In this document: positions 1 to 20,163 of the stretch, in pieces | How the letters are laid out: each line of letters begins with the position of its first letter | How positions within the stretch are numbered: the stretch's first letter is position 1 | Source: a virus | Lineage: Duplodnaviria > Heunggongvirae > Uroviricota > Caudoviricetes | Length of the DNA stretch: 20,163 bases | Reading direction: 5' to 3' (one strand) | IMG/VR virus record: IMGVR_UViG_2718218396_000005 | The notes under the pieces: model-generated | What the model was told of the DNA's origin: nothing | Database searches by the model: none | The model's input: the letters and a program-made list of their open reading frames with translations, nothing else | Translations under genes and position numbers: made by a program

Positions 1-199
1 ATCTACAAGTGCCTTTTTCTGTCAGCGGTTCTCCTTTCCAGCCAATGAGAACCGTCAGGCGCGCGCCCCGTGGCGGTAGCTGCAACTGACCATCTGCATC
101 ATCCAGCGTGATGGTGAGCTGGTCCGCCTCAAATCCCCGGTTGTCGGTCAGTGACAGGCTCATCAGGCGCTCTGCCACGCCTGACAGCGTTTTACCCTC
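1..199 (-). pseudogene. D: Tail protein D (P2 gpD / late control D family), distal part of a gene interrupted by IS629; runs off the left edge of the window
   Basis: Minus-strand translation read across the IS (1587->1510, then 196->1) gives MTDTTMQLLSQGTDHVKVPDFDILAE-GKTLSGRGRRLMSLSLTDNRGFEADQLTITLDDADGQLQLPPRGARLTVLIGWKGEPLTEKG. The SLTDxRGFEADQL.I.LDD.DG.LQLP.RGA...GWKG pattern is what I recall for gpD-family proteins. The frame is open to position 1. Confidence 0.6.
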
Positions 200-253
200 T
201 GAACCGCCCCGGGAATCCTGGAGACTAAACTCCCTGAGAAAGAGGTAAACAGG

Positions 254-580
254 ATGACTAAAAATACACGTTTTTCCCCCGAGGTCCGTCAACGGGCAGT
301 CCGTATGGTTCTGGAAAGTCAGGGCGAATATGACTCACAATGGGCGGCAATTTGTTCCATTGCCCCAAAGATTGGCTGTACACCAGAGACTCTGCGTGTG
401 TGGGTTCGTCAGCATGAGCGGGATACCGGGGGCGGTGATGGTGGACTCACCACCGCTGAACGTCAGCGTCTGAAAGAGCTGGAACGTGAAAATCGTGAAC
501 TGCGCCGCAGTAACGATATCCTTCGCCAGGCTTCCGCTTATTTTGCGAAGGCGGAGTTCGACCGCCTCTGGAAAAAATAA
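254..580 (+). CDS. IS629-like transposase OrfA (HTH / leucine-zipper DNA-binding subunit)
   Basis: 108-aa ORF from the track. GGAG-type RBS (AGAGG at 241-245) upstream. A6 run at 572-577 just before the stop is the likely -1 frameshift window for making the OrfAB fusion. Confidence 0.85.
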
Positions 581-1467
581 TGCCGCTGCTGGATAAGCTG
601 CGTGAGCAGTACGGGGTCGGACCGGTATGCAGTGAACTGCATATTGCCCCGTCAACGTATTACCACTGTCAGCAACAGCGACATCATCCGGATAAACGCA
701 GTGCCCGTGCGCAGCGCGATGACTGGCTGAAGAGAGAGATACAGCGCGTATACGATGAAAATCATCAGGTGTACGGTGTGCGTAAAGTCTGGCGCCAGTT
801 GTTACGCGAAGGTATCAGGGTGGCCAGATGTACAGTGGCGCGCCTCATGGCGGTTATGGGACTTGCCGGTGTTCTCCGGGGTAAAAAGGTCCGTACTACC
901 GTCAGCCGGAAAGCCGTTTCCGCAGGCGACCGCGTAAACCGTCAGTTCGTGGCAGAACGTCCTGACCAGCTGTGGGTGGCTGATTTTACTTACGTCAGCA
1001 CATGGCAGGGCTTCGTCTATGTGGCGTTCATCATTGATGTGTTTTCCGGATGTATCGTGGGGTGGCGAGTCTCATCGTCTATGGAAACGACATTCGTGCT
1101 GGATGCACTGGAGCAGGCGTTGTGGGCCCGTCGGCCGTCCGGCACAGTCCATCACAGTGATAAAGGTTCTCAGTATGTATCACTGGCCTATACGGAGCGA
1201 CTAAAAGAAGCAAAACTGCTGGCATCAACAGGGAGTACAGGTGACTCGTATGACAACGCGATGGCGGAGAGCATCAATGGTCTTTACAAAGCGGAGGTAA
1301 TACACCGTAAGAGCTGGAAAAACCGTGCAGAAGTGGAACTGGCCACACTCACGTGGGTGGACTGGTATAACAATCGACGATTGCTGGGAAGGCTGGGTCA
1401 TATCCCTCCGGCAGAAGCAGAAAAAGCTTATTATGCTTCCATCAGAAACGATGATCTGGCAGCCTGA
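580..1467 (+). CDS. IS629-like transposase OrfB (DDE integrase-type catalytic subunit)
   Basis: 295-aa ORF in the -1 frame relative to orfA, overlapping its stop (ATAATG). Contains the D...D...E region expected of an IS3-family catalytic core (..WVADFTYV.., ..HHSDKGSQY.., ..DNAMAESINGLYK..). Confidence 0.85.
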   Translation: MPLLDKLREQYGVGPVCSELHIAPSTYYHCQQQRHHPDKRSARAQRDDWLKREIQRVYDENHQVYGVRKVWRQLLREGIRVARCTVARLMAVMGLAGVLRGKKVRTTVSRKAVSAGDRVNRQFVAERPDQLWVADFTYVSTWQGFVYVAFIIDVFSGCIVGWRVSSSMETTFVLDALEQALWARRPSGTVHHSDKGSQYVSLAYTERLKEAKLLASTGSTGDSYDNAMAESINGLYKAEVIHRKSWKNRAEVELATLTWVDWYNNRRLLGRLGHIPPAEAEKAYYASIRNDDLAA

Positions 1468-1509
1468 GTTCACAGATAAAACACTCTCCAGGAAAACCGG
1501 GGCGGTTCA

Positions 1510-1587
1510 CTCCGCGAGAATATCAAAATCCGGCACTTTCACGTGGTCTGTGCCCTGACTGAGCAATTGCATGGTGGTGTCGGTCAT
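1510..1587 (-). pseudogene. D: Tail protein D, 5' fragment (start codon to IS629 insertion point)
   Basis: ATG at 1587-1585 on the minus strand, preceded by GGGAGG (reverse complement of 1594-1599) at 6-nt spacing. The frame runs without a stop into the IS right end at 1509 and resumes in the same frame at 196 once one copy of the CTC duplication is removed. Confidence 0.6.
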
Positions 1588-1745
1588 CTGTTCCCTCCCT
1601 GTGCGGCATGGTCGCATGTGCGTGCGGAGGGGGTTACTGCTTTTTGTTGTCGCCGTGGCGGGATGAACGGCGCAGGGGTGAGATTACGCGAGTGGTGGGT
1701 GATGATTGTTGCCGAATCATTTAACGGATACAAGGGGCTGAAGCT

Positions 1746-2930
1746 ATGAGTGAAACTCGTTTTCATGGTGCCCGTGTTACGGAAAGTACCGACCTGGTAA
1801 CAGCGATTAATGATGTTGATTCCAGTGTTATCGGTATCGTGGCAACGGCAGATGATGCGGACGCGGAGCTGTTCCCGCTGAACAAGCCCACACTGCTGAC
1901 CCGCGTCAATGACGTGCTGGGAAAATGCGGGACTACGGGGACGCTTTATCGTGCGCTTAAGGCTATCGCAGACCAGGTGAGCACAAAAGTGATCGTCGTT
2001 CGCGTGGCTGAACACAAAGAAGAAGGCGGTAAGACGCAGGATCAACTGGTTATCGGTGGTTCTGAATCTGACGGCAGCTATACGGGGATGTATGCGCTGC
2101 TTGTTGCAGAGCAGGATGAAAGCATCGGATACCGTCCGCGTATTCTGGCCGCGCCGGAGCTGGACACGGAGGCGGTAACAAAATCCCTGTGCGTGATTGC
2201 GGGTAAACTGCGCGCGTTTGTGTATGCCACATGTCATGGTTGTAACACGATGGCTGAGGCGATTACCTACCGCCAGAAATTCAACGAACGTGAGGTGATG
2301 CTCTTATGGCCTGACTTCATCGCCTACAACCTGAAAAGTGGCAAAAACGAAACGTTCCCCGCGCCTGCTTATGCGTGCGGCCTTCGTGCGTACATTGACC
2401 ATGAGCAGGGCTGGCACAAATCGCTGTCCAACGTTCCGGTTAAAAATGTGCTTGGGATGTCGAGGCATGTGTTCTGGTCGTTGCAGGCCGAAGACAGTGA
2501 TGCCAACAGCCTCAACAACAAAGAAATCACGACCATTATTCGTCGCAACGGGTTCCGCTTCTGGGGCAACCGCACACCGGAAACGAACGCCTACATCTTT
2601 GAGGTGTATACCCGAACCGCACAGGTGCTGGCTGATTCAATTGCGGAAGCGCAGTTTGAAACCATCGACAGTCCACTGACACCTGCGAACGTGAAGGATG
2701 TTATCAGTGCCATCAGGGCAAAACTGGATTCACTGGTTACTGCCGGGAAACTGATTGGCGCGGAGTGCTGGTATGACATCGAGGATAACAGCACCACGAA
2801 TTTACGTCAGGGGCGTGTGCGTATTCGCTACAAATATACGCCCGTTCCTCCGCTGGAAGACATGGAGCTTTACCAGTCGTTTACTGATGAATTCTTTGGT
2901 CCCGCATTTGCGGTGCTGGGAGGTGCCTGA
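1746..2930 (+). CDS. FI: Contractile tail sheath protein (P2 gpFI family)
   Basis: 394-aa ORF with AAGGGG RBS. Shares blocks I recall from P2 FI (ADDADAE.FPLNKP, LRAF.Y, WPDF, GLRA.ID.EQGWHK.LSNV, IRR.GFRFWGNRT, YTRTAQV.AD, YTPVPPLE). Stop overlaps the FII start (TGATG). Confidence 0.9.
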   Translation: MSETRFHGARVTESTDLVTAINDVDSSVIGIVATADDADAELFPLNKPTLLTRVNDVLGKCGTTGTLYRALKAIADQVSTKVIVVRVAEHKEEGGKTQDQLVIGGSESDGSYTGMYALLVAEQDESIGYRPRILAAPELDTEAVTKSLCVIAGKLRAFVYATCHGCNTMAEAITYRQKFNEREVMLLWPDFIAYNLKSGKNETFPAPAYACGLRAYIDHEQGWHKSLSNVPVKNVLGMSRHVFWSLQAEDSDANSLNNKEITTIIRRNGFRFWGNRTPETNAYIFEVYTRTAQVLADSIAEAQFETIDSPLTPANVKDVISAIRAKLDSLVTAGKLIGAECWYDIEDNSTTNLRQGRVRIRYKYTPVPPLEDMELYQSFTDEFFGPAFAVLGGA

Positions 2931-3442
2931 TGGCTGTACCAAAACATCTTCGCTTTTTTACGCTGTTTGTGGATGGTGAAAACGAAGTGGGTAAGGTGAC
3001 GTCCGTCACCCTGCCTAAACTGACGCGCAAAACCGACAGCTACCGGGGTGGTGGCATGATGGGTGCGGTAAGTATTGACCTCGGCCTGGACGACTCCGCG
3101 CTTGATGCGAGCTTTGTCATGGGGGGCGCAGTTCGTGAGCTGTTCCTGAAGTATGGCGGCACGATTGACGGCACGCTACTGCGTTTTGCGGGGGAATACT
3201 ACACCGATGATGAAAGCGACCTGTATGAAGTCGAAATGCGCGGACGTGTGACGGAAATTGATATGGGGGAAGCCAAACAGGGCGAAGCCACATCACACAC
3301 TTACGCCATTAAAAACACCTACTACAAGCTGAGTGTTAACGATCGCCCGTTGTGGGAGATTGACCTGCTGAACTTCATTTACCGGAAGGACGGCAAGGAC
3401 ATTGTGCCCGATCGCATCCGTTCCGCGCTTGGGCTTGGCTGA
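2930..3442 (+). CDS. FII: Tail tube protein (P2 gpFII family)
   Basis: 170-aa ORF translationally coupled to FI. Size and position (sheath then tube) fit contractile-tail operon order. Confidence 0.85.
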   Translation: MAVPKHLRFFTLFVDGENEVGKVTSVTLPKLTRKTDSYRGGGMMGAVSIDLGLDDSALDASFVMGGAVRELFLKYGGTIDGTLLRFAGEYYTDDESDLYEVEMRGRVTEIDMGEAKQGEATSHTYAIKNTYYKLSVNDRPLWEIDLLNFIYRKDGKDIVPDRIRSALGLG

Positions 3443-3496
3443 TAAGTAATATGCAGGCGGCGCAGTGCGTCGCCTCTGACTGAAAGGAGTTTCCTG

Positions 3497-3862
3497 ATGA
3501 AAGAGACGAAAAACATCGATACCGAAAACACGGTAGTTACTGACACTGTGAAAGAAACCAGTGAGCGTGGTGTAAAACTTACCCAACCAATTGAGCGAGG
3601 CGGCGAAAAAATCACGTATGTGGAGATCACCGGGGCTATTGAGCAGGCTGGATCTCTGCGAGATTTGTCGCTGTCTGATGTGCTGAATCTGAAAGCGGAA
3701 TCCATGTTTACGCTGCTGTCACGCGTGACATCACCGCGACTGGATGAAGTGACGATCAAAAAAATGGCATCCCGTGACTTTATTCAGTTATGTGTGGTTG
3801 CCGTAAATTTTTTGAGCGGTGCGGACTCTGGCGGGAAGAACGAACAGGCGACGGAAGCCTGA
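3497..3862 (+). CDS. E: Tail assembly chaperone E (zero-frame product)
   Basis: 121-aa ORF with AAGGAG RBS at 3484-3489. Lies between the tube and tape measure genes, as in P2 (E, E+E') and lambda (G, GT). Confidence 0.8.
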   Translation: MKETKNIDTENTVVTDTVKETSERGVKLTQPIERGGEKITYVEITGAIEQAGSLRDLSLSDVLNLKAESMFTLLSRVTSPRLDEVTIKKMASRDFIQLCVVAVNFLSGADSGGKNEQATEA

Positions 3863-4026
3863 TCACGGTTGTGTGCTTTGAGCACATAGAAGACTTTGTG
3901 GCAGATATTGCCGTTATTTTTAACTGGTCGCCCGCCGAAATCTTCATGATGACGCCCGGCGAAGTGGTTAGCTGGCGTGAGCGGGCGGCACTTCGCAGCG
4001 GGAATGCAGACAATGAAGACTCTTGA
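3497..4026 (+). CDS. Tail assembly chaperone E+E' made by programmed -1 ribosomal frameshift at 3808-3814
   Basis: Zero-frame codons AAT TTT TTG place the heptamer T TTT TTG at 3808-3814. After a -1 slip the reading continues ERCGLWREERTGDGSLITVVCFEHIEDFVADIAVIFNWSPAEIFMMTPGEVVSWRERAALRSGNADNEDS to the stop at 4024-4026, which is the 78-aa track ORF 3790..4026. Confidence 0.75.
3808..3814 (+). promoter_or_regulatory. Slippery heptamer T_TTT_TTG for the E/E' -1 frameshift
   Basis: X XXY YYZ motif in the E zero frame, with the -1 frame open downstream for 70 codons. Confidence 0.7.
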
Positions 4027-6103
4027 TATCCGGGTCGCTTTCAGCGCCGTTGACAGGCTGACCCGACCTGCCGAAAACGCACGCCGCCTGATGGGGCAGT
4101 TTGGTGACTCCATCCAGCGAACGCAGGGGGCGATCAAAAATCTCGAGCGTCAGGCGCGATCATTTGAGCGCGCCCGCGACGCTGTCAGTAAAGCGGATGC
4201 TGGCATCGTGAAAGCACGACGCCAGCTTAACGCCCTTAATCAGTTACAACGCACGGGTACAGTGCTCAGCGAAAAACAACAAAAGCTGATGCAGCAGTTA
4301 AGCACCCGGCTTGAACGCCTGAATGAATCGCGCACACGGGAAATTCAGAAAATGAGGGAACTTGGCGGAGAGCTGAAACGCCACGGCATTTCCCTGACAG
4401 GCAGCGATAACACCATTCAGCAGGCCATCAGACGCACCGAACAATACAACAACCAGCTTGAACGCGAACGGCAGGCGCTTGCGCGTGTAACGCAGGCGCG
4501 TGAGCGGTATTCGCACGCGCAGGAAACCGCGGGAAAACTGAAAACAGGTGGTGCGCTGGCAATTGGTGCGGCAGCGGCGGGCGGCTATGCTGCCGGGCGT
4601 TTTTTGCAGCCTGCGATCGGGTTCGGCAAAGAGATGTCCCGCGTTCAGGCACTGACGCGAATCGACAAAAACAGCCCGCAGTTTAAGGCGCTGCGTGAGC
4701 AGGCGTTAAAACTTGCTGAAACACAGTTTACTGCGAGTGATGCCGCCAGTGGGCAGAGCTTTCTGGCAATGGCTGGTTTTACTCCGCAGGCCATTCAGGC
4801 CGCATTGCCCGGTGTTCTTAATATGGCGCTGGCAGGTGGCGTCGAACTCGGCGAGACGGCTGATATAGGCTCCAATATCCTCACACAGTTCAACCTGACA
4901 GCCGATCAAATGGACCGGGTGGGCGATACGCTGACAGCAGCATTTACCCGGACCAATACTGATTTACGCGCGCTGGGCGAAACCATGAAGTATACCGGTC
5001 CGGTTGCCGCAAAACTTGGTATCAGTCTTGAAGAAGCGGCGGCCATGGCCGGGATGCTTGCCAATAATGGTCTTCGCGGAAGCGATGCTGGCACGGCCAT
5101 GCGCGCAAGTCTGTCCCGCCTTGCATCACCGCCAAAAGCTGCGGCTGATGCACTGAAAGAGCTGGGGGTGTCAGTTGCTGAGGCCAGAGGCAAAATGCGC
5201 CCGATGGAGGATGTGCTGCTTGATCTCTATAAGGCGACACAAAAATACGGACAGGTGGACCAGGTCTCCTTCTTCAAGGACATCGCCGGAGAAGAGGCGT
5301 TCGTTGGTTTGCAGACGCTTGTTGCGGCGGCTGGTTCAGGAGAGCTGCAAAAACTGACCAGAGAATTGCAGGGGGCAAGGGGAGAGGCCGATCGCGTCGC
5401 AAAAGTAATGGCTGATAATCTTGATGGGGACCTGAAAAATCTCGACAGCGCATGGGAAGGTCTTCGTATTCGCATCAGTGATCTGGTTGACGGTCCGCTG
5501 CGTTCTGTCACGCAGTGGCTCACGCGGGTGCTTGAAAAAATCACCTCGCTGGCGCAGGCCCATCCGGTACTGACGCGCCAGCTACTGATAGCAGGCGGTG
5601 CGTTGCTGGCAATGACTGCAACGATTGGCTCGTTGTCGCTGGTTATTGGGGTGCTTTACGGGAAGCTGGCCACCCTGCGTCTTGGTTTTGACATTCTTAC
5701 CCGGTCAATGAATGTCGTCAGGGTGTTACCTGCGCTATGGGGAATGGTGACGGGTTCCGTTTCTTTACTGGGAGGCGTTATCGGGGCGTTGTTCAGTCCG
5801 GTTGGTCTTATCGTGGCTGCGCTTGCCGGAGCTGCCGTTCTTATCTGGAAATACTGGGATCCTATCAGGGCTTTCTTTGCCGGGGTGTTCAGCGGGATTA
5901 TGGAAAGGCTGACCCCGTTGCGCGACACCTTTGAACGGTTTGGCCCTGTTTTTGACGTAATCGGAAGCGGTTCAGCCAGGTGTTTAACTGGTTTAAATCG
6001 CTGCTGTCACCGATGGAGTCCAGCAAGGAAACGCTGGATAAATGTACCAGTGCTGGCGAGGTATTCGGTAACGTTCTTGGTGGTGCGTTACAGCTTGTTC
6101 TGA
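4013..6103 (+). CDS. T: Tail tape measure protein (P2 gpT family), N-terminal and central part, ending prematurely after an apparent frameshift near 5956-5980
   Basis: Long ORF straight after E/E'. Coiled-coil-rich N-terminal third, alanine/glycine-rich central part and hydrophobic segments are typical of tape measure proteins. ATG 4013 (MKTLDIRV) is preferred over the track's GTG 3977 because it overlaps the E' end. The last 45 codons (RCLTGLNRCCHRWSP...) look like out-of-frame junk. Confidence 0.75.
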   Translation: MKTLDIRVAFSAVDRLTRPAENARRLMGQFGDSIQRTQGAIKNLERQARSFERARDAVSKADAGIVKARRQLNALNQLQRTGTVLSEKQQKLMQQLSTRLERLNESRTREIQKMRELGGELKRHGISLTGSDNTIQQAIRRTEQYNNQLERERQALARVTQARERYSHAQETAGKLKTGGALAIGAAAAGGYAAGRFLQPAIGFGKEMSRVQALTRIDKNSPQFKALREQALKLAETQFTASDAASGQSFLAMAGFTPQAIQAALPGVLNMALAGGVELGETADIGSNILTQFNLTADQMDRVGDTLTAAFTRTNTDLRALGETMKYTGPVAAKLGISLEEAAAMAGMLANNGLRGSDAGTAMRASLSRLASPPKAAADALKELGVSVAEARGKMRPMEDVLLDLYKATQKYGQVDQVSFFKDIAGEEAFVGLQTLVAAAGSGELQKLTRELQGARGEADRVAKVMADNLDGDLKNLDSAWEGLRIRISDLVDGPLRSVTQWLTRVLEKITSLAQAHPVLTRQLLIAGGALLAMTATIGSLSLVIGVLYGKLATLRLGFDILTRSMNVVRVLPALWGMVTGSVSLLGGVIGALFSPVGLIVAALAGAAVLIWKYWDPIRAFFAGVFSGIMERLTPLRDTFERFGPVFDVIGSGSARCLTGLNRCCHRWSPARKRWINVPVLARYSVTFLVVRYSLF

Positions 6104-6816
6104 CGCCTGCAAAAATGTTGCTGGATACGCTGGCGTGGATACTTGAAAAACTCGGTGTGCTTCCGGATGAAGCGGAAAGGGCGCGCAAGAAAATCGAAGA
6201 CGCACAACGTGCGGCCATTCTTCAGGACAAGGTTGCTCTGTTTCAGGGAGACATTGCGAAAATCAATCCGCCGAAGTCTGCGGGAAATAGCAATGGCACC
6301 GGAGATGATAAACCCAAAGACAACAAACCTCTCACAGACAGCAATACCGGCACGCTACGCAGACTCAGCAAAATTGCTGATAACACAGGTAAGCTGGTTG
6401 ATGAGACAAAAAAACGCATTGGCCCCGGCGATATTGTCTTTAAGAACCTGCCCCGCGCACTTGCTGTTCGTGGGGAGTGGCAGGAGCGGAAGATTGCGCA
6501 GGTCAGTAAGCCTGCCCCCGCAATTAATATCACACCCGTGGTCCCGGCTCCGCTGCCTCCGGCGCTGGTCCCTGTTGTTGCGGCCAGCTCCCGCCCGGTG
6601 GTGGAGGCCATACGATCGCCAGTGGCATCAGTTCCTGCAACTTCCCGTAACCGGGAGCCTGTTGCCTCCGGATTTGGCGGTGAAATTCATGTTCATCTGC
6701 ATAACGTTGTTACGCAGAATCCCCGCGAACTGGCGAAACTGGTCGGCGAAATGGTCAGGGCAGAAATGGAACGGCGCGCCCGTGCCAGGCGTGGCAGTTT
6801 TTACGATAAAGATTGA
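5956..6816 (+). CDS. T: Tail tape measure protein, C-terminal part in the +1 frame (continuation of gene T after the frameshift)
   Basis: This frame opens after a stop at 5953-5955 and reads ..SQVFNWFKSLLSPMESSKETL... to a stop at 6814-6816 immediately before the U gene. The track starts this ORF at GTG 5980. Confidence 0.65.
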   Translation, partial: RNRKRFSQVFNWFKSLLSPMESSKETLDKCTSAGEVFGNVLGGALQLVLTPAKMLLDTLAWILEKLGVLPDEAERARKKIEDAQRAAILQDKVALFQGDIAKINPPKSAGNSNGTGDDKPKDNKPLTDSNTGTLRRLSKIADNTGKLVDETKKRIGPGDIVFKNLPRALAVRGEWQERKIAQVSKPAPAINITPVVPAPLPPALVPVVAASSRPVVEAIRSPVASVPATSRNREPVASGFGGEIHVHLHNVVTQNPRELAKLVGEMVRAEMERRARARRGSFYDKD

Positions 6817-6828
6817 GGAGTCATGGCC

Positions 6829-7317
6829 ATGATGATGATCTACGGCATGTTTGTTTTTGAGCTGCGCACGTTGCCGCATCAGCAGTTACAGCAAAACAAA
6901 AGCTGGCGACATGTGAAAAATGAACGCGTTAACCGTTCAGCAAGCTGGCAGTATATCGGTGCAGGTGATGATCGCATCGTTCTTTCTGGTGTTCTTTATC
7001 CTGAGATTACTGGTGGCGAAGTGTCGCTGTCGTTGTTGACCACGCAGGCATATACAGGACGTCCTTGGCCTTTGATTGATGGCGTCGGGCAGATTTACGG
7101 CATGTATGTCCTGACCGGAACGAATACGACCCGCTCCGAGTTTGATCGCTACGGTAAGGCGAAAAAGATAGAATTTTCACTGACTCTTGAACGCTGTGAT
7201 GAGGATTTGCGGGAGCGCCTGCAATCCTCATCGTTCAGCGATATGCTGTCCGGCTTCAAAGATAAGGTGACATCATCCCTTAATAGCGCGGCCAGCTCAG
7301 TTAAGGGGCTGCTCTGA
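6829..7317 (+). CDS. U: Tail protein U (P2 gpU family)
   Basis: ORF 6823..7317 in the track. ATG 6829 is preferred because GAGGAG at 6815-6820 is 8 nt upstream. N-terminus MMMIYGMFVFELRTLPHQQLQ resembles what I recall of gpU, and it directly follows the tape measure gene. Confidence 0.8.
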   Translation: MMMIYGMFVFELRTLPHQQLQQNKSWRHVKNERVNRSASWQYIGAGDDRIVLSGVLYPEITGGEVSLSLLTTQAYTGRPWPLIDGVGQIYGMYVLTGTNTTRSEFDRYGKAKKIEFSLTLERCDEDLRERLQSSSFSDMLSGFKDKVTSSLNSAASSVKGLL

Positions 7318-7473
7318 TTTAACGTATGTCGCCAATTTCCTGATGAAGGTGACTGGCGACTTGCTGTTGTATGTCCTTCTCAGAAAATTGTTTTTGAATA
7401 ACAAATAACAGGATTTTATAATCTCTTAACCTTATAACATGTGTGGTCTGAAATAATAATTAAGGAGATTATC

Positions 7474-8046
7474 GTGCTATCTTACTTAATGGCAATTCAC
7501 TTTGTTTTATTTGGAAACTCTACTAATTTAAAAAACTTCTGGAAACATGAAGTAATTCGGCGGAAACGTATGGATATCTGGAGGCTTTTAAGAGAGAAAA
7601 AACAGCGTAACCGGAATTTCCTTTTCTGGTGGCGGTTGGCTAACGAAATGTATATTAATGGTAATAAATTACATAAGAAAGCAGCCAAAAAGTTAAACAG
7701 TAAAATAATTAACAAGTTTGGTTGTGAAATAGGATTGGGCGCAAATATTGGAAAAGGGTTGACAATTCCCCATCATGCTGGAATTGTTGTTCATTTTGCT
7801 GTTGATGCGGGTGAAAATCTGGTATTACGACAGAATACTACCATTGGACAGATAGATGGTGATATGCCTAGTTCAAGAGTAAAAATTGGTAGTAACGTTG
7901 ATATCGGAGCTAATTGTTGCATCATTGGATTATCACGTAAAATTGGGGATAATGTAAAAATAGGTGCAATGTCTTTTATAAATAAAGATATACCATCAAA
8001 CTGCACATATATAACTAAAAAGAGTGGTGTTGTATTGTATAAATAG
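7474..8046 (+). CDS. Hexapeptide-repeat (left-handed beta-helix) acyltransferase, serine O-acetyltransferase-like; low-GC cargo gene
   Basis: Strong RBS TAAGGAG at 7461-7467 with GTG 7474 at 6 nt (ATG 7489 is an alternative; the track's GTG 7441 would put the RBS inside the gene). Hexapeptide repeats IGLGANIGKGLTI / HHAGIVVHF / IGSNVDIGANCCIIG / IGDNVKIGAMSFI, and an N-terminal helical segment resembling CysE/WcaB-type acetyltransferases. Visibly AT-rich relative to the flanking tail genes. Confidence 0.75.
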   Translation: MLSYLMAIHFVLFGNSTNLKNFWKHEVIRRKRMDIWRLLREKKQRNRNFLFWWRLANEMYINGNKLHKKAAKKLNSKIINKFGCEIGLGANIGKGLTIPHHAGIVVHFAVDAGENLVLRQNTTIGQIDGDMPSSRVKIGSNVDIGANCCIIGLSRKIGDNVKIGAMSFINKDIPSNCTYITKKSGVVLYK

Positions 8047-8055
8047 AGTACATAA

Positions 8056-8090
8056 AGCCATCGATATTTCTGTCGATGGCTTTTTCTTTT
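8056..8090. terminator. Rho-independent terminator between the convergent acetyltransferase and tfa genes
   Basis: Perfect 8-bp stem GCCATCGA (8057-8064) / TCGATGGC (8073-8080) with an 8-nt loop, followed by TTTTTCTTTT (8081-8090). It starts 10 nt after the acetyltransferase stop and abuts the tfa stop codon. Confidence 0.65.
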
Positions 8091-8622
8091 TATTGTGGGG
8101 CGACTGGCCACTCAACATCCGCTGCTACTGTTGTATCAACACGATTCAACAATACCCGATATGTCTTCCATGCAGCCAGTAACGATGCCTCTTCCTCCGT
8201 CGCAATATCCAAATCTACGGCATCCTGAAGTGGCGCAATATGCTCACTGGCTACCTGCATCAGGCTGTTTTTTGTTTCTTCTGCCTCCCGTACCCGAAAC
8301 AGTTTTTCTGCTTCTGCATCTTTCGCCCAGGATGTGCCGTTCCACTTCTGACACTCTCCATCCGGCGACAACCAGGTAACATTTTCCGGTAACGGACCGA
8401 GTTCAGAAATAAATAACGCGTCGCCGGAAGCCACGTCATAAACCGTTTTACCCCGATGATCTTCAACGAGATGCCACGATGCCTCATTACTGTTGAAAAC
8501 AGCCACGAAGCCAGCCGGAATATCTGGCGGTGCAATATCGGTACTGTTTGCTGGCAGACCTGTATGAGGCGGAATGTATGCGTCACCTTCACCAATAAAT
8601 TCATTAGTTCCGGCCAGCAGAT
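8090..8622 (-). pseudogene. tfa: Tail fibre assembly protein (Tfa / P2 gpG family), 5' end removed by the IS629 copy at 8623
   Basis: Track ORF 8090..8506 ([57 protein letters not shown]...). The same frame stays open upstream to the IS boundary, reading [39 protein letters not shown] before the GTG. This matches my memory of E. coli Tfa proteins, which have about 15 more residues at the N-terminus. Confidence 0.7.
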
Positions 8623-9679
8623 TGAACCGCCCCGGGAATCCTGGAGACTAAACTCCCTGAGAAAGAGGTAAACAGGATGACTAAAAATACACGTTTTTCC
8701 CCCGAGGTCCGTCAACGGGCAGTCCGTATGGTTCTGGAAAGTCAGGGCGAATATGACTCACAATGGGCGGCAATTCGTTCCATTGCCCCAAAGATTGGCT
8801 GTACACCAGAGACTCTGCGTGTGTGGGTTCGTCAGCATGAGCGGGATACCGGGGGCGGTGATGGTGGACTCACCACCGCTGAACGTCAGCGTCTGAAAGA
8901 GCTGGAACGTGAAAATCGTGAACTGCGCCGCAGTAACGATATCCTTCGCCAGGCTTCCGCTTATTTTGCGAAGGCGGAGTTCGACCGCCTCTGGAAAAAA
9001 TAATGCCGCTGCTGGATAAGCTGCGTGAGCAGTACGGGGTCGGACCGGTATGCAGTGAACTGCATATTGCCCCGTCAACGTATTACCACTGTCAGCAACA
9101 GCGACATCATCCGGATAAACGCAGTGCCCGTGCGCAGCGCGATGACTGGCTGAAGAGAGAGATACAGCGCGTATACGATGAAAATCATCAGGTGTACGGT
9201 GTGCGTAAAGTCTGGCGCCAGTTGTTACGCGAAGGTATCAGGGTGGCCAGATGTACAGTGGCGCGCCTCATGGCGGTTATGGGACTTGCCGGTGTTCTCC
9301 GGGGTAAAAAGGTCCGTACTACCGTCAGCCGGAAAGCCGTTTCCGCAGGCGACCGCGTAAACCGTCAGTTCGTGGCAGAACGTCCTGACCAGCTGTGGGT
9401 GGCTGATTTTACTTACGTCAGCACATGGCAGGGCTTCGTCTATGTGGCGTTCATCATTGATGTGTTTTCCGGATGTATCGTGGGGTGGCGAGTCTCATCG
9501 TCTATGGAAACGACATTCGTGCTGGATGCACTGGAGCAGGCGTTGTGGGCCCGTCGGCCGTCCGGCACAGTCCATCACAGTGATAAAGGTTCTCAGTATG
9601 TATCACTGGCCTATACGGAGCGACTAAAAGAAGCAAAACTGCTGGCATCAACAGGGAGTACAGGTGACTCGTATGACAA
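8623..9679 (+). mobile_element. IS629-like element, second copy, truncated at the 3' end (first 1057 of 1310 bp); no right inverted repeat and no target duplication
   Basis: Colinear with copy 1 from the left end TGAACCGCCCCGG (8623) through position 9679, with one mismatch seen in the translation (copy 1 T353 vs copy 2 C8776; OrfA Cys vs Arg). From 9680 the sequence is unrelated and AT-rich. Confidence 0.8.
8677..9003 (+). CDS. IS629-like transposase OrfA (copy 2)
   Basis: 108-aa ORF identical to copy 1 OrfA except C->R at residue 34. Confidence 0.8.
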
Positions 9680-9692
9680 TGTATTTTATTAG
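9003..9692 (+). pseudogene. IS629-like transposase OrfB, truncated (about 225 of 295 codons); the ORF reads through the deletion junction
   Basis: Identical to copy 1 OrfB through ..STGDSYDN, then 3 junction-derived codons (VFY) and a stop. It lacks the C-terminal part including the E of the DDE region, so this copy cannot supply its own catalytic subunit. Confidence 0.8.
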
Positions 9693-9711
9693 TTCACATA
9701 CAATTATCAGA

Positions 9712-10026
9712 TTATTCTGGGAATAAGGTCTGAATATTCTTTTTTATTTTATAAAAATTGCATTCAACTCCGCTAGGCTGATTAGCCTGGTATGTTTCCT
9801 TGATGCTAACGGTATTGAAGGGGAGGTTGTCCTCTGGCCATTCGGCCATCCAGTAGGCAAATGCTGGGTTGCGCTTTATGAGTGCTAGCCCAGCCAGAAA
9901 GGCCGCGCGTTGCGCGCGGCTGCGTTCGGAGGCTGGCAGGCTATCGAGGTAATTGCACGCCTCCTGTTCACTCTTGACGGCGGCGGGCTTCAGATAGAAA
10001 CTTATCCGTCTGGTTGGTGTCGTCAT
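9712..10026 (-). CDS. parR: ParR-like ribbon-helix-helix centromere-binding protein (type II partition adaptor)
   Basis: 104-aa ORF just downstream of parM. N-terminal region ISFYLKPAAVKSEQEACNYLDSLPASERSRAQRAAFLAGLAL parallels R1 ParR as I recall it (IAFKLNPDV.....DTLDSIPQGERSRLNRAALTAGLAL). It ends soon after a ..LFPE motif, so it is shorter than R1 ParR. Confidence 0.7.
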   Translation of the reverse strand: MTTPTRRISFYLKPAAVKSEQEACNYLDSLPASERSRAQRAAFLAGLALIKRNPAFAYWMAEWPEDNLPFNTVSIKETYQANQPSGVECNFYKIKKNIQTLFPE

Positions 10027-10030
10027 TGGT

Positions 10031-10990
10031 TTACTCCTTGTTCATTGCGTACAACCCATTAACCAGAGCAAACTGTGGCACCCCGTCCGCGATGAAAGTC
10101 GCATTAACTCCGCAGGCTTCGCGGATAGCGGTTGCCACAATCTCCGCCCCGCCACCGACAACCATCACCCGCCCGTAACCCGAAAAAACCGCCAGCGCGC
10201 GGATCACGCGTTGTTTCAGTGTTTCTTCCTTTTCACGAATAACCGCCATCAGGCTGGCGTAATGCGCGTCATTGTGGATGTGCTGGCGCAGCCAGGCTTC
10301 ATCATGGCGATGTTCGATAATGGTATTGGCGATGTGGTGACTGGTGCGCATACCGTTAGTGGCCATCACCGACAGTACGGCATCGGCCATCAGAGAAACG
10401 CCTACGTGTGGATCGCAAAACACCTGGCTGATACCTGCCAGTTGCCCCTGAACCTTTGCCACATCCAGCGTGGTTCCGCCCAAATCCACAATCAGCAGGG
10501 ATTCAAACGGACTCATGTCAGCCAGTGCCTTAAAGCCAGCAGGAATGGATTCAGGCATAACCCGTACGTTACGGATAGTGAATGCTTCGCCGTTCTGGTA
10601 CTCCACCGGGCGCATGACGTTCGCTTTTTTGCGGTTGATGTTGGCCATGTCCGGCTGTGCGTTTGTATCGAAATACTCGCTCAGTGGCAGGGTGACAACC
10701 ACATCCACTTCCTGTGGTGTGATGCCTGATTTGACCAGCGCGTGATGAATGGCAATTACATTCACATCGCTGTACTGGTATTGCGTGTCGGTCGTCTGGA
10801 CAAAGCGATCGCTGACCGGATCAAAACCATAGCGCACGCCATCAAGCATGTAGTTCGCGGGCTGCGTGCCACCGAATGGCGCAGACCATTCCGACTTGAA
10901 GCTGTTCGGGCTGATGGCGTTGCGGCGTTCGCCGTTCTCAGTCCATGCCAGCTTGATGTTGGTGGAGCCGTCGTCGATACAAATTTTCAT
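10031..10990 (-). CDS. parM: ParM/StbA-like actin-fold ATPase (type II plasmid partition motor)
   Basis: 319-aa ORF. Blocks IDDGSTNIKL, ISPNSFK, YSDVNV..HHAL, MPESIPAG, DLGGTTLD, GVSL, GGGAE and LVNGLY line up along the whole length with R1 ParM as I recall it. Confidence 0.8.
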   Translation of the reverse strand: MKICIDDGSTNIKLAWTENGERRNAISPNSFKSEWSAPFGGTQPANYMLDGVRYGFDPVSDRFVQTTDTQYQYSDVNVIAIHHALVKSGITPQEVDVVVTLPLSEYFDTNAQPDMANINRKKANVMRPVEYQNGEAFTIRNVRVMPESIPAGFKALADMSPFESLLIVDLGGTTLDVAKVQGQLAGISQVFCDPHVGVSLMADAVLSVMATNGMRTSHHIANTIIEHRHDEAWLRQHIHNDAHYASLMAVIREKEETLKQRVIRALAVFSGYGRVMVVGGGAEIVATAIREACGVNATFIADGVPQFALVNGLYAMNKE

Positions 10991-11132
10991 GTCGCTTTTC
11001 CTTATGTTGATTAATTAATCGGTTACAGGATTTTTAAATCCCGCTTTTGCCTGTTTTGTGCGCGCTTCATATATCGCGGCGCGTTTTTTGCTCATTTACG
11101 GGATTTGTGAGTCCCGTTTCTGTCTGTTTTTT
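10991..11132 (-). promoter_or_regulatory. Candidate parC-like centromere/promoter region upstream of parM, with two imperfect direct repeats of about 34 bp
   Basis: ACAGGATTTTTAAATCCCGCTTTTGCCTGTTTTGTG (11027-11060) and ACGGGATTTGTGAGTCCCGTTTCTGTCTGTTTTTTG (11099-11132) are about 80% identical, and each holds a short internal inverted repeat. The second copy lies inside the 3' end of gene A. Confidence 0.3.
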
Positions 11133-13889
11133 GTTTCCACTGGTCAGGCCACCCCGCAGCAGGTCTGCTTTGCGGCTGGCGCGTTCAGTGGTTTCACTGA
11201 TTCTCTGTGCGTGCTCTGCGTCGCGGATGGCGCGCAGCATGTCAGAAAGCACGGTAACGGGTGTTTTCATGGTGTTCTGGTCCTGCTGAAGTGTGGATGC
11301 CAGGCGTGCGGCGGCTTCAGGGTCTGATGCCCCCAGCTGTGCCAGATAGCTGGCGACCGGGTTATGGCGGATCTCCGTGCTGCTTACGCCATGATTACGG
11401 CTCAGGCGCTGCCAGAGCTGCGTGATTCGGCTGTCCGGGCGGGTATCCGGTTTGCGTACAATTTCAAATCCCTGCGGTGCAATGATGCTGCCGTCAACGT
11501 ACAGACTGCCGCCCCGTAACAGGTGCTGCATCTGTTGTTCACCGATATGCAGGCCGAGAGATTCAGCAGACTCCCGCCATTCTTTAGCGAGTAATTCGTG
11601 GTTATCAGGCAAAGGCCGCTGCTGTTTGCGGCTCTGTGTCCAGCTCTGCATTTCATCACTGCTGTTTTTTGCCTGTTTGTCACGAAGCGAACGCATCAGC
11701 GCCCGGCGTTCGTGCCGTTTCAGTGAGCGCATCCATTCGTTCACGTCAACGCCGTCAGGAAGCTGCGGCCACGGTGCTGGCCGTTCTTCCGGCTGTTCTG
11801 TCCCGTTGTTGTCCGTTTCCTGTACACGGGGACAGTTATTGCCACGAGTCCAAGGGGCGGCAGGGCCGCCCTGAAGGTCAAAACCATTTTCGCGGGCGCT
11901 GTCTTCTACTCCCGGTTTACGTCTTACCAGCTTCCAGTTATCCGGGTGCGTGCACACACGGGAGGATTCCCCGATGAGTGGTGACCAGATCCCGTAAATC
12001 TGTACGCTCTGTTCGCCGTAATCGTTCAGCTCATCTGCGAGGTCGTAGGCGGTGCGAATCAGGTAGTCCTTGCGTGGAACAAGTACGCCTCCCTGTTTCT
12101 CAATGTAGGTGGTAAAACATCCGGCATCAGCGGCAGCAAGAACCGCATCCATTGCGTCATCCTTCAGCCGTTGCGGGCCTTCCGGGTTGCGTGCCATCTG
12201 GCTGGCAAGGCGACGCAGTTCACGCCACACCTGACGGGAGGGGATGCCAAAGAACTGGAACTGGCGGACCCGGTGAAGGCGCGCCCAGCCAATGGCGCGT
12301 TCCACGCTCTCGGTCATTGATTTTCCGGTTTCGTGGTCAACGCGTGGTTTGCCTGTTTTCGGGTCGATGCCATCCACGGCGCGGCTGTCCAGGTTTTTTC
12401 CGATGTAGGTGGCGATGTAGCTGGTTGGCGTGCCTTTTGAGCCGTCGACATACTCCGCCTTAAAGCGCGGAGTAATATCATCGCCCAGCTCGTGACGATC
12501 TTCCTGAATGGCAATATCGCGGGTGTGGGACACAATGGTGTCGATTTCTTCCGGATGAGCAAAGACCATCATATGCCAGTGCACGGTGCCGTCATGGTGA
12601 GGCTCCACCGTGCGGATGCCATACCAGCGCAGGCCGTCGCGGTTCAGTTTCTTGCGGACCGCCGCAAAAAACGTGTTAACCAGGTAATCGCTGGAGTCGC
12701 GCATGGTGGCCCCGTTCCATTTGGGATTCGGATGACCGTTCTCTGTTGTAGCGTGGTATTTTGACGGGCAGGTGACAGTCAGAAACACCGCTTTGTCGCC
12801 ACGGGCTTCGGCCAGAAGTTCCAGCCCCTTCATGGTGGCCATCATTTCTGCCTTACGGTGAACCGGGTTACTTACTCCCGCGTAATACACTGTCTCGAGA
12901 TCAATCGTGAACCCGTCTTCGTTTTCCAGCATGAAACTTTTCAGGAAATCGCGTGTTTTCTCGCGCTGTGCGCGAAACTCGCTTAACGCGTCCTGGCTCA
13001 GATAGGGCGATGTTTTTCTGGAAACCAGACAGGCGGCGCGGAGTTGTTCTTCTCTCCACTCGCAACGTAACAGCCACAGTTTGCGTTTCCACCATTCCGC
13101 ACAGGTCAGGCGAAGGATTGCGCCCGGCAGCAGCTCCGTGTCCGGTTCGTTCCTCCGGTCTTTGTCTGTTGTCAGTGCGTCATAATGTGGAGGCATGGCG
13201 TGCAGGTGTAACGCCATGCGGGCCAGCATCTGATACGCCTTCAGCGTTACATCCATGGTCAGTTCGCCATCGGTCGCGCCAAAGCCATCGCAGAGTTTTT
13301 CGAAGGTGCTGCTGAACATCGCCGCCGTCATGGTGGCCAGCGTCTGTATCTGGTGTTTGTTGAGCTGCGGCAGGTAAAGCAAATCGTCCAGGCGTTCGCG
13401 TCCGGCAAGGGAGCGATAACCCTGTGTCAGCCAGCGGTGATCGGTGCGCTCCAGACGTTCGAATATTTTGCGCAGGTTTCCGCGCGCGTAGCGTTCAGCC
13501 TGCCAGCTCTTTTTGCCTTTCTGACGATCGGCTTCCTGTTTTTTGCGCAGGAAGGAGAGGTGGCGAATAAGCGGATCGCGCAGATAGGACGGCAGCAGGC
13601 GCAGCGAGGCCATGGCTTCATCCACCGCACCGCGTGCCTGTTTTCTGGCGTCTCCTGCCAGTGTGATGGTTTTGTCCTGTTTTTCCTGTGCGTCCAGGCT
13701 TTTATTAATCAGGTTGCCCAGCGGCGTTGCGGAGAACGCCGCATCAGCCATTTCCTGGCGGCGCTCGTTCTCTACCCGGTAGGCATCCAGCCAGGAGGAA
13801 AGCGCGGATTCAGGAGCGGGGATCCCCGTTCCTTCACGCCCCACTGCGTGGCGCGGTTGTTGCCAGTCCCTGATGTACTCTGCCGTCAT
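11067..13889 (-). CDS. A: Replication initiation endonuclease (P2 gpA / phiX174 A superfamily rolling-circle initiator)
   Basis: 940-aa ORF with an HUH-type motif (GTVHWHMMVFAH) and a paired-tyrosine motif (SYIATYIGKN) resembling the phiX174 A active site YVAKYVNK. It sits at the end of the early operon as in P2. Confidence 0.8.
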   Translation of the reverse strand: MTAEYIRDWQQPRHAVGREGTGIPAPESALSSWLDAYRVENERRQEMADAAFSATPLGNLINKSLDAQEKQDKTITLAGDARKQARGAVDEAMASLRLLPSYLRDPLIRHLSFLRKKQEADRQKGKKSWQAERYARGNLRKIFERLERTDHRWLTQGYRSLAGRERLDDLLYLPQLNKHQIQTLATMTAAMFSSTFEKLCDGFGATDGELTMDVTLKAYQMLARMALHLHAMPPHYDALTTDKDRRNEPDTELLPGAILRLTCAEWWKRKLWLLRCEWREEQLRAACLVSRKTSPYLSQDALSEFRAQREKTRDFLKSFMLENEDGFTIDLETVYYAGVSNPVHRKAEMMATMKGLELLAEARGDKAVFLTVTCPSKYHATTENGHPNPKWNGATMRDSSDYLVNTFFAAVRKKLNRDGLRWYGIRTVEPHHDGTVHWHMMVFAHPEEIDTIVSHTRDIAIQEDRHELGDDITPRFKAEYVDGSKGTPTSYIATYIGKNLDSRAVDGIDPKTGKPRVDHETGKSMTESVERAIGWARLHRVRQFQFFGIPSRQVWRELRRLASQMARNPEGPQRLKDDAMDAVLAAADAGCFTTYIEKQGGVLVPRKDYLIRTAYDLADELNDYGEQSVQIYGIWSPLIGESSRVCTHPDNWKLVRRKPGVEDSARENGFDLQGGPAAPWTRGNNCPRVQETDNNGTEQPEERPAPWPQLPDGVDVNEWMRSLKRHERRALMRSLRDKQAKNSSDEMQSWTQSRKQQRPLPDNHELLAKEWRESAESLGLHIGEQQMQHLLRGGSLYVDGSIIAPQGFEIVRKPDTRPDSRITQLWQRLSRNHGVSSTEIRHNPVASYLAQLGASDPEAAARLASTLQQDQNTMKTPVTVLSDMLRAIRDAEHAQRISETTERASRKADLLRGGLTSGNKKQTETGLTNPVNEQKTRRDI

Positions 13890-13895
13890 AGTGAT

Positions 13896-14261
13896 TTACT
13901 TCGTCATGCCATTCAGGGTGTCGCGGCAGGCTGTAGCCAGCCGCTGAATTTCCAGCACGGTGTCTTCTGTGTCGGCATGGCGATGTGTGATGCGGATGCT
14001 GTCGGCAATCACATCGACGATTGCAGAGGATGGGCGCTGGTAAATGCCAATAACGGACGGGGTGCCACCTTCAATGCGGTAAAGCCTGTAATTTCCCTCG
14101 TGGCTGTCAATCATGTAGCGACCATCAATAACAATCTTTCCGTCAGCGAGCTGCGGTACAGGCAGGGATTTCAGGTACATGTCATAACGATCACGCACGC
14201 GAGCGGCAAGATCACGTTCTGTGTTGAGCAGGTATTCAAGAAAGTCGTTGGCGAGAATCAT
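13896..14261 (-). CDS. Hypothetical early-operon protein (121 aa) immediately upstream of A
   Basis: ORF in the track whose stop is 6 nt before the A start. No family recognised. Confidence 0.55.
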   Translation of the reverse strand: MILANDFLEYLLNTERDLAARVRDRYDMYLKSLPVPQLADGKIVIDGRYMIDSHEGNYRLYRIEGGTPSVIGIYQRPSSAIVDVIADSIRITHRHADTEDTVLEIQRLATACRDTLNGMTK

Positions 14262-14333
14262 TGCGGCAATCCTCTTGTTACAGATGTGCGAAGGCCTCCC
14301 GCCGCAAGGTGCAGGAAAGGCCCGGAACAGGAA

Positions 14334-14564
14334 TTAATGGAGTTTGTTTTGCTGCTGGATGAGCTGTTGAAACTCGTGCAGATCATCCGCCAGATAGCTG
14401 AAAACAGAGGCGGAATAAATGTTTGATAGTGCGTGGCTGCGCTCATGCAGCATATTGATGTGCATGATTTGCGCGACGCGTGATGCGCGGGAAAGTCTGC
14501 GGTTGATTTCAGTCTGGATGTGACGACGCTCCGCGATAGCGCGGTGCTGTTTGCGGTCTGCCAT
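14334..14564 (-). CDS. Hypothetical small basic protein (76 aa)
   Basis: ORF in the track with an AAGAGG-type RBS (reverse complement of about 14572-14577) 7 nt upstream of the ATG. Basic and helical in character. Confidence 0.5.
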   Translation of the reverse strand: MADRKQHRAIAERRHIQTEINRRLSRASRVAQIMHINMLHERSHALSNIYSASVFSYLADDLHEFQQLIQQQNKLH

Positions 14565-14744
14565 GGTGTGGCCTCTTTGCTCGGTGATAGAAATAACTCA
14601 CCATCCAGAGTTGAGAATCTCGGGGTGGCGAGACGTACAGGGTTCTCAACACCGGAGAGCAAAGAATCCGGCCCGACCGAAGTCGGCCCCGTACGCCCCG
14701 CCATAATTCTGACGCGAAAAAGACGTGGCAATACAGTACGCACA

Positions 14745-14765
14745 AAAAAACCGCTAGCGCGGTTA
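14745..14765 (-). terminator. Rho-independent terminator inside the early operon (minus strand)
   Basis: On the minus strand, stem AACCGC / GCGGTT with loop GCTA followed by a run of T (plus strand A run at 14745-14751). It lies about 120 nt downstream of the 99-aa gene stop. Confidence 0.45.
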
Positions 14766-14886
14766 TGCGCTTTGCTCTGTATCGGGTTGAGAATCCCGGC
14801 ACCCGTTTTATGAGGTGCAGCGGAAATGTAACCTGACCGATTGCGGCATGGCAAGCGGTTTTTTTGTGTGTGCATGTTCTGGTTTC

Positions 14887-15186
14887 TTACTGGTTCAGAA
14901 AAAAATCAAAAACGTTATCGATGCGTTGCAGCAGCTCTTGCTGCATTGCTTCCGGCGTTTCCGGTTCGCCAGGTGCCCCCAGCGTTGCGCAGAAATCAGC
15001 GATTTCATGATGGAGCGTGAGGCGAATGGCAGGAGCCGTGGTTCTGGCGTGCTCCAGCTGATCCAGCAGTGCCAGCACAGCAGACGGCGAGAGCATTGCG
15101 CGAAATGCCAGTAATTTTTGAGGCGTTGCCATTCGTTGCAGGGCAAATGCCAGTTCGCGTAGCTTCTGGTGGTTGATGGTGCTCAT
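14887..15186 (-). CDS. Hypothetical early-operon protein (99 aa)
   Basis: ORF in the track; its start overlaps the stop of the upstream 88-aa gene (ATGA-type overlap at 15183-15186). Confidence 0.6.
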   Translation of the reverse strand: MSTINHQKLRELAFALQRMATPQKLLAFRAMLSPSAVLALLDQLEHARTTAPAIRLTLHHEIADFCATLGAPGEPETPEAMQQELLQRIDNVFDFFLNQ

Positions 15187-15449
15187 GCTCTGGCTTCCTT
15201 CAGTAGCTGGTTAAACATGTGAGTAAGTGGATTGCTACACCCGAACGGCATCGGGTTTACGTGGTAAGAAGCCTGGCCTCCTGTTTTGCGAGCGCGACCA
15301 CCTGTGCTGCGGTTTGTTCTGATGACTAAGCCGCCGCGCCAAAGTCGGCGTAACTCAGCATTAATGGCTGTGGTTGGGGTATTCAGTGCTGCGGCGATCT
15401 CTCCGCCGCTACACCCCGGATGAGTAGCGATGTAGTCCAGAATGGTCAT
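15183..15449 (-). CDS. Small winged-helix DNA-binding protein (88 aa)
   Basis: ORF in the track with a helix-turn-helix-like segment GCSGGEIAAALNTPTTAINAELRRLWRGGLV. Translationally coupled to its neighbours. Confidence 0.6.
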   Translation of the reverse strand: MTILDYIATHPGCSGGEIAAALNTPTTAINAELRRLWRGGLVIRTNRSTGGRARKTGGQASYHVNPMPFGCSNPLTHMFNQLLKEARA

Positions 15450-15649
15450 CTGCGTGGCTCCTGTACCTGTCGGATAAGATTTACTCGCGCCACGTTGGTG
15501 GCGCAGAAGTAAGTGCCGTCAGTGAGGTAGATGTGGTGTGCATCCTTTTCCGAACGATGTTTGTCGATAGTGGTAATCAGGCGTTCGTCGACCTCGTATT
15601 CGCGCCCTCTGGAGGTAAAGCGAACGACGGGAAAATGCTTAATTGCCAT
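15446..15649 (-). CDS. Hypothetical early-operon protein (67 aa)
   Basis: ORF in the track; its stop overlaps the next gene's start. Confidence 0.5.
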   Translation of the reverse strand: MAIKHFPVVRFTSRGREYEVDERLITTIDKHRSEKDAHHIYLTDGTYFCATNVARVNLIRQVQEPRR

Positions 15650-15672
15650 TGCGCCCCCTTTGTCCAGTAACC

Positions 15673-16089
15673 CTATGCGTTAAATACGGCACGTTGCGCG
15701 TCATCAATGAATACAGCTTGAGAGCGTTCTATCAGGCGGAGATTTGTCAGAAGCTCTGACTCTTTTGTGTGGTAAGGCGTTATCAGGTATTTGCCGTGCA
15801 GTTCGGCAATAATGGTGTATTGCAGCATCATTGCTGAACCAAGAATATAAATGCAGCGTCCAATGCTGGACGGATTCATGGCTGCAACTGTTGACTGTGT
15901 TTTAAGAGTGTCGATTTCTTTGCTCTGTTCCTCAATAACTTTGGCTGCTTCAGGGGTGGCTATTGCGATGGTCAGTGCGTAAAGCGCTGCCATATGTTGA
16001 TTATCTTTCTGGGCTGCCCTGGACAGTTTGTCTTGCTCTGCTGACACTATTTTTAATGTATTGATAATATTTTTTTCTTTTGCGTTCAT
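15673..16089 (-). CDS. Hypothetical protein (138 aa), AT-rich gene
   Basis: ORF in the track with a GGAG RBS (reverse complement of about 16097-16100). Lower GC than neighbours. Confidence 0.6.
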   Translation of the reverse strand: MNAKEKNIINTLKIVSAEQDKLSRAAQKDNQHMAALYALTIAIATPEAAKVIEEQSKEIDTLKTQSTVAAMNPSSIGRCIYILGSAMMLQYTIIAELHGKYLITPYHTKESELLTNLRLIERSQAVFIDDAQRAVFNA

Positions 16090-16181
16090 TTTATATCTCC
16101 GTTATTTACGTGTGCGAATACCTCCGCGAATGCGGATAGTTTTCAGGTTTTCGGGTTTAATCTGGTGTTCTGTTTAAGCTG

Positions 16182-16295
16182 TTATTTGTCAGTGAAAAAG
16201 CGTTCAATCTTTTTTACTGAATGAATAATTCGCATAATCCCAATGGCGCAGGCCACCGAAATAATCAGAACAAGCCATGAGATAAATATACTCAT
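16182..16295 (-). CDS. Unlisted small ORF encoding a 37-aa single-pass hydrophobic peptide (MSIFISWLVLIISVACAIGIMRIIHSVKKIERFFTDK)
   Basis: ATG at 16295-16293 overlaps the TGA stop of the upstream 80-aa gene (ATGA coupling). About 20 hydrophobic residues are followed by a basic amphipathic tail, and the stop is at 16184-16182. Too short for the supplied ORF track. Confidence 0.45.
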   Translation of the reverse strand: MSIFISWLVLIISVACAIGIMRIIHSVKKIERFFTDK

Positions 16296-16534
16296 GCGAT
16301 ATTCCCCAGCTTATATGGTTCAATGTGTTCCCCGCATTCTGCGGCACAGATCAGCTCGGAAAGTTCGTTAAGTGCATCCAGATCATCAGCGTAAAAAGCA
16401 ACGTCATACAAACTCCGGATTGCCCTGGTCAATGAGTCACGGGCTGCACGTTCAGCATGAGCGCCTGATGCACTTAAGCGAAAATAAAATCGTTCAGGTG
16501 CTTTGTTAATGAGAGTTTTATATTCTTTGCCCAT
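16292..16534 (-). CDS. Hypothetical early-operon protein (80 aa)
   Basis: ORF in the track. No family recognised. Confidence 0.55.
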   Translation of the reverse strand: MGKEYKTLINKAPERFYFRLSASGAHAERAARDSLTRAIRSLYDVAFYADDLDALNELSELICAAECGEHIEPYKLGNIA

Positions 16535-16545
16535 CGCAACGCCCT

Positions 16546-16824
16546 TTAATCTGCTTTCTGAATTTCAGCTTCTGAATCCATACAAATAATTTCGATATAG
16601 GGTTCATCGCCATTAACCTGACGAGCCTTTTCAGCTTCGCTAATGATTTCTCGTACGGTCTGGTACGGAAGCTCCACAGTCAGGCGCGTACCGTTCAGAT
16701 AAACGTAAGTAGCTGCGTTTTTTTCGGATGGAACAATTCCGTCAATGGCTGATGCGCGTAATAACAGTTCACCGCGAAAATCAATAAAACGGATAAATAC
16801 ACCTTGTGCATGCTCTTTGGTCAT
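16546..16824 (-). CDS. Hypothetical early-operon protein (about 92 aa from the internal ATG)
   Basis: Track ORF 16546..16884. Start at 16824 (MTKEHAQG...) is preferred because the longer form would overlap the upstream gene by about 50 nt and an AGGTG RBS lies 6 nt upstream of 16824. Confidence 0.5.
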   Translation of the reverse strand: MTKEHAQGVFIRFIDFRGELLLRASAIDGIVPSEKNAATYVYLNGTRLTVELPYQTVREIISEAEKARQVNGDEPYIEIICMDSEAEIQKAD

Positions 16825-16834
16825 AAAGCACCTG

Positions 16835-17185
16835 TTATAAATCAGCCTGTTTAATAAAACTTTGCCCGCGAAGCAGACGATCAACCGTGCGAAGTGCTTC
16901 GTATAATGTGAAATCCTGCCCGAAGTGATTGTCGCCGCAGTTCAATGCAAAAATGCGGTTCCCGGTAAACGGATTGCGTGGGCATTTGTGGACCACGATT
17001 CCAGCTTTCTCAATCAGCCAGGCATGTTCGCCGATTTGTTTTACAGCGTGGCCATCCGGTGTTGCATGCGTCTCGTTCAGGTTATAGCGACTGTTACTAC
17101 GTGATGCACTGGTAGCGACGTGGTGTACATGGCGTTCTACGCCATTACGAAATTTGGAGTATGGATTATTAGCGTTTTTTTTCAT
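16835..17185 (-). CDS. Hypothetical early-operon protein (116 aa), His/Cys-containing
   Basis: ORF in the track. No family recognised. Confidence 0.55.
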   Translation of the reverse strand: MKKNANNPYSKFRNGVERHVHHVATSASRSNSRYNLNETHATPDGHAVKQIGEHAWLIEKAGIVVHKCPRNPFTGNRIFALNCGDNHFGQDFTLYEALRTVDRLLRGQSFIKQADL

Positions 17186-17206
17186 GATGGTGCTCTGTTC
17201 ATTGTT

Positions 17207-17410
17207 TTAGCTGTTAGCCAAAGCGTCTTTTAACATCGCCACAAGGTTTACTTCAGGCTTTTCCATTTTGGCGCGTTTGGGGCGGATAATAATTCGACCG
17301 TCAGCCAACATCTTTTTGCATGTATTAAGAGGGATACCTGTTATCTCTGCATATTTCTGCAGGGATACATAGGGGGCATTCACATTGATATTGATGGTTA
17401 TACCTGACAT
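17207..17410 (-). CDS. Cox/Apl-like small helix-turn-helix DNA-binding protein (excisionase/regulator-like)
   Basis: 67-aa ORF. The segment PYVSLQKYAEITGIPLNTCKKMLADGRIIIRP parallels the P2 Cox HTH region as I recall it (PYQEFAKLIGKSTGAVRRMIDKGKLPVI). It is the second gene of the lytic-side operon. Confidence 0.55.
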   Translation of the reverse strand: MSGITININVNAPYVSLQKYAEITGIPLNTCKKMLADGRIIIRPKRAKMEKPEVNLVAMLKDALANS

Positions 17411-17426
17411 CCCACTAGCCTCCTGA

Positions 17427-17633
17427 TCAGGAAGATTTGTTTTGTTCTTTCTGGGTTAGCTCTAGGCCGCGAAGGGAGATCATGCGCGCCATGTTAGAGG
17501 ATGAGCGTTGTTCTTTAGCTGCCATTTCATCAATGACGGCTCGCTCCTCGAGGGACAGCCGAAGTGCCAGTCTTGGACCTGTGGCGGTGTTACGCGGAAT
17601 GCGTGATCTGGTATCGTGAAGAACTTGTTTCAT
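17427..17633 (-). CDS. Ribbon-helix-helix (CopG/Arc-like) regulator, first gene of the lytic-side operon (Cro/Apl-equivalent position)
   Basis: 68-aa ORF. RLSLEERAVIDEMAAKEQRSSSNMARMI has the beta-strand plus helix pattern of RHH proteins. It is divergent from the repressor gene. Confidence 0.55.
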   Translation of the reverse strand: MKQVLHDTRSRIPRNTATGPRLALRLSLEERAVIDEMAAKEQRSSSNMARMISLRGLELTQKEQNKSS

Positions 17634-17675
17634 AGTGGTATATTGTGATCATCTAATAGCTCGTGAAATCATTTT

Positions 17676-17693
17676 GGTATCAAAAAAGATACC
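17676..17693. promoter_or_regulatory. Candidate operator: perfect palindrome GGTATC-N6-GATACC in the divergent switch region
   Basis: GGTATCAAAAAAGATACC at 17676-17693, 15 nt upstream of the repressor ATG. Further GGTAT half-sites occur at 17636-17640 and 17609-17613. Confidence 0.4.
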
Positions 17694-17708
17694 TGTCAAG
17701 GTTTTTGT

Positions 17709-18113
17709 ATGAAAAATGATATTGGTCGGCGGTTGCGTGAGGAAAGGGAAAGATTGGGACTTAGTCAAGTTGCCATGAGCGACATTGGTGGAGTCAAAAA
17801 GCTAACTCAGCTTAGATATGAGAAAGGAGATAGCTTTCCTGATGCTGCGTATTTGGCAGCGCTGTCTCGTTTTGGCCTTGATGTTCAGTATGTTGTGTTG
17901 GGAATTCACTCACCTGAAACTTATAACGATGATGAGCAGGAATTGATTACTCGCTTTCGAGCAGCTTCGTTAGATGTGAAAAACGCGGTGATTGGGGCTT
18001 TAAAAGGTGCGATCAGTGAAAAGGAAACTCAGCCATCAGGACGTGAGTTAAATATTTCTGGTGGTAATAACCGTATCGCTGGTCGTGACTATAACGAAAC
18101 TAAGGGTAGGTGA
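17709..18113 (+). CDS. XRE-family helix-turn-helix immunity repressor (P2 C / 186 CI equivalent)
   Basis: 134-aa ORF with an N-terminal HTH (RLREERERLGLSQVAMSDIGGVKKLTQLRYEKGDSFPDAAYLAALSRFGLDVQYVV). It is divergent from the Cox-like operon and co-directional with int, as in P2/186. Confidence 0.75.
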   Translation: MKNDIGRRLREERERLGLSQVAMSDIGGVKKLTQLRYEKGDSFPDAAYLAALSRFGLDVQYVVLGIHSPETYNDDEQELITRFRAASLDVKNAVIGALKGAISEKETQPSGRELNISGGNNRIAGRDYNETKGR

Positions 18114-18128
18114 TAGTAGGGAGGTGAC

Positions 18129-18779
18129 ATGGCCGTCAACTCAAACGGTTCAAACAATCGCGTTGCTGGGCGTGATTTTCACGAAAAGAATATTCAGATA
18201 GAGCGATATGATGGTTCTCATACCGTCAATATCGCAATCCCTTCGAATAATGATGATGACGATCGCCCTTTGCTTAAGGCTCAGCGTAAGGAGCTAAATA
18301 GCTTGGTTGCTGCTATTGCAGAAGCTAGCAATACTGAAGCGTTTATTATTTGGCAAAAAGTACATGCGGAGATTGGTGTAGCTGGTATTGATGATATGAC
18401 AGTAAATCAATATAAAACAGCGGAGAGTTTTCTGCATGCAATGCTTGAGCGATGTAAAGATCATGATGCCTGTAAGGCTCTTGTAAGTTTATTACTACGT
18501 AACAGTGAAGACTGTGGACTTCGACAAAAACTTCTGCGGTATTGCCATATCAATTTCGGTACAGGACGTTTAAACGATCTTACTCGTTCTCAGTTACAGT
18601 CTGCATTGTCGTGGTTAGAGCAACAATCGGCATCAAGCCACATAGAGAGTTCGACCTTACCAGAAGTCCGACTTCGTGCTTCAGAATTAATCCGACTTTA
18701 TCCAAAAGAAATAATATTCTTTATCTGCGTAGGGGTTTTGGTAGGCGGTGTCATTTCTAGGGCGTTTTTTAATTTGTAA
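18129..18779 (+). CDS. Hypothetical tail-anchored membrane protein (216 aa); AT-rich cargo gene between repressor and integrase
   Basis: ORF in the track with a GGGAGG RBS at 18118-18123. Soluble N-terminal domain plus a C-terminal hydrophobic segment (IIFFICVGVLVGGVISRAFF). Its N-terminus repeats a motif from the repressor C-terminus. Confidence 0.6.
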   Translation: MAVNSNGSNNRVAGRDFHEKNIQIERYDGSHTVNIAIPSNNDDDDRPLLKAQRKELNSLVAAIAEASNTEAFIIWQKVHAEIGVAGIDDMTVNQYKTAESFLHAMLERCKDHDACKALVSLLLRNSEDCGLRQKLLRYCHINFGTGRLNDLTRSQLQSALSWLEQQSASSHIESSTLPEVRLRASELIRLYPKEIIFFICVGVLVGGVISRAFFNL

Positions 18780-18808
18780 TCTTACTTGAGCTAAATTGAG
18801 GTAATGAT

Positions 18809-19156
18809 ATGAAAGTAAAAAAGGTTCAACTATTAGTTACTTTTTTATCTATGTTTTCTTTTTCCGCCGTCGCAATGCCTTTTAAAACTATTGAACGTGA
18901 GAGTTTCAATGGGGTATGGCCATTTAATACTGATGAGGTTCAATTACAGTGTCTTGATGGTAATCCTTATGTGATGAATTTTGACGATAATAAGTTATAT
19001 GCACTTACAGGTTTGGCTCGAATAAAAGGTAAAACATTTGGTGCGTTACCGTTAGATAACAATAATCCATTTTGGCTAGATAATGATGCCGCCCCAGGGT
19101 TAAAAAAGAGTCTGGGGGATGTCACTAAGGCTGCATTTGATTTATGTGATAAGTAA
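18809..19156 (+). CDS. Hypothetical small exported protein (115 aa) with N-terminal signal peptide; AT-rich cargo gene
   Basis: ORF in the track with an N-terminal hydrophobic stretch ending in an AVA-type motif (LVTFLSMFSFSAVAMPF). Two cysteines (C48, C113) could form a disulfide. Confidence 0.6.
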   Translation: MKVKKVQLLVTFLSMFSFSAVAMPFKTIERESFNGVWPFNTDEVQLQCLDGNPYVMNFDDNKLYALTGLARIKGKTFGALPLDNNNPFWLDNDAAPGLKKSLGDVTKAAFDLCDK

Positions 19157-19161
19157 CTAAA

Positions 19162-20163
19162 ATGTCGGTTCGTAAGATTCCATCAGGTAAATGGCTTTGT
19201 GAATGTTATCCCTACGGGGCATCGGGAAAACGCATTCGTAAACAGTTTGCGACAAAAAGTGAGGCGCTCTCTTATGAGCGCCGTTTAATGAATAGTAGAG
19301 TTGGAGACGAGTTTCAAGATGGTTCTGGTCCTCGTCTTTCTGAGTTGATTGCTCGTTGGTTTGAGATGTACGGTAAAACCTTGTCCTCTGGTGCAGAGCG
19401 CAAAGTCAAACTTGAGGCGATTTGTTCCAGGCTGGGAGATCCATTTGCTTCTCAGTTTGACAAAAATATGTTTGCTACTTATCGGGAAAGAAGGCTATCA
19501 GGAGAATGGAATCCCAAGGGGAAGAAAAAACTTAGTGAAGCAACCGTTAATCGCGAGCAGTCATATCTACATGCTGTTTTTGCCGAACTGAAGCGCCTTG
19601 GGGAGTGGTCTGGTGAAAACCCCCTGACTGGTATTCGCAAGTTTCGTGAGGAAGAAAAGGAACTGGCGTTTCTGTATGTAGATGAGATTGAACGCCTTCT
19701 GATTGCGTGTGATGAGTCACGGAATAAAGATTTGGGGGTTGTTGTCCGTATTGGGCTTGCGACTGGTGCTCGGTGGAGTGAAGCAGAAGGATTAAAGCAA
19801 TCTCAAGTACTGCCCGGTCGAATCACATTTGTTAAAACTAAAGGAAAGAAGAACCGCACTGTACCGATTTCACCTCAATTGCAAGCTATGCTTCCTAAAA
19901 AACGAGGAGCGCTATTTTCACCATGTTATGAGGCTTTTGACGCTGCAATTAAGAGAGCGAAGATCGAGCTTCCTGATGGGCAATTAACTCATGTGCTACG
20001 TCACACGTTTGCCAGTCATTTTATGATGCGGGGTGGAAATATTCTTGTGTTGCAAAAAATACTGGGGCATAGCGATATAAAAATGACTATGCGTTATGCG
20101 CATTTTGCTCCAGGTCATTTAGAGGCTGCTGTTGAATTGAACCCTTTTGACAATAGAGGGTAA
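19162..20163 (+). CDS. int: Tyrosine site-specific integrase (P2/186 Int family)
   Basis: 333-aa ORF ending exactly at the window edge. Catalytic signature near the C-terminus (..ATGARWSE.. / HVLRHTFASHFMMRGGNILVLQKILGHSDIKMTMRYAHF). Position and orientation relative to the repressor match P2. Confidence 0.9.
   Translation: MSVRKIPSGKWLCECYPYGASGKRIRKQFATKSEALSYERRLMNSRVGDEFQDGSGPRLSELIARWFEMYGKTLSSGAERKVKLEAICSRLGDPFASQFDKNMFATYRERRLSGEWNPKGKKKLSEATVNREQSYLHAVFAELKRLGEWSGENPLTGIRKFREEEKELAFLYVDEIERLLIACDESRNKDLGVVVRIGLATGARWSEAEGLKQSQVLPGRITFVKTKGKKNRTVPISPQLQAMLPKKRGALFSPCYEAFDAAIKRAKIELPDGQLTHVLRHTFASHFMMRGGNILVLQKILGHSDIKMTMRYAHFAPGHLEAAVELNPFDNRG

Follow-up and report, generated by a model that had tools for sequence, protein, structure and literature searches.

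A complete IS629 insertion in the remnant of tail gene D of a P2-like prophage of Escherichia coli O157:H7 strain 7784

The stretch of DNA analysed here, termed the window, is 20,163 bp in length and is identical to positions 2441984-2462146 (reverse strand) of the chromosome of E. coli O157:H7 strain 7784 (NZ_CP018247.1). Strain 7784 originates from cattle faeces in the UK; its genome sequence (CP018247) comes from Shaaban et al. 2016 (PMC5359411). The window contains a decayed P2-like prophage that is flanked by the leuZ tRNA cluster and yecA. Its tail genes consist of the tail sheath gene FI, the tail tube gene FII, E/E′, a frameshifted tape-measure gene T and gene U, and these are followed by an acetyltransferase gene, a tail-fibre-assembly remnant and a truncated IS629. 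The remaining prophage genes are par genes and genes for a replication endonuclease, early functions, an epsilon-like derepression protein, a repressor and an integrase. The gene annotation of strains 7784 and Z1835 shows no head, baseplate or fibre genes in the prophage.

The only P2-like prophage of O157 Sakai is Sp13, a highly defective element in which most morphogenetic genes are missing (PMC2669165). The prophage in the window is taken to be the Sp13 equivalent because Sp13 is the sole prophage of this type in O157 Sakai. Despite its defects, Sp13 has been reported to excise, to replicate and to be packaged, and its induction by mitomycin C was described as unexpected (PMC2669165).

Several features of the prophage lie apart from gene D. 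The tape-measure gene T (window 4013-6816) is frameshifted and annotated by PGAP as a pseudogene, with two overlapping open reading frames at 3977-6103 and 5980-6816; the frameshift is another inactivating lesion of the tail module. A hexapeptide-repeat acetyltransferase gene is found after U at 7474-8046 (+ strand). Its product is serine O-acetyltransferase/WcaB-like, with matches below the family cutoffs, and P88-like relatives carry a DNA invertase at this place. The acetyltransferase gene is possibly a moron gene. Within the annotated tail-fibre-assembly gene, at 8127-8325 (- strand), Rfam gives a full-length match to IS009 (RF02111, 191.4 bits). In the early region, Rfam matches to the C4 antisense RNA (14621-14708, - strand, 78.5 bits) and to the isrK Hfq-binding RNA (14744-14818, - strand, 63 bits) adjoin the epsilon-like 'derepression protein' gene. 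This arrangement resembles a P1/P7-type antisense immunity module within a P2-like prophage.

A complete insertion sequence of the IS629 type is situated near the left end of the window. IS3-family elements are about 1.2-1.5 kb in length, have terminal inverted repeats that end in 5′-TG...CA-3′ and carry overlapping orfA and orfB reading frames. The element found here shows the properties of IS3/IS629 with respect to its size and TG...CA ends, its orfA and orfB frames with a -1 phase, and a duplication in the 3-4 bp range. It extends from 200 to 1509 (+ strand), a length of 1,310 bp, and its termini read TGAAC...GTTCA. The left terminal inverted repeat, IRL (200-224, + strand), has the sequence TGAACCGCCCCGGGAATCCTGGAGA, and the right repeat, IRR (1485-1509, + strand), reads TGAACCGCCCCGGTTTTCCTGGAGA when reverse-complemented; comparison of these two 25 bp repeats gives a match at 22 of 25 positions. 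On either side of the element is the trinucleotide CTC, at 197-199 and 1510-1512. An earlier note on this DNA had described a clean IS629 insertion in tail gene D at 197-1512, with an element of exactly 1310 bp, both inverted repeats present and CTC duplicated on each side, and this description is correct to the base.

The orfA frame (254-580, + strand) encodes 108 amino acids with an HTH_Tnp_1 domain (PF01527, E = 1.3e-12). The orfB frame (580-1467, + strand), which is in the -1 phase relative to orfA, encodes 295 amino acids with an HTH_21 domain (PF13276, E = 5e-18) and the rve DDE integrase core (PF00665, E = 1e-26). An ALIL frameshift-stimulating pseudoknot is detected at 535-651 (+ strand; RF01497, 120.9 bits relative to a gathering score of 50), and an A6 slippery run at 572-577 (+ strand) lies inside this match. 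From the pseudoknot and the A6 run, orfA and orfB are predicted to be joined by programmed frameshifting, and PGAP also annotates a programmed frameshift in the element. The copy is apparently functional, as assumed from its intact open reading frames. Other copies within strain 7784, and copies in many O157:H7 genomes, have the same sequence over the full length (100% identity). The strain 7784 genome contains about 16 places that match the element, and at least one of these (1646914-1648223) is full length at 100% identity. The name IS629 is used on the basis of identity to O157:H7 copies so called in the literature (PMC3271280, PMC5359411).

The element is inserted in a minus-strand reading frame that was identified as gene D, the gene for the P2-type baseplate hub, also called 'late control D'. 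Codons 1-25 of gpD are found to the right of the insertion at 1513-1587 (- strand), with the ATG at 1587-1585; window position 1587 corresponds to the end of the pseudogene annotated by PGAP in strain Z1835 (L002 6274). The right CTC copy represents codon 26 (GAG). To the left of the insertion, at 8-196 (- strand), is a gpD remnant comprising codons 27-89, which has 97% identity to the full-length D of strain 2011C-3911 (L004), falls in phrog_52 and carries the PGAP label 'phage late control D family protein' (pseudogene). The insertion thus lies directly after codon 26, in agreement with the interruption after about 26 codons that had been proposed. In the disrupted allele the D frame immediately stops at a TGA that the IS itself supplies with the first three bases of its end.

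When the element and one CTC are removed in silico, the minus-strand frame reads MTDTTMQLLSQGTDHVKVPDFDILAEGKTLSGVAERLMSLSLTDNRGFEADQLTITLDDADGQLQLPPRGARLTVLIGWKGEPLTEKGT. The homology search that the earlier note had put forward as a check of the restored frame was performed with this sequence. The restored fragment displays 97% identity over 89 amino acids to residues 1-89 of a 369-amino-acid protein that strain 2011C-3911 encodes at this chromosomal locus, and it matches phrog_52, 'tail protein', with E = 1.2e-31. The 369-amino-acid protein contains the Phage_GPD domain (PF05954) at residues 91-349, with 63.1 bits relative to a cutoff of 30.1. Its identity is 99.5% to the 'Gene D protein' of P88_4B11, a P88-like phage of the genus Xuanwuvirus, and about 48% to D proteins of P2-type phages. 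The 91-amino-acid restored fragment itself has no Pfam or NCBIfam match, because the Phage_GPD domain covers residues 91-349 of the full-length protein. On these similarities the interrupted open reading frame is assigned to the gpD family. The position of the gene also fits a P2-type tail module, next to FI-FII-E-T-U, with ogr present in the relatives and deleted here. The proposal that excision would restore an uninterrupted gpD-like frame is borne out, subject to a correction. The restored frame is gpD-like and contiguous, but it is an 89-codon fragment of a gene that was previously a pseudogene.

The trinucleotide duplication is weak evidence when taken alone, as a 3 bp match is expected by chance in 1 of 64 cases, and the empty site was therefore used as the real test. 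In strain Z1835 (L002) the site reads TTTACC-CTC-CGCGAG, with one CTC; with longer flanks, the sequence is ...GCGTTTTACC-CTC-CGCGAGAAT.... At the filled site, the junction consists of CAGCGTTTTACCCTC on one side and TGAACCGCCCCGGGA on the other. After removal of the element and one CTC, the first 480 nt of the window are identical to Z1835, and the window as a whole has 100.0% identity to this strain, with the Z1835 match shorter by 1,313 bp (1,310 + 3). Two 201 bp probes, one across the filled left junction and one across the empty site, were compared with 5,426 complete E. coli genomes. In 1,356 genomes the empty-site probe is matched without a break; there the flanks form one target with a single CTC, and this comparison bears out the single contiguous target that had been expected in relatives. 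The probe for the filled left junction has full coverage in one genome only, that of strain 7784 itself, and an exact-match scan of metagenome contigs and GTDB representative genomes detected no filled left junction. At least 80% of the window is carried by 265 genomes, so that 264, which are among the 1,356 with the contiguous site, have an Sp13-type element without the IS. The empty site is present too in non-O157 relatives with intact D genes. The insertion is recent and private to the strain.

These comparisons bear on two other explanations of the locus. As there are about 16 IS-matching places in the genome and one assembly alone shows the insertion, a repeated IS might have been misplaced in the PacBio assembly of strain 7784. 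But misplacement would not produce an exact 3 bp duplication of unique flanks around a complete element, and polymorphism of IS629 sites between strains is usual (PMC3271280); an assembly artefact is given a very low probability. Alternatively, the insertion might be ancestral in O157:H7 and have been precisely excised from all other strains with the aid of the IS-excision enhancer (IEE). IEE-promoted precise excision of IS629 in O157:H7 is documented (bioRxiv 10.1101/2023.06.07.543989; PMC9943667), and it would yield exactly the single-CTC site that is observed. However, the site is filled in one of the 5,426 complete genomes and empty in 1,356, and the empty site extends to the non-O157 relatives whose D gene is intact. 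Very many independent scar-free excisions would have to be assumed in place of one insertion, which is very unparsimonious, and an ancestral insertion is considered highly improbable.

Gene D had been damaged before it received IS629. An IS30-family element lies in gpD after codon 89 (L001 4833-6007), with an apparent 2 bp duplication, AG, and inverted repeats TGTAGATTCAAT... at L001 4833 and 6007. Only the tip of this element is in the window: the last 7 bp (ATCTACA) of its right inverted repeat occupy positions 1-7 and the rest is just outside, with the end of the transposase coding sequence one base ahead of window position 1. The distance between its inverted repeats is 1,175 bp. As canonical IS30 is 1,221 bp in length, this copy appears to be without about 46 bp near the 5′ end, including the usual start codon; PGAP annotates a 378-amino-acid IS30 transposase that starts with GTG. 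The IS30-family element was considered as the point where D is truncated, and this was rejected. It represents a simple insertion with the apparent AG duplication; about 75 bp of D sequence continue past it before a jump of about 1.5 kb, which is a separate deletion.

This deletion, at L001 ~4757, joins the positions that correspond to ~7294 and ~8830 of L004. It has removed gpD codons ~116-369, the late activator gene ogr and the hok/gef toxin gene, all of which are present in the intact relative at the leuZ-yecA locus (L004). Of the O157 copies, those of strains 7784 and Z1835 were examined, and each has the two D lesions; in Z1835 the PGAP annotation is that of an 89-codon D pseudogene, 'missing C-terminus'. 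A full-length D has a coding capacity of about 370-390 amino acids; in strain 7784, codons 1 to ~115 survive and are split by the IS30-family element and IS629. Gene D was a pseudogene before IS629 arrived. Excision of IS629 restores only the 89-codon fragment because D is split after codon 89 and its 3′ two-thirds are deleted.

It might be argued that IS629 knocked out a working tail gene and in this way inactivated the tail module, as the element is inside the D frame after codon 26 and creates an immediate stop codon. The state of the locus in empty-site strains refutes this: in Z1835 D is already a pseudogene by the IS30-family insertion and by the loss of codons ~116-369 together with ogr. 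In addition, T is frameshifted, the head, baseplate and fibre genes are absent, and Sp13 is without most morphogenetic genes (PMC2669165). The probability that a functional gene was hit is thus next to nothing. As D was already dead, IS629 disrupted nothing functional. Because the target was non-functional, the insertion was most likely selectively neutral.

The orientation of D relative to its neighbours is a separate matter. In P2, D and the FI-U genes are co-directional. In the window, D (- strand) and the tail-sheath gene FI (+ strand) diverge from an intergenic region at 1588-1745, which is untouched by the IS and has the same layout in L004 and L005. An inversion of D mediated by the IS was considered and rejected, since the divergent layout is shared by L003 and L004, from the same locus, and by phage P88_4B11 (L005). 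P88-like (Xuanwuvirus) phages and prophages normally have D divergent from FI-FII-E-E′-T-U. Late promoters would be expected in the 1588-1745 region. In window positions 1-1800, a sigma-70 consensus scan detected no promoter-like sites, and a terminator scan gave terminator-like sites at chance level.

IS629 shares the orientation of FI and lies 236 bp upstream of it, so that the insertion may influence FI-U transcription. The prophage has lost its own late activator, ogr. Read-through from the IS, or an outward-facing promoter within it, could conceivably drive the sheath and tube genes without ogr. Separately, given the excision, replication and packaging reported for Sp13 (PMC2669165), this IS copy now resides on a mobile element, and Sp13 could carry it to new hosts. 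Such expression from the IS and such transfer are regarded as improbable.

A second copy of IS629 in the window, at 8623-9679, differs from the first. It comprises IS positions 1-1057, has one mismatch to copy 1 and is missing the right inverted repeat. The earlier note had called copy 1 a simple transposition event, unlike copy 2, and the abrupt end of copy 2 at IS position 1057, with no IRR, bears this out. As one base differs and the IRR is missing, copy 2 is not the donor of copy 1, nor is it a simple insertion. It has the tail-fibre-assembly remnant on one side and the par/ParM genes on the other, and the head, baseplate and fibre genes of P88-like relatives are missing at this point. This suggests an IS-adjacent deletion at copy 2. 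Copy 2 is found also in the empty-site O157 strains.

The sequences show where the element ends, that CTC is duplicated around it, that relatives have the site empty and which gene was the target. With near certainty, a full-length IS629 transposed, in the lineage of strain 7784, into the 5′ remnant of gene D of an Sp13-type prophage, and the target was already non-functional. IS3-family elements move by way of a copy-out-paste-in process (bioRxiv 10.1101/2023.06.07.543989). By analogy with published work on this family, the donor IS629 copy would have stayed in place; potential donors are the identical copies elsewhere in the strain 7784 genome. Frameshifting by -1 at the A6 run, stimulated by the ALIL pseudoknot, would produce an OrfAB fusion transposase. 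This transposase would generate a circular copy of the IS, which would then integrate at the CTC in the gene D remnant. The IS30-family insertion, the loss of codons ~116-369 with ogr and hok, the frameshift in T and the loss of head, baseplate and fibre genes all preceded this event.

The event is of a known kind, and annotations of the IS and of the D pseudogene exist in RefSeq already. It is one instance of the known polymorphism of IS629 insertions among O157:H7 strains. The biological weight is very small: a decayed prophage has received, in one of its pseudogenes, an IS3-family insertion of the textbook kind. Of practical use is that the site can serve IS629-based typing of O157:H7 as a marker specific to a strain or lineage. 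The locus also offers a clean worked example, with filled site, empty site and 3 bp duplication, of continuing IS629 activity in O157:H7.

Comparison with known systems can be made at the levels of the prophage, the gene and the insertion sequence. Like Sp13, the prophage of strain 7784 is P2-like, has integrase, repressor, replication endonuclease and epsilon-like derepression genes, and has a tail module that is reduced to a stump; it likewise belongs to an element found in nearly all O157 strains (PMC2669165; PMC5359411). It differs from Sp13 in having one additional IS629. With gene D of P88-like phages (Xuanwuvirus, Peduoviridae) and P2 gpD as references, the shared feature is a divergent D next to FI-FII-E-E′-T-U. 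In contrast to the P88-like gene, D is here a remnant that is split by IS629 and an IS30-family element and has lost its 3′ end, and whereas relatives have ogr and hok beyond D, both are deleted in strain 7784. The IS629 (= IS1203/IS1203v) of O157:H7 has in common with the window element the length of 1,310 bp, the TG...CA ends, imperfect 25 bp repeats, orfA and orfB in phases 0 and -1, the ALIL pseudoknot, a 3 bp duplication and a location in a prophage. IS629 copies in O157:H7 are accompanied by 3-4 bp duplications, and 62% of them are in prophages (PMC3271280). The element itself shows no differences from catalogued IS629, and the insertion site alone is private to strain 7784.

Follow-up and report, generated by a model that had tools for sequence, protein, structure and literature searches.

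A reversed FI–U tail block in a defective O157:H7 prophage follows the gene order of P88-like phages

Introduction

The canonical order of the tail genes in P2 is H-G-FI-FII-E-T-U-D-ogr, all on one strand. In both P2 (NC_001895) and Fels-2 (NC_010463) the genes FI to U are co-stranded with H-tfa and with D-ogr, and U overlaps D. Fels-2, which carries an invertase gene immediately upstream of FI, was considered as a possible sharer of the reversed order described below and was rejected, its gene order being P2-type. In the Ogr/Delta-dependent late promoters of P2, a partial dyad (TGT-N12-ACA type) has its centre some 55 nt upstream of where transcription begins.

P88 (Peduoviridae, Xuanwuvirus; KP063541 / NC_026014, of which the GenBank copy was used for comparisons) is a plaque-forming phage with a contractile tail (PMC5285337). 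It is annotated with H and tfa on the plus strand, tfa' and H' on the minus strand, an invertase gene on the plus strand, U to FI on the minus strand and D on the plus strand. PhiSM, from Citrobacter, is likewise an active phage (PMC6456863). Escherichia coli O157 Sakai contains a sole P2-like prophage, Sp13, which is without most morphogenetic genes and has a P4 epsilon-like gene (PMC2669165).

The window analysed here is the whole 20,163-nt stretch of IMG/VR record IMGVR_UViG_2718218396_000005, from strain 7784. An initial annotation had proposed that its FI–U tail operon was inverted in place between D and tfa. We conclude, with a probability of about 0.93, that the window is a defective O157:H7 P2-like prophage of P88-like descent, and that the reversed FI–U block is the native order of that lineage, derived from a single ancestral inversion.

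Results and Discussion

Tail genes and decay of the prophage

The plus strand carries FI, FII, E/E', T and U (1746–7317), and the minus strand the start of D (1587) and tfa (8620–8090). These identities and strands, already assigned in the initial annotation, are borne out by Pfam, tblastx, RefSeq and translation. The P2 counterparts of FI, FII, E/E', T, U and D were all matched by tblastx, as in a P2-like contractile-tail late operon, and Pfam matches were obtained for FI, FII, T and U in the window and for D in P88.

The tail sheath gene FI (1746–2930, plus strand) matches Phage_sheath_1, Gp18_domIII_N and Phage_sheath_1C, and its product is 45% identical to P2 FI. It is followed on the same strand by the tail tube gene FII (2930–3442; Phage_tube, E=1e-47) and the tail assembly chaperone pair E/E' (3497–4026), made up of E (3497–3862) and the E' frame (3871–4026). 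A Pfam search with the E protein gave no match, its identity comes from tblastx to P2 E/E' and from RefSeq, where the pair is labelled 'tail protein' and 'GpE family phage tail protein'. The tape measure gene T (3977–6816, plus strand; PhageMin_Tail) is a pseudogene. Compared with P88 it has lost 1 bp near 5971, seen as a blastn gap and as tblastn matches to P88 T in two reading frames, and is marked 'frameshifted' in RefSeq. The final gene of the flipped block is the tail protein gene U (6823–7317, plus strand; Phage_P2_GpU, E=1.5e-38).

D, encoding the tail hub / late control protein gpD, is present as a fragment of about 92 codons on the minus strand, cut by an IS30 just outside the left edge of the window. 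Its reading frame begins at 1587 (ATG 1587–1585) with MTDTTMQLLSQGTDHVKVPDFDILAE, the first 26 codons (1510–1587) being colinear with P88 D, and resumes in 199–1 with codons ~27–92, which are 99% identical to P88 33600–33408; the identity to the N-terminus of P88 gpD is 97–99%. RefSeq describes the gene as 'phage late control D family protein, incomplete', with IS30 adjacent. The two parts are separated by a complete IS629/IS1203-type element (200–1509, plus strand) with the marks of the IS3 family: terminal inverted repeats at 200–224 and 1485–1509, orfA and orfB, an ALIL frameshift pseudoknot at 535–651 and a 3-bp target duplication, CTC (197–199 and 1510–1512). This junction was found in one of 5,426 genomes, that of strain 7784, and 1,313 bp at its position are absent from other O157 genomes.

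At the other end, homology to P88 stops at 7323, just past U. A hexapeptide cargo gene (7474–8046, plus strand; GC about 0.40), with a weak Hexapep match and annotated as a serine O-acetyltransferase in RefSeq, adjoins tfa. It sits where P88 has tfa'-H'-invertase, and the order U-acetyltransferase-tfa-H recurs in intact prophages of about 36 kb. In one P2-type locus (L145) the acetyltransferase gene is convergent with H/tfa. Between the convergent stops of the acetyltransferase gene and tfa, the top terminator-like match is a hairpin at 8054–8083, with a 13-bp stem and A and T runs at its flanks, which is probably a two-way terminator. The FI–U transcript, together with the cargo gene, would meet the H-tfa transcript head-on at this point.

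The lambda-type tail fibre assembly gene tfa (8090–8620, minus strand; Caudo_TAP, E=5e-40) is missing its first 16 codons compared with intact relatives of 193 amino acids, these having been lost to a second, 3'-truncated IS629 (8623–9679, plus strand). This copy differs from the first by one mismatch across 1,057 nt, after which identity collapses, and has the same orientation. It marks a deletion of the H, baseplate, lysis and head genes, corresponding to approximately 10.1–24.9 kb of P88; the P88 alignment picks up again at 9881. The limits drawn for the inversion in the initial annotation, 1510 and 8622, coincide with the inward-facing ends of the two IS629 copies. The damage to this copy thus comprises a D truncated by IS30 and interrupted by IS629, a frameshifted T, a 5'-truncated tfa and the IS629-associated deletion, and its tail module is non-functional.

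The prophage is probably the element named Sp13 in strain Sakai (Sp13/CP-933T), to which it was matched by the published description. The window matches 265 O157-type genomes, and its 'derepression protein' gene (14334–14564, RefSeq) parallels the P4 epsilon-like gene of Sp13. The difference from Sp13 is the one additional IS629 in D of strain 7784.

Gene order in P2-like and P88-like phages

The window shares FI, FII, E/E', T, U, D, ogr, tfa, A and int with P2 and Fels-2. In tblastx against P2, the reference alignment proposed in the initial annotation, D, tfa, A and int share one relative orientation and FI–U alone is reversed. Unlike in P2 and Fels-2, the PF-FI...U unit is turned, with FI and D pointing away from each other and U and tfa towards each other. 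The canonical P2 order is therefore absent from the window, which instead has that of the P88-like lineage: ogr-D, then FI-FII-E-T-U, then invertase or cargo gene followed by tfa-H, with FI divergent from D.

Positions 1510–7323 align with P88 33410–27594 as a single colinear block of 5,818 nt at 94% identity, covering the start of D, the spacer and FI to U. One-piece matches were also found in five further deposited phages: 500465-2, PhiR44_2, P884B11, Chuche and PhiSM. In these phages, as in P88, the divergent arrangement of D and FI is native. P88 and the window also share the early region (A, parM/stbB, and the C4 RNA with the derepression gene) at 85–96% identity; over all shared segments the identity is 85–99%, with about half of the P88 genome absent from the remnant. 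P88 is complete and infectious, whereas the window is without about 15 kb (head, lysis, baseplate and H), has tfa-acetyltransferase in place of tfa-tfa'-H'-invertase and carries the IS629 and IS30 damage. Relative to P88 the window differs by deletions and IS damage only, and the ancestor of its prophage is a P88-like (Xuanwuvirus-type) peduovirus.

The proposed in-place inversion accordingly holds relative to the order of P2, 186 and Fels-2. It fails as an event at this locus, because P88 is colinear with the window across the divergent D/FI junction. The initial annotation had itself named a native divergent D/FI order in P2-like reference genomes as an observation that would refute it, and P88 and the five other phages show that order. 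The size of about 6.5 kb given to it also needs correction: the flipped block is approximately 5.7 kb (1588–7323). The acetyltransferase gene falls outside the part that is colinear with P88. The separation of tfa from FI, which had been presented as a consequence of the inversion, is real but not peculiar to the window, intact relatives show it likewise.

The two arrangements have a consistent distribution. D on the minus strand with FI on the plus strand was found in all 78 IMG/VR loci with a detectable D, and the intact prophages of about 36 kb have D minus, FI to U plus, acetyltransferase plus, tfa minus and H minus. We surveyed other species with one genome per species. All 23 of the prophages with FI identities of 58–97% have ogr and D on the minus strand, FI to U on the plus strand and H on the minus strand, and the flipped order spans at least 12 genera, down to 58% FI identity. 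The 50 loci with FI identities of 51% or less that reach D all have the P2 order, with H, tfa, FI to U, D and ogr on one strand. The orientation of FI–U relative to D split the two groups without exception in the sample. The D/FI spacer is present in 1,054 of 5,426 complete E. coli genomes (about one in five). Searches of the literature on Xuanwuvirus, on CP-933T and on inversion in P2-like phages found no description of the flipped gene order.

Origin of the reversed block

These comparisons of gene order indicate that the flip, of about 5.7 kb, is old and fixed and defines the lineage. They point to one in-place inversion, in an ancestor, of exactly PF-FI-FII-E/E'-T-U, including the promoter, whose result has been inherited since. 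Throughout the lineage PF-FI...U natively runs on the opposite strand from both of its neighbours, H-tfa and D-ogr.

The block might instead have turned recently within the O157 prophage, cutting the FI operon off from D and tfa; IS elements, an invertase or short inverted homology would have mediated this. The reversal of the block relative to P2 and the IS629 copies at both ends of 1510–8622 would fit such an event, but we consider it highly improbable. The two IS629 copies are direct rather than inverted repeats, the first is unique to strain 7784, and the D/FI and U/acetyltransferase/tfa junctions occur free of IS elements in intact prophages and isolated phages; an IS629-mediated inversion was rejected on these grounds. 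The longest exact inverted match between 1588–1745 and 7318–8089 is 7 nt, the average in shuffled sequences being 7.6, and a repeat search (seed 12) combined with an exact-match scan against shuffles found no inverted repeats beyond chance at the breakpoints of the window or of P88. The initial annotation was thus right that long inverted repeats are lacking there, as it was that the window contains no invertase gene or homologue. That the flipped order persists in at least 12 genera, with FI identity as low as 58%, also argues against a recent origin. Misassembly, or the collapse of a mixed population to one orientation, is suggested by nothing beyond the order being unusual relative to P2, and there is almost no chance that either accounts for the data. 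At least 80% of the window lies in one place in 265 independently assembled complete genomes, which excludes misassembly. The spacer recurs in more than a thousand genomes, and the alternative, P2-type junction, with the 3' end of U joined to the 5' end of D on one strand, was found in none of the 1,412 complete E. coli genomes carrying the genes.

A programmed phase switch, with FI–U as the invertible segment of a Gin/Pin-type invertase beside U in P88-like phages, was also considered. The invertase gene of P88 abuts the stop codon of U, and one IMG/VR locus (L080) has a true local rearrangement between two invertase copies. That rearrangement splits T, however, and so represents damage rather than a switch. 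Orientation was not polymorphic in the 78 and 23 loci or the 1,412 genomes, and the branch containing the window is entirely without invertase. The orientation of the invertase relative to H is the same in Fels-2 and in P88-type phages, so the invertase is not part of the flipped block; it is known to act in switching the H/tfa tail fibres. None of the marks of a Gin/Hin/Cin/Pin-type invertible segment (an invertase, inverted crossover sites, both orientations among assembled relatives) was found, and a switch of this kind is very unlikely. The inherited ancestral inversion remains our reading of the locus. The FI–U order is already visible in reference phage genomes, and the finding is ordinary because the flip is the inherited normal order of the common P88 group.

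The D/FI spacer

The 158-bp spacer between D and FI (1588–1745), which is native to the lineage, contains an Ogr-type dyad, GTTGT-N12-A(T)GAAC, at 1646–1668. The strain 7784 sequence has an additional T at 1664 within the dyad, a rare insertion. In an alignment of 23 divergent spacers the TTTTTGTTGTC block is nearly invariant and GTTGT is invariant. Conserved -10-like blocks flank the dyad, each some 44 nt from its centre, the D-side block being poor in the P88 subgroup. The P/O spacer of P88 has the same motif, GTTCT-N12-ACAACAAAAG.

As in P2, FI is preceded by an Ogr-type dyad at a distance of about 80 nt. The distance from the FI ATG is 78–88 nt in P88-type loci and 78–82 nt in P2-type loci, and the annotated pF site of P2 is 82 nt upstream of FI. 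An Ogr-type activator site (GTTGT-N12-NNAAC) has stayed with the flipped block, at the canonical spacing from FI. A strict TGT-N12-ACA scan of the spacer found nothing; the annotated sites of P2 also fail this pattern. The looser dyad GTTGT-N12-ACAAC fits but is weakly specific genome-wide, with 22 sites in P88 at a score of at least 8/10 against 13.5 in shuffles, and the case for a promoter therefore depends on how the dyad is conserved and where it lies.

The dyad would drive divergent late promoters, D-ogr one way and FI–U the other. Use of the site by D is probable from its geometry and conservation, because the D ATG is about 70 nt, and the FI ATG about 89 nt, from the dyad centre. The initial annotation had D uncoupled from the late operon. 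D does stand structurally apart from the FI operon, but a site placed to serve both directions gives no reason to expect lost late control. The ogr homologue of P88 is an unannotated reading frame directly after D; P88 gp53 was considered as Ogr and rejected. Whether the late regulon of P2 was reorganised in the ancestral inversion, so that one lineage-fixed D/FI dyad drives both FI–U and D-ogr and ogr controls itself, is in our judgement an evenly balanced question. A search of the literature on P2-like phages found no description of a two-way D/FI architecture of this kind. If true, it would sit in a lineage covering at least 12 other enterobacterial genera.

Comparison with known systems

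The locus itself matters little, being an inherited order in a well-known defective O157:H7 element. Its wider meaning is that P2 is the wrong synteny reference for some P2-like prophages; P88 fits here. The closest parallel to the D/FI spacer is the pair of divergent P and O promoters of P2, where a central shared dyad lies between outward-facing genes at centre-to-ATG distances of 79 and 95 nt, compared with about 70 and 89 nt in the window. The P2 site serves P-Q and O-N-M, and the spacer site would, by analogy, serve D-ogr and FI–U. The D/FI spacer would thus add to P2 P/O a second apparent case of an Ogr-dependent late promoter region that is shared by both directions.

Orientation of the tail genes

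The tail genes FI (sheath), FII (tube), E/E' (chaperone pair), T (tape measure) and U occupy window 1746-7317 and are all encoded on the plus strand. Pfam gives the assignments of FI, FII, T and U; those of E/E' are based on tblastx to phage P2 together with the RefSeq annotation. In tblastx against P2, D (tail hub), tfa (tail fibre assembly), A and int share a single orientation and FI through U have the opposite one. This bears out the initial annotation, which had the FI-U block on the strand opposite to D and tfa and proposed that it had been inverted in place.

Megablast of 1510-8622 against GenBank phages covers 1510-7323 in a single piece in P88, 500465-2, PhiR44_2, P884B11, Chuche and Citrobacter PhiSM. 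In local blastn P88 33410-27594 matches 1510-7323 as one block of 5,818 nt at 94% identity, and the alignment to P88 D carries on in window 7-199. The annotated order in P88 is H+, tfa+, tfa'-, H'-, invertase+, U-, T-, E'-, E-, FII-, FI-, D+. P88 forms plaques, with a burst size of about 65 and a tailed virion in electron microscopy (PMC5285337), and PhiSM is an active temperate phage (PMC6456863). Because P88 and the five other phages match 1510-7323 in single pieces, the flip is not local. Reference P2-like genomes with a native divergent D/FI order, which the initial annotation itself regarded as evidence against its reading, are thus found among these matches. An inversion at this locus, whether local, recent or artefactual, is refuted; the inverted-block reading is right only for the evolution of the lineage, which is set apart from P2 by an inversion. 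Positions 1510 and 8622 mark the inner edges of two IS629 copies and are not breakpoints. There is nothing unusual in the reversed FI-U orientation, which reference genomes already show, and the arrangement of D and FI to U is native to the P88-like lineage.

A real local rearrangement is present in another P88-like prophage (IMGVR_UViG_2654587728_000014, 4864-10683). Here T is split at P88 ~29580 and the portion comprising the invertase, U and the 3' part of T is reversed, and between the split parts lie additional tail-fibre genes and a further invertase (74% identical).

Extent of the divergent arrangement

Among the 80 closest IMG/VR loci (FI identity of at least 97%), D lies upstream of FI on the opposite strand in all 78 with a detectable D. 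Of the 78, 33 have an invertase beyond U and 20 have an acetyltransferase. D is full length in several loci on contigs of ~36 kb, seemingly intact prophages, and their order is D-, FI..U+, serine O-acetyltransferase-like gene+, tfa-, H-. Since these loci carry the D/FI and the U/acetyltransferase/tfa junctions alike, both junctions are native to these seemingly intact prophages.

A scan of one genome per species was seeded with the aligned FI proteins of the window and P2; seven of its loci end before D. The order ogr- D-, FI+..U+, (invertase or tfa)- H- is found in 23/23 loci with FI identity of 58-97%, in Salmonella, Citrobacter, Edwardsiella, Enterobacter, Kosakonia, Symbiopectobacterium, Mixta, Erwinia, Pantoea, Trabulsiella, Izhakiella, Klebsiella and Pectobacterium. 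Of the loci with FI identity of 51% or less, all 50 that extend to D have the P2 order. So does Fels-2, in which an invertase lies immediately upstream of FI. A synthetic P2-type query, in which the U 3' end is followed by the D 5' end on the same strand, found the joined junction in none of 1,412 E. coli genomes having one or both halves. These IMG/VR, cross-species, Fels-2 and junction surveys mark the flip as an old and fixed inversion that defines the lineage, in which a unit of ~5.7 kb running from the FI late promoter to U was turned round. At the U end, the inversion stops between the U stop codon and the tfa-side variable locus, with its invertase or cargo gene; at the FI end, it stops between the promoter of FI and the start codon of D.

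Enterobacterial P2-like prophages also occur on two contigs (L086 and L138) of the Firmicute-labelled assembly Vagococcus sp. WN89Y, and L086 has an FI with 97% identity to that of the window; they are probably contamination or a mixed culture.

Prophage setting and decay

E. coli strain 7784 (cattle, UK) has the window in its chromosome at 100% identity. There are also 265 complete genomes nearly identical to the window, and those listed are O157:H7 or unserotyped isolates from cattle, beef and human. In the RefSeq record the window is flanked by a Gly-Cys-Leu tRNA cluster and IS30 on one side and by yecA on the other. Sakai Sp13 is described as the sole P2-like prophage of O157, without most morphogenetic genes and with a P4 epsilon-like gene, in an account that does not mention gene order (PMC2669165). 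By description, the window element fits Sp13.

D starts on the minus strand with an ATG at 1587, as initially annotated, and its frame resumes in 199-1; only ~92 codons remain, with IS30 truncating the gene outside the window and IS629 interrupting it. This IS629-type element (200-1509) is complete: between its inverted ends it carries orfA/orfB and a frameshift pseudoknot, and CTC is duplicated at the target. Its insertion in D is found only in strain 7784, one of 5,426 complete E. coli genomes. The minus-strand tfa, of lambda type (8620-8090), is likewise truncated. Compared with intact 193-aa relatives, its first 16 codons (MAFRMSEQPRTIKIYN) are missing, lost when the second IS629 inserted (window 8570-8622), so the RefSeq TTG start at 8620 is not the native one. 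T (3977-6816) has a 1-bp deletion near 5971 relative to P88, giving a pseudogene in two reading frames. An IS629-associated deletion has removed the equivalent of ~P88 10.1-24.9 kb, including H, baseplate, lysis and head genes. The second IS629 (8623-9679) is 3'-truncated. The two copies are in direct orientation, flank the whole tail block and differ by one base over 1,057 nt; recombination between them would delete 8.4 kb.

To the right of the second IS629, the early region on the minus strand includes stbB, parM and a 940-aa replication endonuclease, and the repressor side and integrase are on the plus strand. The parM and stbB-like genes (9712-10990, minus), beside the replication endonuclease, are partition genes of plasmid type, and P88 keeps them too. 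This conservation hints that phages of the lineage may pass through a stage of plasmid-like maintenance or segregation.

The tfa-side variable locus and RNA matches

A low-GC (~0.40) hexapeptide acetyltransferase gene (7474-8046, plus) fills the tfa-side variable locus, where P88 has an invertase cassette; other prophages have acetyltransferase versions ~98-100% and ~35% identical in the same slot. The positional counterpart in P2 is the Z/fun locus. A strong hairpin (8054-8083) between the convergent stop codons is likely to be a two-way terminator. The Rfam family IS009 matches 8127-8325 (minus, 191 bits) within tfa, and this appears to be conserved coding sequence captured by the model, with no separate RNA gene.

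Rfam also identifies a C4 antisense RNA (14621-14708) and isrK (14744-14818), both minus, just upstream of a gene for a 'derepression protein' (14334-14564). The three resemble a P1/P4-style anti-repressor module under antisense control, which may be related to the reported mitomycin induction of Sp13.

The D/FI spacer

Alignment of the D/FI spacers of 23 diverged genomes shows an invariant GTTGT in a nearly invariant block, TTTTTGTTGTC, followed 12 nt on by A(G/C)A(A/C)C. Conserved -10-like blocks lie ~44 nt each side of the centre of this dyad, GATTAT toward FI and TGAAAT on the D strand. In 20/23 P88-type loci the best dyad precedes the FI ATG by 78-88 nt, and in 20 of the P2-type loci by 78-82 nt; the annotated pF activator site of P2 is 82 nt upstream of FI. 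The conserved dyad at a fixed distance from FI in both arrangement types shows that the flipped block moved together with its own late-promoter site. A RefSeq 68-aa 'hypothetical protein' (1543-1749, plus) spans this spacer and is probably not a real gene, because the D start and the conserved dyad both fall within it. The window has an extra T at 1664, in the second half-site, which only five records share; no others reach 99% identity over the 60-mer at this site. The insertion is absent from P88, the 78 IMG/VR relatives and most O157 genomes, and either decay of the late promoter or a sequencing difference could account for it.

An ogr homologue, unannotated in P88 (KP063541), is present at 34476-34634 directly downstream of D (41% identity to P2 Ogr, E=5e-11). 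We lean modestly towards a dyad that works in the opposite direction as well, for D-ogr. GTTCT-N12-ACAACAAAAG also occurs in the divergent terminase/scaffold spacer of P88. Across the genome of P88 the dyad pattern by itself has low specificity, so the argument for two-way use is drawn from conservation and geometry. The mildly new point here is that a late promoter in the D/FI spacer probably works both ways; its model is the shared activator site of P2 that serves both the P and O operons.

Follow-up and report, generated by a model that had tools for sequence, protein, structure and literature searches.

The closest described counterparts of the locus examined here are the tail operons of phages 500465-2 (Gemsvirus) and P88 (Xuanwuvirus), in which the genes for sheath, tube, E, E′, T and U follow one another in this order and the tape measure gene T encodes a PF10145 protein. 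Tape measure proteins must be full length, with one end engaging the baseplate hub. As for the prophage concerned, Asadulghani et al. 2009 (PMC2669165) described Sp13 of Escherichia coli O157:H7 as devoid of most phage functions, with the majority of the morphogenetic genes among those missing, and Table 1 of that work lists its one remaining tail function as defective. According to the same work, mitomycin C still induces Sp13, the element excises and replicates, and a low level of packaging of its DNA takes place (PMC2669165). Because it is inducible, replicating and packaged, the element is not inert, with this activity concerning its early region.

The window analysed here, a stretch of 20,163 nucleotides, is contained as an exact substring in the chromosome of strain 7784 (NZ_CP018247.1), for which the recorded source is cattle faeces in the UK. 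Positions 1510-20163 were 99.96% identical to the region of the Sakai chromosome labelled "prophage Sp13, P2-like phage", which adjoins the tRNA-Leu gene leuZ in the Sakai record. This identity places the prophage of the window as Sp13, the P2-like cryptic prophage of O157:H7 strain Sakai, which we take to be the element named CP-933T in EDL933. A literature search for CP-933T turned up expression data mentioned in passing only, and no treatment of the T gene. A megablast search of the tail region against phage records returned 13 Peduoviridae with at least 80% query coverage and 89-97% identity; phage 500465-2, P88 and other Xuanwuvirus phages are among these 13 records.

The gene order in the window is sheath (1746-2930), tube (2930-3442), E (3497-3862), E′ (to 4026), T and U, so T lies where a tape measure gene is expected, after the chaperone pair E/E′ and before U. 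The features of this part of the operon are as follows.

3497-3862, plus strand: tail assembly chaperone gene E, directly 5′ of T, with a weak match to PF10109 Phage_TAC_7 (E 0.005, below the curated cutoff)
3808-3814, plus strand: slippery heptamer T_TTT_TTG, in register in E, from sequence and reading frames
4013-6816, plus strand: tail tape measure gene T (P2 gpT homologue), a frameshifted pseudogene, from RefSeq, profile matches and the restored ORF
6823-7317, plus strand: tail gene U, intact, with a match to PF06995 Phage_P2_GpU (E 1.5e-38)

Gene E carries the RefSeq label "tail protein". The E′ frame is open from 3790 to 4026, and the heptamer at 3808-3814 is placed such that a −1 shift would fuse E to E′; the annotation places a "GpE family phage tail protein" at the equivalent of window 3871-4026. 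We presume this heptamer to be the E/E′ frameshift site known from P2. The putative E/E′ site would then be the genuine programmed frameshift of the operon, unrelated to the disruption of T described below.

The assignment of T is supported by a PF10145 PhageMin_Tail match over residues 228-426 (E 3.2e-54, 184 bits against a cutoff of 33.2) and by a match of its first part to phrog_28, "tail length tape measure protein" (E 3e-206). A second profile, phrog_17114, spans the break in the gene, with the end of the N-terminal fragment covering profile positions 1-111 and the C-terminal frame covering 111-388. Given that the two pieces matched adjoining stretches of one profile, they represent consecutive parts of one protein. 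The upstream frame runs from the annotated ATG at 4013 (the first possible start being GTG at 3977) to a stop at 6101-6103. The last stop in the downstream frame falls at 5953-5955; from 5956 this frame stays open as far as 6816, which leaves 6 nt up to U (6823). The two frames overlap by 148 nt. An initial sequence-only reading had proposed a tape measure gene split by a missing base, with a stop at 6103, a +1 frame open from 5956 to 6816 and U directly behind it, and these coordinates agreed with the sequence to within a few bases throughout.

To place the lesion, T was aligned to phages 500465-2 and P88, to E. coli FDN-24, and to the same prophage in O157 strains 493/89 and PV15-279. The affected positions are listed here.

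5956-6816, plus strand: open downstream frame, the orphaned C-terminal 281 codons of T, from the frame and from identity to intact proteins
5969-5971, plus strand: the lesion, ancestral GGGA to GGT (GA>T, net −1 nt), after codon 653, from the alignments
5972-6103, plus strand: aberrant out-of-frame tail of 43 codons plus the stop at 6101-6103, from translation

The intact genes read AGC GGG ATC AGC CAG GTG (S G I S Q V), while the window and Sakai read AGC GG- TTC AGC, indicating that the lesion trims the GGG run to GG and abolishes a GATC site. Comparison with related tape measure proteins, as the sequence-only reading had suggested, thus gave the exact indel as GA>T at 5969-5971, inside the interval 5969-5976 put forward there. 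Two details of that proposal did not hold: its example of a restored sequence, GGTTTC (S-G-F-S), gives Phe where the ancestral GGGATC (S-G-I-S-Q-V) gives Ile, and its statement that the site has no homopolymer run overlooks the ancestral GGG, now GG. Restorations with an extra T (Phe) or with GGGTTC were discarded, with GGGTTC found in no E. coli genome and the intact relatives all having GGGATC. A pure one-base slip in the G run, which would pass through GGATC, was also discarded. Neither of the simple intermediates, GGGTTC or GGATC, was found in any E. coli genome of the collection, and the adjacent A>T change shows that the event was not a plain one-base slip. Judged from these sequences, the lesion would represent either one complex change or two steps with an unsampled intermediate.

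Beyond codon 653 (GGT, 5969-5971), the upstream frame reads 43 aberrant codons, SARCLTGLNRCCHRWSPARKRWINVPVLARYSVTFLVVRYSLF, close to the 45 or so junk-like codons estimated from the sequence initially, and this tail had no match in the intact tape measure proteins. The predicted product from the T start is 696 aa in length. Writing GGGATC back into the gene gave an ORF of 934 aa (935 codons including the stop, against an earlier estimate of about 930) with no internal stop. The restored 934-aa protein was colinear with the 935-aa tape measure proteins of 500465-2 and P88: its N-terminal 653 residues were 97.1% identical to the former and 91.9% to the latter, and its C-terminal 281 residues 94.7% and 96.4%, respectively. 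The proposal of a plausible C-terminal domain beyond the break, and of one T gene split by a net loss of one base, is thereby borne out. T formed a single intact ORF in all five relatives (500465-2, P88, FDN-24, O157 493/89 and LSU61), while in the window it does not form the full-length ORF of 935 codons seen in these relatives. A frameshift pseudogene is expected to show an indel against its intact orthologues while its two halves line up with a single ORF, as seen here, and because the frame is lost at 5969-5971 with a stop at 6103, T is a pseudogene of its family and not a functional member.

Beyond the frameshift, the restored protein differed from that of 493/89 at two places only, GS>A (residues 235-236) and D391E. 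The first results from an in-frame deletion at window 4716.

4714-4717, plus strand: 3-nt in-frame deletion relative to 493/89, CTTGGCTCTGAA to CTTGCTGAA, changing Gly-Ser to Ala at residues 235-236, from the alignment

The T gene of PV15-279 carries this deletion without the frameshift. Given that the 3-nt deletion is common to PV15-279, which lacks the frameshift, it is the older of the two events. D391E stems from an SNP at 5182 that is absent in Sakai, 493/89 and PV15-279.

The distribution of the two alleles was determined in complete E. coli genomes. A 551-nt query around the lesion found matches in 1,371 of them and was 100% identical in many O157:H7 strains, Sakai, EDL933 and 7784 being examples. 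The mutant 71-mer (window 5935-6005) was present in 264 of 5,426 genomes, in one copy each, with Sakai, two EDL933 assemblies and strain 7784 among the carriers; in 60 sampled carriers, every record stating a serotype gave O157. The remaining matches, about 997 records, span 72 nt and represent the in-frame version. The ancestral 72-mer itself was found in 25 genomes, four of which are labelled O157:H7 (493/89, LSU61, F3113 and PV15-279). The lesion is not new, being already on record in the RefSeq annotation of O157:H7 genomes as "phage tail tape measure protein, frameshifted" (Sakai ECs_2640, EDL933_RS14220 and 7784 BFL18_RS13520). The allele could nevertheless serve as a simple marker of the typical O157:H7 clade.

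The lesion and its exact position were observed directly, as were its fixation in the clade, an intact ancestral gene and the deletions that go with it. The frameshift in T is almost certainly a real, vertically inherited loss-of-function mutation in the decaying P2-like prophage Sp13, and no finding speaks directly against this. Three other accounts were weighed against it. An error in a single record, with the actual gene intact, could be suspected from the short G run (GGG) of the ancestral site, where base-calling errors can arise. However, the same allele recurs in 264 complete genomes that were assembled independently, by many laboratories and in different years, the adjacent A>T substitution is not a pure homopolymer length error, and no genome has either simple intermediate. 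A sequencing or assembly error, already thought less likely in the sequence-only reading, was rejected on these 264 concordant assemblies, and its probability is practically nil. A different possibility is that the mutation is real but that a −1 slip rescues the frame and yields a certain amount of full-length tape measure protein. Where the two frames overlap there is one heptamer of the appropriate type, and no other.

5992-5998, plus strand: T_TTA_AAT heptamer, in register in the shifted frame, judged coincidental

In the mRNA, U_UUA_AAU is a canonical X_XXY_YYZ sequence in the right register, 22 nt 3′ of the lesion and inside the 148-nt overlap. The product of a slip would have SARCLTGL at residues 654-661 in place of the ISQVFNWF of intact relatives, so that, if true, a natural frameshift mutation would be partly suppressed by a fortuitous recoding site, giving a near-native protein with eight altered residues. 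Against this, such a heptamer arises by chance in 17% of shuffled overlaps, and in the intact gene these bases are read as W-F-K, indicating that they were not selected for slippage. No stimulatory structure was predicted downstream, where the minimum free energy of −23.7 kcal/mol compares with −21.3 on average in shuffles (z = −0.86), and in E. coli A_AAU slips poorly as an A-site codon. The two-frame arrangement is furthermore not conserved, being confined to genomes with the mutant allele while the intact relatives are single-frame, and a rescued tape measure protein would be without partners, the baseplate and head genes being missing. We therefore set aside recoding at this site as a coincidence, on the chance frequency of 17% and the z of −0.86, and consider it very unlikely.

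It is less probable still that the gene has become a functional pair, in which an N-terminal protein of 696 aa and a C-terminal one of about 270 aa, translated from its own start, cooperate or have taken on new roles. The downstream frame is open across its full length, PHROGs families of the C-terminal part alone exist (phrog_17114 and phrog_5431), indicating that such fragments are called as genes elsewhere, and T of phage record 520873 likewise comes in two pieces. However, a Shine-Dalgarno-like sequence, as seen before genes E, U and FII (tube), is absent in front of the candidate starts GTG 5980 and ATG 6013, and separate translation of the C-terminal part was rejected for want of a convincing ribosome-binding site before either of them. 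In each of the five intact relatives examined, T is one ORF. Related phages in which T is divided into two genes at this very point would have spoken for such a split, but 520873 alone is split and its break lies elsewhere, near codon 382 (also given as roughly 650 codons further upstream) and not at codon 653. The recent origin of the mutation accounts for the open downstream frame, with 99.86% identity between this locus and the intact version.

The loss-of-function reading also accords with the state of the rest of the prophage. In the window, Sp13 retains sheath, tube, E, E′, T, U, an O-acetyltransferase gene and a truncated tail-fibre assembly gene, together with an early region of partition genes, a 940-aa replication protein, regulators and integrase. 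The window contains no genes for the baseplate, tail fibre, lysis, head or packaging, and gene D is present only as a fragment adjoining IS30. Two copies of IS629 are also present, one full length and one partial.

200-1509, plus strand: full-length IS629 of 1310 bp with a 3-bp target duplication (CTC), in the gene D remnant, specific to strain 7784
8623-9679, plus strand: partial IS629/IS1203, marking the deletion of fibre, baseplate, lysis, head and packaging genes, from comparison with 493/89

The junction that joins the partial IS629 to the partition gene (stbB; window 9590-9780) was found in 264 genomes, the same count as for the frameshift allele, the two being compared by number. The prophages of 493/89 and LSU61 both have fibre, baseplate (V, W, J, I) and lysis genes. 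Head and terminase genes were seen in 493/89, while the stretch read in LSU61 ends before them. The record of 493/89 labels the strain O157:H7. Gene D of 493/89 is disrupted by IS30.

From these comparisons, a likely ancestor would have been a nearly complete P2-like prophage, as in 493/89 and LSU61, with intact T and with gene D already disrupted. The 3-nt in-frame deletion in T, common to PV15-279, probably came next. The GA>T frameshift and the IS629-linked deletion of late genes, each present in 264 genomes, would have followed in either order. In this scheme, the reading frame of T is lost at codon 653-654 through a small complex replacement of GGGATC by GGTTC (net −1 nt), and the predicted 696-aa product would keep the N-terminal PhageMin_Tail region and the hydrophobic segments, gain 43 missense residues and lose the last 281. 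We infer that such a truncated tape measure product would be unable to support tail assembly. Whether truncated T can nucleate tube assembly is moot, since the hub and baseplate genes are missing. Because gene D and the baseplate, fibre, lysis and head/packaging genes are lost too, the frameshift appears as one of several neutral decay events with no separate function. Given that the lesion was already annotated and Sp13 already described as defective, the finding is of little importance by itself, and its added value lies only in a tidy reconstruction of the path by which Sp13 decayed.

Compared with the known systems, the window is nearest to Sakai, where ECs_2640 in Sp13 is the same gene with the same lesion and the T gene of the window differs from it by one SNP (5182); strain 7784 further differs from Sakai by one extra IS629 in its gene D remnant. 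The same prophage also occupies the leuZ-adjacent integration site of O157 strains 493/89 and LSU61, where the T genes have GGGATC, lack the 3-nt deletion and encode proteins of 935 aa (WP_000853407.1 and WP_000853406.1, respectively). The tube, E, E′, U and O-acetyltransferase proteins of these two are identical to those of the window, while the sheath differs by accession, and the 493/89 prophage shares 99.86% DNA identity with the window across 7.1 kb. At a greater distance, T of 500465-2 and P88 is 92-97% (N-terminal part) and 95-96% (C-terminal part) identical at the protein level to that of the window, and is a single intact ORF of 935 codons in these functional or predicted-complete phages, whereas T of the window is broken. 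Finally, the disruption of T is to be distinguished from the putative programmed −1 shift of E/E′, analogous to lambda G/GT, which would take place in the same operon 5′ of T, where T_TTT_TTG is present. The lesion in T is clade-specific, absent from the relatives and without a conserved signal, whereas the E/E′ shift is conserved in all of the relatives.

The features of the Sp13 prophage considered here are as follows, in window coordinates.
200-1509: full-length IS629 (1310 bp) with a 3-bp target duplication, CTC, lying within the remnant of tail gene D.
3808-3814: canonical T_TTT_TTG heptamer, in register in tail chaperone gene E (3497-3862).
4714-4717: 3-nt in-frame deletion in the tape measure gene T, changing Gly-Ser to Ala at residues 235-236.
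5992-5998: T_TTA_AAT heptamer, 22 nt downstream of the net -1 nt lesion in T and in the -1 register owing to that lesion.
8623-9780: partial IS629 and deletion junction marking the late-gene deletion (18690-32072 in L009, a locus read outside the window).
7441-8046 and 9712-10990: cargo of a non-phage-like kind, with a hexapeptide-repeat O-acetyltransferase gene between tail gene U and the fibre-assembly gene and a ParM/StbA-type plasmid partition pair adjoining the replication gene.

The 3-nt deletion in T was scored relative to all phage relatives and to 493/89 and LSU61, two O157 strains carrying the same prophage with T intact. In PV15-279, a strain labelled O157:H7, the same prophage carries this deletion without the frameshift in T, indicating that, on sequence comparison, the 3-nt deletion is the older of the two. 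The PV15-279 prophage has lost the sheath and tube genes, E and some 165 codons at the start of T (L008, the PV15-279 locus, 12582-14571), while the baseplate and head genes are kept. This IS30/IS629-associated deletion is distinct from that of the window, and the comparison shows independent routes of decay of one prophage among sister lineages.

At the partial IS629 of the window, the fibre, baseplate, lysis, head and terminase genes were removed, all of which the prophage of 493/89 retains. In 264 genomes the junction of this deletion was found, a count equal to that of the frameshift allele. When 5,426 complete E. coli genomes were searched for the junction of the IS629 insertion in the gene D remnant, only strain 7784 had it, which shows that IS629 is still active in Sp13. 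At 1664, on the upstream side of the sheath gene, the window has one T more than 493/89 and the O157:H7 strain Sakai (GGGATGAAC versus GGGAGAAC), for which either a mutation peculiar to the strain or an error of assembly may account; the strain 7784 annotation places a 68-aa hypothetical protein there (1543-1749; L006, the strain 7784 locus, 10344-10550).

The T_TTT_TTG heptamer is placed for a -1 shift into the E' frame (3790-4026), the end of which falls inside the start of T, and would be the candidate for a genuine programmed frameshift of the operon, yielding an E+E' fusion. Chance alone gave heptamers of the T_TTA_AAT type in 17% of shuffled sequences, and the one at 5992-5998 is not accompanied by any structure downstream.

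Three PHROG families, phrog_17114, phrog_5431 and phrog_38463, matched only the C-terminal third of the T protein (5980-6813), with E-values of 4e-188, 5e-162 and 7e-101, respectively. All three carry the label 'unknown function'; they seem to have been made from tape measure gene fragments, and could be relabelled.

An annotated break is also present in the tape measure gene of the related phage 520873 (NC_049344.1; L007, the locus read from this phage, 1124-3930), where two ORFs are recorded, 1124-2269 and 2317-3930. This break, which may be real or an assembly error, is independent of that in Sp13 and lies at another position.

What the first reader, a model, noticed from the sequence alone, without database searches (positions are those of the whole stretch)
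7318..8092. Low-GC serine-acetyltransferase-like hexapeptide enzyme as a stand-alone cargo gene between the tail operon and tfa
A single AT-rich gene with its own strong RBS and its own terminator is wedged between U and the tail fibre assembly gene, convergent with tfa. If the FI-U inversion is undone, the gene lies between tfa and FI, which corresponds to the P2 Z/fun cargo locus, a second slot I recall as a defence and moron hotspot. Hexapeptide acetyltransferases carried by phages can O-acetylate surface polysaccharide (the NeuO type of lysogenic conversion) or modify small molecules. Either would be a fitness or exclusion function rather than a structural one.
Basis: partly seen in the sequence, partly recalled or inferred. 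Interest (0 to 1): 0.62.

Follow-up and report, generated by a model that had tools for sequence, protein, structure and literature searches.

The report
Prophage acetyltransferase cargo beside tail-fibre genes
An intact, AT-rich gene for a serine-acetyltransferase-shaped enzyme sits as foreign cargo next to the tail-fibre chaperone gene of a decayed P2-like prophage of E. coli O157:H7; it is not a real cysteine-pathway enzyme and most likely acetylates a cell-surface sugar (probably the LPS core), so it is an ordinary kind of prophage 'conversion' gene, but from a widespread family nobody has tested.

Summary
A 190-aa ORF (7474-8046, +) with 34% GC, an AAGGAG ribosome-binding site and a strong terminator lies between gpU and a convergent tfa gene. 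The window is the defective P2-like prophage of E. coli O157:H7.

In P2-like phages with the canonical gene order, 65-67% identical homologues sit exactly between G/tfa and FI, which is the P2 Z/fun moron slot.

The gene moves as a 1.8-kb cassette with tfa and the fibre tip between P2-like, P1-like and other myoviruses. It is under purifying selection.

Family members also sit inside a chromosomal waa (LPS core) operon. In other prophages they are paired with GT9, GT25 or HtrL/YibB genes.

Best reading (inferred, untested): an acetyl-CoA-dependent O-acetyltransferase of LPS core or another envelope glycan, acting in lysogenic conversion or receptor masking. It is a new member of a known kind and of moderate interest.

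The parts
6823..7317 (+). gpU tail gene, the last gene of the inverted FI-U late operon; upstream neighbour of the cargo gene
   Evidence: Pfam Phage_P2_GpU, 131.5 bits. RefSeq annotates it as 'phage tail protein'.
7394..7422 (+). sigma-70 promoter-like site (TTGAAT, 17 nt, TATAAT) upstream of the cargo gene; weak evidence
   Evidence: 10 of 12 consensus matches, but the scan is not enriched over shuffles. The site is identical in intact P2-like relatives and differs in JL22 and L174.
7462..7467 (+). Shine-Dalgarno AAGGAG, 6 nt before the GTG start
   Evidence: Read directly from the sequence.
7474..8046 (+). CDS of 190 aa: a SAT-fold left-handed beta-helix (hexapeptide) acetyltransferase, phrog_2154, RefSeq WP_000954203.1
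8054..8083 (+). intrinsic terminator hairpin (13-bp stem) followed by a T-run, lying between the two convergent stop codons
   Evidence: Folding gives -18.1 kcal/mol, z = -6.2.
8090..8620 (-). tail fibre assembly gene (lambda Tfa / P2 G type), convergent with the cargo gene. Its 5' end is cut off by an IS3-family element.
   Evidence: Caudo_TAP, 138 bits. RefSeq CDS. The full-length orthologue is 89% identical to lambda Tfa. Homology to relatives stops at 8623.
8623..8647 (.). IS3-family terminal inverted repeat. It marks the point where the fibre, baseplate and head genes were replaced in O157.
   Evidence: An IS3-family transposase remnant lies at 8677-9680.

Best explanation
The gene encodes a soluble, cytoplasmic, acetyl-CoA-dependent O-acetyltransferase with the serine-acetyltransferase architecture: a helical N-domain followed by a left-handed beta-helix. 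It has lost the L-serine pocket.

It is a moron in the P2 Z/fun slot, immediately downstream of tfa and convergent with it. It is exchanged between phage families as one cassette with tfa and the receptor-binding tip of the tail fibre.

Its most likely acceptor is a sugar of the LPS core, acetylated on the cytoplasmic face during core assembly. Failing that, the acceptor is another envelope glycan. Acetylation would change the lysogen's surface, giving lysogenic conversion, and may mask receptors against superinfecting or re-adsorbing phages.

Shown: the gene anatomy, the fold, the retained catalytic dyad, the lost serine pocket, the slot, the cassette mobility, purifying selection and the associations with LPS-core genes.

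Inferred: the acceptor, the biological role, and expression in O157.
For: Fold.
- The second model has pLDDT 91.1 and pTM 0.87.
- phmmer against PDB gives CysE at 1.5e-12.

Catalysis.
- EcCysE His158 aligns with H100, conserved in 41 of 42 family members.
- Asp143 aligns with E85, which is always D or E in the family (residue roles from PMC8786284).

Not CysE.
- The Asp92 segment is absent.
- Asp157, Arg192 and His193 align to variable positions.
- There is no C-terminal tail.
- Scores are TIGR01172 62 bits against a 210 cut-off, and EpsC 76 against 150.

Soluble. The maximum Kyte-Doolittle hydropathy over 19 residues is 1.1.

Selection. dN/dS is 0.02-0.26.

Slot and cassette.
- The same order is found in intact prophages.
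- The canonical Z/fun slot is occupied in L174-L178.
- A 1.8-kb block (SAT + tfa + the last ~610 nt of the fibre gene) is 96% identical between an O104:H4 P2-like prophage and the P1-like phage JL22. It is 88% identical to a third myovirus-type prophage.
- A convergent tfa follows the gene in 64 of 76 IMG/VR loci.
- The same adjacency occurs in phiNP and Hafnia yong2, where the SAT homologue is 35-44% identical.
- SAT and tfa identities fall together in tiers.

Links to LPS core.
- A family member scoring 235 bits against the family HMM (CysE scores 70) lies in the Leminorella grimontii operon waaP-waaB-waaI-waaY-waaZ-SAT, followed by a convergent waaL. All neighbours score above NCBIfam cut-offs.
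- In a Halomonas MAG a WaaZ-like gene lies directly upstream of the homologue.
- Prophage pairs occur: SAT + GT25 in Xenorhabdus, SAT + a GT9 heptosyltransferase-like gene in Morganella, and SAT + HtrL_YibB. HtrL_YibB and GT25 are LOS-locus families according to PMC4172580.

Precedent. An AT-rich acyltransferase moron, NeaT, sits in the same slot and alters surface behaviour (PMC3573123).
Against: - There is no biochemical or phenotypic evidence for any member of the family.
- The JL22 authors state that the reason for the gene is unknown.
- Many homologues sit in uninformative chromosomal, plasmid or island contexts.
- The neighbouring GT genes in prophages could be independent morons sharing a popular slot.
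- The linked fibre tip and Tfa are of the lambda Stf / T4 gp37 type. From memory, these often use OmpC as well as LPS, so masking of the linked fibre's receptor is uncertain.
- I know of no reported O-acetyl group in E. coli core types (from memory, not checked).
- In O157 the fibre gene is deleted and the prophage is defective. Because O157 is clonal, conservation there proves nothing.
- The promoter call is no better than chance.
- The rank correlation of SAT and tfa divergence is weak (rho 0.29, p 0.05). It is carried by a few divergence tiers.
Confidence: 0.5

Rival explanations
1. It O-acetylates a different envelope polysaccharide (O-antigen unit, colanic acid, ECA or capsule) at the nucleotide-sugar or undecaprenyl-linked stage. 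This would be a WcaB- or NeuO-type conversion rather than a core modification.
For: - The next-best curated families after EpsC and CysE are WcaB, at 54-56 bits.
- The low GC content resembles that of polysaccharide gene clusters (general knowledge).
- The Rosenbergiella homologue is divergent from an Acyl_transf_3+SGNH (OafA-like) gene.
- A UDP-glucose dehydrogenase gene lies next to the Halomonas homologue.
Against: - All curated cut-offs are missed by a wide margin.
- No homologue examined was found inside an O-antigen, colanic acid or capsule cluster with Wzx/Wzy or export genes.
- The specific partners found (WaaZ, a waa operon, GT9, GT25, HtrL) point to core/LOS.
Confidence: 0.22
2. It is a genuine serine O-acetyltransferase, as RefSeq annotates it: an auxiliary metabolic gene that boosts O-acetylserine and cysteine supply.
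For: - RefSeq and phage annotations call it one.
- The closest solved structures are all CysE.
- The catalytic His and acidic partner are retained.
Against: - TIGR01172 scores 62 bits against a 210 cut-off, and PRK11132 scores 37 against 397.
- The Asp92 segment is missing.
- Asp157, Arg192 and His193 are not conserved.
- The CysK-binding C-terminus is absent.
- The gene neighbourhoods concern tail fibres and LPS, never cys genes. The one exception is a distant Pseudomonas relative next to a sulfate permease.
Confidence: 0.05
3. It acetylates a small molecule or a macromolecule inside the cell: a xenobiotic or antibiotic, a metabolite, or a component of an invading phage. On this reading it is a resistance or anti-phage defence gene of the Z/fun hotspot.
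For: - The slot is a recognised defence/moron hotspot.
- P2 fun(Z) in the same place blocks T5.
- Many hotspot genes of unknown function turn out to be defensive.
Against: - There is no PADLOC match.
- No Vat or CatB family appears among the 25 NCBIfam families shown (of 28 found).
- A single LbH enzyme is not a known defence architecture (from memory).
Confidence: 0.1
4. It serves the virion: it modifies or helps assemble the tail fibre it always accompanies.
For: The tail-to-tail adjacency to tfa or the fibre gene is conserved from 35% to 100% identity across several phage backbones.
Against: - The gene is on the opposite strand with its own terminator.
- Its base composition is foreign.
- It is absent from lambdoid and P2-like phages whose Tfa is about 90% identical.
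- It also occurs in a waa operon, on plasmids and in islands with no phage genes.
Confidence: 0.05
5. In O157:H7 it is a silent relic of a dead prophage, with no current function.
For: - The prophage has IS insertions, a frameshifted tape-measure gene and a large deletion.
- The promoter evidence is weak.
- O157 is clonal, so its 100% identity is uninformative.
Against: - The ORF, RBS and terminator are intact.
- The family as a whole is under purifying selection.
- Proteins of prophage CP-933T (from memory, the EDL933 name for this prophage; the equivalence was not checked here) were detected at a relatively high rate in an O157 proteome. This protein was not specifically checked (PMC3210124).
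Confidence: 0.08

Closest known systems
CysE, serine O-acetyltransferase (e.g. E. coli 1T3D, soybean 4N69)
   Same: - Same catalytic His and acidic partner.
   Different: - 190 aa rather than 273 aa.
- Lacks the first helices and the Asp92 segment.
- The serine-binding residues Asp157, Arg192 and His193 are not conserved.
- No CysK-binding C-terminal tail.
- Scores about 150 bits below the equivalog cut-off.
WcaB (colanic acid O-acetyltransferase) and EpsC-type short SAT-like polysaccharide acetyltransferases
   Same: - Short SAT-like LbH enzymes that acetylate sugars in the cytoplasm.
- They are the best curated family hits: EpsC 76 bits, WcaB 54-56 bits.
   Different: - Far below the curated cut-offs of 150 and about 195 bits.
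- Not located in a colanic acid or EPS cluster.
- Forms its own small family: 64 representative clusters at E < 1e-30, within 7,437 at 1e-10.
NeuO of prophage CUS-3 (polysialic acid O-acetyltransferase)
   Same: A phage-borne LbH acetyltransferase that converts a surface glycan. This is the kind of function proposed here.
   Different: - No 5' heptanucleotide repeats, so no phase variation.
- A different phage slot.
NeaT of CFT073 P2-like prophage phi-b0847 (PMC3573123)
   Same: - Same slot (moron position 2, between G and FI).
- Same opposite orientation.
- Same very low GC (30%).
- Also an acyltransferase.
- Shown to change aggregation and phagocyte interaction.
   Different: Not homologous. 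NeaT is an integral-membrane Acyl_transf_3 (PF01757) protein, whereas this one is a soluble LbH enzyme.
P2 Fun(Z)
   Same: Same locus and same orientation relative to G/tfa. It is non-essential and is a lysogenic-conversion or exclusion gene, blocking T5.
   Different: An unrelated 528-aa protein. In the window's lineage the FI-U operon is inverted, so the cargo gene lies downstream of U on the same strand.
T5 Llp and phi80/N15 Cor (receptor-blocking genes encoded beside the receptor-binding gene; from memory)
   Same: The same logic: an exclusion function genetically linked to, and exchanged with, the receptor-binding module.
   Different: Those are small lipoproteins or membrane proteins that block FhuA directly. 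Here the proposed action is enzymatic modification of a glycan, and it is unproven.

Membership tests
Left-handed beta-helix (hexapeptide) acyltransferase superfamily | Hexapeptide repeats forming an LbH domain | tested here: met
   - The model has pLDDT 91.
- phmmer finds 35 PDB LbH chains.
- Pfam Hexapep scores 24.4 bits, just under its 27-bit cut-off, for this protein. Most relatives carry PF00132.
Left-handed beta-helix (hexapeptide) acyltransferase superfamily | Conserved catalytic histidine with an acidic partner | tested here: met
   H100 is conserved in 41 of 42 family members. E85 is D in 23 and E in 19. They align with EcCysE His158 and Asp143.
CysE serine O-acetyltransferase | Score above the curated equivalog cut-off | tested here: not met
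   TIGR01172 scores 62.4 bits against 210.65. PRK11132 scores 36.6 against 397.
CysE serine O-acetyltransferase | L-serine/cysteine pocket residues (Asp92, Asp157, Arg192, His193; E. coli numbering) | tested here: not met
   The Asp92 segment is gapped in all 42 family members. Asp157 aligns with P99, Arg192 with S134 and His193 with R135, all at variable columns. The role of Asp92 comes from PMC13040420. The roles of the other three are from memory.
CysE serine O-acetyltransferase | C-terminal tail that docks into CysK (cysteine synthase complex) | tested here: not met
   The protein ends about 10 residues after the last LbH turn. The roughly 40-residue CysE tail has no counterpart.
CysE serine O-acetyltransferase | Serine acetyltransferase activity or cysE complementation | not testable with these tools
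   Needs an enzyme assay or genetics.
WcaB colanic acid acetyltransferase | Equivalog score, and location in the wca cluster | tested here: not met
   Scores are 54-56 bits against cut-offs of about 195. The gene lies in a prophage.
NeuO / NeuD sialic-acid acetyltransferases | NeuD/NnaD subfamily score; for NeuO, phase-variable 5' heptanucleotide repeats | tested here: not met
   [not shown]
Xenobiotic acetyltransferases (Vat / CatB) | Sequence or structure closest to the XAT class | tested here: not met
   [not shown]
P2 Z/fun-slot moron (moron position 2) | Lies between G/tfa and FI, on the opposite strand to G; non-conserved among P2-like phages; foreign base composition; own expression signals | tested here: met
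   - Canonical arrangement in L174-L178.
- P2 reference order.
- The slot is defined in PMC3573123 and bioRxiv 2024.10.15.618418.
- GC 0.34.
- RBS and terminator.
- Present in 530 of 5,426 E. coli genomes.
Known anti-phage defence systems (PADLOC-DB 2.0) | Match to any model of a defence protein | tested here: not met
   0 families at E <= 1.
LPS-core modifying enzymes (waa-locus accessory genes) | Residence in, or operon-like pairing with, LPS core biosynthesis genes | tested here: inconclusive
   - Met for relatives: the Leminorella waa operon, a WaaZ-like partner in Halomonas, and GT25, GT9 and HtrL partners in prophages.
- Not met for the window copy itself, whose neighbours are gpU and tfa.
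LPS-core modifying enzymes (waa-locus accessory genes) | Acetyl group demonstrated on core oligosaccharide | not testable with these tools
   Needs LPS mass spectrometry or NMR.

The most novel reading that the evidence does not exclude
The enzyme is the catalytic counterpart of receptor-blocking proteins such as T5 Llp or phi80 Cor. On this reading it is a cytoplasmic SAT-fold O-acetyltransferase that decorates the enterobacterial LPS core. It has been inherited and swapped for a long time as one cassette with the fibre tip and chaperone whose adsorption it controls. That would be a core-level (not O-antigen) lysogenic conversion, present in about 10% of E. coli genomes and in P2-like, P1-like and other myoviruses.
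Probability: 0.27. Interest if true: 0.7.

Novelty: new member of a known kind. Interest (0 to 1): 0.45.

Why it matters
If the inference holds, roughly one E. coli genome in ten carries a phage-delivered enzyme that alters the LPS core or another surface glycan. That includes apparently all O157:H7 genomes and many O103, O111 and O104:H4 strains.

- Such a change could shift phage susceptibility, which matters for phage therapy, phage-based O157 detection and P1 transduction.
- It could also shift serology and innate immune recognition.
- It would correct a misleading database name, 'serine O-acetyltransferase', which has already led authors to discuss cysteine metabolism.
- It would give a concrete, easily testable example of an exclusion-type gene that is exchanged together with the receptor-binding module.

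If the inference fails, the gene is still a clean marker of the tfa/fibre-tip recombination cassette shared by P2-like and P1-like phages.

Tried and rejected
- PADLOC search: nothing found.
- Rfam scan of 7000-8700: no leader or riboswitch upstream. The only real hit, IS009, lies inside tfa.
- Tandem-repeat search for NeuO-like phase variation: none.
- First structure model from 42 sequences: the LbH part had pLDDT 47-74, so its Foldseek scores were weak. It was superseded by the 106-sequence model.
Only about 14 loci belonged to the family.
- Neighbourhoods of several chromosomal homologues were uninformative. These were Citrobacter, Erwinia, Pantoea, Obesumbacterium and a Pseudomonas.
- Literature searches for a characterised member, for CP-933T expression of this gene, and for core O-acetyltransferases gave nothing specific.
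- The idea that the FI-U inversion is an IS-mediated O157 rearrangement was rejected. Intact prophages in other serotypes share it.
- The idea that the linked fibre's receptor could be named was abandoned. The tip belongs to the broad gp37/Stf family, and there is no characterised phage above 79% identity.
Full report
**What is there**

The window matches E. coli O157:H7 chromosomes at 100% identity. It covers a degraded P2-like prophage beside yecA and the tRNA-Gly-Cys-Leu cluster. The gene order is:
- a D remnant (-);
- FI (+), split by IS1203;
- FII, E, E', a frameshifted T, and U (+);
- the cargo gene (+);
- tfa (-), cut at its 5' end by an IS3-family element;
- ParR and ParM, the replication gene A and the early genes (-);
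- the repressor and the integrase (+).

The cargo ORF runs from GTG 7474 to the stop at 8046, giving 190 aa. AAGGAG lies six bases upstream of the start. RefSeq uses the same start, orthologues have ATG at that codon, and the residues before the internal ATG are conserved in the family.

GC content is 0.339 (GC3 0.279), against about 0.50 in gpU and tfa. A 13-bp hairpin with a T-run at 8054-8083 folds at -18.1 kcal/mol (z = -6.2). A promoter-like site at 7394-7422 is conserved in close relatives. The scan is not enriched over shuffled sequence, so the promoter is not established.

**What the protein is**

Sequence searches place it in the CysE/WcaB-like branch of the hexapeptide transferases, but below every curated threshold. 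EpsC scores 76 bits against 150, CysE 62 against 210, WcaB about 55 against 195, and NeuD 31 against 161. Pfam Hexapep scores 24.4 against 27. PHROGs files it in phrog_2154, 'unknown function'. PADLOC has nothing.

I aligned the family to E. coli CysE, after confirming that my CysE sequence is identical to 1T3D. The results were:
- The general-base histidine is conserved: His158 aligns with H100, present in 41 of 42 members.
- Its acidic partner is conserved: Asp143 aligns with E85, always D or E. The residue roles come from PMC8786284.
- The segment holding Asp92 is missing.
- Asp157, Arg192 and His193 fall on variable columns.
- The C-terminal tail is absent.

There is no transmembrane segment. 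Pairwise dN/dS among orthologues is 0.02-0.26.

So the protein is a functional, soluble acetyltransferase with a SAT fold that should not act on serine.

**Where it sits, and how it moves**

Intact P2-like prophages of O103, O104:H4 and strain A1 show the same order: D(-) | FI..U(+) SAT(+) | tfa(-) H(-) I J W V. The FI-U inversion is therefore a lineage trait.

In P2 the order is G-> <-fun(Z) FI->. IMG/VR contigs L174-L178 have exactly that canonical order, with a 65-67% identical homologue in place of fun(Z). Two papers define this position as the second P2 moron/hotspot (PMC3573123; bioRxiv 2024.10.15.618418). A third notes a hotspot within the tail genes (PMC13586616).

The gene does not move alone. 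A 1.8-kb block made of the gene, tfa and the last ~610 nt of the fibre gene is 96% identical between an O104:H4 P2-like prophage and the P1-like phage JL22. It is 88% identical to a third type of myovirus prophage. The left boundary falls at the start codon. In JL22 the block lies inside the Cin-invertible segment.

Of 76 IMG/VR loci that have a downstream ORF, 64 have a convergent tfa within 120 nt, including loci whose SAT is only 45-67% identical. The same tail-to-tail arrangement occurs in Citrobacter phage phiNP and Hafnia phage yong2, where the SAT homologue is 35-44% identical. It also occurs next to fibre genes in Buttiauxella, Proteus and Pseudocitrobacter prophages.

SAT and tfa identities fall in parallel tiers, although the rank correlation is weak (rho 0.29).

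The gene is not needed by the fibre. Lambda and many lambdoid and P2-like phages have about 90% identical Tfa proteins and no such gene.

Overall, 530 of 5,426 complete E. coli genomes carry it, and 66 of the copies are on P1-like plasmids.

**What it probably acts on**

The informative contexts all point the same way.
- In Leminorella grimontii a bona fide family member (235 bits against the family HMM; CysE scores 70) is the last gene of waaP-waaB-waaI-waaY-waaZ. It lies just before a convergent waaL. Each neighbour scores above its NCBIfam equivalog cut-off.
- A Halomonas MAG has a WaaZ-like gene directly upstream of its homologue.
- In Xenorhabdus prophages the homologue is followed on the same strand by a GT25 gene.
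- In Morganella it is followed by a GT9 heptosyltransferase-like gene.
- In IMG/VR loci L179 and L180 it faces an HtrL/YibB gene.
- In the Xenorhabdus and Morganella prophages the cargo genes lie at the distal end of the fibre gene; for L179 and L180 the genes beyond HtrL/YibB could not be identified.
- GT25 and HtrL_YibB are families found in LOS outer-core loci (PMC4172580).
- The closest relatives of the Leminorella protein are again phage-borne.

I therefore propose O-acetylation of an LPS core sugar on the cytoplasmic face, with another envelope glycan as the main alternative.

A role in receptor masking is suggested by the linkage to the receptor-binding cassette. It is also suggested by the non-homologous acyltransferase NeaT in the same slot, which changes surface behaviour. 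No experiment supports this for the present family. The only paper that comments on the gene says its role is unknown (PMC9603915). Another merely lists it as 'fitness' cargo (PMC6456863).

**Caveats**
- Many homologues lie in uninformative places: the EPEC bfp plasmid, a Salmonella island, and various chromosomal sites.
- The prophage-borne GT genes might be independent cargo.
- The linked fibre tip is of the broad gp37/Stf type, whose receptor here is unknown.
- In O157 the fibre gene is gone and the clone's uniformity says nothing about selection.

**Verdict**

The object is an already annotated (and mis-named) but uncharacterised member of a known kind, a prophage conversion acetyltransferase. 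It comes with a new and testable hypothesis about its target and about its coupling to the tail-fibre module.

Noticed in passing
window 3977-6816: The tape-measure gene T is split into two overlapping frames (ORFs 3977-6103 and 5980-6816). RefSeq marks it 'frameshifted', whereas intact relatives have one 935-aa gene.
   Followed up: partly
window 200-224, 1485-1509, 8623-8647; IS1203 ~1481-2694; IS3-family remnant 8677-9680: Three copies of the IS3-family terminal repeat TGAACCGCCCCGGGAATCCTGGAGA. One IS splits FI. Another cuts the 5' end of tfa and replaces the fibre, baseplate, lysis and head genes.
   Followed up: partly
window 9712-10990 (-): A ParM/StbA plus plasmid-stability (ParR-like) pair sits next to the replication gene A, in the old/tin hotspot. 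Rousset et al. 2022 report such a partition system in about a quarter of P2-like phages.
   Followed up: partly
window 8127-8325 (-): Rfam family IS009 (RF02111) matches at 191 bits (gathering score 117), entirely inside the tfa coding sequence. The 'RNA family' may simply be conserved tfa DNA.
   Followed up: no
window 18129-18779 and 18809-19156 (+): Two low-GC (about 0.36) genes lie between the repressor and the integrase: a 216-aa protein with no family and a DUF2511 protein. Neither has a PADLOC hit. This may be another cargo slot.
   Followed up: partly
L002 (phage JL22) 4401-5002 and 9263-9864: 602-nt inverted repeats (99% complementary) next to cin enclose U, the acetyltransferase gene, tfa and the fibre tip. 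In P1-like phages the gene therefore lies inside the invertible C segment.
   Followed up: yes
L172 5208-6017 (-): In one IMG/VR contig a Macro-domain protein (PF01661, 76 bits) lies directly upstream of tfa, where the fibre gene's 3' end is expected.
   Followed up: no
L014-L017 5001-5594: A 50%-identical homologue lies just downstream of the type IV pilus genes (prepilin peptidase, SLT) on EPEC plasmids, among IS66 copies. There is no phage context.
   Followed up: no
L025 469-6815 (Leminorella grimontii): The waa locus reads waaP-waaB-waaI-waaY-waaZ-acetyltransferase, followed by a convergent waaL. This is a core-biosynthesis operon with a SAT-like gene in the position where Salmonella (from memory) has waaK.
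   Followed up: yes
L197/L198 2477-5040 (Rosenbergiella): A chromosomal homologue is divergently paired with an Acyl_transf_3+SGNH (OafA-like) glycan O-acetyltransferase gene.
   Followed up: no

Follow-up and report, generated by a model that had tools for sequence, protein, structure and literature searches.

A deletion scar beside a truncated IS629 in the defective P2-like prophage Sp13 of Escherichia coli O157:H7

How did a P2-like prophage come to have its tail-fibre assembly gene tfa separated from its partition and replication genes by an incomplete insertion sequence, and what was lost in between? In the window, i.e., the whole stretch of 20,163 nucleotides analyzed here, a piece of IS629 (IS3 family, also named IS1203) occupies the interval in which the virion and lysis genes of such a phage would be expected (Table 1). 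The original prediction, made from this stretch of DNA by itself, attributed the gap to an IS-mediated adjacent deletion or to recombination with another IS copy. By comparing the locus with full-length IS629, related phages and complete E. coli genomes, we find a deletion scar that is real but ordinary.

A P88-type prophage between leuZ and yecA

Sequence comparison showed the window to be 100% identical to E. coli O157:H7 strain 7784 (chromosome NZ_CP018247.1), while positions 1510–20163 match prophage Sp13 of strain Sakai with 99.957% identity over 18.65 kb, in a region labelled ‘prophage Sp13, P2-like phage’ in the Sakai reference record. The two prophages share the site between leuZ and yecA, the gene order and a series of scars comprising the 1057-bp partial IS629, the truncated tfa, the frameshifted T and a gene D truncated by IS30. 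In the Sakai record, the same IS629 piece is annotated as a 1057-bp repeat_region, ‘IS1203 Family: IS3 partial’. By location, sequence and scars, the window prophage belongs to Sp13/CP-933T, the latter being the equivalent of Sp13 in EDL933 (PMC3338595); strain Xuzhou21 is without Sp13 (PMC3338595). Strain 7784 differs from Sakai in carrying one additional complete IS629, flanked by the duplication CTC, in the remnant of gene D. This copy is found in no other genome among the 25 best matches listed, and Sakai is without it. In the next 24 O157:H7 genomes of that list, the region measures 18,849 bp as compared to 20,163 in the window. Since Sp13/CP-933T is a catalogued defective prophage with its partial IS annotated in the Sakai record, the finding as such is already known.

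The prophage is a defective member of the Peduoviridae of the P88/Xuanwuvirus type. Like Escherichia phage P88 (Peduoviridae, Xuanwuvirus) and the relatives 520873 and vB_EcoM-569R5, it combines a backbone of int, C and cox followed by A, parM and parR with a divergent tail cluster (D and FI to U) that lies on the other strand from H–tfa, and DNA identity to this group amounts to 93–97% in the shared parts. Gene A, the int/C/cox early region and the sheath, tube and tape-measure tail genes are collinear with P88. An inversion of the tail cluster, considered on the grounds that FI–U lie on the strand opposite to tfa and A, an abnormal arrangement for P2, was rejected, as P88-type phages have the same layout. 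P88 differs from the window prophage in being complete (35.8 kb), in carrying an invertase and alternative fibre/tfa cassettes in place of an acetyltransferase gene, and in the cargo between parR and the portal gene, which is unlike that of the window prophage lineage. The acetyltransferase cargo gene, placed between tail gene U and tfa, has a weak Pfam Hexapep match below the curated cutoff. The indel in T was placed by comparison with PV15-279, the relative L004 and P88; T is intact in 493/89.

Of the full P2-like virion and lysis set, Q, P, O, N, M, L, holin, endolysin, V, W, J, I and H are all absent from the window and its flanks. The flanks consist of IS30 and a tRNA-Leu gene on one side and yecA on the other, and thus hold no adjoining block that would restore a complete prophage. 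Other P2-type head genes are probably absent from strain 7784 as well, judging from Sakai (PMC2669165) and from the rarity of O157:H7 among capsid-gene matches.

The IS629 fragment, the joint and the undeleted prophage

The fragment matches the complete IS629 copy of the window at 1056 of 1057 bases (IS positions 1–1057, sole mismatch at 8776), and this identity collapses exactly at 9679/9680. It retains the left inverted repeat TGAACCGCCCCGGGAATCCTGGAGA (8623–8647), orfA, the frameshift region and most of orfB, with the Pfam domains HTH_Tnp_1, HTH_21 and rve. What distinguishes it from intact IS629/IS1203 is the loss of the right 253 bp, including the right inverted repeat (the only right repeat within the window lies at 1485–1509) and the last 70 orfB codons. 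Nor is the fragment flanked by a target duplication, its left flank reading ...CAGCAGAT and its right flank TGTATTTT. It is therefore nearly identical to the 1310-bp reference but without two terminal repeats, a complete DDE transposase or a 3–4 bp duplication; the predicted 1057-bp copy lacking its right end and duplication is confirmed by the alignment. The truncated OrfB ends in DSYDN followed by VFY and a stop codon, where the native protein reads DSYDNAMAESINGLYK. It is devoid of the AES...K motif, which we take to be the site of the catalytic glutamate in IS3-family enzymes, and terminates four codons short of this predicted residue. Because the right repeat is missing and OrfB ends before the predicted catalytic glutamate, the IS629 piece is an immobile fragment and not a functional member of its family.

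Table 1. Features of the window at and around the IS629 fragment
Feature	Position	Strand	Evidence or remark
Tail gene D remnant	8-199 and 1510-1587	-	split by complete IS629
Complete IS629, 1310 bp, 3-bp target duplication CTC	200..1509	+	in remnant of tail gene D
Tape-measure gene T, inactivated by 1-nt deletion near 5969	4013..6816	+	PGAP ‘frameshifted’
Hexapeptide-repeat serine O-acetyltransferase cargo gene, AT-rich	7474..8046	+	PGAP; 34-39% GC
Tail-fibre assembly gene tfa, 3' part only (codons 17-192)	8090..8622	-	Pfam Caudo_TAP, E 5e-40
IS629 (IS3 family, = IS1203) fragment, 1057/1310 bp	8623..9679	+	alignment to full copy and Pfam
orfA of IS629 fragment, intact	8677-9003	+	translation and Pfam
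orfB of IS629 fragment, cut after residue 225/295	9003-9679, read-through to stop 9690-9692	+	
Deletion joint	9679..9680	.	three-way comparison: full IS629, window, undeleted PV15-279 prophage
AT-rich 3' flank of parR, 32 bp	9680..9711	.	22% GC
parR-type partition adaptor gene (stbB-like)	9712..10026	-	Pfam Plasmid_stab_B, E 8e-29
parM actin-like partition ATPase gene	10031..10990	-	Pfam StbA_N E 2e-82, ParM C-terminal domain E 4e-69
Palindrome-containing 38-nt repeat, 2 copies 73 nt apart	11023..11133	.	repeat D1, inverted repeat I1
Replication endonuclease gene A, 940 aa	11067..13889	-	Pfam Phage_GPA, E 2e-131

At its left end, the fragment interrupts tfa, whose start is gone: junction alignment and translation reveal the loss of the first 16 codons (46 nt), MDFRMSEQPRTIKIYN, relative to the full 579-nt gene present in the relative L004, PV15-279 and 493/89. 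The tfa gene, named in the original prediction as one boundary of the gap, is thus present but is itself cut. On the right, IS629 breaks off at its position 1057 and phage sequence resumes 32 bp 3' of parR, with the base A at 9679 assignable to either parent, i.e., a microhomology of 1 nt. An abrupt switch to AT-rich DNA had been noted at this point; the switch is genuine, but the DNA behind it is not unrelated, as it comprises only 32 bp of native parR flank that continue straight into phage sequence in the relative L003, PV15-279 and 493/89. Between the fragment and gene A, Pfam and annotation find only parR and parM, as predicted. With an actin-like ParM and a ParR adaptor, both with Pfam scores far above cutoffs, these genes are those of a partition system of type II (ParMRC). 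The 38-nt palindromic repeats upstream of parM, which overlap the 3' end of gene A and are conserved in P88 and three other relatives, are a candidate parC centromere or operator.

The early-branching O157 strains 493/89 and PV15-279 carry the same prophage at the same leuZ–yecA site, with no IS629 in tfa. PV15-279 is 99.90% identical to window positions 4507–8623 and 99.95% identical to 9679–20163, and holds 16,398 extra bp between these two matched flanks; comparison with 493/89 gives the same boundaries, including those of the joint. Instead of this block, the window has IS629 positions 1–1057. It extends from the tfa 5' end, a macro-domain gene and H through I, J, W, V, S, R, the lysis genes, X, L, M, N, O and P to the portal gene Q and two cargo genes. 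The predicted loss of the whole head, packaging, lysis, baseplate and tail-fibre block therefore holds base for base against both strains, whereas the normal interval, put at about 17 kb, is 16,398 bp in the true progenitor and approximately 14.7–16.5 kb in more distant relatives. The undeleted breakpoint occurs at 100% identity in PV15-279, 493/89, LSU61 and F3113.

Several lines of evidence tie the undeleted prophage to that of the window. The protein accessions for integrase, ParR (WP_000211280.1 in 7784, PV15-279 and 493/89), U and the acetyltransferase are identical, the IS30 in gene D is shared, and the flanks are 99.9% identical. Differences lie in 493/89 and PV15-279 retaining the morphogenesis, lysis and cargo block with full-length tfa, and in features of the individual strains: sorbitol-fermenting 493/89, in which every morphogenesis gene is annotated intact, also keeps an intact T, the C-terminal part of D, ogr and hok, while β-glucuronidase-positive PV15-279 has separately lost FI, FII, E and part of T in an IS-linked event. 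With five differences over 10.5 kb and the shared IS30 in D, an independent later acquisition by these strains is hard to reconcile. The comparisons show the progenitor, almost whole, at leuZ–yecA in early-branching O157 strains, and place the deletion on the branch leading to typical O157:H7.

Origin of the scar

We consider it highly probable that the region represents the central scar of Sp13/CP-933T, formed by insertion of IS629 into tfa and a subsequent single illegitimate deletion of 16.4 kb. In the first step, IS629 would have inserted after codon 16 of tfa to create the normal left-end junction at 8622/8623. The second step would be one illegitimate deletion. It would have begun inside orfB at IS position 1058, taken the rest of the IS with its right end and a further 16.4 kb of phage DNA, and stopped 32 bp past parR, the ends being sealed with only 1 nt of homology. 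The underlying chemistry was neither an ordinary IS-end reaction nor homologous recombination. Either the ends were joined by generic illegitimate recombination that needs no homology, or an IS629 transposition was aborted, with a break linked to the transposase or to IEE (the O157 IS-excision enhancer), or a template switch in copy-out replication, that stopped inside the element. At neither of its ends does the deleted segment coincide with an IS terminus. In the same prophage of the same lineage, other small deletions lie away from IS ends, i.e., a 3.3-kb deletion, a 46-bp deletion inside IS30, a 6-bp deletion and the T frameshift, which point to general deletional decay. We also considered whether the left IS30 repeats the pattern of a truncated IS beside a deletion and rejected this, as the 46-bp deletion is internal to IS30 and the 3.3-kb deletion is located about 80 bp from it, joined at short homology.

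The abortive form of the second step is a possibility that we hold only tentatively. Here, the IS629 transposase, with or without IEE, would initiate at one IS end, and a template switch or resection from a break at the right end would remove the IS tail and the neighbouring 16.4 kb in a single step. Such an event would be in line with an endpoint inside the IS and a deletion that extends outward through its right end, with IEE-dependent deletions beside IS629 that range from a few nucleotides to more than 40 kb (PMC9943667), and with a strand-switch model (bioRxiv 10.1101/2023.06.07.543989) that predicts joints of very short homology able to intrude into the IS. On the other hand, in the products described, the IS has as a rule gone entirely or one of its termini forms the joint, and IEE-type end joining, as described, relies on microhomology, while only 1 nt is shared here. 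The deletions elsewhere in the prophage that do not coincide with IS ends also indicate that a generic process is enough for them. A transposase pseudo-end at the internal breakpoint was rejected, since TGACAACGCG is by eye unlike the terminus of IS629, TGAACCGCCC, and the break does not fall at a TG. From the joint itself, a transposition-linked break and an unrelated one cannot be distinguished.

The routes proposed originally, i.e., adjacent deletion by intramolecular transposition of IS629 or loop-out between two directly repeated copies, fare much worse and are very unlikely. In their favour stand the abundance and activity of IS629 in this lineage, the ample record of IS629-linked deletions in O157 (PMC9943667) and a second, complete copy in the same orientation within the window. 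However, either route leaves a whole IS, whereas this one has lost 253 bp and its right repeat. An adjacent deletion would be expected to place the terminus of an intact IS at the joint, which instead lies at internal position 1057 with 1 nt of homology on the parR side. Recombination between two copies would call for an intact hybrid IS and an ancestral second IS at the far breakpoint; the fragment is no such hybrid, and the progenitor prophage in PV15-279 and 493/89 is without IS629 at the parR-side breakpoint. The second copy of the window lies on the wrong side of the scar and is missing from Sakai and the other O157:H7 genomes listed. Judged by these features, classical IS-end chemistry did not produce the scar.

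A mosaic, in which a tail half and a replication half from different phages recombined at the IS629 fragment, is hardly credible: P2-like and lambdoid phages share tfa sequences, with about three matching places per O157 genome, but 493/89 and PV15-279 carry, at this very chromosomal site, one contiguous prophage to which each half is 99.9% identical, with collinear order and orientation and a shared IS30 insertion in gene D. Although IS copies are classic misassembly sites, a collapsed or misjoined repeat can be dismissed for practical purposes, both junctions being present in 264 independently assembled complete genomes that include the annotated Sakai reference.

The distribution of the scar follows from the same survey. 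Of 5426 complete E. coli genomes, 264 carry the left junction and 264 the right, and with these equal counts no intermediate carrying a full IS629 in tfa together with the morphogenesis genes exists among the 5426. For the reciprocal product, a check put forward with the original prediction, we searched with a chimera that joins the right 253 bp of IS629 to the 5' end of tfa and the 3' end of H; none of the 5426 genomes covers at least 80% of it, and the reciprocal junction is absent from all of them. In line with fixation, Rump et al. (2011) list an IS629 site on Sp13 that is common to all four reference O157:H7 genomes (PMC3271280).

Residual activity and significance

The prophage cannot build heads, baseplates or fibres, nor can it lyse the cell. 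It had been anticipated that mitomycin C would yield no particles; the element indeed cannot encode a virion, but Asadulghani et al. (2009) reported DNase-protected Sp13 DNA at a low level, attributed to help from other prophages (PMC2669165). In the same study, Sp13 was found to excise and its circular form to be amplified about 30-fold after mitomycin C (PMC2669165), so that both the lack of morphogenesis genes and the residual excision and replication of Sp13 have been published since 2009 (PMC2669165). The retention of int, C, cox, an epsilon-like derepressor, gene A and parMR fits this published excision and replication.

A more far-reaching reading would be that the deletion did more than kill the phage and left a newly formed satellite, i.e., a capsid-less, excisable, self-replicating replicon partitioned by ParMR, and would separately interpret the joint as the footprint of an abortive, IEE-assisted copy-out. 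We regard this as improbable. If true, the satellite would have been kept in all typical O157:H7 via amplification and carriage in the particles of unrelated lambdoid prophages. As it stands, the importance of the locus extends little beyond bookkeeping. The present analysis adds a definition of the deletion at base-pair level against a complete progenitor (16,398 bp of phage DNA and 253 bp of IS629, with a joint of 1-nt homology). The scar provides a clean natural example of stepwise prophage decay and might be of use as a marker of the lineage or for testing models of IS-associated deletion.

In P2 and 186, the packaging site cos is located next to Q. Because of this position, cos would have been lost with the deleted block, and the prophage is presumably unable to cut it. 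A 19-mer of P2 cos, used as query with up to four substitutions, was not found in the window or in the relatives. As a separate observation, a conserved non-coding stretch of 456 bp lies beside the portal gene inside the deleted block.

Prophage identity and the undeleted progenitor

The stretch matches the chromosome of the O157 strain E. coli 7784, isolated from cattle in the UK, at 100% identity, and near-identical copies are found in 265 complete genomes. The prophage is placed between yecA and an IS30 adjoining a tRNA-Leu/Cys/Gly cluster, and the flanking annotation of the locus holds no morphogenesis genes just outside the window. The Sakai reference annotates the same stretch as "prophage Sp13, P2-like phage" (99.957% identity over 1510-20163), with a repeat_region "IS1203 Family: IS3 partial" whose length is exactly 1057 bp, and the truncated-IS629 deletion feature as a whole is already catalogued. 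CP-933T of EDL933 is equivalent to Sp13, which is wholly absent from Xuzhou21 (PMC3338595).

In an ungapped comparison within the window, 8623-9679 corresponds to positions 1-1057 of the intact IS629 (1310 bp) at 200-1509; the two differ only at 8776, and identity ends abruptly, exactly at 9679/9680. No right repeat follows the fragment and no duplication flanks it, in contrast to the CTC on both sides of the complete copy. The truncated OrfB ends DSYDN/VFY-stop, whereas the native protein goes on AMAESINGLYK; judged by E-x6-K, the IS3-family DDE enzyme signature, the predicted catalytic glutamate is missing. With this residue lost and the right repeat absent, the fragment is immobile. Since the comparison, the repeats and the Pfam gene calls agree, the original prediction's observation of a 1057-bp IS629 fragment lacking its right end and target duplication is correct.

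Features of the prophage and of the block missing from it (window positions unless a locus is named; L007, PV15-279 prophage; L008, 493/89 prophage)
Feature	Coordinates	Strand	Assignment or content
T	4013-6816		frameshifted
Acetyltransferase cargo region	7318-8089		hexapeptide-repeat serine O-acetyltransferase gene; 34-39% GC
Terminator-like hairpin, strong	8054-8083		3' of acetyltransferase gene
tfa	8090-8620	minus	Pfam Caudo_TAP, E 5e-40
IS629 left inverted repeat	8623		in fragment
IS629 orfA	in fragment		Pfam HTH_Tnp_1
IS629 orfB, shortened	in fragment		Pfam HTH_21 and rve
parR	9712-10026		Pfam Plasmid_stab_B, E 8e-29
parM	10031-10990		Pfam StbA_N, E 2e-82; ParM C-terminal domain, E 4e-69
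38-nt repeats	11023-11060, 11096-11133		73 nt apart
Gene A	11067-13889		Pfam Phage_GPA, E 2e-131
Derepression protein gene	14334-14564		P4 epsilon-like; early region
Macro-domain gene	L007 10598-11500; L008 27779-28681		between H and tfa
Missing block, tfa to R	PV15-279		first 46 nt of tfa; macro-domain gene; H, I, J, W, V, S, R
Missing block, lysis part	PV15-279		lysC, DUF2570 (LysB-position) gene, endolysin, holin
Missing block, X to cargo genes	PV15-279		X, L, M, N, O, P, Q; two cargo genes

A P2-family capsid gene search found O157:H7 strain PV15-279, with a match at the Sp13 position. There, too, a prophage lies between leuZ and yecA; it shares identical protein accessions with the window prophage for integrase, ParR, U and acetyltransferase, has no IS629 in tfa, and matches 4507-8623 at 99.90% and 9679-20163 at 99.95% identity (5 differences in 10,485 bp). 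These two matches are separated by 16,398 bp in PV15-279. In sorbitol-fermenting 493/89 the block begins and ends at the same points (L008 reverse complement 12268-28665, 16,398 bp), and the prophage is almost complete, with T intact and an IS30 in gene D as its sole lesion. The macro-domain gene, in an unusual cargo position, went with the deletion; P88 and an O111:H8 relative lack it. In PV15-279, a partial IS30 and an IS1203 copy stand in place of FI, FII, E and the T 5' part (L007 4436-8737). This IS-linked lesion is independent of the window's deletion, so inactivation of the shared prophage took different routes in the two O157 lineages.

Junctions and mechanism of the deletion

The left junction reads ...CCGGCCAGCAGAT/TATAAATTTT in the progenitor and ...CCGGCCAGCAGAT/TGAACCGCC in the window, which has the form of an ordinary IS629 left-end insertion after tfa codon 16; the tfa peptide missing from the window is MDFRMSEQPRTIKIYN. 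At the right junction, ...GTATGACAA/CGCGATGG of IS629 and ...GTGTTGGTA/TGTATTTT of the progenitor are represented in the window by ...GTATGACAA/TGTATTTT, with homology of one base (A) only. The 32 bp at 9680-9711 (22% GC) belong to the phage itself, as the 3' flank of parR. A GC-rich hairpin, GGCACCCTGTTGCAAGGGTGCC (L007 26903-26924), lies between parR and a convergent cargo gene in the progenitor, and its end is 18 nt from the right breakpoint, on the deleted side. The hairpin probably serves as a bidirectional terminator; any part in positioning the break is speculative.

In the simplest history, IS629 would have inserted into tfa, and one illegitimate deletion would then have taken 253 bp of the element and 16,398 bp of phage DNA. 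We can only infer this order, because junction counts among 5426 complete genomes revealed no intermediate carrying IS629 in tfa without the deletion. For the second step we lean towards generic illegitimate recombination. A transposition-coupled event, triggered by IS629 transposase or the O157 IS-excision enhancer (IEE), is a tentative alternative: the IEE system is reported to make deletions of up to >40 kb beside IS629 (PMC9943667), and a strand switch during copy-out replication could, in a model, leave a partial IS (bioRxiv 10.1101/2023.06.07.543989), yet several other lesions in the same prophage and lineage lie away from IS ends. The original prediction that a deletion marked by the truncated IS629 took the morphogenesis block is borne out by the progenitor, but its proposed mechanisms, adjacent deletion by intramolecular transposition or crossover between two IS copies, are ruled out by the junctions: both leave a whole IS, whereas this IS629 is incomplete, the deleted segment has an IS terminus at neither end, and the progenitor (PV15-279, 493/89) has no IS629 at the far, parR-side breakpoint. 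The reciprocal product was not recovered: a chimeric query, in which the 253 bp missing from the IS629 right end were joined to the tfa 5' end and the H 3' end, was covered to 80% or more by none of 5426 complete genomes; this is expected, because an excised deletion product is lost.

Distribution and residual activity

The undeleted parR-side breakpoint occurs at 100% identity in PV15-279, 493/89, LSU61 and F3113, the first three being beta-glucuronidase-positive, sorbitol-fermenting or otherwise atypical early-branching O157 (PMC6256406, PMC3271280). Both deletion junctions co-occur in 264 of 5426 complete genomes. Together, these distributions place fixation of the deletion on the branch to typical O157:H7, in agreement with the IS629 site on Sp13 common to all four reference O157:H7 genomes (Rump et al. 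2011, PMC3271280).

Judged from gene content, the head, packaging, lysis, baseplate and fibre genes are all gone from the prophage. By position, cos was probably lost too: it adjoins Q in P2 and 186, and the deleted block includes a conserved 456-bp non-coding stretch adjoining the portal gene. A putative P2 cos 19-mer, with up to 4 substitutions allowed, had no match in the window or relatives. The sheath, tube and U genes remain, stranded beside the frameshifted T and an 89-codon D stub. Nevertheless, the Sp13-type element is not inert: mitomycin C induces its transcription, it excises, with the circular form up ~30-fold, and low-level DNase-protected Sp13 DNA was recovered, which the authors ascribed to complementation by other prophages (Asadulghani et al. 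2009, PMC2669165). The same study noted that Sakai has no P2-like element other than Sp13. The expectation that the prophage cannot make particles thus applies to virions of its own making, not to protected DNA. The epsilon-like derepression gene may account for the unusual mitomycin C inducibility of P2-like Sp13 (Asadulghani et al. 2009, PMC2669165).

Other lesions and comparison with P88-type phages

At the prophage left end, typical O157:H7 has lost hok, ogr, a YecA-family gene and the C-terminal part of D to a 3.3-kb deletion, with a joint at short TTAACG-type homology ~80 bp from IS30 (L001 6700-6960, just left of the window, versus L008); the same comparison revealed a 46-bp deletion inside this IS30 and a 6-bp deletion. 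T carries a 1-nt deletion at 5969-5972 (GCGGGATC to GCGGTTC) that shifts its frame in both the window and Sakai, T being intact in 493/89, PV15-279, P88 and the O111:H8 relative. The complete IS629, within the D remnant and flanked by its 3-bp target duplication (197-199, 1510-1512), is missing from Sakai and 24 other O157:H7 genomes among the matches listed; it therefore looks like a recent insertion and may be specific to strain 7784.

Among P2-like phages, the P88 group (Xuanwuvirus) matches the replication half of the window at 93-96% identity. In P88, int, C and cox lead to gene A, parM and parR and then cargo genes; Q and P follow on one strand, then O, N, M, L, X, lysis genes, R, S, V, W, J, I, H and tfa; beyond tfa, an invertase region precedes U, T, E, FII and FI on the opposite strand, with D divergent. 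An inversion relative to P2 was considered for the window's strand layout and rejected, the layout being collinear with these phages. The acetyltransferase gene, between U and tfa, occupies the site of the DNA invertase and alternative fibre cassettes in P88; the acetyltransferase-tfa pair is also found in the unrelated large phages JL22 and vB_EcoM-Ro157c2YLVW. The two 38-nt repeats, immediately upstream of parM and overlapping the gene A end, each contain a palindrome (AAACGGGAyT..AATCCCGTAA) and are candidates for parC or an operator. They are kept in P88-group phages, and five substitutions in the window's lineage weaken the palindrome of the parM-proximal copy.

Follow-up and report, generated by a model that had tools for sequence, protein, structure and literature searches.

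The ParMRC system of plasmid R1 and IncF plasmids (the parA locus) consists of a cis-acting site followed by parM and parR. Its parC site is composed of ten 11-bp iterons and its ParR comprises 116 amino acids. Segregation modules with a cis-acting centromere also occur on temperate phages. ParABS of P1 and SopAB of N15 are type I systems using a Walker ATPase, and the prophages of both phages are plasmids. A pair of actin-like ATPase and DNA-binding adaptor, AlpC and AlpA, is encoded by the integrated C. glutamicum prophage CGP3. The alpAC genes are early genes needed for efficient phage DNA replication, the adaptor site lies upstream of the operon, and an action on circular phage DNA during an extrachromosomal phase has been proposed (PMC4446434). 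In P2-like prophages, the interval from A to Q is a cargo hotspot with documented anti-phage systems, and Rousset et al. 2022 listed a putative plasmid partitioning system in this gpA-gpQ hotspot of about one quarter of E. coli P2-like phages, together with a speculation on plasmid maintenance (PMC9122126).

The window, i.e. the whole stretch of 20,163 nucleotides analyzed here, carries a P2-like prophage of E. coli O157:H7 that has become defective. Its parM-parR cassette corresponds to the StbA and Plasmid_stab_B arrangement reported between A and Q (PMC9122126). The occurrence of parMR in P2-like phages is thus already known; our analysis adds the fixed place beside A with the cargo downstream, a phage ParM clade spanning several genera, the domain logic of ParR and a candidate parC. 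The cassette resembles R1 ParMRC in its gene order (cis site, parM, parR), but is located on an integrating P2-like phage instead of a plasmid. Unlike the P1 and N15 modules it is of type II, belongs to an integrating phage and occurs nearly exclusively on chromosomes. The likeness to AlpA/AlpC appears to be functional and not familial, as AlpC and AlpA represent a separate actin-like family whereas the window encodes an R1-type ParM/ParR pair. Gene order and host phylum differ as well, and the replication role shown for AlpAC is only inferred for the pair studied here.

The parM gene (10031..10990, minus strand) codes for an actin-fold ATPase of 319 aa that belongs to the R1 ParM/StbA type. 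Full-length Pfam matches were obtained to StbA_N (1.8e-82) and the ParM C-terminal domain (3.5e-69), and comparison with R1 ParM structures in the PDB gave a match to 1MWK at 7.3e-93. Identity to R1/IncF ParM is 47% over the full length, and the catalytic residues are shared. The motifs DDGST, PES, DLGGTT and GGGA align with R1 ParM and do not vary within the phage clade, including the nucleotide-binding residues D6, D7, E147, D169, G171, G172, T173, T174 and G279-A282. ParM therefore has the actin fold and the intact nucleotide-binding and hydrolysis motifs expected of a type II partition ATPase. A scan against NCBIfam yielded sub-threshold matches only, for example to the ParM equivalog PRK13917 (19.6 bits versus a cutoff of 417), which models another ParM type and renders this result uninformative for the window protein. 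Across phages, parM shows a dN/dS of approximately 0.05, and selection on it is as strong as, or stronger than, that on gene A. The gene is under strong purifying selection.

The parR gene (9712..10026, minus strand) encodes a predicted centromere-binding adaptor of 104 aa. It matched the Pfam family Plasmid_stab_B (7.7e-29), to which R1 ParR also belongs, and covered positions 1-103 of 103 in PHROG 2515. Per-column entropy calculated from 64 homologues revealed three parts: a ribbon-helix-helix (RHH)-type domain (aa 1-66), a hypervariable, disordered linker (aa 67-93) and a conserved C-terminal helix motif (aa 94-104). The N-terminal strand RRISFYLKP is invariant. The motif NIxxLFPE lies at the very C terminus and is nearly invariant at N97, I98, F102 and P103. 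An AF2 model placed helices at residues 20-29, 32-52, 54-61 and 87-101 and disorder at residues 62-86, with the C-terminal motif predicted to be helical at a pLDDT of about 77. The strand was absent from this monomer model, as expected without the dimer. Comparisons with the PDB by fold and by sequence both pointed to ParR of pB171, which was the best Foldseek match in the PDB (2JD3; probability 0.80, TM 0.41-0.46) and the sole relevant match in a PDB sequence search (0.012). ParR thus provides the N-terminal RHH DNA-binding adaptor of a type II system. Furthermore, it has two features in common with R1 ParR, the DNA-binding strand at the N terminus and a (K/R)xNAxxL(F/I) motif at the C terminus: its terminal KKNIQTLFPE aligns with the C-terminal KKNAMKLIN of the R1 protein. 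The C-terminal motif, (K/R)xN(A/I)xxLFP in the phage proteins, recurs in ParRs of plasmids and integrative and conjugative elements (ICEs), and we infer that it is a putative ParM-binding peptide.

The initial annotation had recognized a full-length ParM-like ATPase and an RHH-type ParR, forming a type II cassette in the P2 cargo interval with a repeat-bearing region upstream; profile searches placed both proteins in the ParM/StbA and ParR-type families, and these assignments held. It had also regarded ParR as shorter than the R1 protein after the LFPE motif. ParR is indeed shorter (104 versus 116 aa), but the missing residues fall into the linker. A C-terminal truncation was ruled out by a multi-genus alignment, the family length in PHROG 2515 and the retained C-terminal motif. 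At 90% identity ParR falls into about 60 clusters versus 4 for ParM. Positive selection was rejected as the source of this diversity, since the alleles are ancient (dS around 1) and the linker evolves in a neutral-like manner (dN/dS around 1) with no excess of non-synonymous changes. An invariant DNA-binding strand, a drifting linker and a retained putative ParM-binding motif fit the needs of a working adaptor.

Upstream of parM, in the position where ParR sites would be expected, two 38-nt direct repeats were found that are 79% identical and spaced by 73 bp. They may constitute a parC-like centromere/operator. The proximal copy (11023..11060, minus strand) is located in the A-parM intergenic region and contains ACAGGCAAAAGCGGGATT and the palindrome GGGATTT/AAATCC; the distal copy (11096..11133, minus strand) lies within the final codons of gene A. 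The best 26-mer repeat pair was equaled in 2 of 300 dinucleotide shuffles, and the core motif is confined to these two sites both in the window and in one whole 34-kb phage genome. Equivalent paired repeats exist at the same position in P2-like prophages of Hafnia and Plesiomonas, spaced by 72-73 bp, and members of one subclade share the same spacing (73/73/72 bp and 93/93 bp). Like R1 parC, the candidate site is a repeat-bearing region directly upstream of parM, with two blocks flanking a core. It differs from the ten R1 iterons in having two 38-bp repeats with a GGGA...TCCC palindrome, one of them inside the coding end of A. Within the P88-like lineage, nucleotide diversity of the repeats (pi 0.036-0.073) resembled that of synonymous sites (0.051), so that a within-lineage test gave no signal of constraint on the proposed centromere beyond synonymous sites. 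The low number of repeats compared with R1 counts against a partition function, as does the presence of up to three parMR copies in some E. coli genomes, which coexist without obvious incompatibility. The repeats were also considered as intrinsic terminators. They are terminator-like on the plus strand of the window, but the order of hairpin and T-run is lost in Hafnia and Plesiomonas, and this candidate was rejected.

Directly upstream of parM, inspection of the sequence revealed a ribosome binding site (AAGGA) and a conserved ATTAATCAA block (10999..11019, minus strand). The ATTAATCAA block is also kept in Hafnia and Plesiomonas and is possibly a -10 region. A sigma-70 scan upstream of parM detected no consensus promoter; in this respect the cassette differs from R1 ParMRC, as no separate strong promoter was identified. 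No minus-strand terminator was predicted between A and parM.

Replication gene A (11067..13889, minus strand) encodes 940 aa matching Pfam Phage_GPA (2.4e-131) and ends 76 bp upstream of parM on the same strand. In a sister prophage lacking parMR, whose A is 96% identical, homology stops at approximately 11178. The last ~37 codons of A (11067-11178) thus form one indel unit with the parMRC module. This presence/absence difference and the position between A and portal gene Q, confirmed in intact relatives, identify the cassette as cargo of the gpA-gpQ hotspot. In the relatives, parMR always separates A from the cargo that is truly variable, and is itself far less variable than this cargo; at the IMG/VR loci, the distance from parR to Q is 1.0-4.2 kb.

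How regular is this arrangement? The cassette had been described as not a standard part of such genomes, a view that our survey does not support. All 14 phage records of the P88-like (Xuanwuvirus) lineage contain parMR, and A is directly upstream at 78 of 78 IMG/VR loci, a scan performed with the clade alignment that recovered only near-identical E. coli loci and serves for synteny counts, not for diversity. Among E. coli genomes with the P88-like A type, about 1264 of 1437 carry parMR. Comparison across related P2-like prophages hence established parMR as recurrent after A: it is near-constant in the P88-like lineage and a regular feature rather than a one-off capture. It occurs in 1304 of 5426 complete E. 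coli genomes, consistent with the quarter of P2-like phages reported previously (PMC9122126), and 1442 of its 1444 places in these genomes are chromosomal. The order A-parM-parR-cargo-Q is retained in Escherichia, Citrobacter, Hafnia, Plesiomonas, Serratia and Enterobacter, with identities as low as 54%. The nearest ParM relatives (54-62% identical; Hafnia, Plesiomonas, Serratia, Enterobacter) are all situated between A and Q of P2-like prophages, which indicates a phage-adapted ParM clade, whereas its outgroups reside on plasmids or ICEs. A conserved pair with a known function had been envisaged as the alternative to a captured module; the pair is conserved in the lineage, but our literature search for functional studies of ParMR in P2-like phages returned annotation-level mentions only and no experimentally determined function.

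Taken at the sequence level, these features suggest that the cassette is probably a working module of type II (ParMRC-like) by which P88-like phages move DNA, acting on the free circular genome. ParR dimers would bind both 38-bp repeats, which straddle the stop codon of A, via RRISFYLKP, and the C-terminal NIxxLFPE helix would capture the ends of ParM filaments, as suggested by homology to R1 ParR. ATP-driven polymerization of ParM, for which its relatedness to R1 ParM and the intact catalytic residues argue, would then push paired circles apart. Because the cassette follows A closely on the same strand with neither a terminator nor a strong promoter in between, it is most likely co-expressed with the early (replication) operon. 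Expression would thus occur after infection before integration, and again after excision or induction; given the lack of a sigma-70 consensus promoter, this timing is deduced solely from gene order. The almost exclusively chromosomal occurrence favors a transient over a permanent episomal role. Replicating circles would be spread or positioned in a way comparable to AlpA/AlpC, not maintained as long-term plasmids. The sister prophage without parMR indicates that the module is dispensable for this type of phage.

We tentatively propose that P88-type phages have domesticated a ParMRC lineage of their own to partition or position free circular genomes. If so, the system might deliver copies to both daughter cells prior to integration, organize rolling-circle replication and the packaging of DNA from monomeric circles, or permit facultative low-copy carriage, and a very common group of integrating coliphages would routinely employ an actin-like cytoskeleton in its life cycle. 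About one quarter of the complete E. coli genomes hold a plasmid-type segregation motor inside an integrating P2-like prophage. With a cassette of 1.5 kb, the culturable phages P88 and phiSM and the known biochemistry of R1, a cheap and well-defined test system is at hand for asking whether temperate phages control how their DNA is inherited or placed in short extrachromosomal phases.

The prophage in the window itself can no longer complete such a cycle. A truncated IS629 (8623..9679, plus strand) with rve/HTH_21 domains and the ALIL frameshift element retains 1057 of 1310 bp and lacks its right end, as measured by self-blast against the complete copy at positions 200-1509. It abuts the phage DNA at 9679/9680, leaving 32 bp of phage sequence (9680..9711, minus strand) 3' of the parR stop codon, in agreement with the IS fragment noted at this end before. 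Homology to phage vB_EcoM-569R5 in blastn begins exactly at 9680. Compared with a complete phage genome (L012), the deletion at this junction comprises about 15 kb from tail fibre gene H through portal gene Q plus the cargo slot, and removed structural, lysis and packaging genes. Capture of the cassette through IS629, considered in the initial annotation, was ruled out: the IS-free phages P88 and vB_EcoM-569R5 share the A-parM-parR arrangement, and the truncated copy marks a deletion later than the arrival of the cassette. In this window, the cassette therefore appears to be carried along intact, although no phage cycle remains that it could serve. A host-directed role or none at all, with parMR as a selfish or neutral passenger beside A and a relic in the cryptic O157:H7 prophage, would agree with this deletion, with the sister lineage lacking parMR and with the unremarkable conservation of the repeats. 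For the phage lineage as a whole we regard it as unlikely, because the low dN/dS of parM, synteny over six genera and the retention of the ParR terminal motif next to a freely drifting linker indicate selection for function.

Persistence of P88-like phages as low-copy plasmids over many generations, e.g. where an attachment site is missing or already taken, appears less likely still. Rousset et al. 2022 raised this possibility in a single sentence (PMC9122126). The P88-like lineage also possesses a Hok/Gef-type gene and thereby both R1-type stability determinants. Moreover, pZ1323PEC0009-2, a circular, complete P88-like genome of 34,461 bp closed at attP, was deposited as a plasmid, and a phage-sized Plesiomonas contig of 32 kb stops 141 bp past int. 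However, spontaneous induction could equally yield a circular contig, and the remaining 'plasmid' matches in PLSDB are records of 0.2-1.4 Mb. The one inspected closely, NZ_CP114132.1 (438 kb), is a mis-assigned piece of chromosome with yecA, tyrP and ftnA. A query with the attP junction for episomal forms found no intact attP within any E. coli genome record. Integrase and repressor are kept in all members examined, and the chromosomal location of nearly all copies does not match that of phage-plasmids. P2 gene A belongs to a repressor-controlled early operon, and the repressed state would accordingly shut off replication. The idea of a formerly episomal element is weakened by the same distribution, with a single phage-sized circular 'plasmid' record found. 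A co-opted role in exclusion or defence, in which ParR, parC and ParM of the prophage hinder incoming phages or ParMRC plasmids by incompatibility to the benefit of the lysogen, is very improbable: the cassette adjoins the anti-phage hotspot (PMC9122126) and the central region of ParR is highly polymorphic, but PADLOC-DB gave no match for ParM, ParR or A at E <= 0.1, the linker diverges in the neutral-like manner described above, the conserved parts are those of ordinary partition, and the candidate parC is unlike the R1 iterons.

A minor observation concerns gene annotation. Chromosomal E. coli genes annotated as 'plasmid segregation protein ParM' usually denote a P88-like prophage and not an integrated plasmid.

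The parM gene (10031-10990, minus strand) encodes a protein of 319 aa that matched two ParM Pfam domains from end to end (1.8e-82 and 3.5e-69), in agreement with the full-length ParM-like ATPase proposed in the initial annotation. The crystal-structure sequences of R1 ParM were recovered at 7e-93 in a PDB sequence search, and IncF ParM shared 47% identity over 318 residues. The phosphate-binding and catalytic residues are retained (DDGST, PES with E147, DLGGTT with D169, and GGGA) and are invariant across an alignment of eleven phage-borne relatives. Codon comparison of four phage copies revealed purifying selection (dS 0.05-0.09, dN 0.000-0.005, ratio about 0.05), and the constraint on parM was at least as strong as that on gene A.

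The neighboring parR gene (9712-10026, minus strand) codes for the expected ParR-like protein of 104 aa (Plasmid_stab_B, the ParR/StbB family, 7.7e-29). Its sole meaningful PDB relative, by sequence as well as by predicted fold, was pB171 ParR. AlphaFold predicted three helices, a disordered segment (residues 62-86) and, confidently, a C-terminal helix (87-101). In 64 full-length homologues from Escherichia, conservation is good over residues 1-66 and the strand RRISFYLKP is essentially invariant, whereas residues 67-93 are hypervariable; N97, I98, F102 and P103 are almost invariant. A (K/R)xN(A/I)xxL(F/I)(P) motif was located at or near the C-terminus of every aligned ParR, taken from six P2-like prophages, one ICE, one integrated IncF-like plasmid and one IncF plasmid. 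KKNIQTLFPE of the window protein aligned with KKNAMKLIN of R1 ParR, which is the ParM-binding peptide at the C-terminus of that protein; the window ParR presumably contacts ParM in this way. The suspected shortening of ParR after LFPE resulted from pairing this terminal LFPE, part of the C-terminal motif, with an LFPKE that is internal in R1 ParR. We rejected a C-terminal truncation, since the motif is C-terminal across the aligned proteins, phage family PHROG 2515 is matched over positions 1-103 of 103, and the length is identical in the IS-free phage vB_EcoM-569R5.

Clustering at 90% identity gave about 60 clusters for ParR versus four full-length clusters for ParM, and 46 distinct parR sequences were present at 77 IMG/VR loci. 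The parR alleles show a dS of about 1, the conserved N-terminal domain included, and the dN/dS ratio of the linker is about 1. These values led us to reject diversifying selection; the polymorphism is best explained by ancient alleles that recombination has shuffled, with a junction close to codon 18 (position ~9972). Megablast alignments broke at several positions inside parR (9712-9972, codons ~19-104) and its homologues, next to a nearly invariant parM.

The repeat-bearing region noticed upstream of parM consists of two 38-nt direct repeats (proximal, 11023-11060; distal, 11096-11133), which are 79% identical at a spacing of 73 bp and are the only copies in the candidate centromere. Their core motif ACAGRCARAARCGGGAYT has no further site in the window or in a complete 34-kb relative. 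Each repeat combines an A-rich stretch with a short palindrome (proximal GGGATTT/AAATCC, distal GGGAC/GTCCC). The best direct repeat in the 200 bp upstream of parM was then compared across genera. Relative to the parM start codon, distal and proximal copies begin at -143 and -70 in E. coli (the window; spacing 73 bp), -128 and -55 in Hafnia (73 bp), -133 and -61 in Plesiomonas (72 bp), -153 and -60 in Serratia (93 bp), and -150 and -57 in Enterobacter (93 bp). As R1 parC is likewise built from two blocks on either side of a core, immediately upstream of parM, this conserved layout supports the paired repeats as a candidate site to which ParR would bind. The case for such a site is incomplete, as it has two copies only, the repeats of P88-like members differ as much as synonymous sites do (pi 0.036 and 0.073 vs 0.051), and a consensus scan detected no sigma-70 promoter at the repeat region. 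Upstream of parM in Serratia and Enterobacter (L009, 7887-7940; L010, 7883-7950) a long inverted repeat with arms of 14-20 nt, 26-28 nt apart, occurs in addition to the direct repeats. The centromere-like site has been remodelled between subclades with retention of a GGCAAAAxCGGGA-like element. Because no minus-strand terminator was found between A and parM, read-through from the early operon would be the simplest model for parMR expression.

The prophage in the window belongs to the P2 family, comes from E. coli O157:H7 and is defective. In the complete E. coli genomes searched, the 1.45-kb cassette region was 100% identical to many O157:H7 chromosomes; in another strain the same element adjoins yecA/tyrP. 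From right to left, the minus-strand early region contains integrase, repressor, cox-like early genes, gene A (11067-13889, 940 aa, replication; Phage_GPA 2.4e-131), parM and parR, followed on the left by a truncated IS629 and the plus-strand tail genes FI, FII, E, T and U. As initially annotated, this IS fragment (copy B, 8623-9679, right end missing) abuts the parR 3′ end: it joins the tail-fibre-assembly gene to phage DNA, which resumes at 9680 and leaves 32 bp between the junction and the parR stop codon. Compared with a complete phage genome, about 15 kb covering tail fibre, baseplate, lysis, head and terminase genes, the portal gene and the cargo slot are missing at this junction, which is also present in a strain devoid of copy A. 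Copy A (200-1509, 1310 bp) is complete, and comparison with the complete phage genome shows it to be a simple insertion that duplicated 3 bp of target; it is absent from a relative that is otherwise 99.96% identical. Both copies share the same orientation and an ALIL frameshift pseudoknot. Capture of parMR from a plasmid through IS629 was rejected, as IS-free phages such as 569R5 carry the cassette and copy B is truncated at a deletion junction. The truncated copy and the ~15-kb deletion show that IS629 ruined the phage rather than importing parMR.

In intact relatives the gene order is int, C, cox, ..., A, parM, parR, variable genes, Q (portal) and P (terminase). This order was found in P88 (Xuanwuvirus), 569R5, a 34-kb circular record and all 14 matching phage records. 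In IMG/VR, gene A directly precedes the cassette at 78 of 78 loci whose upstream sequence is long enough, parR is present in 77 of 80, and parR and Q are separated by 1.0-4.2 kb. The slot that truly varies thus starts downstream of parR and partly within it. The assignment of parMR to the cargo slot downstream of A is thus correct in that the pair lies between A and Q, but the pair is fixed beside A and the cargo follows parR. Nor is a partition module exceptional in P2-like genomes, as had been assumed: the cassette occurs in 1304 of 5426 complete E. coli genomes and in approximately 1264 of the 1437 that match this gene A type. Still, it is not strictly core, because a sister prophage of E. 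coli 98202 (L005, 4644-7422) with a 96%-identical gene A lacks parMR and carries an AAA ATPase and an S8 peptidase next to A. The C-terminal ~20-37 codons of its gene A differ. Homology with this prophage breaks off at position ~11178, which lies about 45 bp upstream of the distal repeat. The module that comes and goes thus extends from the final ~37 codons of A through the two repeats and parM to parR. The ATPase/peptidase pair also occurs together with StbA/StbB in arrangements described by Rousset et al. (2022, PMC9122126).

ParM relatives range from a tight Escherichia cluster (92-98% identity) through Hafnia and Plesiomonas (both 62%) to Serratia (58%) and Enterobacter (54%). In a neighbour-joining tree these and the window ParM formed one clade, a phage-adapted lineage, separate from plasmid-type sequences; three outgroup members belong to an ICE, an integrated IncF-like plasmid and a plasmid-like contig. 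The four non-Escherichia members looked up all come from P2-like prophages, where they sit between A and the portal gene; next to each comes a parR of 116-134 aa, then unrelated cargo, e.g. HicAB or a KAP NTPase. Hence ParMR has long been associated with P2-like phages and kept there, rather than being captured recently. The Plesiomonas contig (L015, WEKF01000002.1, 32,167 bp) is phage-sized and ends 141 bp beyond the integrase gene, which places its end at att or close to it. Either the phage circle was assembled separately or the assembly broke off at the attachment site.

Every feature named in the initial annotation was recovered at its given coordinates, and the cassette is real, intact and of a known kind, residing here in a dead prophage. 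Its presence at this locus of E. coli P2-like prophages has been published (Rousset et al. 2022, PMC9122126) and is not new; the literature on ParMR in P2-like phages holds annotation-level mentions only, with one paper counting the cassette among the 'fitness' genes of phage phiSM (PMC6456863). The evidence best supports a working ParMRC, which would act on the phage genome during the transient circular state that follows infection or excision, and would be co-expressed with replication. AlpA/AlpC of prophage CGP3, needed for efficient phage DNA replication (PMC4446434), resemble this proposed role in logic. Stable plasmid maintenance is unlikely to be the main role. One complete P88-like genome (L012, NZ_CP148288.1, 1-34461; 34,461 bp, circular, attP-closed) was deposited as plasmid pZ1323PEC0009-2 and may represent either an episome or an induced phage that was assembled, but it is the only phage-sized circular record in PLSDB. 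Moreover, 1442 of 1444 cassette places in complete E. coli genomes are chromosomal, and the large PLSDB 'plasmid' matches are records of 0.2-1.4 Mb, one of which, examined in detail, was a mis-assigned chromosomal piece. A defence function found no support, as no defence-system model matched.

Several structural genes are missing from the L012 gene table, probably due to frameshifts. In this phage lineage, genes for a DNA methyltransferase, a Com-like regulator and a Hok/Gef-family toxin adjoin ogr/attP (L012, 110-1883; L014, 2629-4403). With parMRC and this toxin gene, the P88-like phage carries homologues of both classical R1 stability loci. In the window, minus-strand Rfam matches above gathering score to the C4 antisense RNA (14621-14708, 78.5 bits) and the Hfq-binding RNA isrK (14744-14818, 63 bits) both lie inside a 205-aa ORF (14258-14875) with a weak Ash-family match only. 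This ORF may be a spurious call, and the RNA pair looks like a P1/P7-type c4/ant-like immunity module within a P2-like early operon. A third minus-strand match, to the IS009 RNA family (8127-8325, 191 bits), is located inside the tail-fibre-assembly gene (8090-8506).

Follow-up and report, generated by a model that had tools for sequence, protein, structure and literature searches.

In phage P1, the recognition segments a' and b' pair with a1b1 upstream and with a2b2 at the ribosome-binding site (RBS) of the first open reading frame (ORF), so that the downstream antirepressor is not made. The C4 RNA corresponds to the CI RNA and IsrK to seqA, and the two together have been called the 'IsrK-C4 immunity system' (PMC3632133), a name given to the systems of P4, P1, P7, N15 and lambdoid Salmonella prophages (PMC3632133; PMC4825925). 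In Gifsy-1, translation of the antirepressor depends on an interplay of RNAs, and compensatory mutations fell at positions equivalent to b1 and b' (PMC4825925). The locus described here is an island of about 320 bp (positions 14565-14886) in a viral DNA stretch of 20,163 nucleotides (IMGVR_UViG_2718218396_000005), referred to below as the window. It is very probably a complete P4/P1-type IsrK-C4 RNA immunity cassette that a P88-like (P2-family) prophage carries in its early operon. No feature was annotated over the island in RefSeq, and no paper describing an RNA cassette in Sp13 or in P88-like phages was found in the literature; the unannotated 320-bp gap can now be read as two named RNA genes and their targets.

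The operon and its host prophage

The island stretch was 100% identical to E. coli O157:H7 chromosomes, adjoining yecA, and the gene order was that of P88-like (Xuanwuvirus) P2-family phages. Sequence and gene order identify the prophage as the Sp13 of O157:H7 strain Sakai, or as one almost identical to it. About 1,164 of 5,426 complete E. coli genomes matched at least 80% of the island. The early operon, on the minus strand, started with an Arc-like gene in the Cox position near 17.6 kb, followed by several small genes. It continued through a MarR-like 88-aa gene, a 99-aa gene (15186..14887), the island, a 76-aa gene (14564..14334), a 121-aa gene (14261..13896) and the 940-aa replication endonuclease A (13889..11067; Pfam PF05840 Phage_GPA, E = 2e-131), after which came ParM/ParR-like genes. 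The order MarR-99aa-cassette-epsilon-like-121aa-A was common to 22 P88-like loci, and P4-like loci had the order orf88-cassette-(epsilon, orf151)-alpha. A P4-like satellite was considered as the host element and rejected, as the replication gene was a Phage_GPA and the gene order was that of the P88-like P2 family; tblastn of P4 alpha and orf151 against the window and the P88-like loci returned nothing. When the early regions of P2 and 186 were scanned, neither a C4 nor an isrK RNA was detected, indicating that the cassette, which is common in P88-like phages, characterises that lineage rather than the P2 family as a whole.

By sequence, the 76-aa protein was a homolog of P4 epsilon (derepression), and its gene would be the first one gated by the RNA. 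The protein scored 31.9 bits on Pfam PF25738 Derepression (cut-off 27), on which P4 epsilon itself scored 170 bits, and BLASTP aligned it to P4 epsilon with 32% identity over 50 aa (E = 6e-9). RefSeq names the gene 'derepression protein', and Asadulghani had already remarked in 2009 that Sp13 has an epsilon-like gene (PMC2669165). By analogy, the 76-aa protein would be expected to have antirepressor activity. The 121-aa protein, encoded downstream in the same operon, had no similarity to P4 orf151 and was placed by PHROGs in the category 'unknown function'; its gene and A are presumed, again by analogy, to be affected by polarity or termination.

Sp13 is without most morphogenetic genes and still excises and replicates after treatment with mitomycin C (PMC2669165). 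The window carries IS3-family insertions; as Sp13 is defective and has such insertions, the cassette might be idle there. The loss of morphogenetic genes and the insertions would fit an inert relic in a decaying prophage. However, this reading is improbable, because all four target sites of the C4 RNA were still perfect matches to a' and b', sequence at least 99% identical was present in 469 E. coli records, and excision and replication of Sp13 persist after mitomycin C. Published O157 sRNA catalogues list no RNA for Sp13, and the Hfq-crosslinking table of O157 Sakai sRNAs (Tree 2014) has none in Sp13, which is not decisive.

Leader RNA, predicted promoters and C4 RNA

A full-length match to the isrK family (Rfam RF01394, 63.0 bits against a cut-off of 50, model positions 1-77 of 77) was obtained on the minus strand at 14818..14744, and the layout was that of an isrK/seqA-type leader, with two 5' hairpins, a Rho-independent terminator and a predicted promoter directly upstream. 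Hairpin 1 occupied 14818..14799 and hairpin 2 14798..14783, the latter with the segment b1 (UUCUCAAC, 14793..14786) in its loop. A linker carrying a1 (AGAGCAAAG, 14778..14770) was followed by the intrinsic terminator, with a stem at 14764..14749 and a run of seven U residues to 14744. The minus-strand terminator of the original prediction was present and is the terminator of IsrK. The fold of the leader had a z of -2.7; hairpin 1 and the terminator were invariant across homologs, and b1 and a1 were variable. A match to the Rfam family c4-a1b1 (RF03163) at 14831..14779 reached 15.9 bits against a cut-off of 46.7 and was rejected, the isrK model covering the same stretch; P4, too, fell just below the c4-a1b1 cut-off, with 44.1 bits.

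The consensus scan predicted a sigma-70 cassette promoter at 14825..14865 on the minus strand, consisting of an UP-element-like tract of seven A residues (14865..14859), a -35 hexamer TTGCCA (14854..14849), an 18-nt spacer and a -10 hexamer TACATT (14830..14825). The predicted start, at about 14818, was the first base of the IsrK match. In 19 of 19 P88-like homologs (alignment A1), even in those with a different upstream gene, both hexamers and the distance between them were invariant. The same scan returned a second promoter-like match (TTGCCA-17-AATTAT, 14703..14731, minus strand) between the leader terminator and C4. This candidate was doubtful: its -35 was TCGCCA in 7 of the 19 homologs, and the implied start lay inside the outer stem of C4. 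By analogy with the known systems, it is more likely that C4 would be processed from read-through transcripts than made from a promoter of its own.

Terminators had been claimed on both strands, and for the plus strand the claim was not supported. The hairpin in question (14836-14859), followed by seven T residues at 14859-14865, overlapped two elements of the cassette promoter, the -35 and the A-tract, and nothing on the plus strand, whether gene or promoter, was placed to feed it: a plus-strand promoter scan of 14000-15400 found none, and where homologs had additional genes inserted after the 99-aa gene and before the cassette, no convergent gene ended at the hairpin. The hairpin was weak (-9.7 kcal/mol, z = -1.3), and its conserved bases were exactly the minus-strand -35 hexamer and the A-tract. 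In two homologs (L036 and L098) the distal arm of the hairpin was replaced and the -35 and A-tract were kept. Hairpin and T-run together probably reflect these promoter elements rather than a terminator. There is only a small chance that they form a real terminator, or the 3' end of an sRNA among transcripts antisense to the cassette, although both exist and are kept in most homologs, L036 and L098 are able to form a smaller alternative hairpin, and a weak sub-threshold plus-strand Rfam match overlaps the hairpin (Hrs13, 15.7 bits, cut-off 52).

The second RNA, a C4/CI-type antisense RNA, was located at 14708..14621 on the minus strand and matched Rfam RF01695 over its full length (78.5 bits against a cut-off of 45, model positions 1-87 of 87). 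A 17-bp outer stem enclosed hairpin 1, which has a UUCG loop, and hairpin 2; the minimum-free-energy fold was the family consensus (-47.6 kcal/mol, z = -4.9). The GC hairpin noticed earlier at about 14671-14689 is hairpin 1 of this fold. A covariance analysis against homologs, suggested along with the original prediction, gave a positive result: compensatory changes, with both sides altered, were observed at 14 of the 27 base pairs among 55 C4 homologs; the search pattern used to gather these holds some positions of hairpins 1 and 2 constant. The only sequence hints of maturation by RNase P were the tRNA-acceptor-like stem and the 3' tail past the outer stem; this tail reads ACCC, where many homologs have ACCA, so that processing by RNase P is an assumption. 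The suggestion that the island might hold a small antisense RNA gene was borne out by C4 and extended by the leader RNA, except that neither comes from the opposite strand. Both RNAs are encoded on the strand of their own targets, and pairing would occur through short complementary segments.

The two-part recognition code

Segment a' was the hairpin-2 loop of C4 (AUUCUUUGCUCU, 14667..14656) and b' the C4 junction (GUUGAGAAC, 14650..14642), both on the minus strand. Their complements occurred twice, ordered as antiparallel pairing requires: as b1 and a1 in the leader, and 3' of C4 as b2 (UUCUCAAC, 14617..14610) and a2 (GAGCAAAGA, 14582..14574). The downstream target region (14572..14619, minus strand) consisted of b2, a spacer hairpin and a2, and is equivalent to seqC of P4 and a2b2 of P1. 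The four complementary sites were 9, 9, 8 and 8 nt long; when a' and b' were shuffled 200,000 times, all four never arose together at these lengths. Segment a2 ran into the Shine-Dalgarno sequence AAGAGG (14577..14572), which was 7 nt before the ATG at 14564. The predicted duplex between the C4 recognition region and the downstream target had an energy of -29.1 kcal/mol, compared with -16.7 +/- 3.9 kcal/mol for non-cognate pairs.

The repeats that had first drawn attention to the island belong to this pattern. All the listed features were present, with coordinates 1-3 bases off. The direct copies were GTTGAGAATCTCGG at 14610-14623 and GTTGAGAATCCCGG at 14786-14799 (given earlier as 14611-14624 and 14788-14800), and the inverted copy was GTTGAGAACC on the minus strand at 14641-14650 (given as 14644-14651). 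One direct copy lay in the loop of IsrK hairpin 2 and the other just 3' of C4; the inverted copy was the single-stranded junction of C4. The motif GTTGAGAAYC occurred three times in the 20-kb window, always within the island, against an expectation of 0.07, and 0 of 100 shuffles reached three copies. A second set of repeats had been missed: CTTTGCTC at 14575-14582 and 14770-14777 on the plus strand and at 14657-14664 on the minus strand, with 5 copies in the window against 0.83 expected. Of the two parts of the recognition code, the GTTGAGAAYC copies make up one.

A search for distant relatives of the 76-aa protein returned close E. coli relatives only, and loci for comparison were therefore gathered through the C4 core. 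Viral contigs were scanned with a DNA pattern of the invariant core, giving 120 loci, 83 of which passed the test for the outer stem; these represented 55 distinct a'/b' combinations. A site was counted if 7 nt or more were exactly complementary, and cognate flanks were compared with non-cognate flanks for the 55 a'/b' types. A complement of a' was found in 80% of cognate upstream flanks but in 5.7% of non-cognate ones, and in 78% of cognate downstream flanks as against 4%. The corresponding values for b' were 95% and 5.2% upstream and 89% and 2.6% downstream.

The C4 loops were hypervariable across the 55 loop types, and the targets co-varied with them at fixed offsets. The P88-like scaffold had b1 at -89, a1 at -74, b2 at +7 and a2 at +41/42, and the P4-like scaffold had b1 at -119 or -164, a1 at -103 or -148, b2 at +8 and a2 at +39. 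The offsets of b2 (+7) and a2 (+41/42) were seen in 13 P88-like specificities, with the sequences changing to match. For these 13, the cognate downstream duplexes had a mean of -27.4 kcal/mol versus -16.7 +/- 3.9 kcal/mol for non-cognate duplexes, and the leader duplexes a mean of -28.1 kcal/mol versus -18.3 +/- 3.7 kcal/mol. When 19 P88-like cassettes were aligned, the promoter, IsrK hairpin 1, the terminator, the C4 stems, the Shine-Dalgarno sequence and the ATG were almost invariant; variation was confined to b1, a1, a', b', b2 and a2, which altered together. The spacer hairpin between b2 and a2 was retained in P88-like cassettes with a different sequence. In P88-like homologs a2 was followed by (A)GAGG and the ATG, and it overlapped the Shine-Dalgarno sequence in nearly all homologs. 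These comparisons provide strong evidence for selection on the RNA-RNA pairings and give the island the look of a functional element, and the co-variation and compensatory changes are hard to reconcile with a protein-binding or coding explanation.

A protein-binding explanation had been raised in the original prediction as a cluster of binding sites, and it fared badly. The motifs are short, repeated in direct and inverted orientation and near the replication gene, as operators or iterons for a DNA-binding protein might be. However, one copy of each motif, GTTGAGAAYC and CTTTGCTC, was always in an exposed segment of a structured RNA, in the antisense sense; the motifs differed between phages whose flanking proteins were 95-99% identical, and they tracked neither the epsilon allele nor the repressor type. 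The repeats co-varied with the loops of structured RNAs and not with any neighbouring protein, and we regard operators or iterons as highly improbable.

The reading of the island as the gene of an 'Ash family' protein, the 205-aa ORF, is scarcely credible. The ORF had a weak match to Pfam PF10554 (E = 0.0027), and PGAP labels the homologous stretch of PV468777 'similar to ash family protein'. However, its Phage_ASH score of 18.6 bits was below the cut-off of 26, variation was limited to the RNA loops and their targets, and the stems altered by compensation. The earlier remark that the segment has no convincing ORF agreed with the homologs, as sense-strand stops interrupted every frame across the island in most homologous regions. 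The part of P4 matched by PF10554, residues 22-85 of the old 'cI' ORF, lay almost wholly over the CI RNA and seqC, suggesting that the family models a translated RNA gene. For annotation there is a practical consequence: what Pfam and NCBI list as the 'Ash family' is apparently a model of the IsrK-C4 region in translation, not of a protein, and yet it is the marker that a satellite census (PMC8628076) used for P4 epsilon.

In other contexts the first ORF began 52-61 nt past C4 and encoded Rha, a P22-antirepressor (Ant) N-terminal domain, another Derepression protein, a helicase with an intein, or a Tad2-like domain; the genes 3' of C4 were thus often of antirepressor type (Rha, the P22 Ant N-terminal domain and Derepression). 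The same a'/b' pair was found with three different repressors, and one repressor with two codes. In related phages, about 3 epsilon-like alleles stood beside at least 10 repressor types, and no correlation was seen between the epsilon alleles and either repressor types or a'/b' types. At the level of sequence, these comparisons show a' and b' to be a diversifying specificity code common to P2-like phages, P4-like satellites and other C4-bearing viral contigs.

Proposed action and relation to known systems

The cassette would act as follows. Transcription from the cassette promoter (about 14825-14865) would start the leader, and most transcripts would end at the leader terminator, giving an IsrK/seqA-like RNA of about 75 nt. 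Read-through transcripts and those from the early promoter would carry the C4/CI-like RNA, which, by analogy with P1, P4 and Gifsy-1, RNase P would excise as a stable RNA of about 80 nt. The exposed segments a' (UCUUUGCUC) and b' (GUUGAGAA) of C4 would pair with b2 and a2 just downstream; with a2 covering the Shine-Dalgarno sequence, the epsilon-like antirepressor gene would be left untranslated. The same three systems suggest that the untranslated RNA would be prone to premature termination, keeping the replication gene A low too, and that pairing of a' and b' with b1 and a1 would make the leader a decoy and attenuator which competes for C4 and can relieve the block. The outcome would be a second, RNA-based gate for immunity and induction, with its own sequence specificity and independent of the 134-aa HTH protein repressor (17709-18113). 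A terminator/antiterminator switch on A, as had been suggested, agrees with this in part: the intrinsic terminator exists and lies upstream of A. However, the immediate target is the RBS of the 76-aa gene, and control of A by the cassette would be indirect, through polarity or termination.

The same RNAs could instead act in the manner of P4, with C4 pairing silencing A by premature termination of transcription rather than by a translational block. The layout is nearest to that of P4, whose CI RNA is a termination factor acting via seqA and seqC (PMC4825925), the leader contains an intrinsic terminator, and A is at the end of the operon. However, a2 overlaps the Shine-Dalgarno sequence both in the window and in almost every homolog, which points to a translational contribution at the very least, and the scan returned only weak terminator-like matches between C4 and A. 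We give tentative credence to termination as the mode of silencing, well below an even chance; the two modes are not mutually exclusive.

The leader might also be the main regulator, and a positive one, like IsrK of Gifsy-1. It would bind the read-through transcript or C4 in trans, switch on translation of the epsilon-like gene and trigger induction. The leader matches the isrK family, and its b1 and a1 match b' and a' of C4; in Gifsy-1, translation of the antirepressor rises about 140-fold when IsrK is supplied in trans, and STnc1160, an RNA processed to about 80 nt, occupies the place equivalent to C4 (PMC4825925). Against this, no Hfq-bound sRNA has been reported in Sp13, and a positive leader needs a C4-type repression to relieve, which makes it a complement to the C4-mediated block described above rather than a rival. 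A leading role for the leader is quite conceivable, if somewhat short of an even prospect.

At least 13 specificities were found on one nearly invariant P88-like scaffold, and some b' modules were common to other element types. A wider reading, which we put forward as speculative and think rather unlikely to hold in full, is that the P88-like helper-type P2 lineage, including Sp13 of O157, shares the whole cassette for RNA immunity and derepression with P4 satellites as an independent second layer of immunity. Under this reading, the hypervariable recognition segments would reassort modularly, and the outcome of encounters among co-resident helpers, satellites and lambdoid prophages, mutual silencing or derepression, would be decided by this combinatorial code. 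If true, the code could also account for the induction of Sp13 by mitomycin C despite a repressor without a cleavage domain; the cassette offers a testable reason for this hitherto unexplained inducibility (PMC2669165). The cassette would place an RNA-controlled antirepressor gate before the replication gene of a prophage present in most O157:H7 genomes, and its specificity code bears on cross-talk between helper and satellite and between prophages. What deserves further attention is that the two-segment code is modular and hypervariable and that helper-type phages have the cassette in common with their satellites.

Several described systems can be set beside the window. The Stx2a phages PA2 and Stx2_131990 had both Rfam families above the cut-off in the same layout, with the downstream site over the RBS. 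However, the a'/b' of PA2 (UUCCCUUGAUUG / UGUGAGAAC) were unlike those of the window, the host was lambdoid and a 215-aa regulator was downstream. The a'/b' specificities of the Sakai P4-like prophage Sp2 and of the Stx2a phages differed from that of the window, and no cross-talk is predicted for those pairs. Phage 186 has, according to its annotation, an antirepressor for prophage induction in a P2-family phage, Tum; control by LexA at promoter p95 and a position downstream of A set Tum apart from the window gene. Gifsy-1 (isrK-orf45 (STnc1160)-anrP) resembles the window in its IsrK-family leader with a read-through terminator, its processed RNA of about 80 nt and its antirepressor (PMC4825925). 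By contrast, it is lambdoid, its regulator was characterised as an activator, its C4-equivalent region was treated as a small ORF and its antirepressor is AnrP. The immI region of P1 and P7 (c4, icd, ant) has an RNA of the same family, RF01695; there the antirepressor is Ant and the prophage a plasmid, whereas the window has an epsilon-like gene, no icd-like ORF and an integrated P2-like prophage.

The immunity region of P4, which is defined genetically, had the same two Rfam families in the same order (C4 at 8507..8420, 74.9 bits; isrK at 8692..8615, 60.8 bits). A promoter-like TTGCCT-18-TATAGT directly preceded the isrK match, the 18-nt spacer being that of the window, and two-part complementarity was present upstream and downstream, with the downstream site over the Shine-Dalgarno sequence. 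Epsilon, whose homolog is in the window, followed downstream, and the operon ended with the replication gene. With the same two RNAs in the same order and an epsilon homolog, the island and the 76-aa gene are the counterpart of the PLE-seqA-cI-seqC-epsilon module of P4. However, the recognition sequences were unrelated (CCUGUGAA/UUCUCAC in P4, UCUUUGCUC/GUUGAGAA in the window), and the spacing from leader to C4 was shorter in the window (b1 at -89, compared with -164 in P4). The epsilon-like gene came directly after the RNA, without the kil/eta ORF of P4, and the replication protein was a P2-type A nickase instead of the alpha primase. Finally, P4 is a satellite, whereas the host here belongs to the P2 family of phages and has tail genes and a protein repressor of its own. 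The cassette thus belongs to a described class (IsrK-C4 / P4 cI / P1 c4); what is new is the P2-family host, the epsilon-like gene directly gated and A downstream.

Recognition segments and upstream slot of the P88-like cassettes

The C4 antisense RNA carried at least 13 different combinations of the recognition segments a' and b' on the nearly invariant P88-like scaffold; these were taken from loci L001, L017, L025, L028, L029, L036, L066, L074, L085, L098, L117 and L119, all bearing a C4 cassette, and from 14642-14667 of the window. The two segments were reassorted independently among the P88-like cassettes, and the b' segment GUUGAGAA was found in combination with three different a' segments. 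The b' of L074 (AGUUCCAA) was present too in the unrelated elements L011, L049, L067 and L120. In locus L017 (about 5190-5230), the leader target b1 read TTCTCAC and did not match b' of its own C4 (UGUGGAAA), unlike b2, the target after C4, which did. Judged from these segments, the L017 leader looks like a recombinant, and the b1 mismatch would offer a natural test case for the role of b1.

A variable slot lay where the 99-aa gene adjoins the cassette promoter, and in some P88-like phages it held extra genes, for example a 67-aa membrane protein with a 276-aa lipoprotein-like ORF, or an ORF of 183-212 aa. The slot lay at about -1260 to -230 before C4 in L066, L097, L017 and L119, and at about -820 to -180 before C4 in L074 and L025; L098 and L036 belong to the same set. 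Beyond the slot, homology to the window restarted exactly at the A-tract preceding the -35 element.

First genes presumably gated by C4 in other elements

The first C4-gated gene of L011 (2013-2270) contained a Tad2-like (Thoeris anti-defence 2) domain when L011 was scanned with Pfam (E = 4e-6), and thus an anti-defence gene may be under antisense-RNA control. An 85-aa ORF occurred at the same offset in L067 (5995-6252) and L120 (3831-4088), the Pfam scan having covered L011 of the three; these loci represent another element type. In L004 (2210-5050), a 946-aa helicase (ResIII/Helicase_C) with an interrupting intein started 54 nt after the C4 RNA.

Family annotation and other features of the window

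Pfam PF10554 ("Ash protein family") matched residues 22-85 of the obsolete "cI protein" ORF of phage P4 (L002, 8168-8584, minus strand). The matched part covered the CI RNA and seqC, and took in no more than the initial dozen codons of the next ORF. The 205-aa arginine/serine-rich ORF of the window (14258-14875, minus strand) gave a weak PF10554 match across IsrK and C4. Because the matches overlie these RNAs, it is apparently an RNA gene in translated form that PF10554 models, and the same applies to the label "ash family protein" used by PGAP. PF10554 served as the epsilon marker in one census of P4-like satellites (PMC8628076); the real epsilon family is PF25738, not PF10554.

Directly downstream of replication gene A, the window encoded ParM (StbA) and a plasmid-stability/ParR-like gene (9712-10990, minus strand), both kept in P88-like phages such as PV468777; these genes are a hint that this P2-family lineage may have the option of being maintained like a plasmid. 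An IS3-family element was present in two copies (254-1467 and 8677-9692), each with a 108-aa orfA and an ALIL frameshift pseudoknot (120.9 bits). The second copy seems to be truncated (orfB of 229 aa versus 295 aa), and the two copies fit the prophage's defective state. Rfam IS009 (RF02111) was matched at full length (8127-8325, minus strand; 191 bits, cut-off 117) in the stretch that separates the second IS copy from the tail genes.

Comparison with the Sakai Sp2 cassette

Sp2 (L124), a P4-like prophage of O157 Sakai, possessed its own IsrK-C4 cassette (23520-23860) with a' UUUCCAAUAAGG and b' UUACGCCAAC, its RNA lying within ECs_0300, a CDS annotated as "phage repressor protein". The a'/b' codes of Sp2 and Sp13 differed, and RNA-level hetero-immunity between the two prophages is therefore predicted from their sequences.

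Follow-up and report, generated by a model that had tools for sequence, protein, structure and literature searches.

A P2-like prophage of Escherichia coli O157:H7 carries in its early operon a 37-codon reading frame that is, judged from its conservation, a genuine protein-coding gene under purifying selection; its product, a predicted single-pass membrane peptide, probably acts on a host envelope process. The frame lies on the minus strand of a window of 20,163 nucleotides, by which we mean the whole stretch of DNA that was analysed. It runs from 16295 to 16182 as ATG AGT ATA ... AAA TAA and encodes MSIFISWLVLIISVACAIGIMRIIHSVKKIERFFTDK (37 codons and a stop). A sequence-only reading of the window had reported this peptide at 16182-16295; our translation matches it exactly and adds the strand, which that reading did not give. 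The same reading had called the gene unlisted, which is true of the open-reading-frame track that it used but not of the public databases: it already has entries in RefSeq, GenBank, UniRef and the record of phage P88. The ORF is catalogued rather than new, and by its sequence and genomic context it belongs to the unnamed P88 gp07/WP_000021655 family.

Several lines of evidence corroborate the peptide ORF as a real gene, as the sequence-only reading had held. First, the frame is intact and the junction with the preceding gene is retained in 95 of 95 copies compared, a set that comprises the window, annotated phages, 80 IMG/VR loci and distant relatives and whose members are closely related and not independent. 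The earlier reading had named failure of the frame to persist in homologous regions as an outcome that would tell against a gene, and the frame is conserved there. Second, selection is specific to the frame. Over codons 1-33 of 31 distinct alleles, variable sites fall 7, 5 and 16 times at codon positions 1, 2 and 3, with the third position enriched, and pN/pS is 0.225 in the peptide frame versus 1.65 and 1.01 in the other two frames; these ratios are pairwise averages over related alleles and not tree-based estimates. Third, the peptide has deep relatives. A search of 1.84 billion representative proteins returned only nine relatives at E ≤ 1e-3, all with the same architecture. They include two 41-aa lineages with 64% and 56% identity to the peptide over residues 1-36, found in other P2-like prophages in the same place (DUF4761 ... 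80-aa gene, 4-nt overlap, peptide ... gpA). Among three deep lineages the dN of the peptide is 0.25-0.32, and dS approaches or exceeds saturation (from 0.9 to values that could not be computed). Fourth, the start context is conserved, as described below. Fifth, residues 3-21 reach a mean Kyte-Doolittle value of 2.68, the top value among the window's 233 six-frame ORFs 30 aa or longer, and an ORF reaching 2.5 is seen in only one of 20 shuffled windows. Together these observations effectively exclude a chance open frame at the 3′ region of DUF4754 that annotation pipelines have picked up, a reading that draws on the very short length of the ORF, its lack of a protein family match and its absence from the listings of two EHEC Ribo-seq data sets, whose supplements were searched. 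The peptide is also absent from the supplement of a UPEC small-protein preprint. An operon that is repressed in lysogens would be expected to escape Ribo-seq; the absence fits such repression and proves nothing.

The existing records describe the gene by name only. RefSeq, for an E. coli strain that matches the window at 100% identity, has a CDS with these exact coordinates and labels it 'hypothetical protein'. The phage P88 copy, gp07, is annotated as 'membrane protein' (YP_009113050.1) and is 94.6% identical over 37 aa; it has the same position after DUF4754 and the same overlap, with no structural difference between the two. The copy in vB_EcoM-569R5 is named 'putative membrane protein', and the UniRef name for the exact sequence is 'Prophage membrane protein', recorded on at least 1000 contigs. 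A literature search for WP_000021655 and DUF4754 found no papers. Searches of the peptide against Pfam, PHROG, NCBIfam, PADLOC and PDB sequence profiles gave no meaningful match; at E ≤ 1, NCBIfam returned none and the sole Pfam match was PET117 (E = 0.19), which is noise.

The gene is common in E. coli, where it is present in 1334 of 5426 complete genomes, with a DUF4754 gene adjoining it in each match listed; carriers include O157:H7, O145 and EPEC E2348/69. The peptide is 84-100% identical to 12 phage records and 54% identical to two records of phage 503458. When a back-translated peptide pattern was run against 185,579 species representatives, the only hits were E. albertii and one 'Vagococcus' contig. 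This contig (locus L095, NZ_JBQPOM010000071.1, 'Vagococcus sp. WN89Y', Firmicutes) carries an E. coli-type P2-like early region with DUF4754 and the 37-aa peptide, and is most likely a contaminated or mislabelled assembly. The family is narrow: outside Escherichia, to which it is essentially restricted, there are sporadic records from Salmonella and Citrobacter.

Over the 1.7 kb surrounding the ORF, the sequence matches E. coli strain 7784 at 100% identity and many O157:H7 chromosomes at 99.9%. The same 1.7 kb are ~90% identical to the Peduoviridae P2-like phages P88, Xuanwuvirus P884B11, vB_EcoM-569R5 and Citrobacter phage Shae_phiSM. The host element is an E. coli O157:H7 prophage of the P2-like group (Peduoviridae, P88/Xuanwuvirus-type). 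Its minus-strand genes run in the order Arc-like, Cox-like, DUF4761, a 92-aa gene (orf92), DUF4754 and the peptide, followed by a 138-aa gene, a 67-aa gene, a MarR-like gene, an Ead/Ea22-like gene, the isrK and C4 RNAs, a 'derepression protein' gene, a 121-aa gene and gpA. The early-operon genes are all on one strand and tightly packed, the peptide gene lies between the cox-like gene and replication gene A (the gpA replication endonuclease), and the integrase, like the C-type HTH repressor, is encoded on the opposite strand. This layout is recognisable as that of a P2/186 early operon, and the early operon in which the sequence-only reading had placed the peptide is the Pe-type operon of a temperate phage. 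The features discussed here are collected in Table 1.

Table 1. Features in and around the peptide gene, in coordinates of the window
Feature	Position	Strand	Basis and remarks
Small membrane peptide gene	16182..16295	minus	Sequence; RefSeq CDS with identical coordinates (WP_000021655.1); homologue of phage P88 gp07
ATGA junction, peptide start overlapping DUF4754 stop	16292..16295	minus	Kept in 95/95 copies, including the 41-aa relatives
Shine-Dalgarno-like UGGGGAA	16302..16308	minus	7-13 nt 5′ of the peptide ATG, within the 3′ end of the DUF4754 coding sequence
Predicted transmembrane helix, codons 2-24	16224..16292	minus	Kyte-Doolittle 2.68, alignment; best conserved part
Basic amphipathic tail, codons 25-37, predicted cytoplasmic	16185..16223	minus	Hydrophobic moment, charges; end replaced in 41-, 45- and 59-aa relatives
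5-bp hairpin, sense RNA UCCGC-AUUC-GCGGA then GG	16123..16136	minus	45 nt 3′ of the peptide stop
Upstream partner, 80-aa DUF4754 protein	16292..16534	minus	Family matches (PF15946, phrog_2549); adjoins the peptide gene
Cox-like gene	17207..17410	minus	5′ of DUF4761
Arc-like gene, 68 aa	17427..17633	minus	phrog_3431 'Arc-like repressor', full length, E = 4e-27
Candidate early promoter TTGACA-17-CAAAAT	17671..17699	minus	10/12 matches, consensus match only; faces the peptide operon
C-type repressor gene	17709..18113	plus	HTH repressor match; divergent, adjoining the candidate promoter

Other parts of the early region also merit comment. The Arc-like ORF would be the first gene of the early operon. 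Over it, RefSeq (strain 7784) calls a 45-aa ORF on the opposite strand (17482..17619, WP_001673482.1) that has no family match and is probably a wrong-strand call. Further along the operon, two minus-strand segments score above the Rfam gathering threshold, C4 antisense RNA (RF01695, 78.5 bits) at 14621..14708 and isrK (RF01394, 63 bits) at 14744..14818. They lie just 5′ of the 76-aa 'derepression protein' gene (14334..14564, PF25738), and by these family matches C4/isrK and the derepression gene make up an immunity-RNA and antirepressor cassette of the P1/P7 type, set within the early operon of a P2-like phage.

The peptide ATG (16295..16293) overlaps the TGA of DUF4754 (16294..16292) in the tetranucleotide ATGA, an arrangement that the sequence-only reading had noticed and that recurs throughout the 95 copies. 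Upstream of it, relatives carry equivalents of the Shine-Dalgarno-like motif at the same distance, GGGA, GAGGAG, GAGGTGG or AGGAGG where the window has GGGG, and the motif is re-created lineage by lineage despite differing C-terminal residues of the upstream partner. Relatives with 56-64% identity to the peptide retain the ATGA, such a motif and the order of the genes, although identity of the upstream partner is down to 25-39%. The ATGA overlap and the Shine-Dalgarno-like motif, both conserved across deep relatives, are consistent with translational coupling of DUF4754 and the peptide.

The peptide is organised as a hydrophobic segment and a charged tail. Residues 22-37 contain five K/R and two D/E, all of the net positive charge lies C-terminal to the helix, and the tail, taken as a helix, is strongly amphipathic (hydrophobic moment 0.64-0.72). 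By the positive-inside rule, the N terminus, one or two residues long, is predicted to be periplasmic and the tail cytoplasmic. Hydrophobicity, charge and hydrophobic moment support, at the level of prediction, the single-pass membrane peptide with a basic amphipathic tail that had been described from the sequence. Conservation is concentrated in residues 1-24, and the alignment shows S6, W7, L10, I11, A17, M21, R22 and I24 to be invariant across deep lineages. These residues lie on one face of the helix (resultant 0.56 versus 0.27 expected, permutation p = 0.025), a weak statistic that covers eight positions in four lineages. The extreme C-terminus is the variable part of the peptide. A 45-aa form, found at locus L005 and six others, results from a -1 slip at the T-run of codons 33-34 that reads into the 3′ region (FSLVNNDTNKTSN), and a 59-aa form is a singleton (L096), a frameshifted version of the 41-aa type; the last few residues of the peptide appear dispensable. 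A lipoprotein or a cleavable signal peptide was considered and rejected: SVAC at residues 13-16 resembles a lipobox, but there is no K/R in the first seven residues, and C16 is not conserved, being M or S in relatives.

A DUF4754 or DUF4754-like 80-aa gene lies directly 5′ of the peptide gene at every copy whose upstream gene was checked, that is, in the window, the 80 IMG/VR loci, the E. coli matches listed and the distant relatives. The genes that flank the DUF4754-peptide pair differ between phages. The AlphaFold2 model of the DUF4754 protein is a three-helix bundle (pLDDT 79), for which Foldseek against the PDB returned only generic helical bundles (best E = 1.7), and PADLOC with this partner gave noise only (E = 0.051). 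A degenerate-pattern scan from the partner alignment failed to yield a pattern, as no stretch was conserved enough. In the window, residue 13 of DUF4754 (codon 16496..16498, minus strand) is a proline (NKAPERF) inside predicted helix 1; it is a leucine in all other members aligned, and the proline looks like a substitution specific to this O157:H7 lineage. Some DUF4754 entries of 103-128 aa (P0052, P0055, P0061, P0067, P0068, P0074 and P0083) run on into the peptide region. They were weighed as natural fusions of DUF4754 and the peptide and set aside as errors or pseudogenes, being frameshifted read-throughs that are mostly in the wrong frame and mostly read-assembly singletons.

Downstream of the peptide gene, a short RNA hairpin (UCCGC-NNNN-GCGGA, then GG) follows 94 of 94 copies, including distant relatives with different downstream genes. 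In the alignment 99.2% of cells are paired and the loop is free to vary. The stem shows one double change, of the inner pair from C-G to U-A, and three G.U wobble variants, each able to pair in the sense strand only; the thermodynamic z-scores of the hairpin are weak. An A-rich run (16137..16150) stands beside the hairpin, and a T-run is found on the plus strand only. An ordinary operon terminator was rejected, as no U-run follows the hairpin in the sense orientation. A terminator on the antisense strand, suggested by the plus-strand T-run, was rejected as well, since none of the three wobble variants can pair on the antisense strand. Nor does the hairpin resemble the terminators annotated downstream of dhr in 186 and of gene B in P2. 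The best reading of the conserved arrangement is that DUF4754, the peptide and the hairpin form one portable module. P2 and 186 are without this module, which would therefore serve an accessory early function, non-essential for this phage type, rather than core replication.

We favour, with moderate confidence in the account as a whole, an early-lytic membrane peptide that is made with DUF4754 and acts through a face of its helix on a host envelope protein. According to this model, the peptide gene would be transcribed as part of the early lytic operon, which in the lysogen would be held off by the divergently encoded C-type repressor. Ribosomes ending DUF4754 would re-initiate at the overlapping ATGA, aided by the Shine-Dalgarno-like motif, so that both products are made together. 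The 37-aa product would then be inserted in the inner membrane as a single helix formed by residues ~2-24, with one or two N-terminal residues toward the periplasm and the basic amphipathic tail in or along the cytoplasmic face. The likely working surface is the helix face formed by the eight invariant residues; we propose it since these residues cluster there and since the helix is conserved and the end of the tail replaceable. This face may pack against another membrane helix, one belonging to an inner-membrane protein of the host that serves, for example, division, cell-wall synthesis or transport, and the acidic DUF4754 three-helix bundle may be the cytoplasmic partner of the peptide. The host target itself we purely infer, the peptide having no homology to any protein of known function.

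The relation between the two proteins also admits an account, which we consider unlikely, in which the peptide has no host target and is only a membrane anchor that tethers or regulates DUF4754, the carrier of the activity. Strict co-occurrence and the ATGA junction in every lineage agree with it, as does the movement of the gene pair as a unit between differing flanking genes. The charges are complementary as well, the C-terminal half of DUF4754 being acidic (nine D/E, one K/R) and opposite in charge to the basic tail. Conservation argues the other way. Among the three deep lineages the partner has a dN of 0.49-0.99 and 25-45% identity, and the dN of the peptide is 2-3 times lower; helix residues 1-24 of the peptide are 50-75% identical, far more conserved than DUF4754. 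Moreover, the end of the tail, where contact with the partner would be expected, is the most variable part and tolerates replacement by frameshift, and the opposite pattern is expected of a pure tether.

A membrane-damaging toxin of type I, or a pore-forming or holin-like peptide that depolarises the membrane, is distinctly unlikely. Type I toxins (Hok, Ldr, TisB, Ibs, ShoB) are 20-50 aa long and combine a single hydrophobic helix with an end that is polar or charged, and translation of Hok is coupled to an overlapping upstream frame, mok. The 37-aa peptide shares with Hok/Gef, Ldr, TisB, Ibs and ShoB the small, very hydrophobic single helix, and its charged C-terminal tail is a further feature in favour of such a role; it gives no match to a toxin family model, and neither Pfam nor NCBIfam returns a toxin or holin even at E ≤ 1. 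A search for an antisense RNA antitoxin found no Rfam match at E ≤ 1 in 16000-16400. Promoter- and terminator-like sites are at chance level, no commoner than in shuffles, and the sole plus-strand pair (16041-16136) ends before the ORF. Its promoter-like element, CTGACA-16-GATAAT (10/12 matches, 16041..16070, plus strand), runs antisense across the start of the 138-aa gene toward the hairpin and is probably a chance site, counts of such sites being equal to the shuffle expectation. The gene, moreover, sits inside an operon with a 4-nt overlap and is not a stand-alone locus. The transmembrane helix and charged C-terminal tail are also those of holins and antiholins, but the gene is not part of a late lysis cassette with an endolysin or spanin, being flanked instead by genes for regulation and replication (Cox-like, DUF4761, DUF4754, MarR-like, derepression, gpA). 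Depolarisation before replication would, in addition, be expected to harm the phage.

Superinfection exclusion during lytic growth, in which an early membrane peptide bars DNA entry of rival phages in the manner of T4 Imm and Sp, is improbable. T4 Imm and Sp are early membrane proteins, a membrane location and early expression as presumed for the peptide would fit such a role, and accessory regions of P2-like phages carry anti-phage genes, such as tin in P2. The peptide gives no PADLOC family match, however, and its gene lies on the lytic-operon strand, so that it would not protect the lysogen. The known defence hotspots of P2-like phages, moreover, are elsewhere, at the tin/old and fun(Z) positions.

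We return to the preferred reading, in which an early membrane peptide acts on a host envelope protein. A host-directed role is proposed on the grounds that P2 and 186 lack the module, that 186 carries fil and dhr at the corresponding position, and that a small phage membrane protein offers a precedent. Phage 186 Fil (a division inhibitor) and Dhr (an inhibitor of host replication) are small, non-essential and host-acting, and their genes follow a Cox/Apl-type regulator and precede gene A, a position equivalent to that of the peptide gene. They differ from the peptide in having no sequence similarity to it (best BLASTP E = 1.4 over six residues) and no comparable hydrophobic helix: the Kyte-Doolittle maxima of Fil (75 aa) and Dhr (66 aa) are 1.26 and 0.49. 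Small membrane proteins that block division include Bacillus phage SPO1 gp56 and Caulobacter SidA, which belong to unrelated phages or hosts, so that no homology to the peptide is expected. Closest in mode of action to what we propose, Gp11 of Staphylococcus phage PhiNM1 is a small early membrane protein that blocks division by binding MurG and DivIC (PMC11237401). The likeness to the peptide would lie in a small membrane protein made early and proposed to bind host membrane proteins of division or cell-wall synthesis; phage and host are unrelated, and no homology is expected here either. The peptide matches no known toxin, holin, defence or division-inhibitor family in Pfam, PHROG, NCBIfam, PADLOC, PDB profiles or BLASTP against 186 Fil and Dhr, and at most it works like the known class of small phage membrane effectors. 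The role in inhibiting division or transport, or as a toxin, that the sequence-only reading had put forward would be one of analogy only.

A more specific form of the preferred reading is tentative and, on balance, doubtful: DUF4754, the peptide and the hairpin may be a previously undescribed two-protein host-takeover module, in which the helix face inhibits a specific inner-membrane host protein (of the divisome, the lipid II or the transport machinery) early in lytic growth.

What the analysis delivers is validation of a hypothetical gene that the databases had already catalogued; it can inform annotation and be taken forward to experiment, and a specialist will not find it surprising. No part of phage and bacterial proteomes is characterised as poorly as the small membrane proteins. 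The present peptide is common (found in about a quarter of complete E. coli genomes), clearly under purifying selection and linked to DUF4754, itself a domain of unknown function. If its host target were defined, two uncharacterised families would gain a function, and a new peptide that inhibits an envelope process of E. coli might follow.

Follow-up and report, generated by a model that had tools for sequence, protein, structure and literature searches.

In phage P2, the 115 nt between the immunity repressor gene C and the integrase gene int contain no gene. The DNA analyzed here, a stretch of 20,163 nucleotides (hereafter, the window), is from an Escherichia coli O157 P2-like prophage. In this prophage, two open reading frames, termed ORF216 and ORF115 by the lengths of their products, lie between an XRE-type HTH repressor and a tyrosine integrase. 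An earlier interpretation made from the letters of the window (the sequence-only reading) had located both genes correctly and was right that P2 has none at this site. It regarded the two genes as AT-rich cargo, which would encode superinfection exclusion, abortive infection or lysogenic conversion factors. This locus raises a simple question: are both genes cargo, or does one of them belong to the immunity system?

All four genes of the putative operon are on the + strand. The putative immunity repressor (134 aa; 17709..18113) matches Pfam HTH_31/HTH_3 and the transcriptional regulator family phrog_8 (2.6e-14). It is followed by ORF216 (18129..18779; 216 aa, ATG start codon with GGAGG 5 nt upstream), which encodes a predicted tail-anchored Flk_N-domain protein, and by ORF115 (18809..19156; 115 aa, GAGG upstream), which encodes a predicted exported protein of the YebY/DUF2511 family. 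The last gene encodes the tyrosine integrase (19162..20163; Pfam Int_N, 5e-32, and Phage_integrase, 2.5e-22) and adjoins yecA of the host chromosome in the RefSeq context. When gene lengths and spacings were matched to the Sakai locus tags, the four genes corresponded to ECs2620 (repressor), ECs2619 (ORF216), ECs2618 (ORF115) and ECs2617 (integrase) of the O157:H7 prophage Sp13/CP-933T; a literature search showed that Sp13 and CP-933T are equivalent names for one prophage. The intergenic gaps are 15, 29 and 5 nt. A scan of the operon detected no terminator-like or internal promoter-like site on the + strand before ORF115, and the sole internal promoter-like site on this strand (9/12 match, 19056-19084) is inside ORF115, just upstream of int. 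Co-transcription of the repressor, ORF216, ORF115 and int genes is plausible from this arrangement.

On the - strand, two early genes diverge from the repressor gene, as cox diverges from C in P2. These genes encode an Arc-like repressor (17427-17633; phrog_3431, 4.3e-27) and a Cox-like excisionase/repressor (17207-17410; phrog_575, 1.2e-27), and both are kept beside the repressor and ORF216 genes in all P2-like loci examined. The control region between the divergent operons (17634..17708) contains a - strand promoter-like site, TTGACA-17-CAAAAT, and a palindrome, GGTATC-a6-GATACC. It also contains a direct repeat, TCATwkTGGTAT, the first copy of which (17630) begins 4 nt before the region. 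The repeat and the palindrome, both of which are pattern matches only, are candidate operators.

ORF216 possesses one hydrophobic segment, at its extreme C-terminus (aa 195-213, IIFFICVGVLVGGVISRAF; 18711..18767, + strand), and none elsewhere; the best Kyte-Doolittle 19-residue window is 2.36. Thus, the C-terminal anchor that had been predicted for this protein stands. The AlphaFold2 model has a helix at aa 192-215, and all homologues in an alignment (A1) terminate in YPKE followed by 14-22 hydrophobic residues. With this single C-terminal segment, ORF216 has the tail anchor of Flk. The region that aligns to Flk, the Flk_N helical domain, spans aa 45-166 (18261..18626, + strand). It is the best-conserved block of alignment A1, and the model places helices at aa 50-176 with pLDDT around 80-90. 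All ORF216 homologues of 58-98% identity bear the precomputed Pfam label PF27202 (Flk_N). BLASTP aligns ORF216 to E. coli K-12 Flk with 28% identity over 124 aa (E 2e-10), and the NCBIfam Flk model PRK10715 matches it at 8.2e-16 over profile positions 20-149 of 339, with 58.2 bits against a cut-off of 353. From these matches, ORF216 is assigned to the Flk_N domain family (PF27202). It is not Flk proper as defined by the PRK10715 equivalog, because its score is below the cut-off and it has one repeat and only 216 aa. ORF216 also matches phrog_5825 at 8.5e-103 and, weakly, phrog_6521, which is annotated as "membrane protein, moron"; there are in addition weak structural or profile hints of the C-terminal domains of Ant/ORF6C-type proteins. 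As no signal sequence is present, ORF216 would be tail-anchored in the inner membrane with the Flk_N domain in the cytoplasm. Its first 38 residues are modelled with low confidence (pLDDT <50 at aa 1-27 and 31-38); this is what is expected of a peptide that folds upon binding.

The repressor is composed of an XRE-type HTH (aa 5-60), a helix (around aa 75-100), a flexible linker and a C-terminal tail. The HTH is the only domain found by Pfam, and an S24 peptidase domain was not detected. The G/N-rich tail carries a peptide, LNISGGNNRIAGRDYNETKGR (18048..18110, + strand), which is invariant across repressors that are just 40% identical. A second copy of this motif, VNSNGSNNRVAGRDFHEK (18135..18188, + strand; alignment A1), is present at the N-terminus of ORF216. 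The shared peptide reads NRIAGRDYNE in the repressor and NRVAGRDFHE in ORF216, and there are exactly two motif matches in all six frames of the window. The local alignment score of the two copies is 62, whereas shuffled sequences score 20.4 +/- 4.5 and none of 2000 shuffles scored as high. The motif is present in all 12 P2-like pairs. Across pairs, the scores between the cognate tail and N-terminus are 33-67 (shuffles, about 19 +/- 4), and in eight of nine pairs the observed score was unreached by any of 2000 shuffles. Moreover, the peptide varies by lineage, with both partners changing together: for six motif classes, the true pairing ranks best of the 720 permutations.

Only 41% of the 157 identical residues use the same codon in both copies, the nucleotide identity is 0.59, and the two DNA copies in this prophage differ at synonymous sites. 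Therefore, gene conversion between the copies is rejected as the source of the covariation, and the similarity is maintained at the protein level. The repressor and ORF216 reading frames are in frame here; a read-through fusion was rejected, because the repressor gene ends with TGA TAG TAG and, elsewhere, the frame relation of the two genes varies (0, 1 or 2).

The position of ORF216 is conserved. In a sample of loci collected via these proteins, which is not an exhaustive census, a Flk_N homologue with identity down to 33% lies 2-18 nt downstream of the repressor in 12 of 12 P2-like loci from about ten genera. The pair is also found in Mu-like prophages of Pectobacterium, Gilliamella and P. 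aeruginosa and in metagenomic contigs; the P. aeruginosa partner has no Flk_N label and is Flk_N-like by eye. Nearly all Mu-like loci examined have a Flk_N partner, and one has a different membrane-anchored partner that bears the motif. At locus L028, the partner of the repressor is itself a membrane protein without the Flk_N domain, and at locus L030 an extra third gene encodes such a protein; both carry the peptide. When the search was reversed and started from three distant Flk_N proteins, a tailed repressor was found upstream in all three cases. Tailed repressors were followed by a motif-bearing membrane protein in five of five cases, and a tail-less relative (P0327), the single tail-less repressor context examined, has no motif-bearing partner. 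By DNA match, this type of cassette is present in about 10% of complete E. coli genomes (525-599 of 5,426).

Because the position next to the repressor is conserved, the pair recurs in Mu-like prophages and the terminal peptide covaries, we conclude that the repressor gene and ORF216 form a conserved immunity cassette of two genes, in which ORF216 is the second, and that ORF216 is not an inserted moron. P2-like and Mu-like temperate phages share this repressor and Flk_N cassette, which moves between them as a whole. The view of ORF216 as cargo has to be abandoned, since it is a conserved core gene of this lineage. We found no literature describing the repressor and ORF216 pair, and searches on Flk with prophage and repressor, or on ECs2618-2620, returned nothing except a gene list. 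In a tblastn search against sequenced phages, K139 orf2/glo included, the only matches were phage 520873 and weak ones in Ralstonia. Conservation beside the repressor also fits an exclusion function that is co-inherited with immunity; the lambda rexAB exclusion genes are inherited in this manner.

ORF115 behaves differently. The GC content of ORF115 is 0.353, and those of ORF216, the repressor gene and int are 0.412, 0.440 and 0.446, respectively; the values for the early/immunity region, the window and gene A are 0.433, 0.511 and 0.575. Thus, the low GC content that had been ascribed to both genes is a property of ORF115, whereas ORF216 is barely under its operon neighbours and near the early region. 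We compared the interval between repressor and int across related prophages: the Flk_N gene is fixed, and the part beside int is variable. We examined 11 loci, 8 of which differ in content, from about ten genera. Between the Flk_N gene and int, they have a DUF2511 gene, a DUF8087 gene, a gene for a 288-292-aa protein, a gene for a 242-244-aa protein with two TM segments, a pair of small ORFs or no gene at all; the alternatives number at least six. The GC content of this slot is under that of both flanks in all 11 loci, and a variable slot exists only between Flk_N and int and does not include ORF216. Because the gene content of this low-GC slot changes between related prophages, ORF115 is a true moron, a swappable cargo gene. 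Of the two cargo genes in the sequence-only reading, one remains.

The signal peptide reported for ORF115 is of the Sec type (aa 1-22; MKVKK, a hydrophobic core and AVA|MP). The protein matches Pfam PF10709 with 28.4 bits (gathering cut-off, 21), phrog_2950 at 8.7e-40 and, by sequence, the YebY structure 7n0j at E 0.0027. Its AlphaFold2 model (pLDDT 75.8) matches 7n0j with a probability of 1.00 and TM of 0.73-0.80, and MlbQ (2mvo/6qfp) with a probability of 1.00. Trp37, Cys48 and Cys113 coincide in position with their counterparts in E. coli YebY, for which conserved Trp and Cys positions have been described (PMC8689200), and Cys48 and Cys113 may form a disulfide. These matches predict that ORF115 is a Sec-exported periplasmic protein of the YebY/DUF2511 fold. 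The yobA-yebZ neighbours of the AZY operon, a context that would point to a role linked to copper, are absent from the flanks of ORF115, which are the Flk_N gene and int. Most likely, ORF115 is an exclusion or conversion factor that is expressed in the lysogen and binds a periplasmic ligand; the function of YebY itself is unsettled (PMC8689200). The exclusion or conversion role that had been suggested for both genes is thus retained for the product of the variable slot, in which export fits such a factor, and is considered rather unlikely for ORF216, which is part of the immunity cassette.

Taken as a whole, an immunity cassette containing ORF216 together with a moron, ORF115, is the overall best explanation of the locus, to which we assign a probability of roughly 0.55. 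We infer that ORF216 may be a membrane-tethered modulator and that the shared peptide would be its point of contact with the repressor: the two copies would pair homotypically, or would compete for one site. A part of the repressor pool would thereby be held or released at the inner membrane, with sequestration, stabilisation or sensing as candidate effects, and the maintenance or loss of lysogeny would be coupled to a signal other than RecA. Coupling to a non-RecA signal is proposed because the repressor has no autocleavage domain. Coupling seems to depend essentially on the peptide and the membrane anchor and not on the Flk_N domain, because the membrane proteins of L028 and L030 carry the peptide without Flk_N.

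Several other explanations should be weighed against this one. It is possible, although rather unlikely, that both genes encode independent accessory factors expressed in the lysogen. ORF216 would then act on incoming phage at the inner membrane and not on the repressor, and the linkage would just secure expression, like that of lambda rexAB. Both proteins are predicted to be targeted to the membrane or periplasm, and the operon would be driven from the repressor promoter. The interval from repressor to int is a known defence/exclusion site in K139-type P2-related phages (PMC9122126), 8% of P2 defence systems are between int and primase (PMC13586616), and the weak match to the moron family phrog_6521 points in the same direction. 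However, neither ORF216 nor ORF115 matched the PADLOC defence models at E up to 1. Furthermore, independent factors would leave unexplained why ORF216 has an N-terminal copy of the repressor tail that covaries with it, why tail and partner co-occur, and why ORF216 is fixed while the neighbouring slot turns over.

The covariation is also a difficulty for the idea that a third factor, for example a protease, an adaptor or the antirepressor ("derepression protein") of the prophage, recognizes the shared peptide as a tag, because this factor would have to co-evolve in each lineage as well. In this case, ORF216 would protect or buffer the repressor by serving at the membrane as a decoy or competitor, much as lambda CIII shields CII from FtsH, a membrane protease. 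Terminal tags are typical degrons, and the peptide is at exposed termini of two proteins with predicted co-expression. A derepression protein is annotated in the same prophage, and membrane proteins without Flk_N bear the same tag. Nevertheless, a single degron would not usually occur at the C-terminus of one protein and the N-terminus of the other, as the peptide does, and no common third gene was seen beside the cassette in the Mu-like and P2-like loci, the hosts of which belong to different orders. We therefore consider a third factor improbable.

A more speculative proposal, for which we see only a small chance, is that the two copies represent a prion-like signalling motif of the amyloid or beta-arch kind, and that a membrane-anchored sensor, the role given to ORF216 and its relatives, draws the C-terminal tail of the repressor by templating into an inactive co-assembly. 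In P2-like and Mu-like phages, the lysogeny switch would then be flipped by an event at the level of the envelope. As in amyloid pairs, the motif is at the C-terminus of the first gene product and at the N-terminus of the next. A scan at E up to 0.1 gave no Pfam match of the RHIM or PP type, and the domains of the partners are HTH and Flk_N. If this proposal is true, the cassette would be without precedent as an amyloid-type signalling pair, both in having a transcription factor under its control and in acting on the lysis-lysogeny decision of phages, and host Flk would be a domesticated relative that lost the motif.

Finally, it is very unlikely that ORF216 acts like host Flk on the flagellar (or LEE) type III export gate and causes lysogenic conversion by altering secretion or motility of the lysogen: Flk inhibits the flagellar export specificity switch (PMC13344023) and shares the Flk_N domain and tail-anchor topology with ORF216, but the identity is just 28% over one of two Flk repeats, the score (58 versus 353 bits) is under the NCBIfam cut-off, the family is found in hosts and phages irrespective of flagella, and true Flk lacks the peptide that matches the repressor.

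Returning to the immunity cassette, the repressor and ORF216 pair points to an undescribed mode of lysogeny control. P2-like and many Mu-like repressors do not have a RecA-cleavable domain, and how their prophages sense the time to exit is understood only in part. A membrane protein that is tied to a repressor by a co-evolving peptide offers a testable route from the cell envelope to a genetic switch, and relatives of the cassette occur in many Enterobacterales and in P. aeruginosa. The prophage studied here is interrupted by an IS and is probably defective; therefore, selection on its switch may be relaxed in O157. The cassette also places Flk, a flagellar regulator that has long been enigmatic, in the context of a family and gives it a possible origin in phages. 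In addition, the boundary of the cargo slot is redrawn, so that only the gene adjacent to int is worth mining as a moron or defence candidate.

The cassette and its cargo can be compared with several known systems. Flk (Fluke/RflH) of Salmonella and E. coli is similar to ORF216 in its Flk_N helical domain, cytoplasmic orientation (predicted for ORF216) and single C-terminal anchor, and the distribution of both includes enterobacteria. However, Flk has 331-333 aa and two Flk_N repeats, its N-terminus is rich in Pro/Gly and lacks the motif, and its gene is chromosomal (pdxB-flk-yfcJ) with no adjoining repressor. In contrast, ORF216 has one repeat and a repressor-like peptide and is phage-borne. 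ORF115 shares its fold, signal peptide, Trp37 and the Cys48-Cys113 positions with YebY of the E. coli yobA-yebZ-yebY operon and with MlbQ, a lantibiotic self-resistance lipoprotein. The identity is about 26-32%, and ORF115 is in a prophage cargo slot without copC/copD-type neighbours. In Enterobacteriaceae, yebY homologues have already been noted with a XerD-like recombinase on one side and a phage CI-type repressor on the other (PMC8689200).

Like the present locus, the hotspot of K139-type P2-related phages contains variable genes between repressor and int, which are expressed in the lysogen (a prediction in our case), and the K139 gene glo specifies a periplasmic protein with a link to immunity or exclusion (PMC9122126; PMC4870250). 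The present locus differs in that tblastn detected no sequence similarity to the K139 family, the slot starts only downstream of the conserved Flk_N gene, and PADLOC detected no known defence system. The amyloid motif pairs (fungal HET-S/NWD2, BASS, and E. coli Bab/Agp of BASS11, which is located in an E. coli prophage hotspot) resemble the cassette in that the genes are adjacent, one partner is membrane-directed, and a short G/N/Q-rich motif at the upstream C-terminus and the downstream N-terminus matches pair by pair. However, their partners are a Bell/HeLo effector and an NLR or Agp sensor, whereas the cassette encodes a DNA-binding repressor and a Flk_N tail-anchored protein, and the O157-type motif is short and charged.

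The proposed role of ORF216 is also comparable to those of antirepressors and sequestration proteins (186 Tum, P22 Ant, P4 epsilon, CTXphi RstC and VP882 Qtip), in which a small phage protein controls a non-cleavable repressor by direct binding. To our knowledge, the known antirepressors are soluble, are transcribed apart from the repressor under inducing conditions, and have no peptide in common with it. In contrast, ORF216 is predicted to be anchored in the membrane and co-transcribed with its repressor.

The XRE-type HTH repressor gene (17709-18113) is followed by ORF216 (18129-18779), ORF115 (18809-19156) and the tyrosine integrase gene (19162-20163). The two ORFs that the sequence-only reading had placed between repressor and integrase are intact, each with an ATG start and a Shine-Dalgarno sequence, and P2, as that reading had stated, possesses no gene in its C-to-int interval. 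The intergenic gaps measure 15, 29 and 5 nt, neither a + strand terminator-like site nor a promoter-like site lies ahead of ORF115, and the sole weak + strand promoter-like site (19056-19084) is inside ORF115. This arrangement fits a single operon. The Arc-like and Cox-like genes are read divergently from the repressor-side genes. Between the divergent operons lies a control region (17630-17708) in which the direct repeat TCAT(A/T)(G/T)TGGTAT occurs at 17630 and 17669, along with a GGTATC-a6-GATACC palindrome and, on the - strand, a promoter-like site (TTGACA-17-CAAAAT). The repeat and palindrome are candidate operators, and the promoter-like site is a candidate early promoter. A 76-aa protein named 'derepression protein' in RefSeq (WP_000775057.1; - strand, about 14334-14564, corresponding to 2735-2965 of locus L001), whose relatives carry PF25738, is a candidate antirepressor of this prophage.

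Both ORFs had been proposed to be AT-rich cargo genes. For ORF115 this holds: its GC content is 0.353 and it occupies a variable slot. The GC content of ORF216 (0.412) is marginal when compared with the repressor (0.440), int (0.446), the whole early region (0.433) and the window (0.511). Moreover, homologues of ORF216, which carry the Pfam Flk_N label (PF27202), are encoded 2-18 nt downstream of the repressor in all 12 P2-like loci (E. coli, Klebsiella, Rosenbergiella, Mixta, Izhakiella, Enterobacter, Erwinia, Symbiopectobacterium, Hafnia and Serratia), down to 33% identity. Thus, ORF216 is not cargo. In the int-C interval of related prophages, only the part between the Flk_N gene and int varies; the Flk_N gene itself is constant.

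Distant repressor homologues were found in Mu-like transposable prophages from Pectobacterium, Gilliamella and Pseudomonas aeruginosa and in metagenomic contigs. These loci encode an rve transposase, a MuB-like ATPase, a holin, an SLT lysozyme and Mu gp27, and do not possess the P2 integrase. Directly after the repressor, they encode a tail-anchored protein of 194-206 aa, most with the Flk_N label. The P. aeruginosa partner (L027) does not have this label and was judged Flk_N-like by eye; the follower in locus L028 has a membrane anchor and no Flk_N domain. A reverse search from three distant Flk_N proteins found a tailed repressor upstream in 3/3. The closely related repressor P0327, likewise from a P2/186-like prophage, lacks both the tail and a Flk_N neighbour. 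Repressor and partner form a conserved, mobile two-gene cassette, in which the repressor tail and the partner co-occur, the tail-less side being one repressor context.

The repressor C-terminus (...NISGGNNRIAGRDYNETKGR) is repeated at the N-terminus of ORF216 (MAVNSNGSNNRVAGRDFHEK...), and a six-frame search of the window gave no other match to the motif. Repressors that share 40% identity elsewhere have an unchanged tail, and the motif was found in 12/12 P2-like pairs. Other lineages have a different peptide, yet it matches inside each pair. The repressor tail and partner N-terminus are FNGDISGQFAGNQIINN and FNGTAQGQFSSRDIINI in Pectobacterium, GEGQIAGGNIYTT and TAEQIAGRDIYNI in Gilliamella, QQFNGPVGTVTSGDVVN and QQFHDRVHQVAAGDIKN in P. 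aeruginosa, FHGAVSGGVAARDIINN and FQGNVDGGVAGRDIVNQ in L028, TFHGSVGQSVAGSITNKSGVTFNV and DFHGEVGQAAGGDINNYGVNISFV in L029, and FKDVGQYIEGSVNQAGLTLNV and FHGGVGQVAEGDINNFGGINIHL in L031. Local scores of cognate tails and N-termini were 33-67, against about 19 +/- 4 for shuffles, and for 8 of 9 pairs the observed score exceeded those of all 2000 shuffles. Among all 720 permutations of the six motif classes, the true pairing gave the top total. The two products therefore share a covarying terminal peptide. The codon is the same at only 41% of 157 identical residues; therefore, the likeness is kept on the protein, without DNA exchange. A read-through fusion of repressor and ORF216 was ruled out by a triple stop and a non-conserved frame. 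In L030, a third small protein (707-1003; 98 aa, two TM helices) begins with the shared motif, VTVVGDNNITASGDLNIG, and protein P0174 resembles a fusion of a Flk_N protein with an L030-type small protein, with additional motif copies. The same peptide system may be used by more than one membrane protein.

We infer that the tail-anchored protein engages the repressor via the shared peptide. Because two membrane proteins without Flk_N (the L028 partner and, in L030, the product of an extra, third gene that follows the Flk_N partner) bear the peptide, we consider it more likely that the two peptides pair at the membrane than that the Flk_N domain binds the tail. Pfam detected no S24 domain in the repressor, so the link to the partner could be a RecA-independent input into the lysogeny switch, with the partner sequestering, stabilising or sensing. 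A rival explanation of the same likeness is that a protease or an antirepressor recognises the peptide as a common tag, in which case ORF216 would be a decoy. The proposal of the sequence-only reading, that ORF216 is a co-inherited exclusion or Abi protein, is another rival. The C-terminal anchor predicted for ORF216 was borne out (one hydrophobic segment, aa 195-213, at the extreme C-terminus), and known defence models in PADLOC gave zero matches to ORF216 or ORF115.

ORF216 might alternatively act on type III export like Flk, a tail-anchored cytoplasmic protein that keeps the flagellar export gate in early mode (PMC13344023). Residues 37-166 of ORF216 match the NCBIfam Flk profile with E 8e-16, well under the equivalog cut-off, and E. 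coli K-12 Flk is 28% identical over 124 aa. Flk has 331-333 aa and two Flk_N repeats. The Flk_N family, with 90 representatives (50% identity) in a set of 1.84 billion proteins, is small. Phage-type proteins of ~200 aa make up most representatives; these short proteins generally bear an N-terminal motif of this kind, and chromosomal Flk (E. coli K-12 flk, L011 4951-5946) has a duplicated domain and no motif. The phage protein may therefore have given rise to chromosomal Flk by domestication. The AlphaFold2 model of ORF216 (pLDDT 73) comprises low-confidence aa 1-38, a helical domain (50-176), a linker and a terminal TM helix; fold searches returned nothing specific. RefSeq names the protein 'hypothetical' or 'membrane protein'.

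ORF115 begins with a typical signal peptide, as had been noted, passes the Pfam DUF2511 threshold and matches E. coli YebY (7n0j) in sequence. Its AlphaFold2 model matches YebY and MlbQ (Foldseek probability 1.00). Trp37 and Cys48/Cys113, the cysteine pair that forms a disulfide in YebY, are kept, and none of the copper-operon neighbours of yebY lies beside it. The gene is carried by 507/5,426 E. coli genomes, with relatives (59-72% identity) in Citrobacter, Klebsiella, Serratia, Erwinia, Scandinavium and Rosenbergiella. In some Enterobacteriaceae, as the YebY structure authors had pointed out, yebY homologues are flanked by a XerD-like recombinase and a phage CI-type repressor (PMC8689200). 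ORF115 is an ordinary moron of this already-noticed kind.

We compared the slot between the Flk_N gene and int in 11 loci (8 distinct by content) from about ten genera. It holds DUF2511, an acidic DUF8087 protein (L007 5840-6097, L014, L017), a soluble 288-292-aa protein (L003 5647-6513, L015 5635-6513; in Klebsiella and Enterobacter), a 242-244-aa protein that has two TM helices near its N-terminus (L013 5653-6387, L018 5713-6441; in Mixta and Hafnia), two small ORFs, or nothing. In L020 (5609-6257) the occupants are a Zn-ribbon protein and a C-terminally anchored coiled-coil protein, a pair also found after the tail-less repressor in L025. The GC content of the slot is under both flanks in 11/11 loci, and it behaves as a moron/cargo slot. 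This agrees with the repressor-to-int hotspot of K139-type P2-related phages (PMC9122126) and the minor int-to-primase hotspot of P2 (PMC13586616). The Flk_N partner of Mu-like prophages is usually followed by a lipoprotein gene, whose product has a lipobox Cys behind the signal peptide (L023 4999-5373, L024 4998-5384, L031 4138-4665, L032 3100-3201, L030 1018-1362; one is BamE-like). Therefore, envelope-targeted cargo follows the cassette in both phage types.

Many E. coli O157:H7 chromosomes contain the 17600-20163 segment at 100% identity, next to yecA, and 599/5,426 complete E. coli genomes match it. Sakai ECs2617-ECs2620 (prophage Sp13, CP-933T of EDL933) have the same gene lengths and spacings (from int to repressor: 1002 nt, gap 5, 348, gap 29, 651, gap 15, 405). 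Escherichia phage 520873 (Peduoviridae, Xuanwuvirus; 98% identity) is the only sequenced phage record with these genes, and the two accessory genes are unannotated there. In this record (L002, NC_049344, 3529-5555) the ORF216, ORF115 and int frames are each split in pieces, through either sequencing errors or decay. Because P2-type tail genes and replication gene A share the window with two IS3-family copies (HTH_Tnp_1 orfA and rve orfB; 254-1467 and 8677-9692, the second with orfB shortened to 229 aa), which flank the tail-gene block, and with a ParM/StbB pair, the prophage is rearranged and probably defective. The plasmid-type partition pair (9712-10990, - strand; a 319-aa ParM/StbA-like actin-type ATPase, StbA_N 1.8e-82, and a 104-aa StbB-like protein) adjoins gene A (11067-13889), where P2 has its A-to-cos accessory hotspot, and has no PADLOC match. 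Between gpU and the second IS copy, a 201-aa + strand ORF with a GTG start (7441-8046) and a sub-threshold hexapeptide-repeat match may be a real gene or a gpD remnant.

A literature search found no paper describing the repressor/Flk_N cassette and its covarying peptide. The coupling rests on computational evidence, and the mechanism is proposed; the wider kind of system is a phage repressor with a protein modulator. Repressor and partner may instead be an amyloid signalling pair, although their partner domains and motif match no described family. Such pairs were discovered by the same hallmark, adjacency together with a motif shared between one C-terminus and the other N-terminus. For example, Bab/Agp, an amyloid signalling pair in an E. 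coli prophage hotspot, has this same layout.
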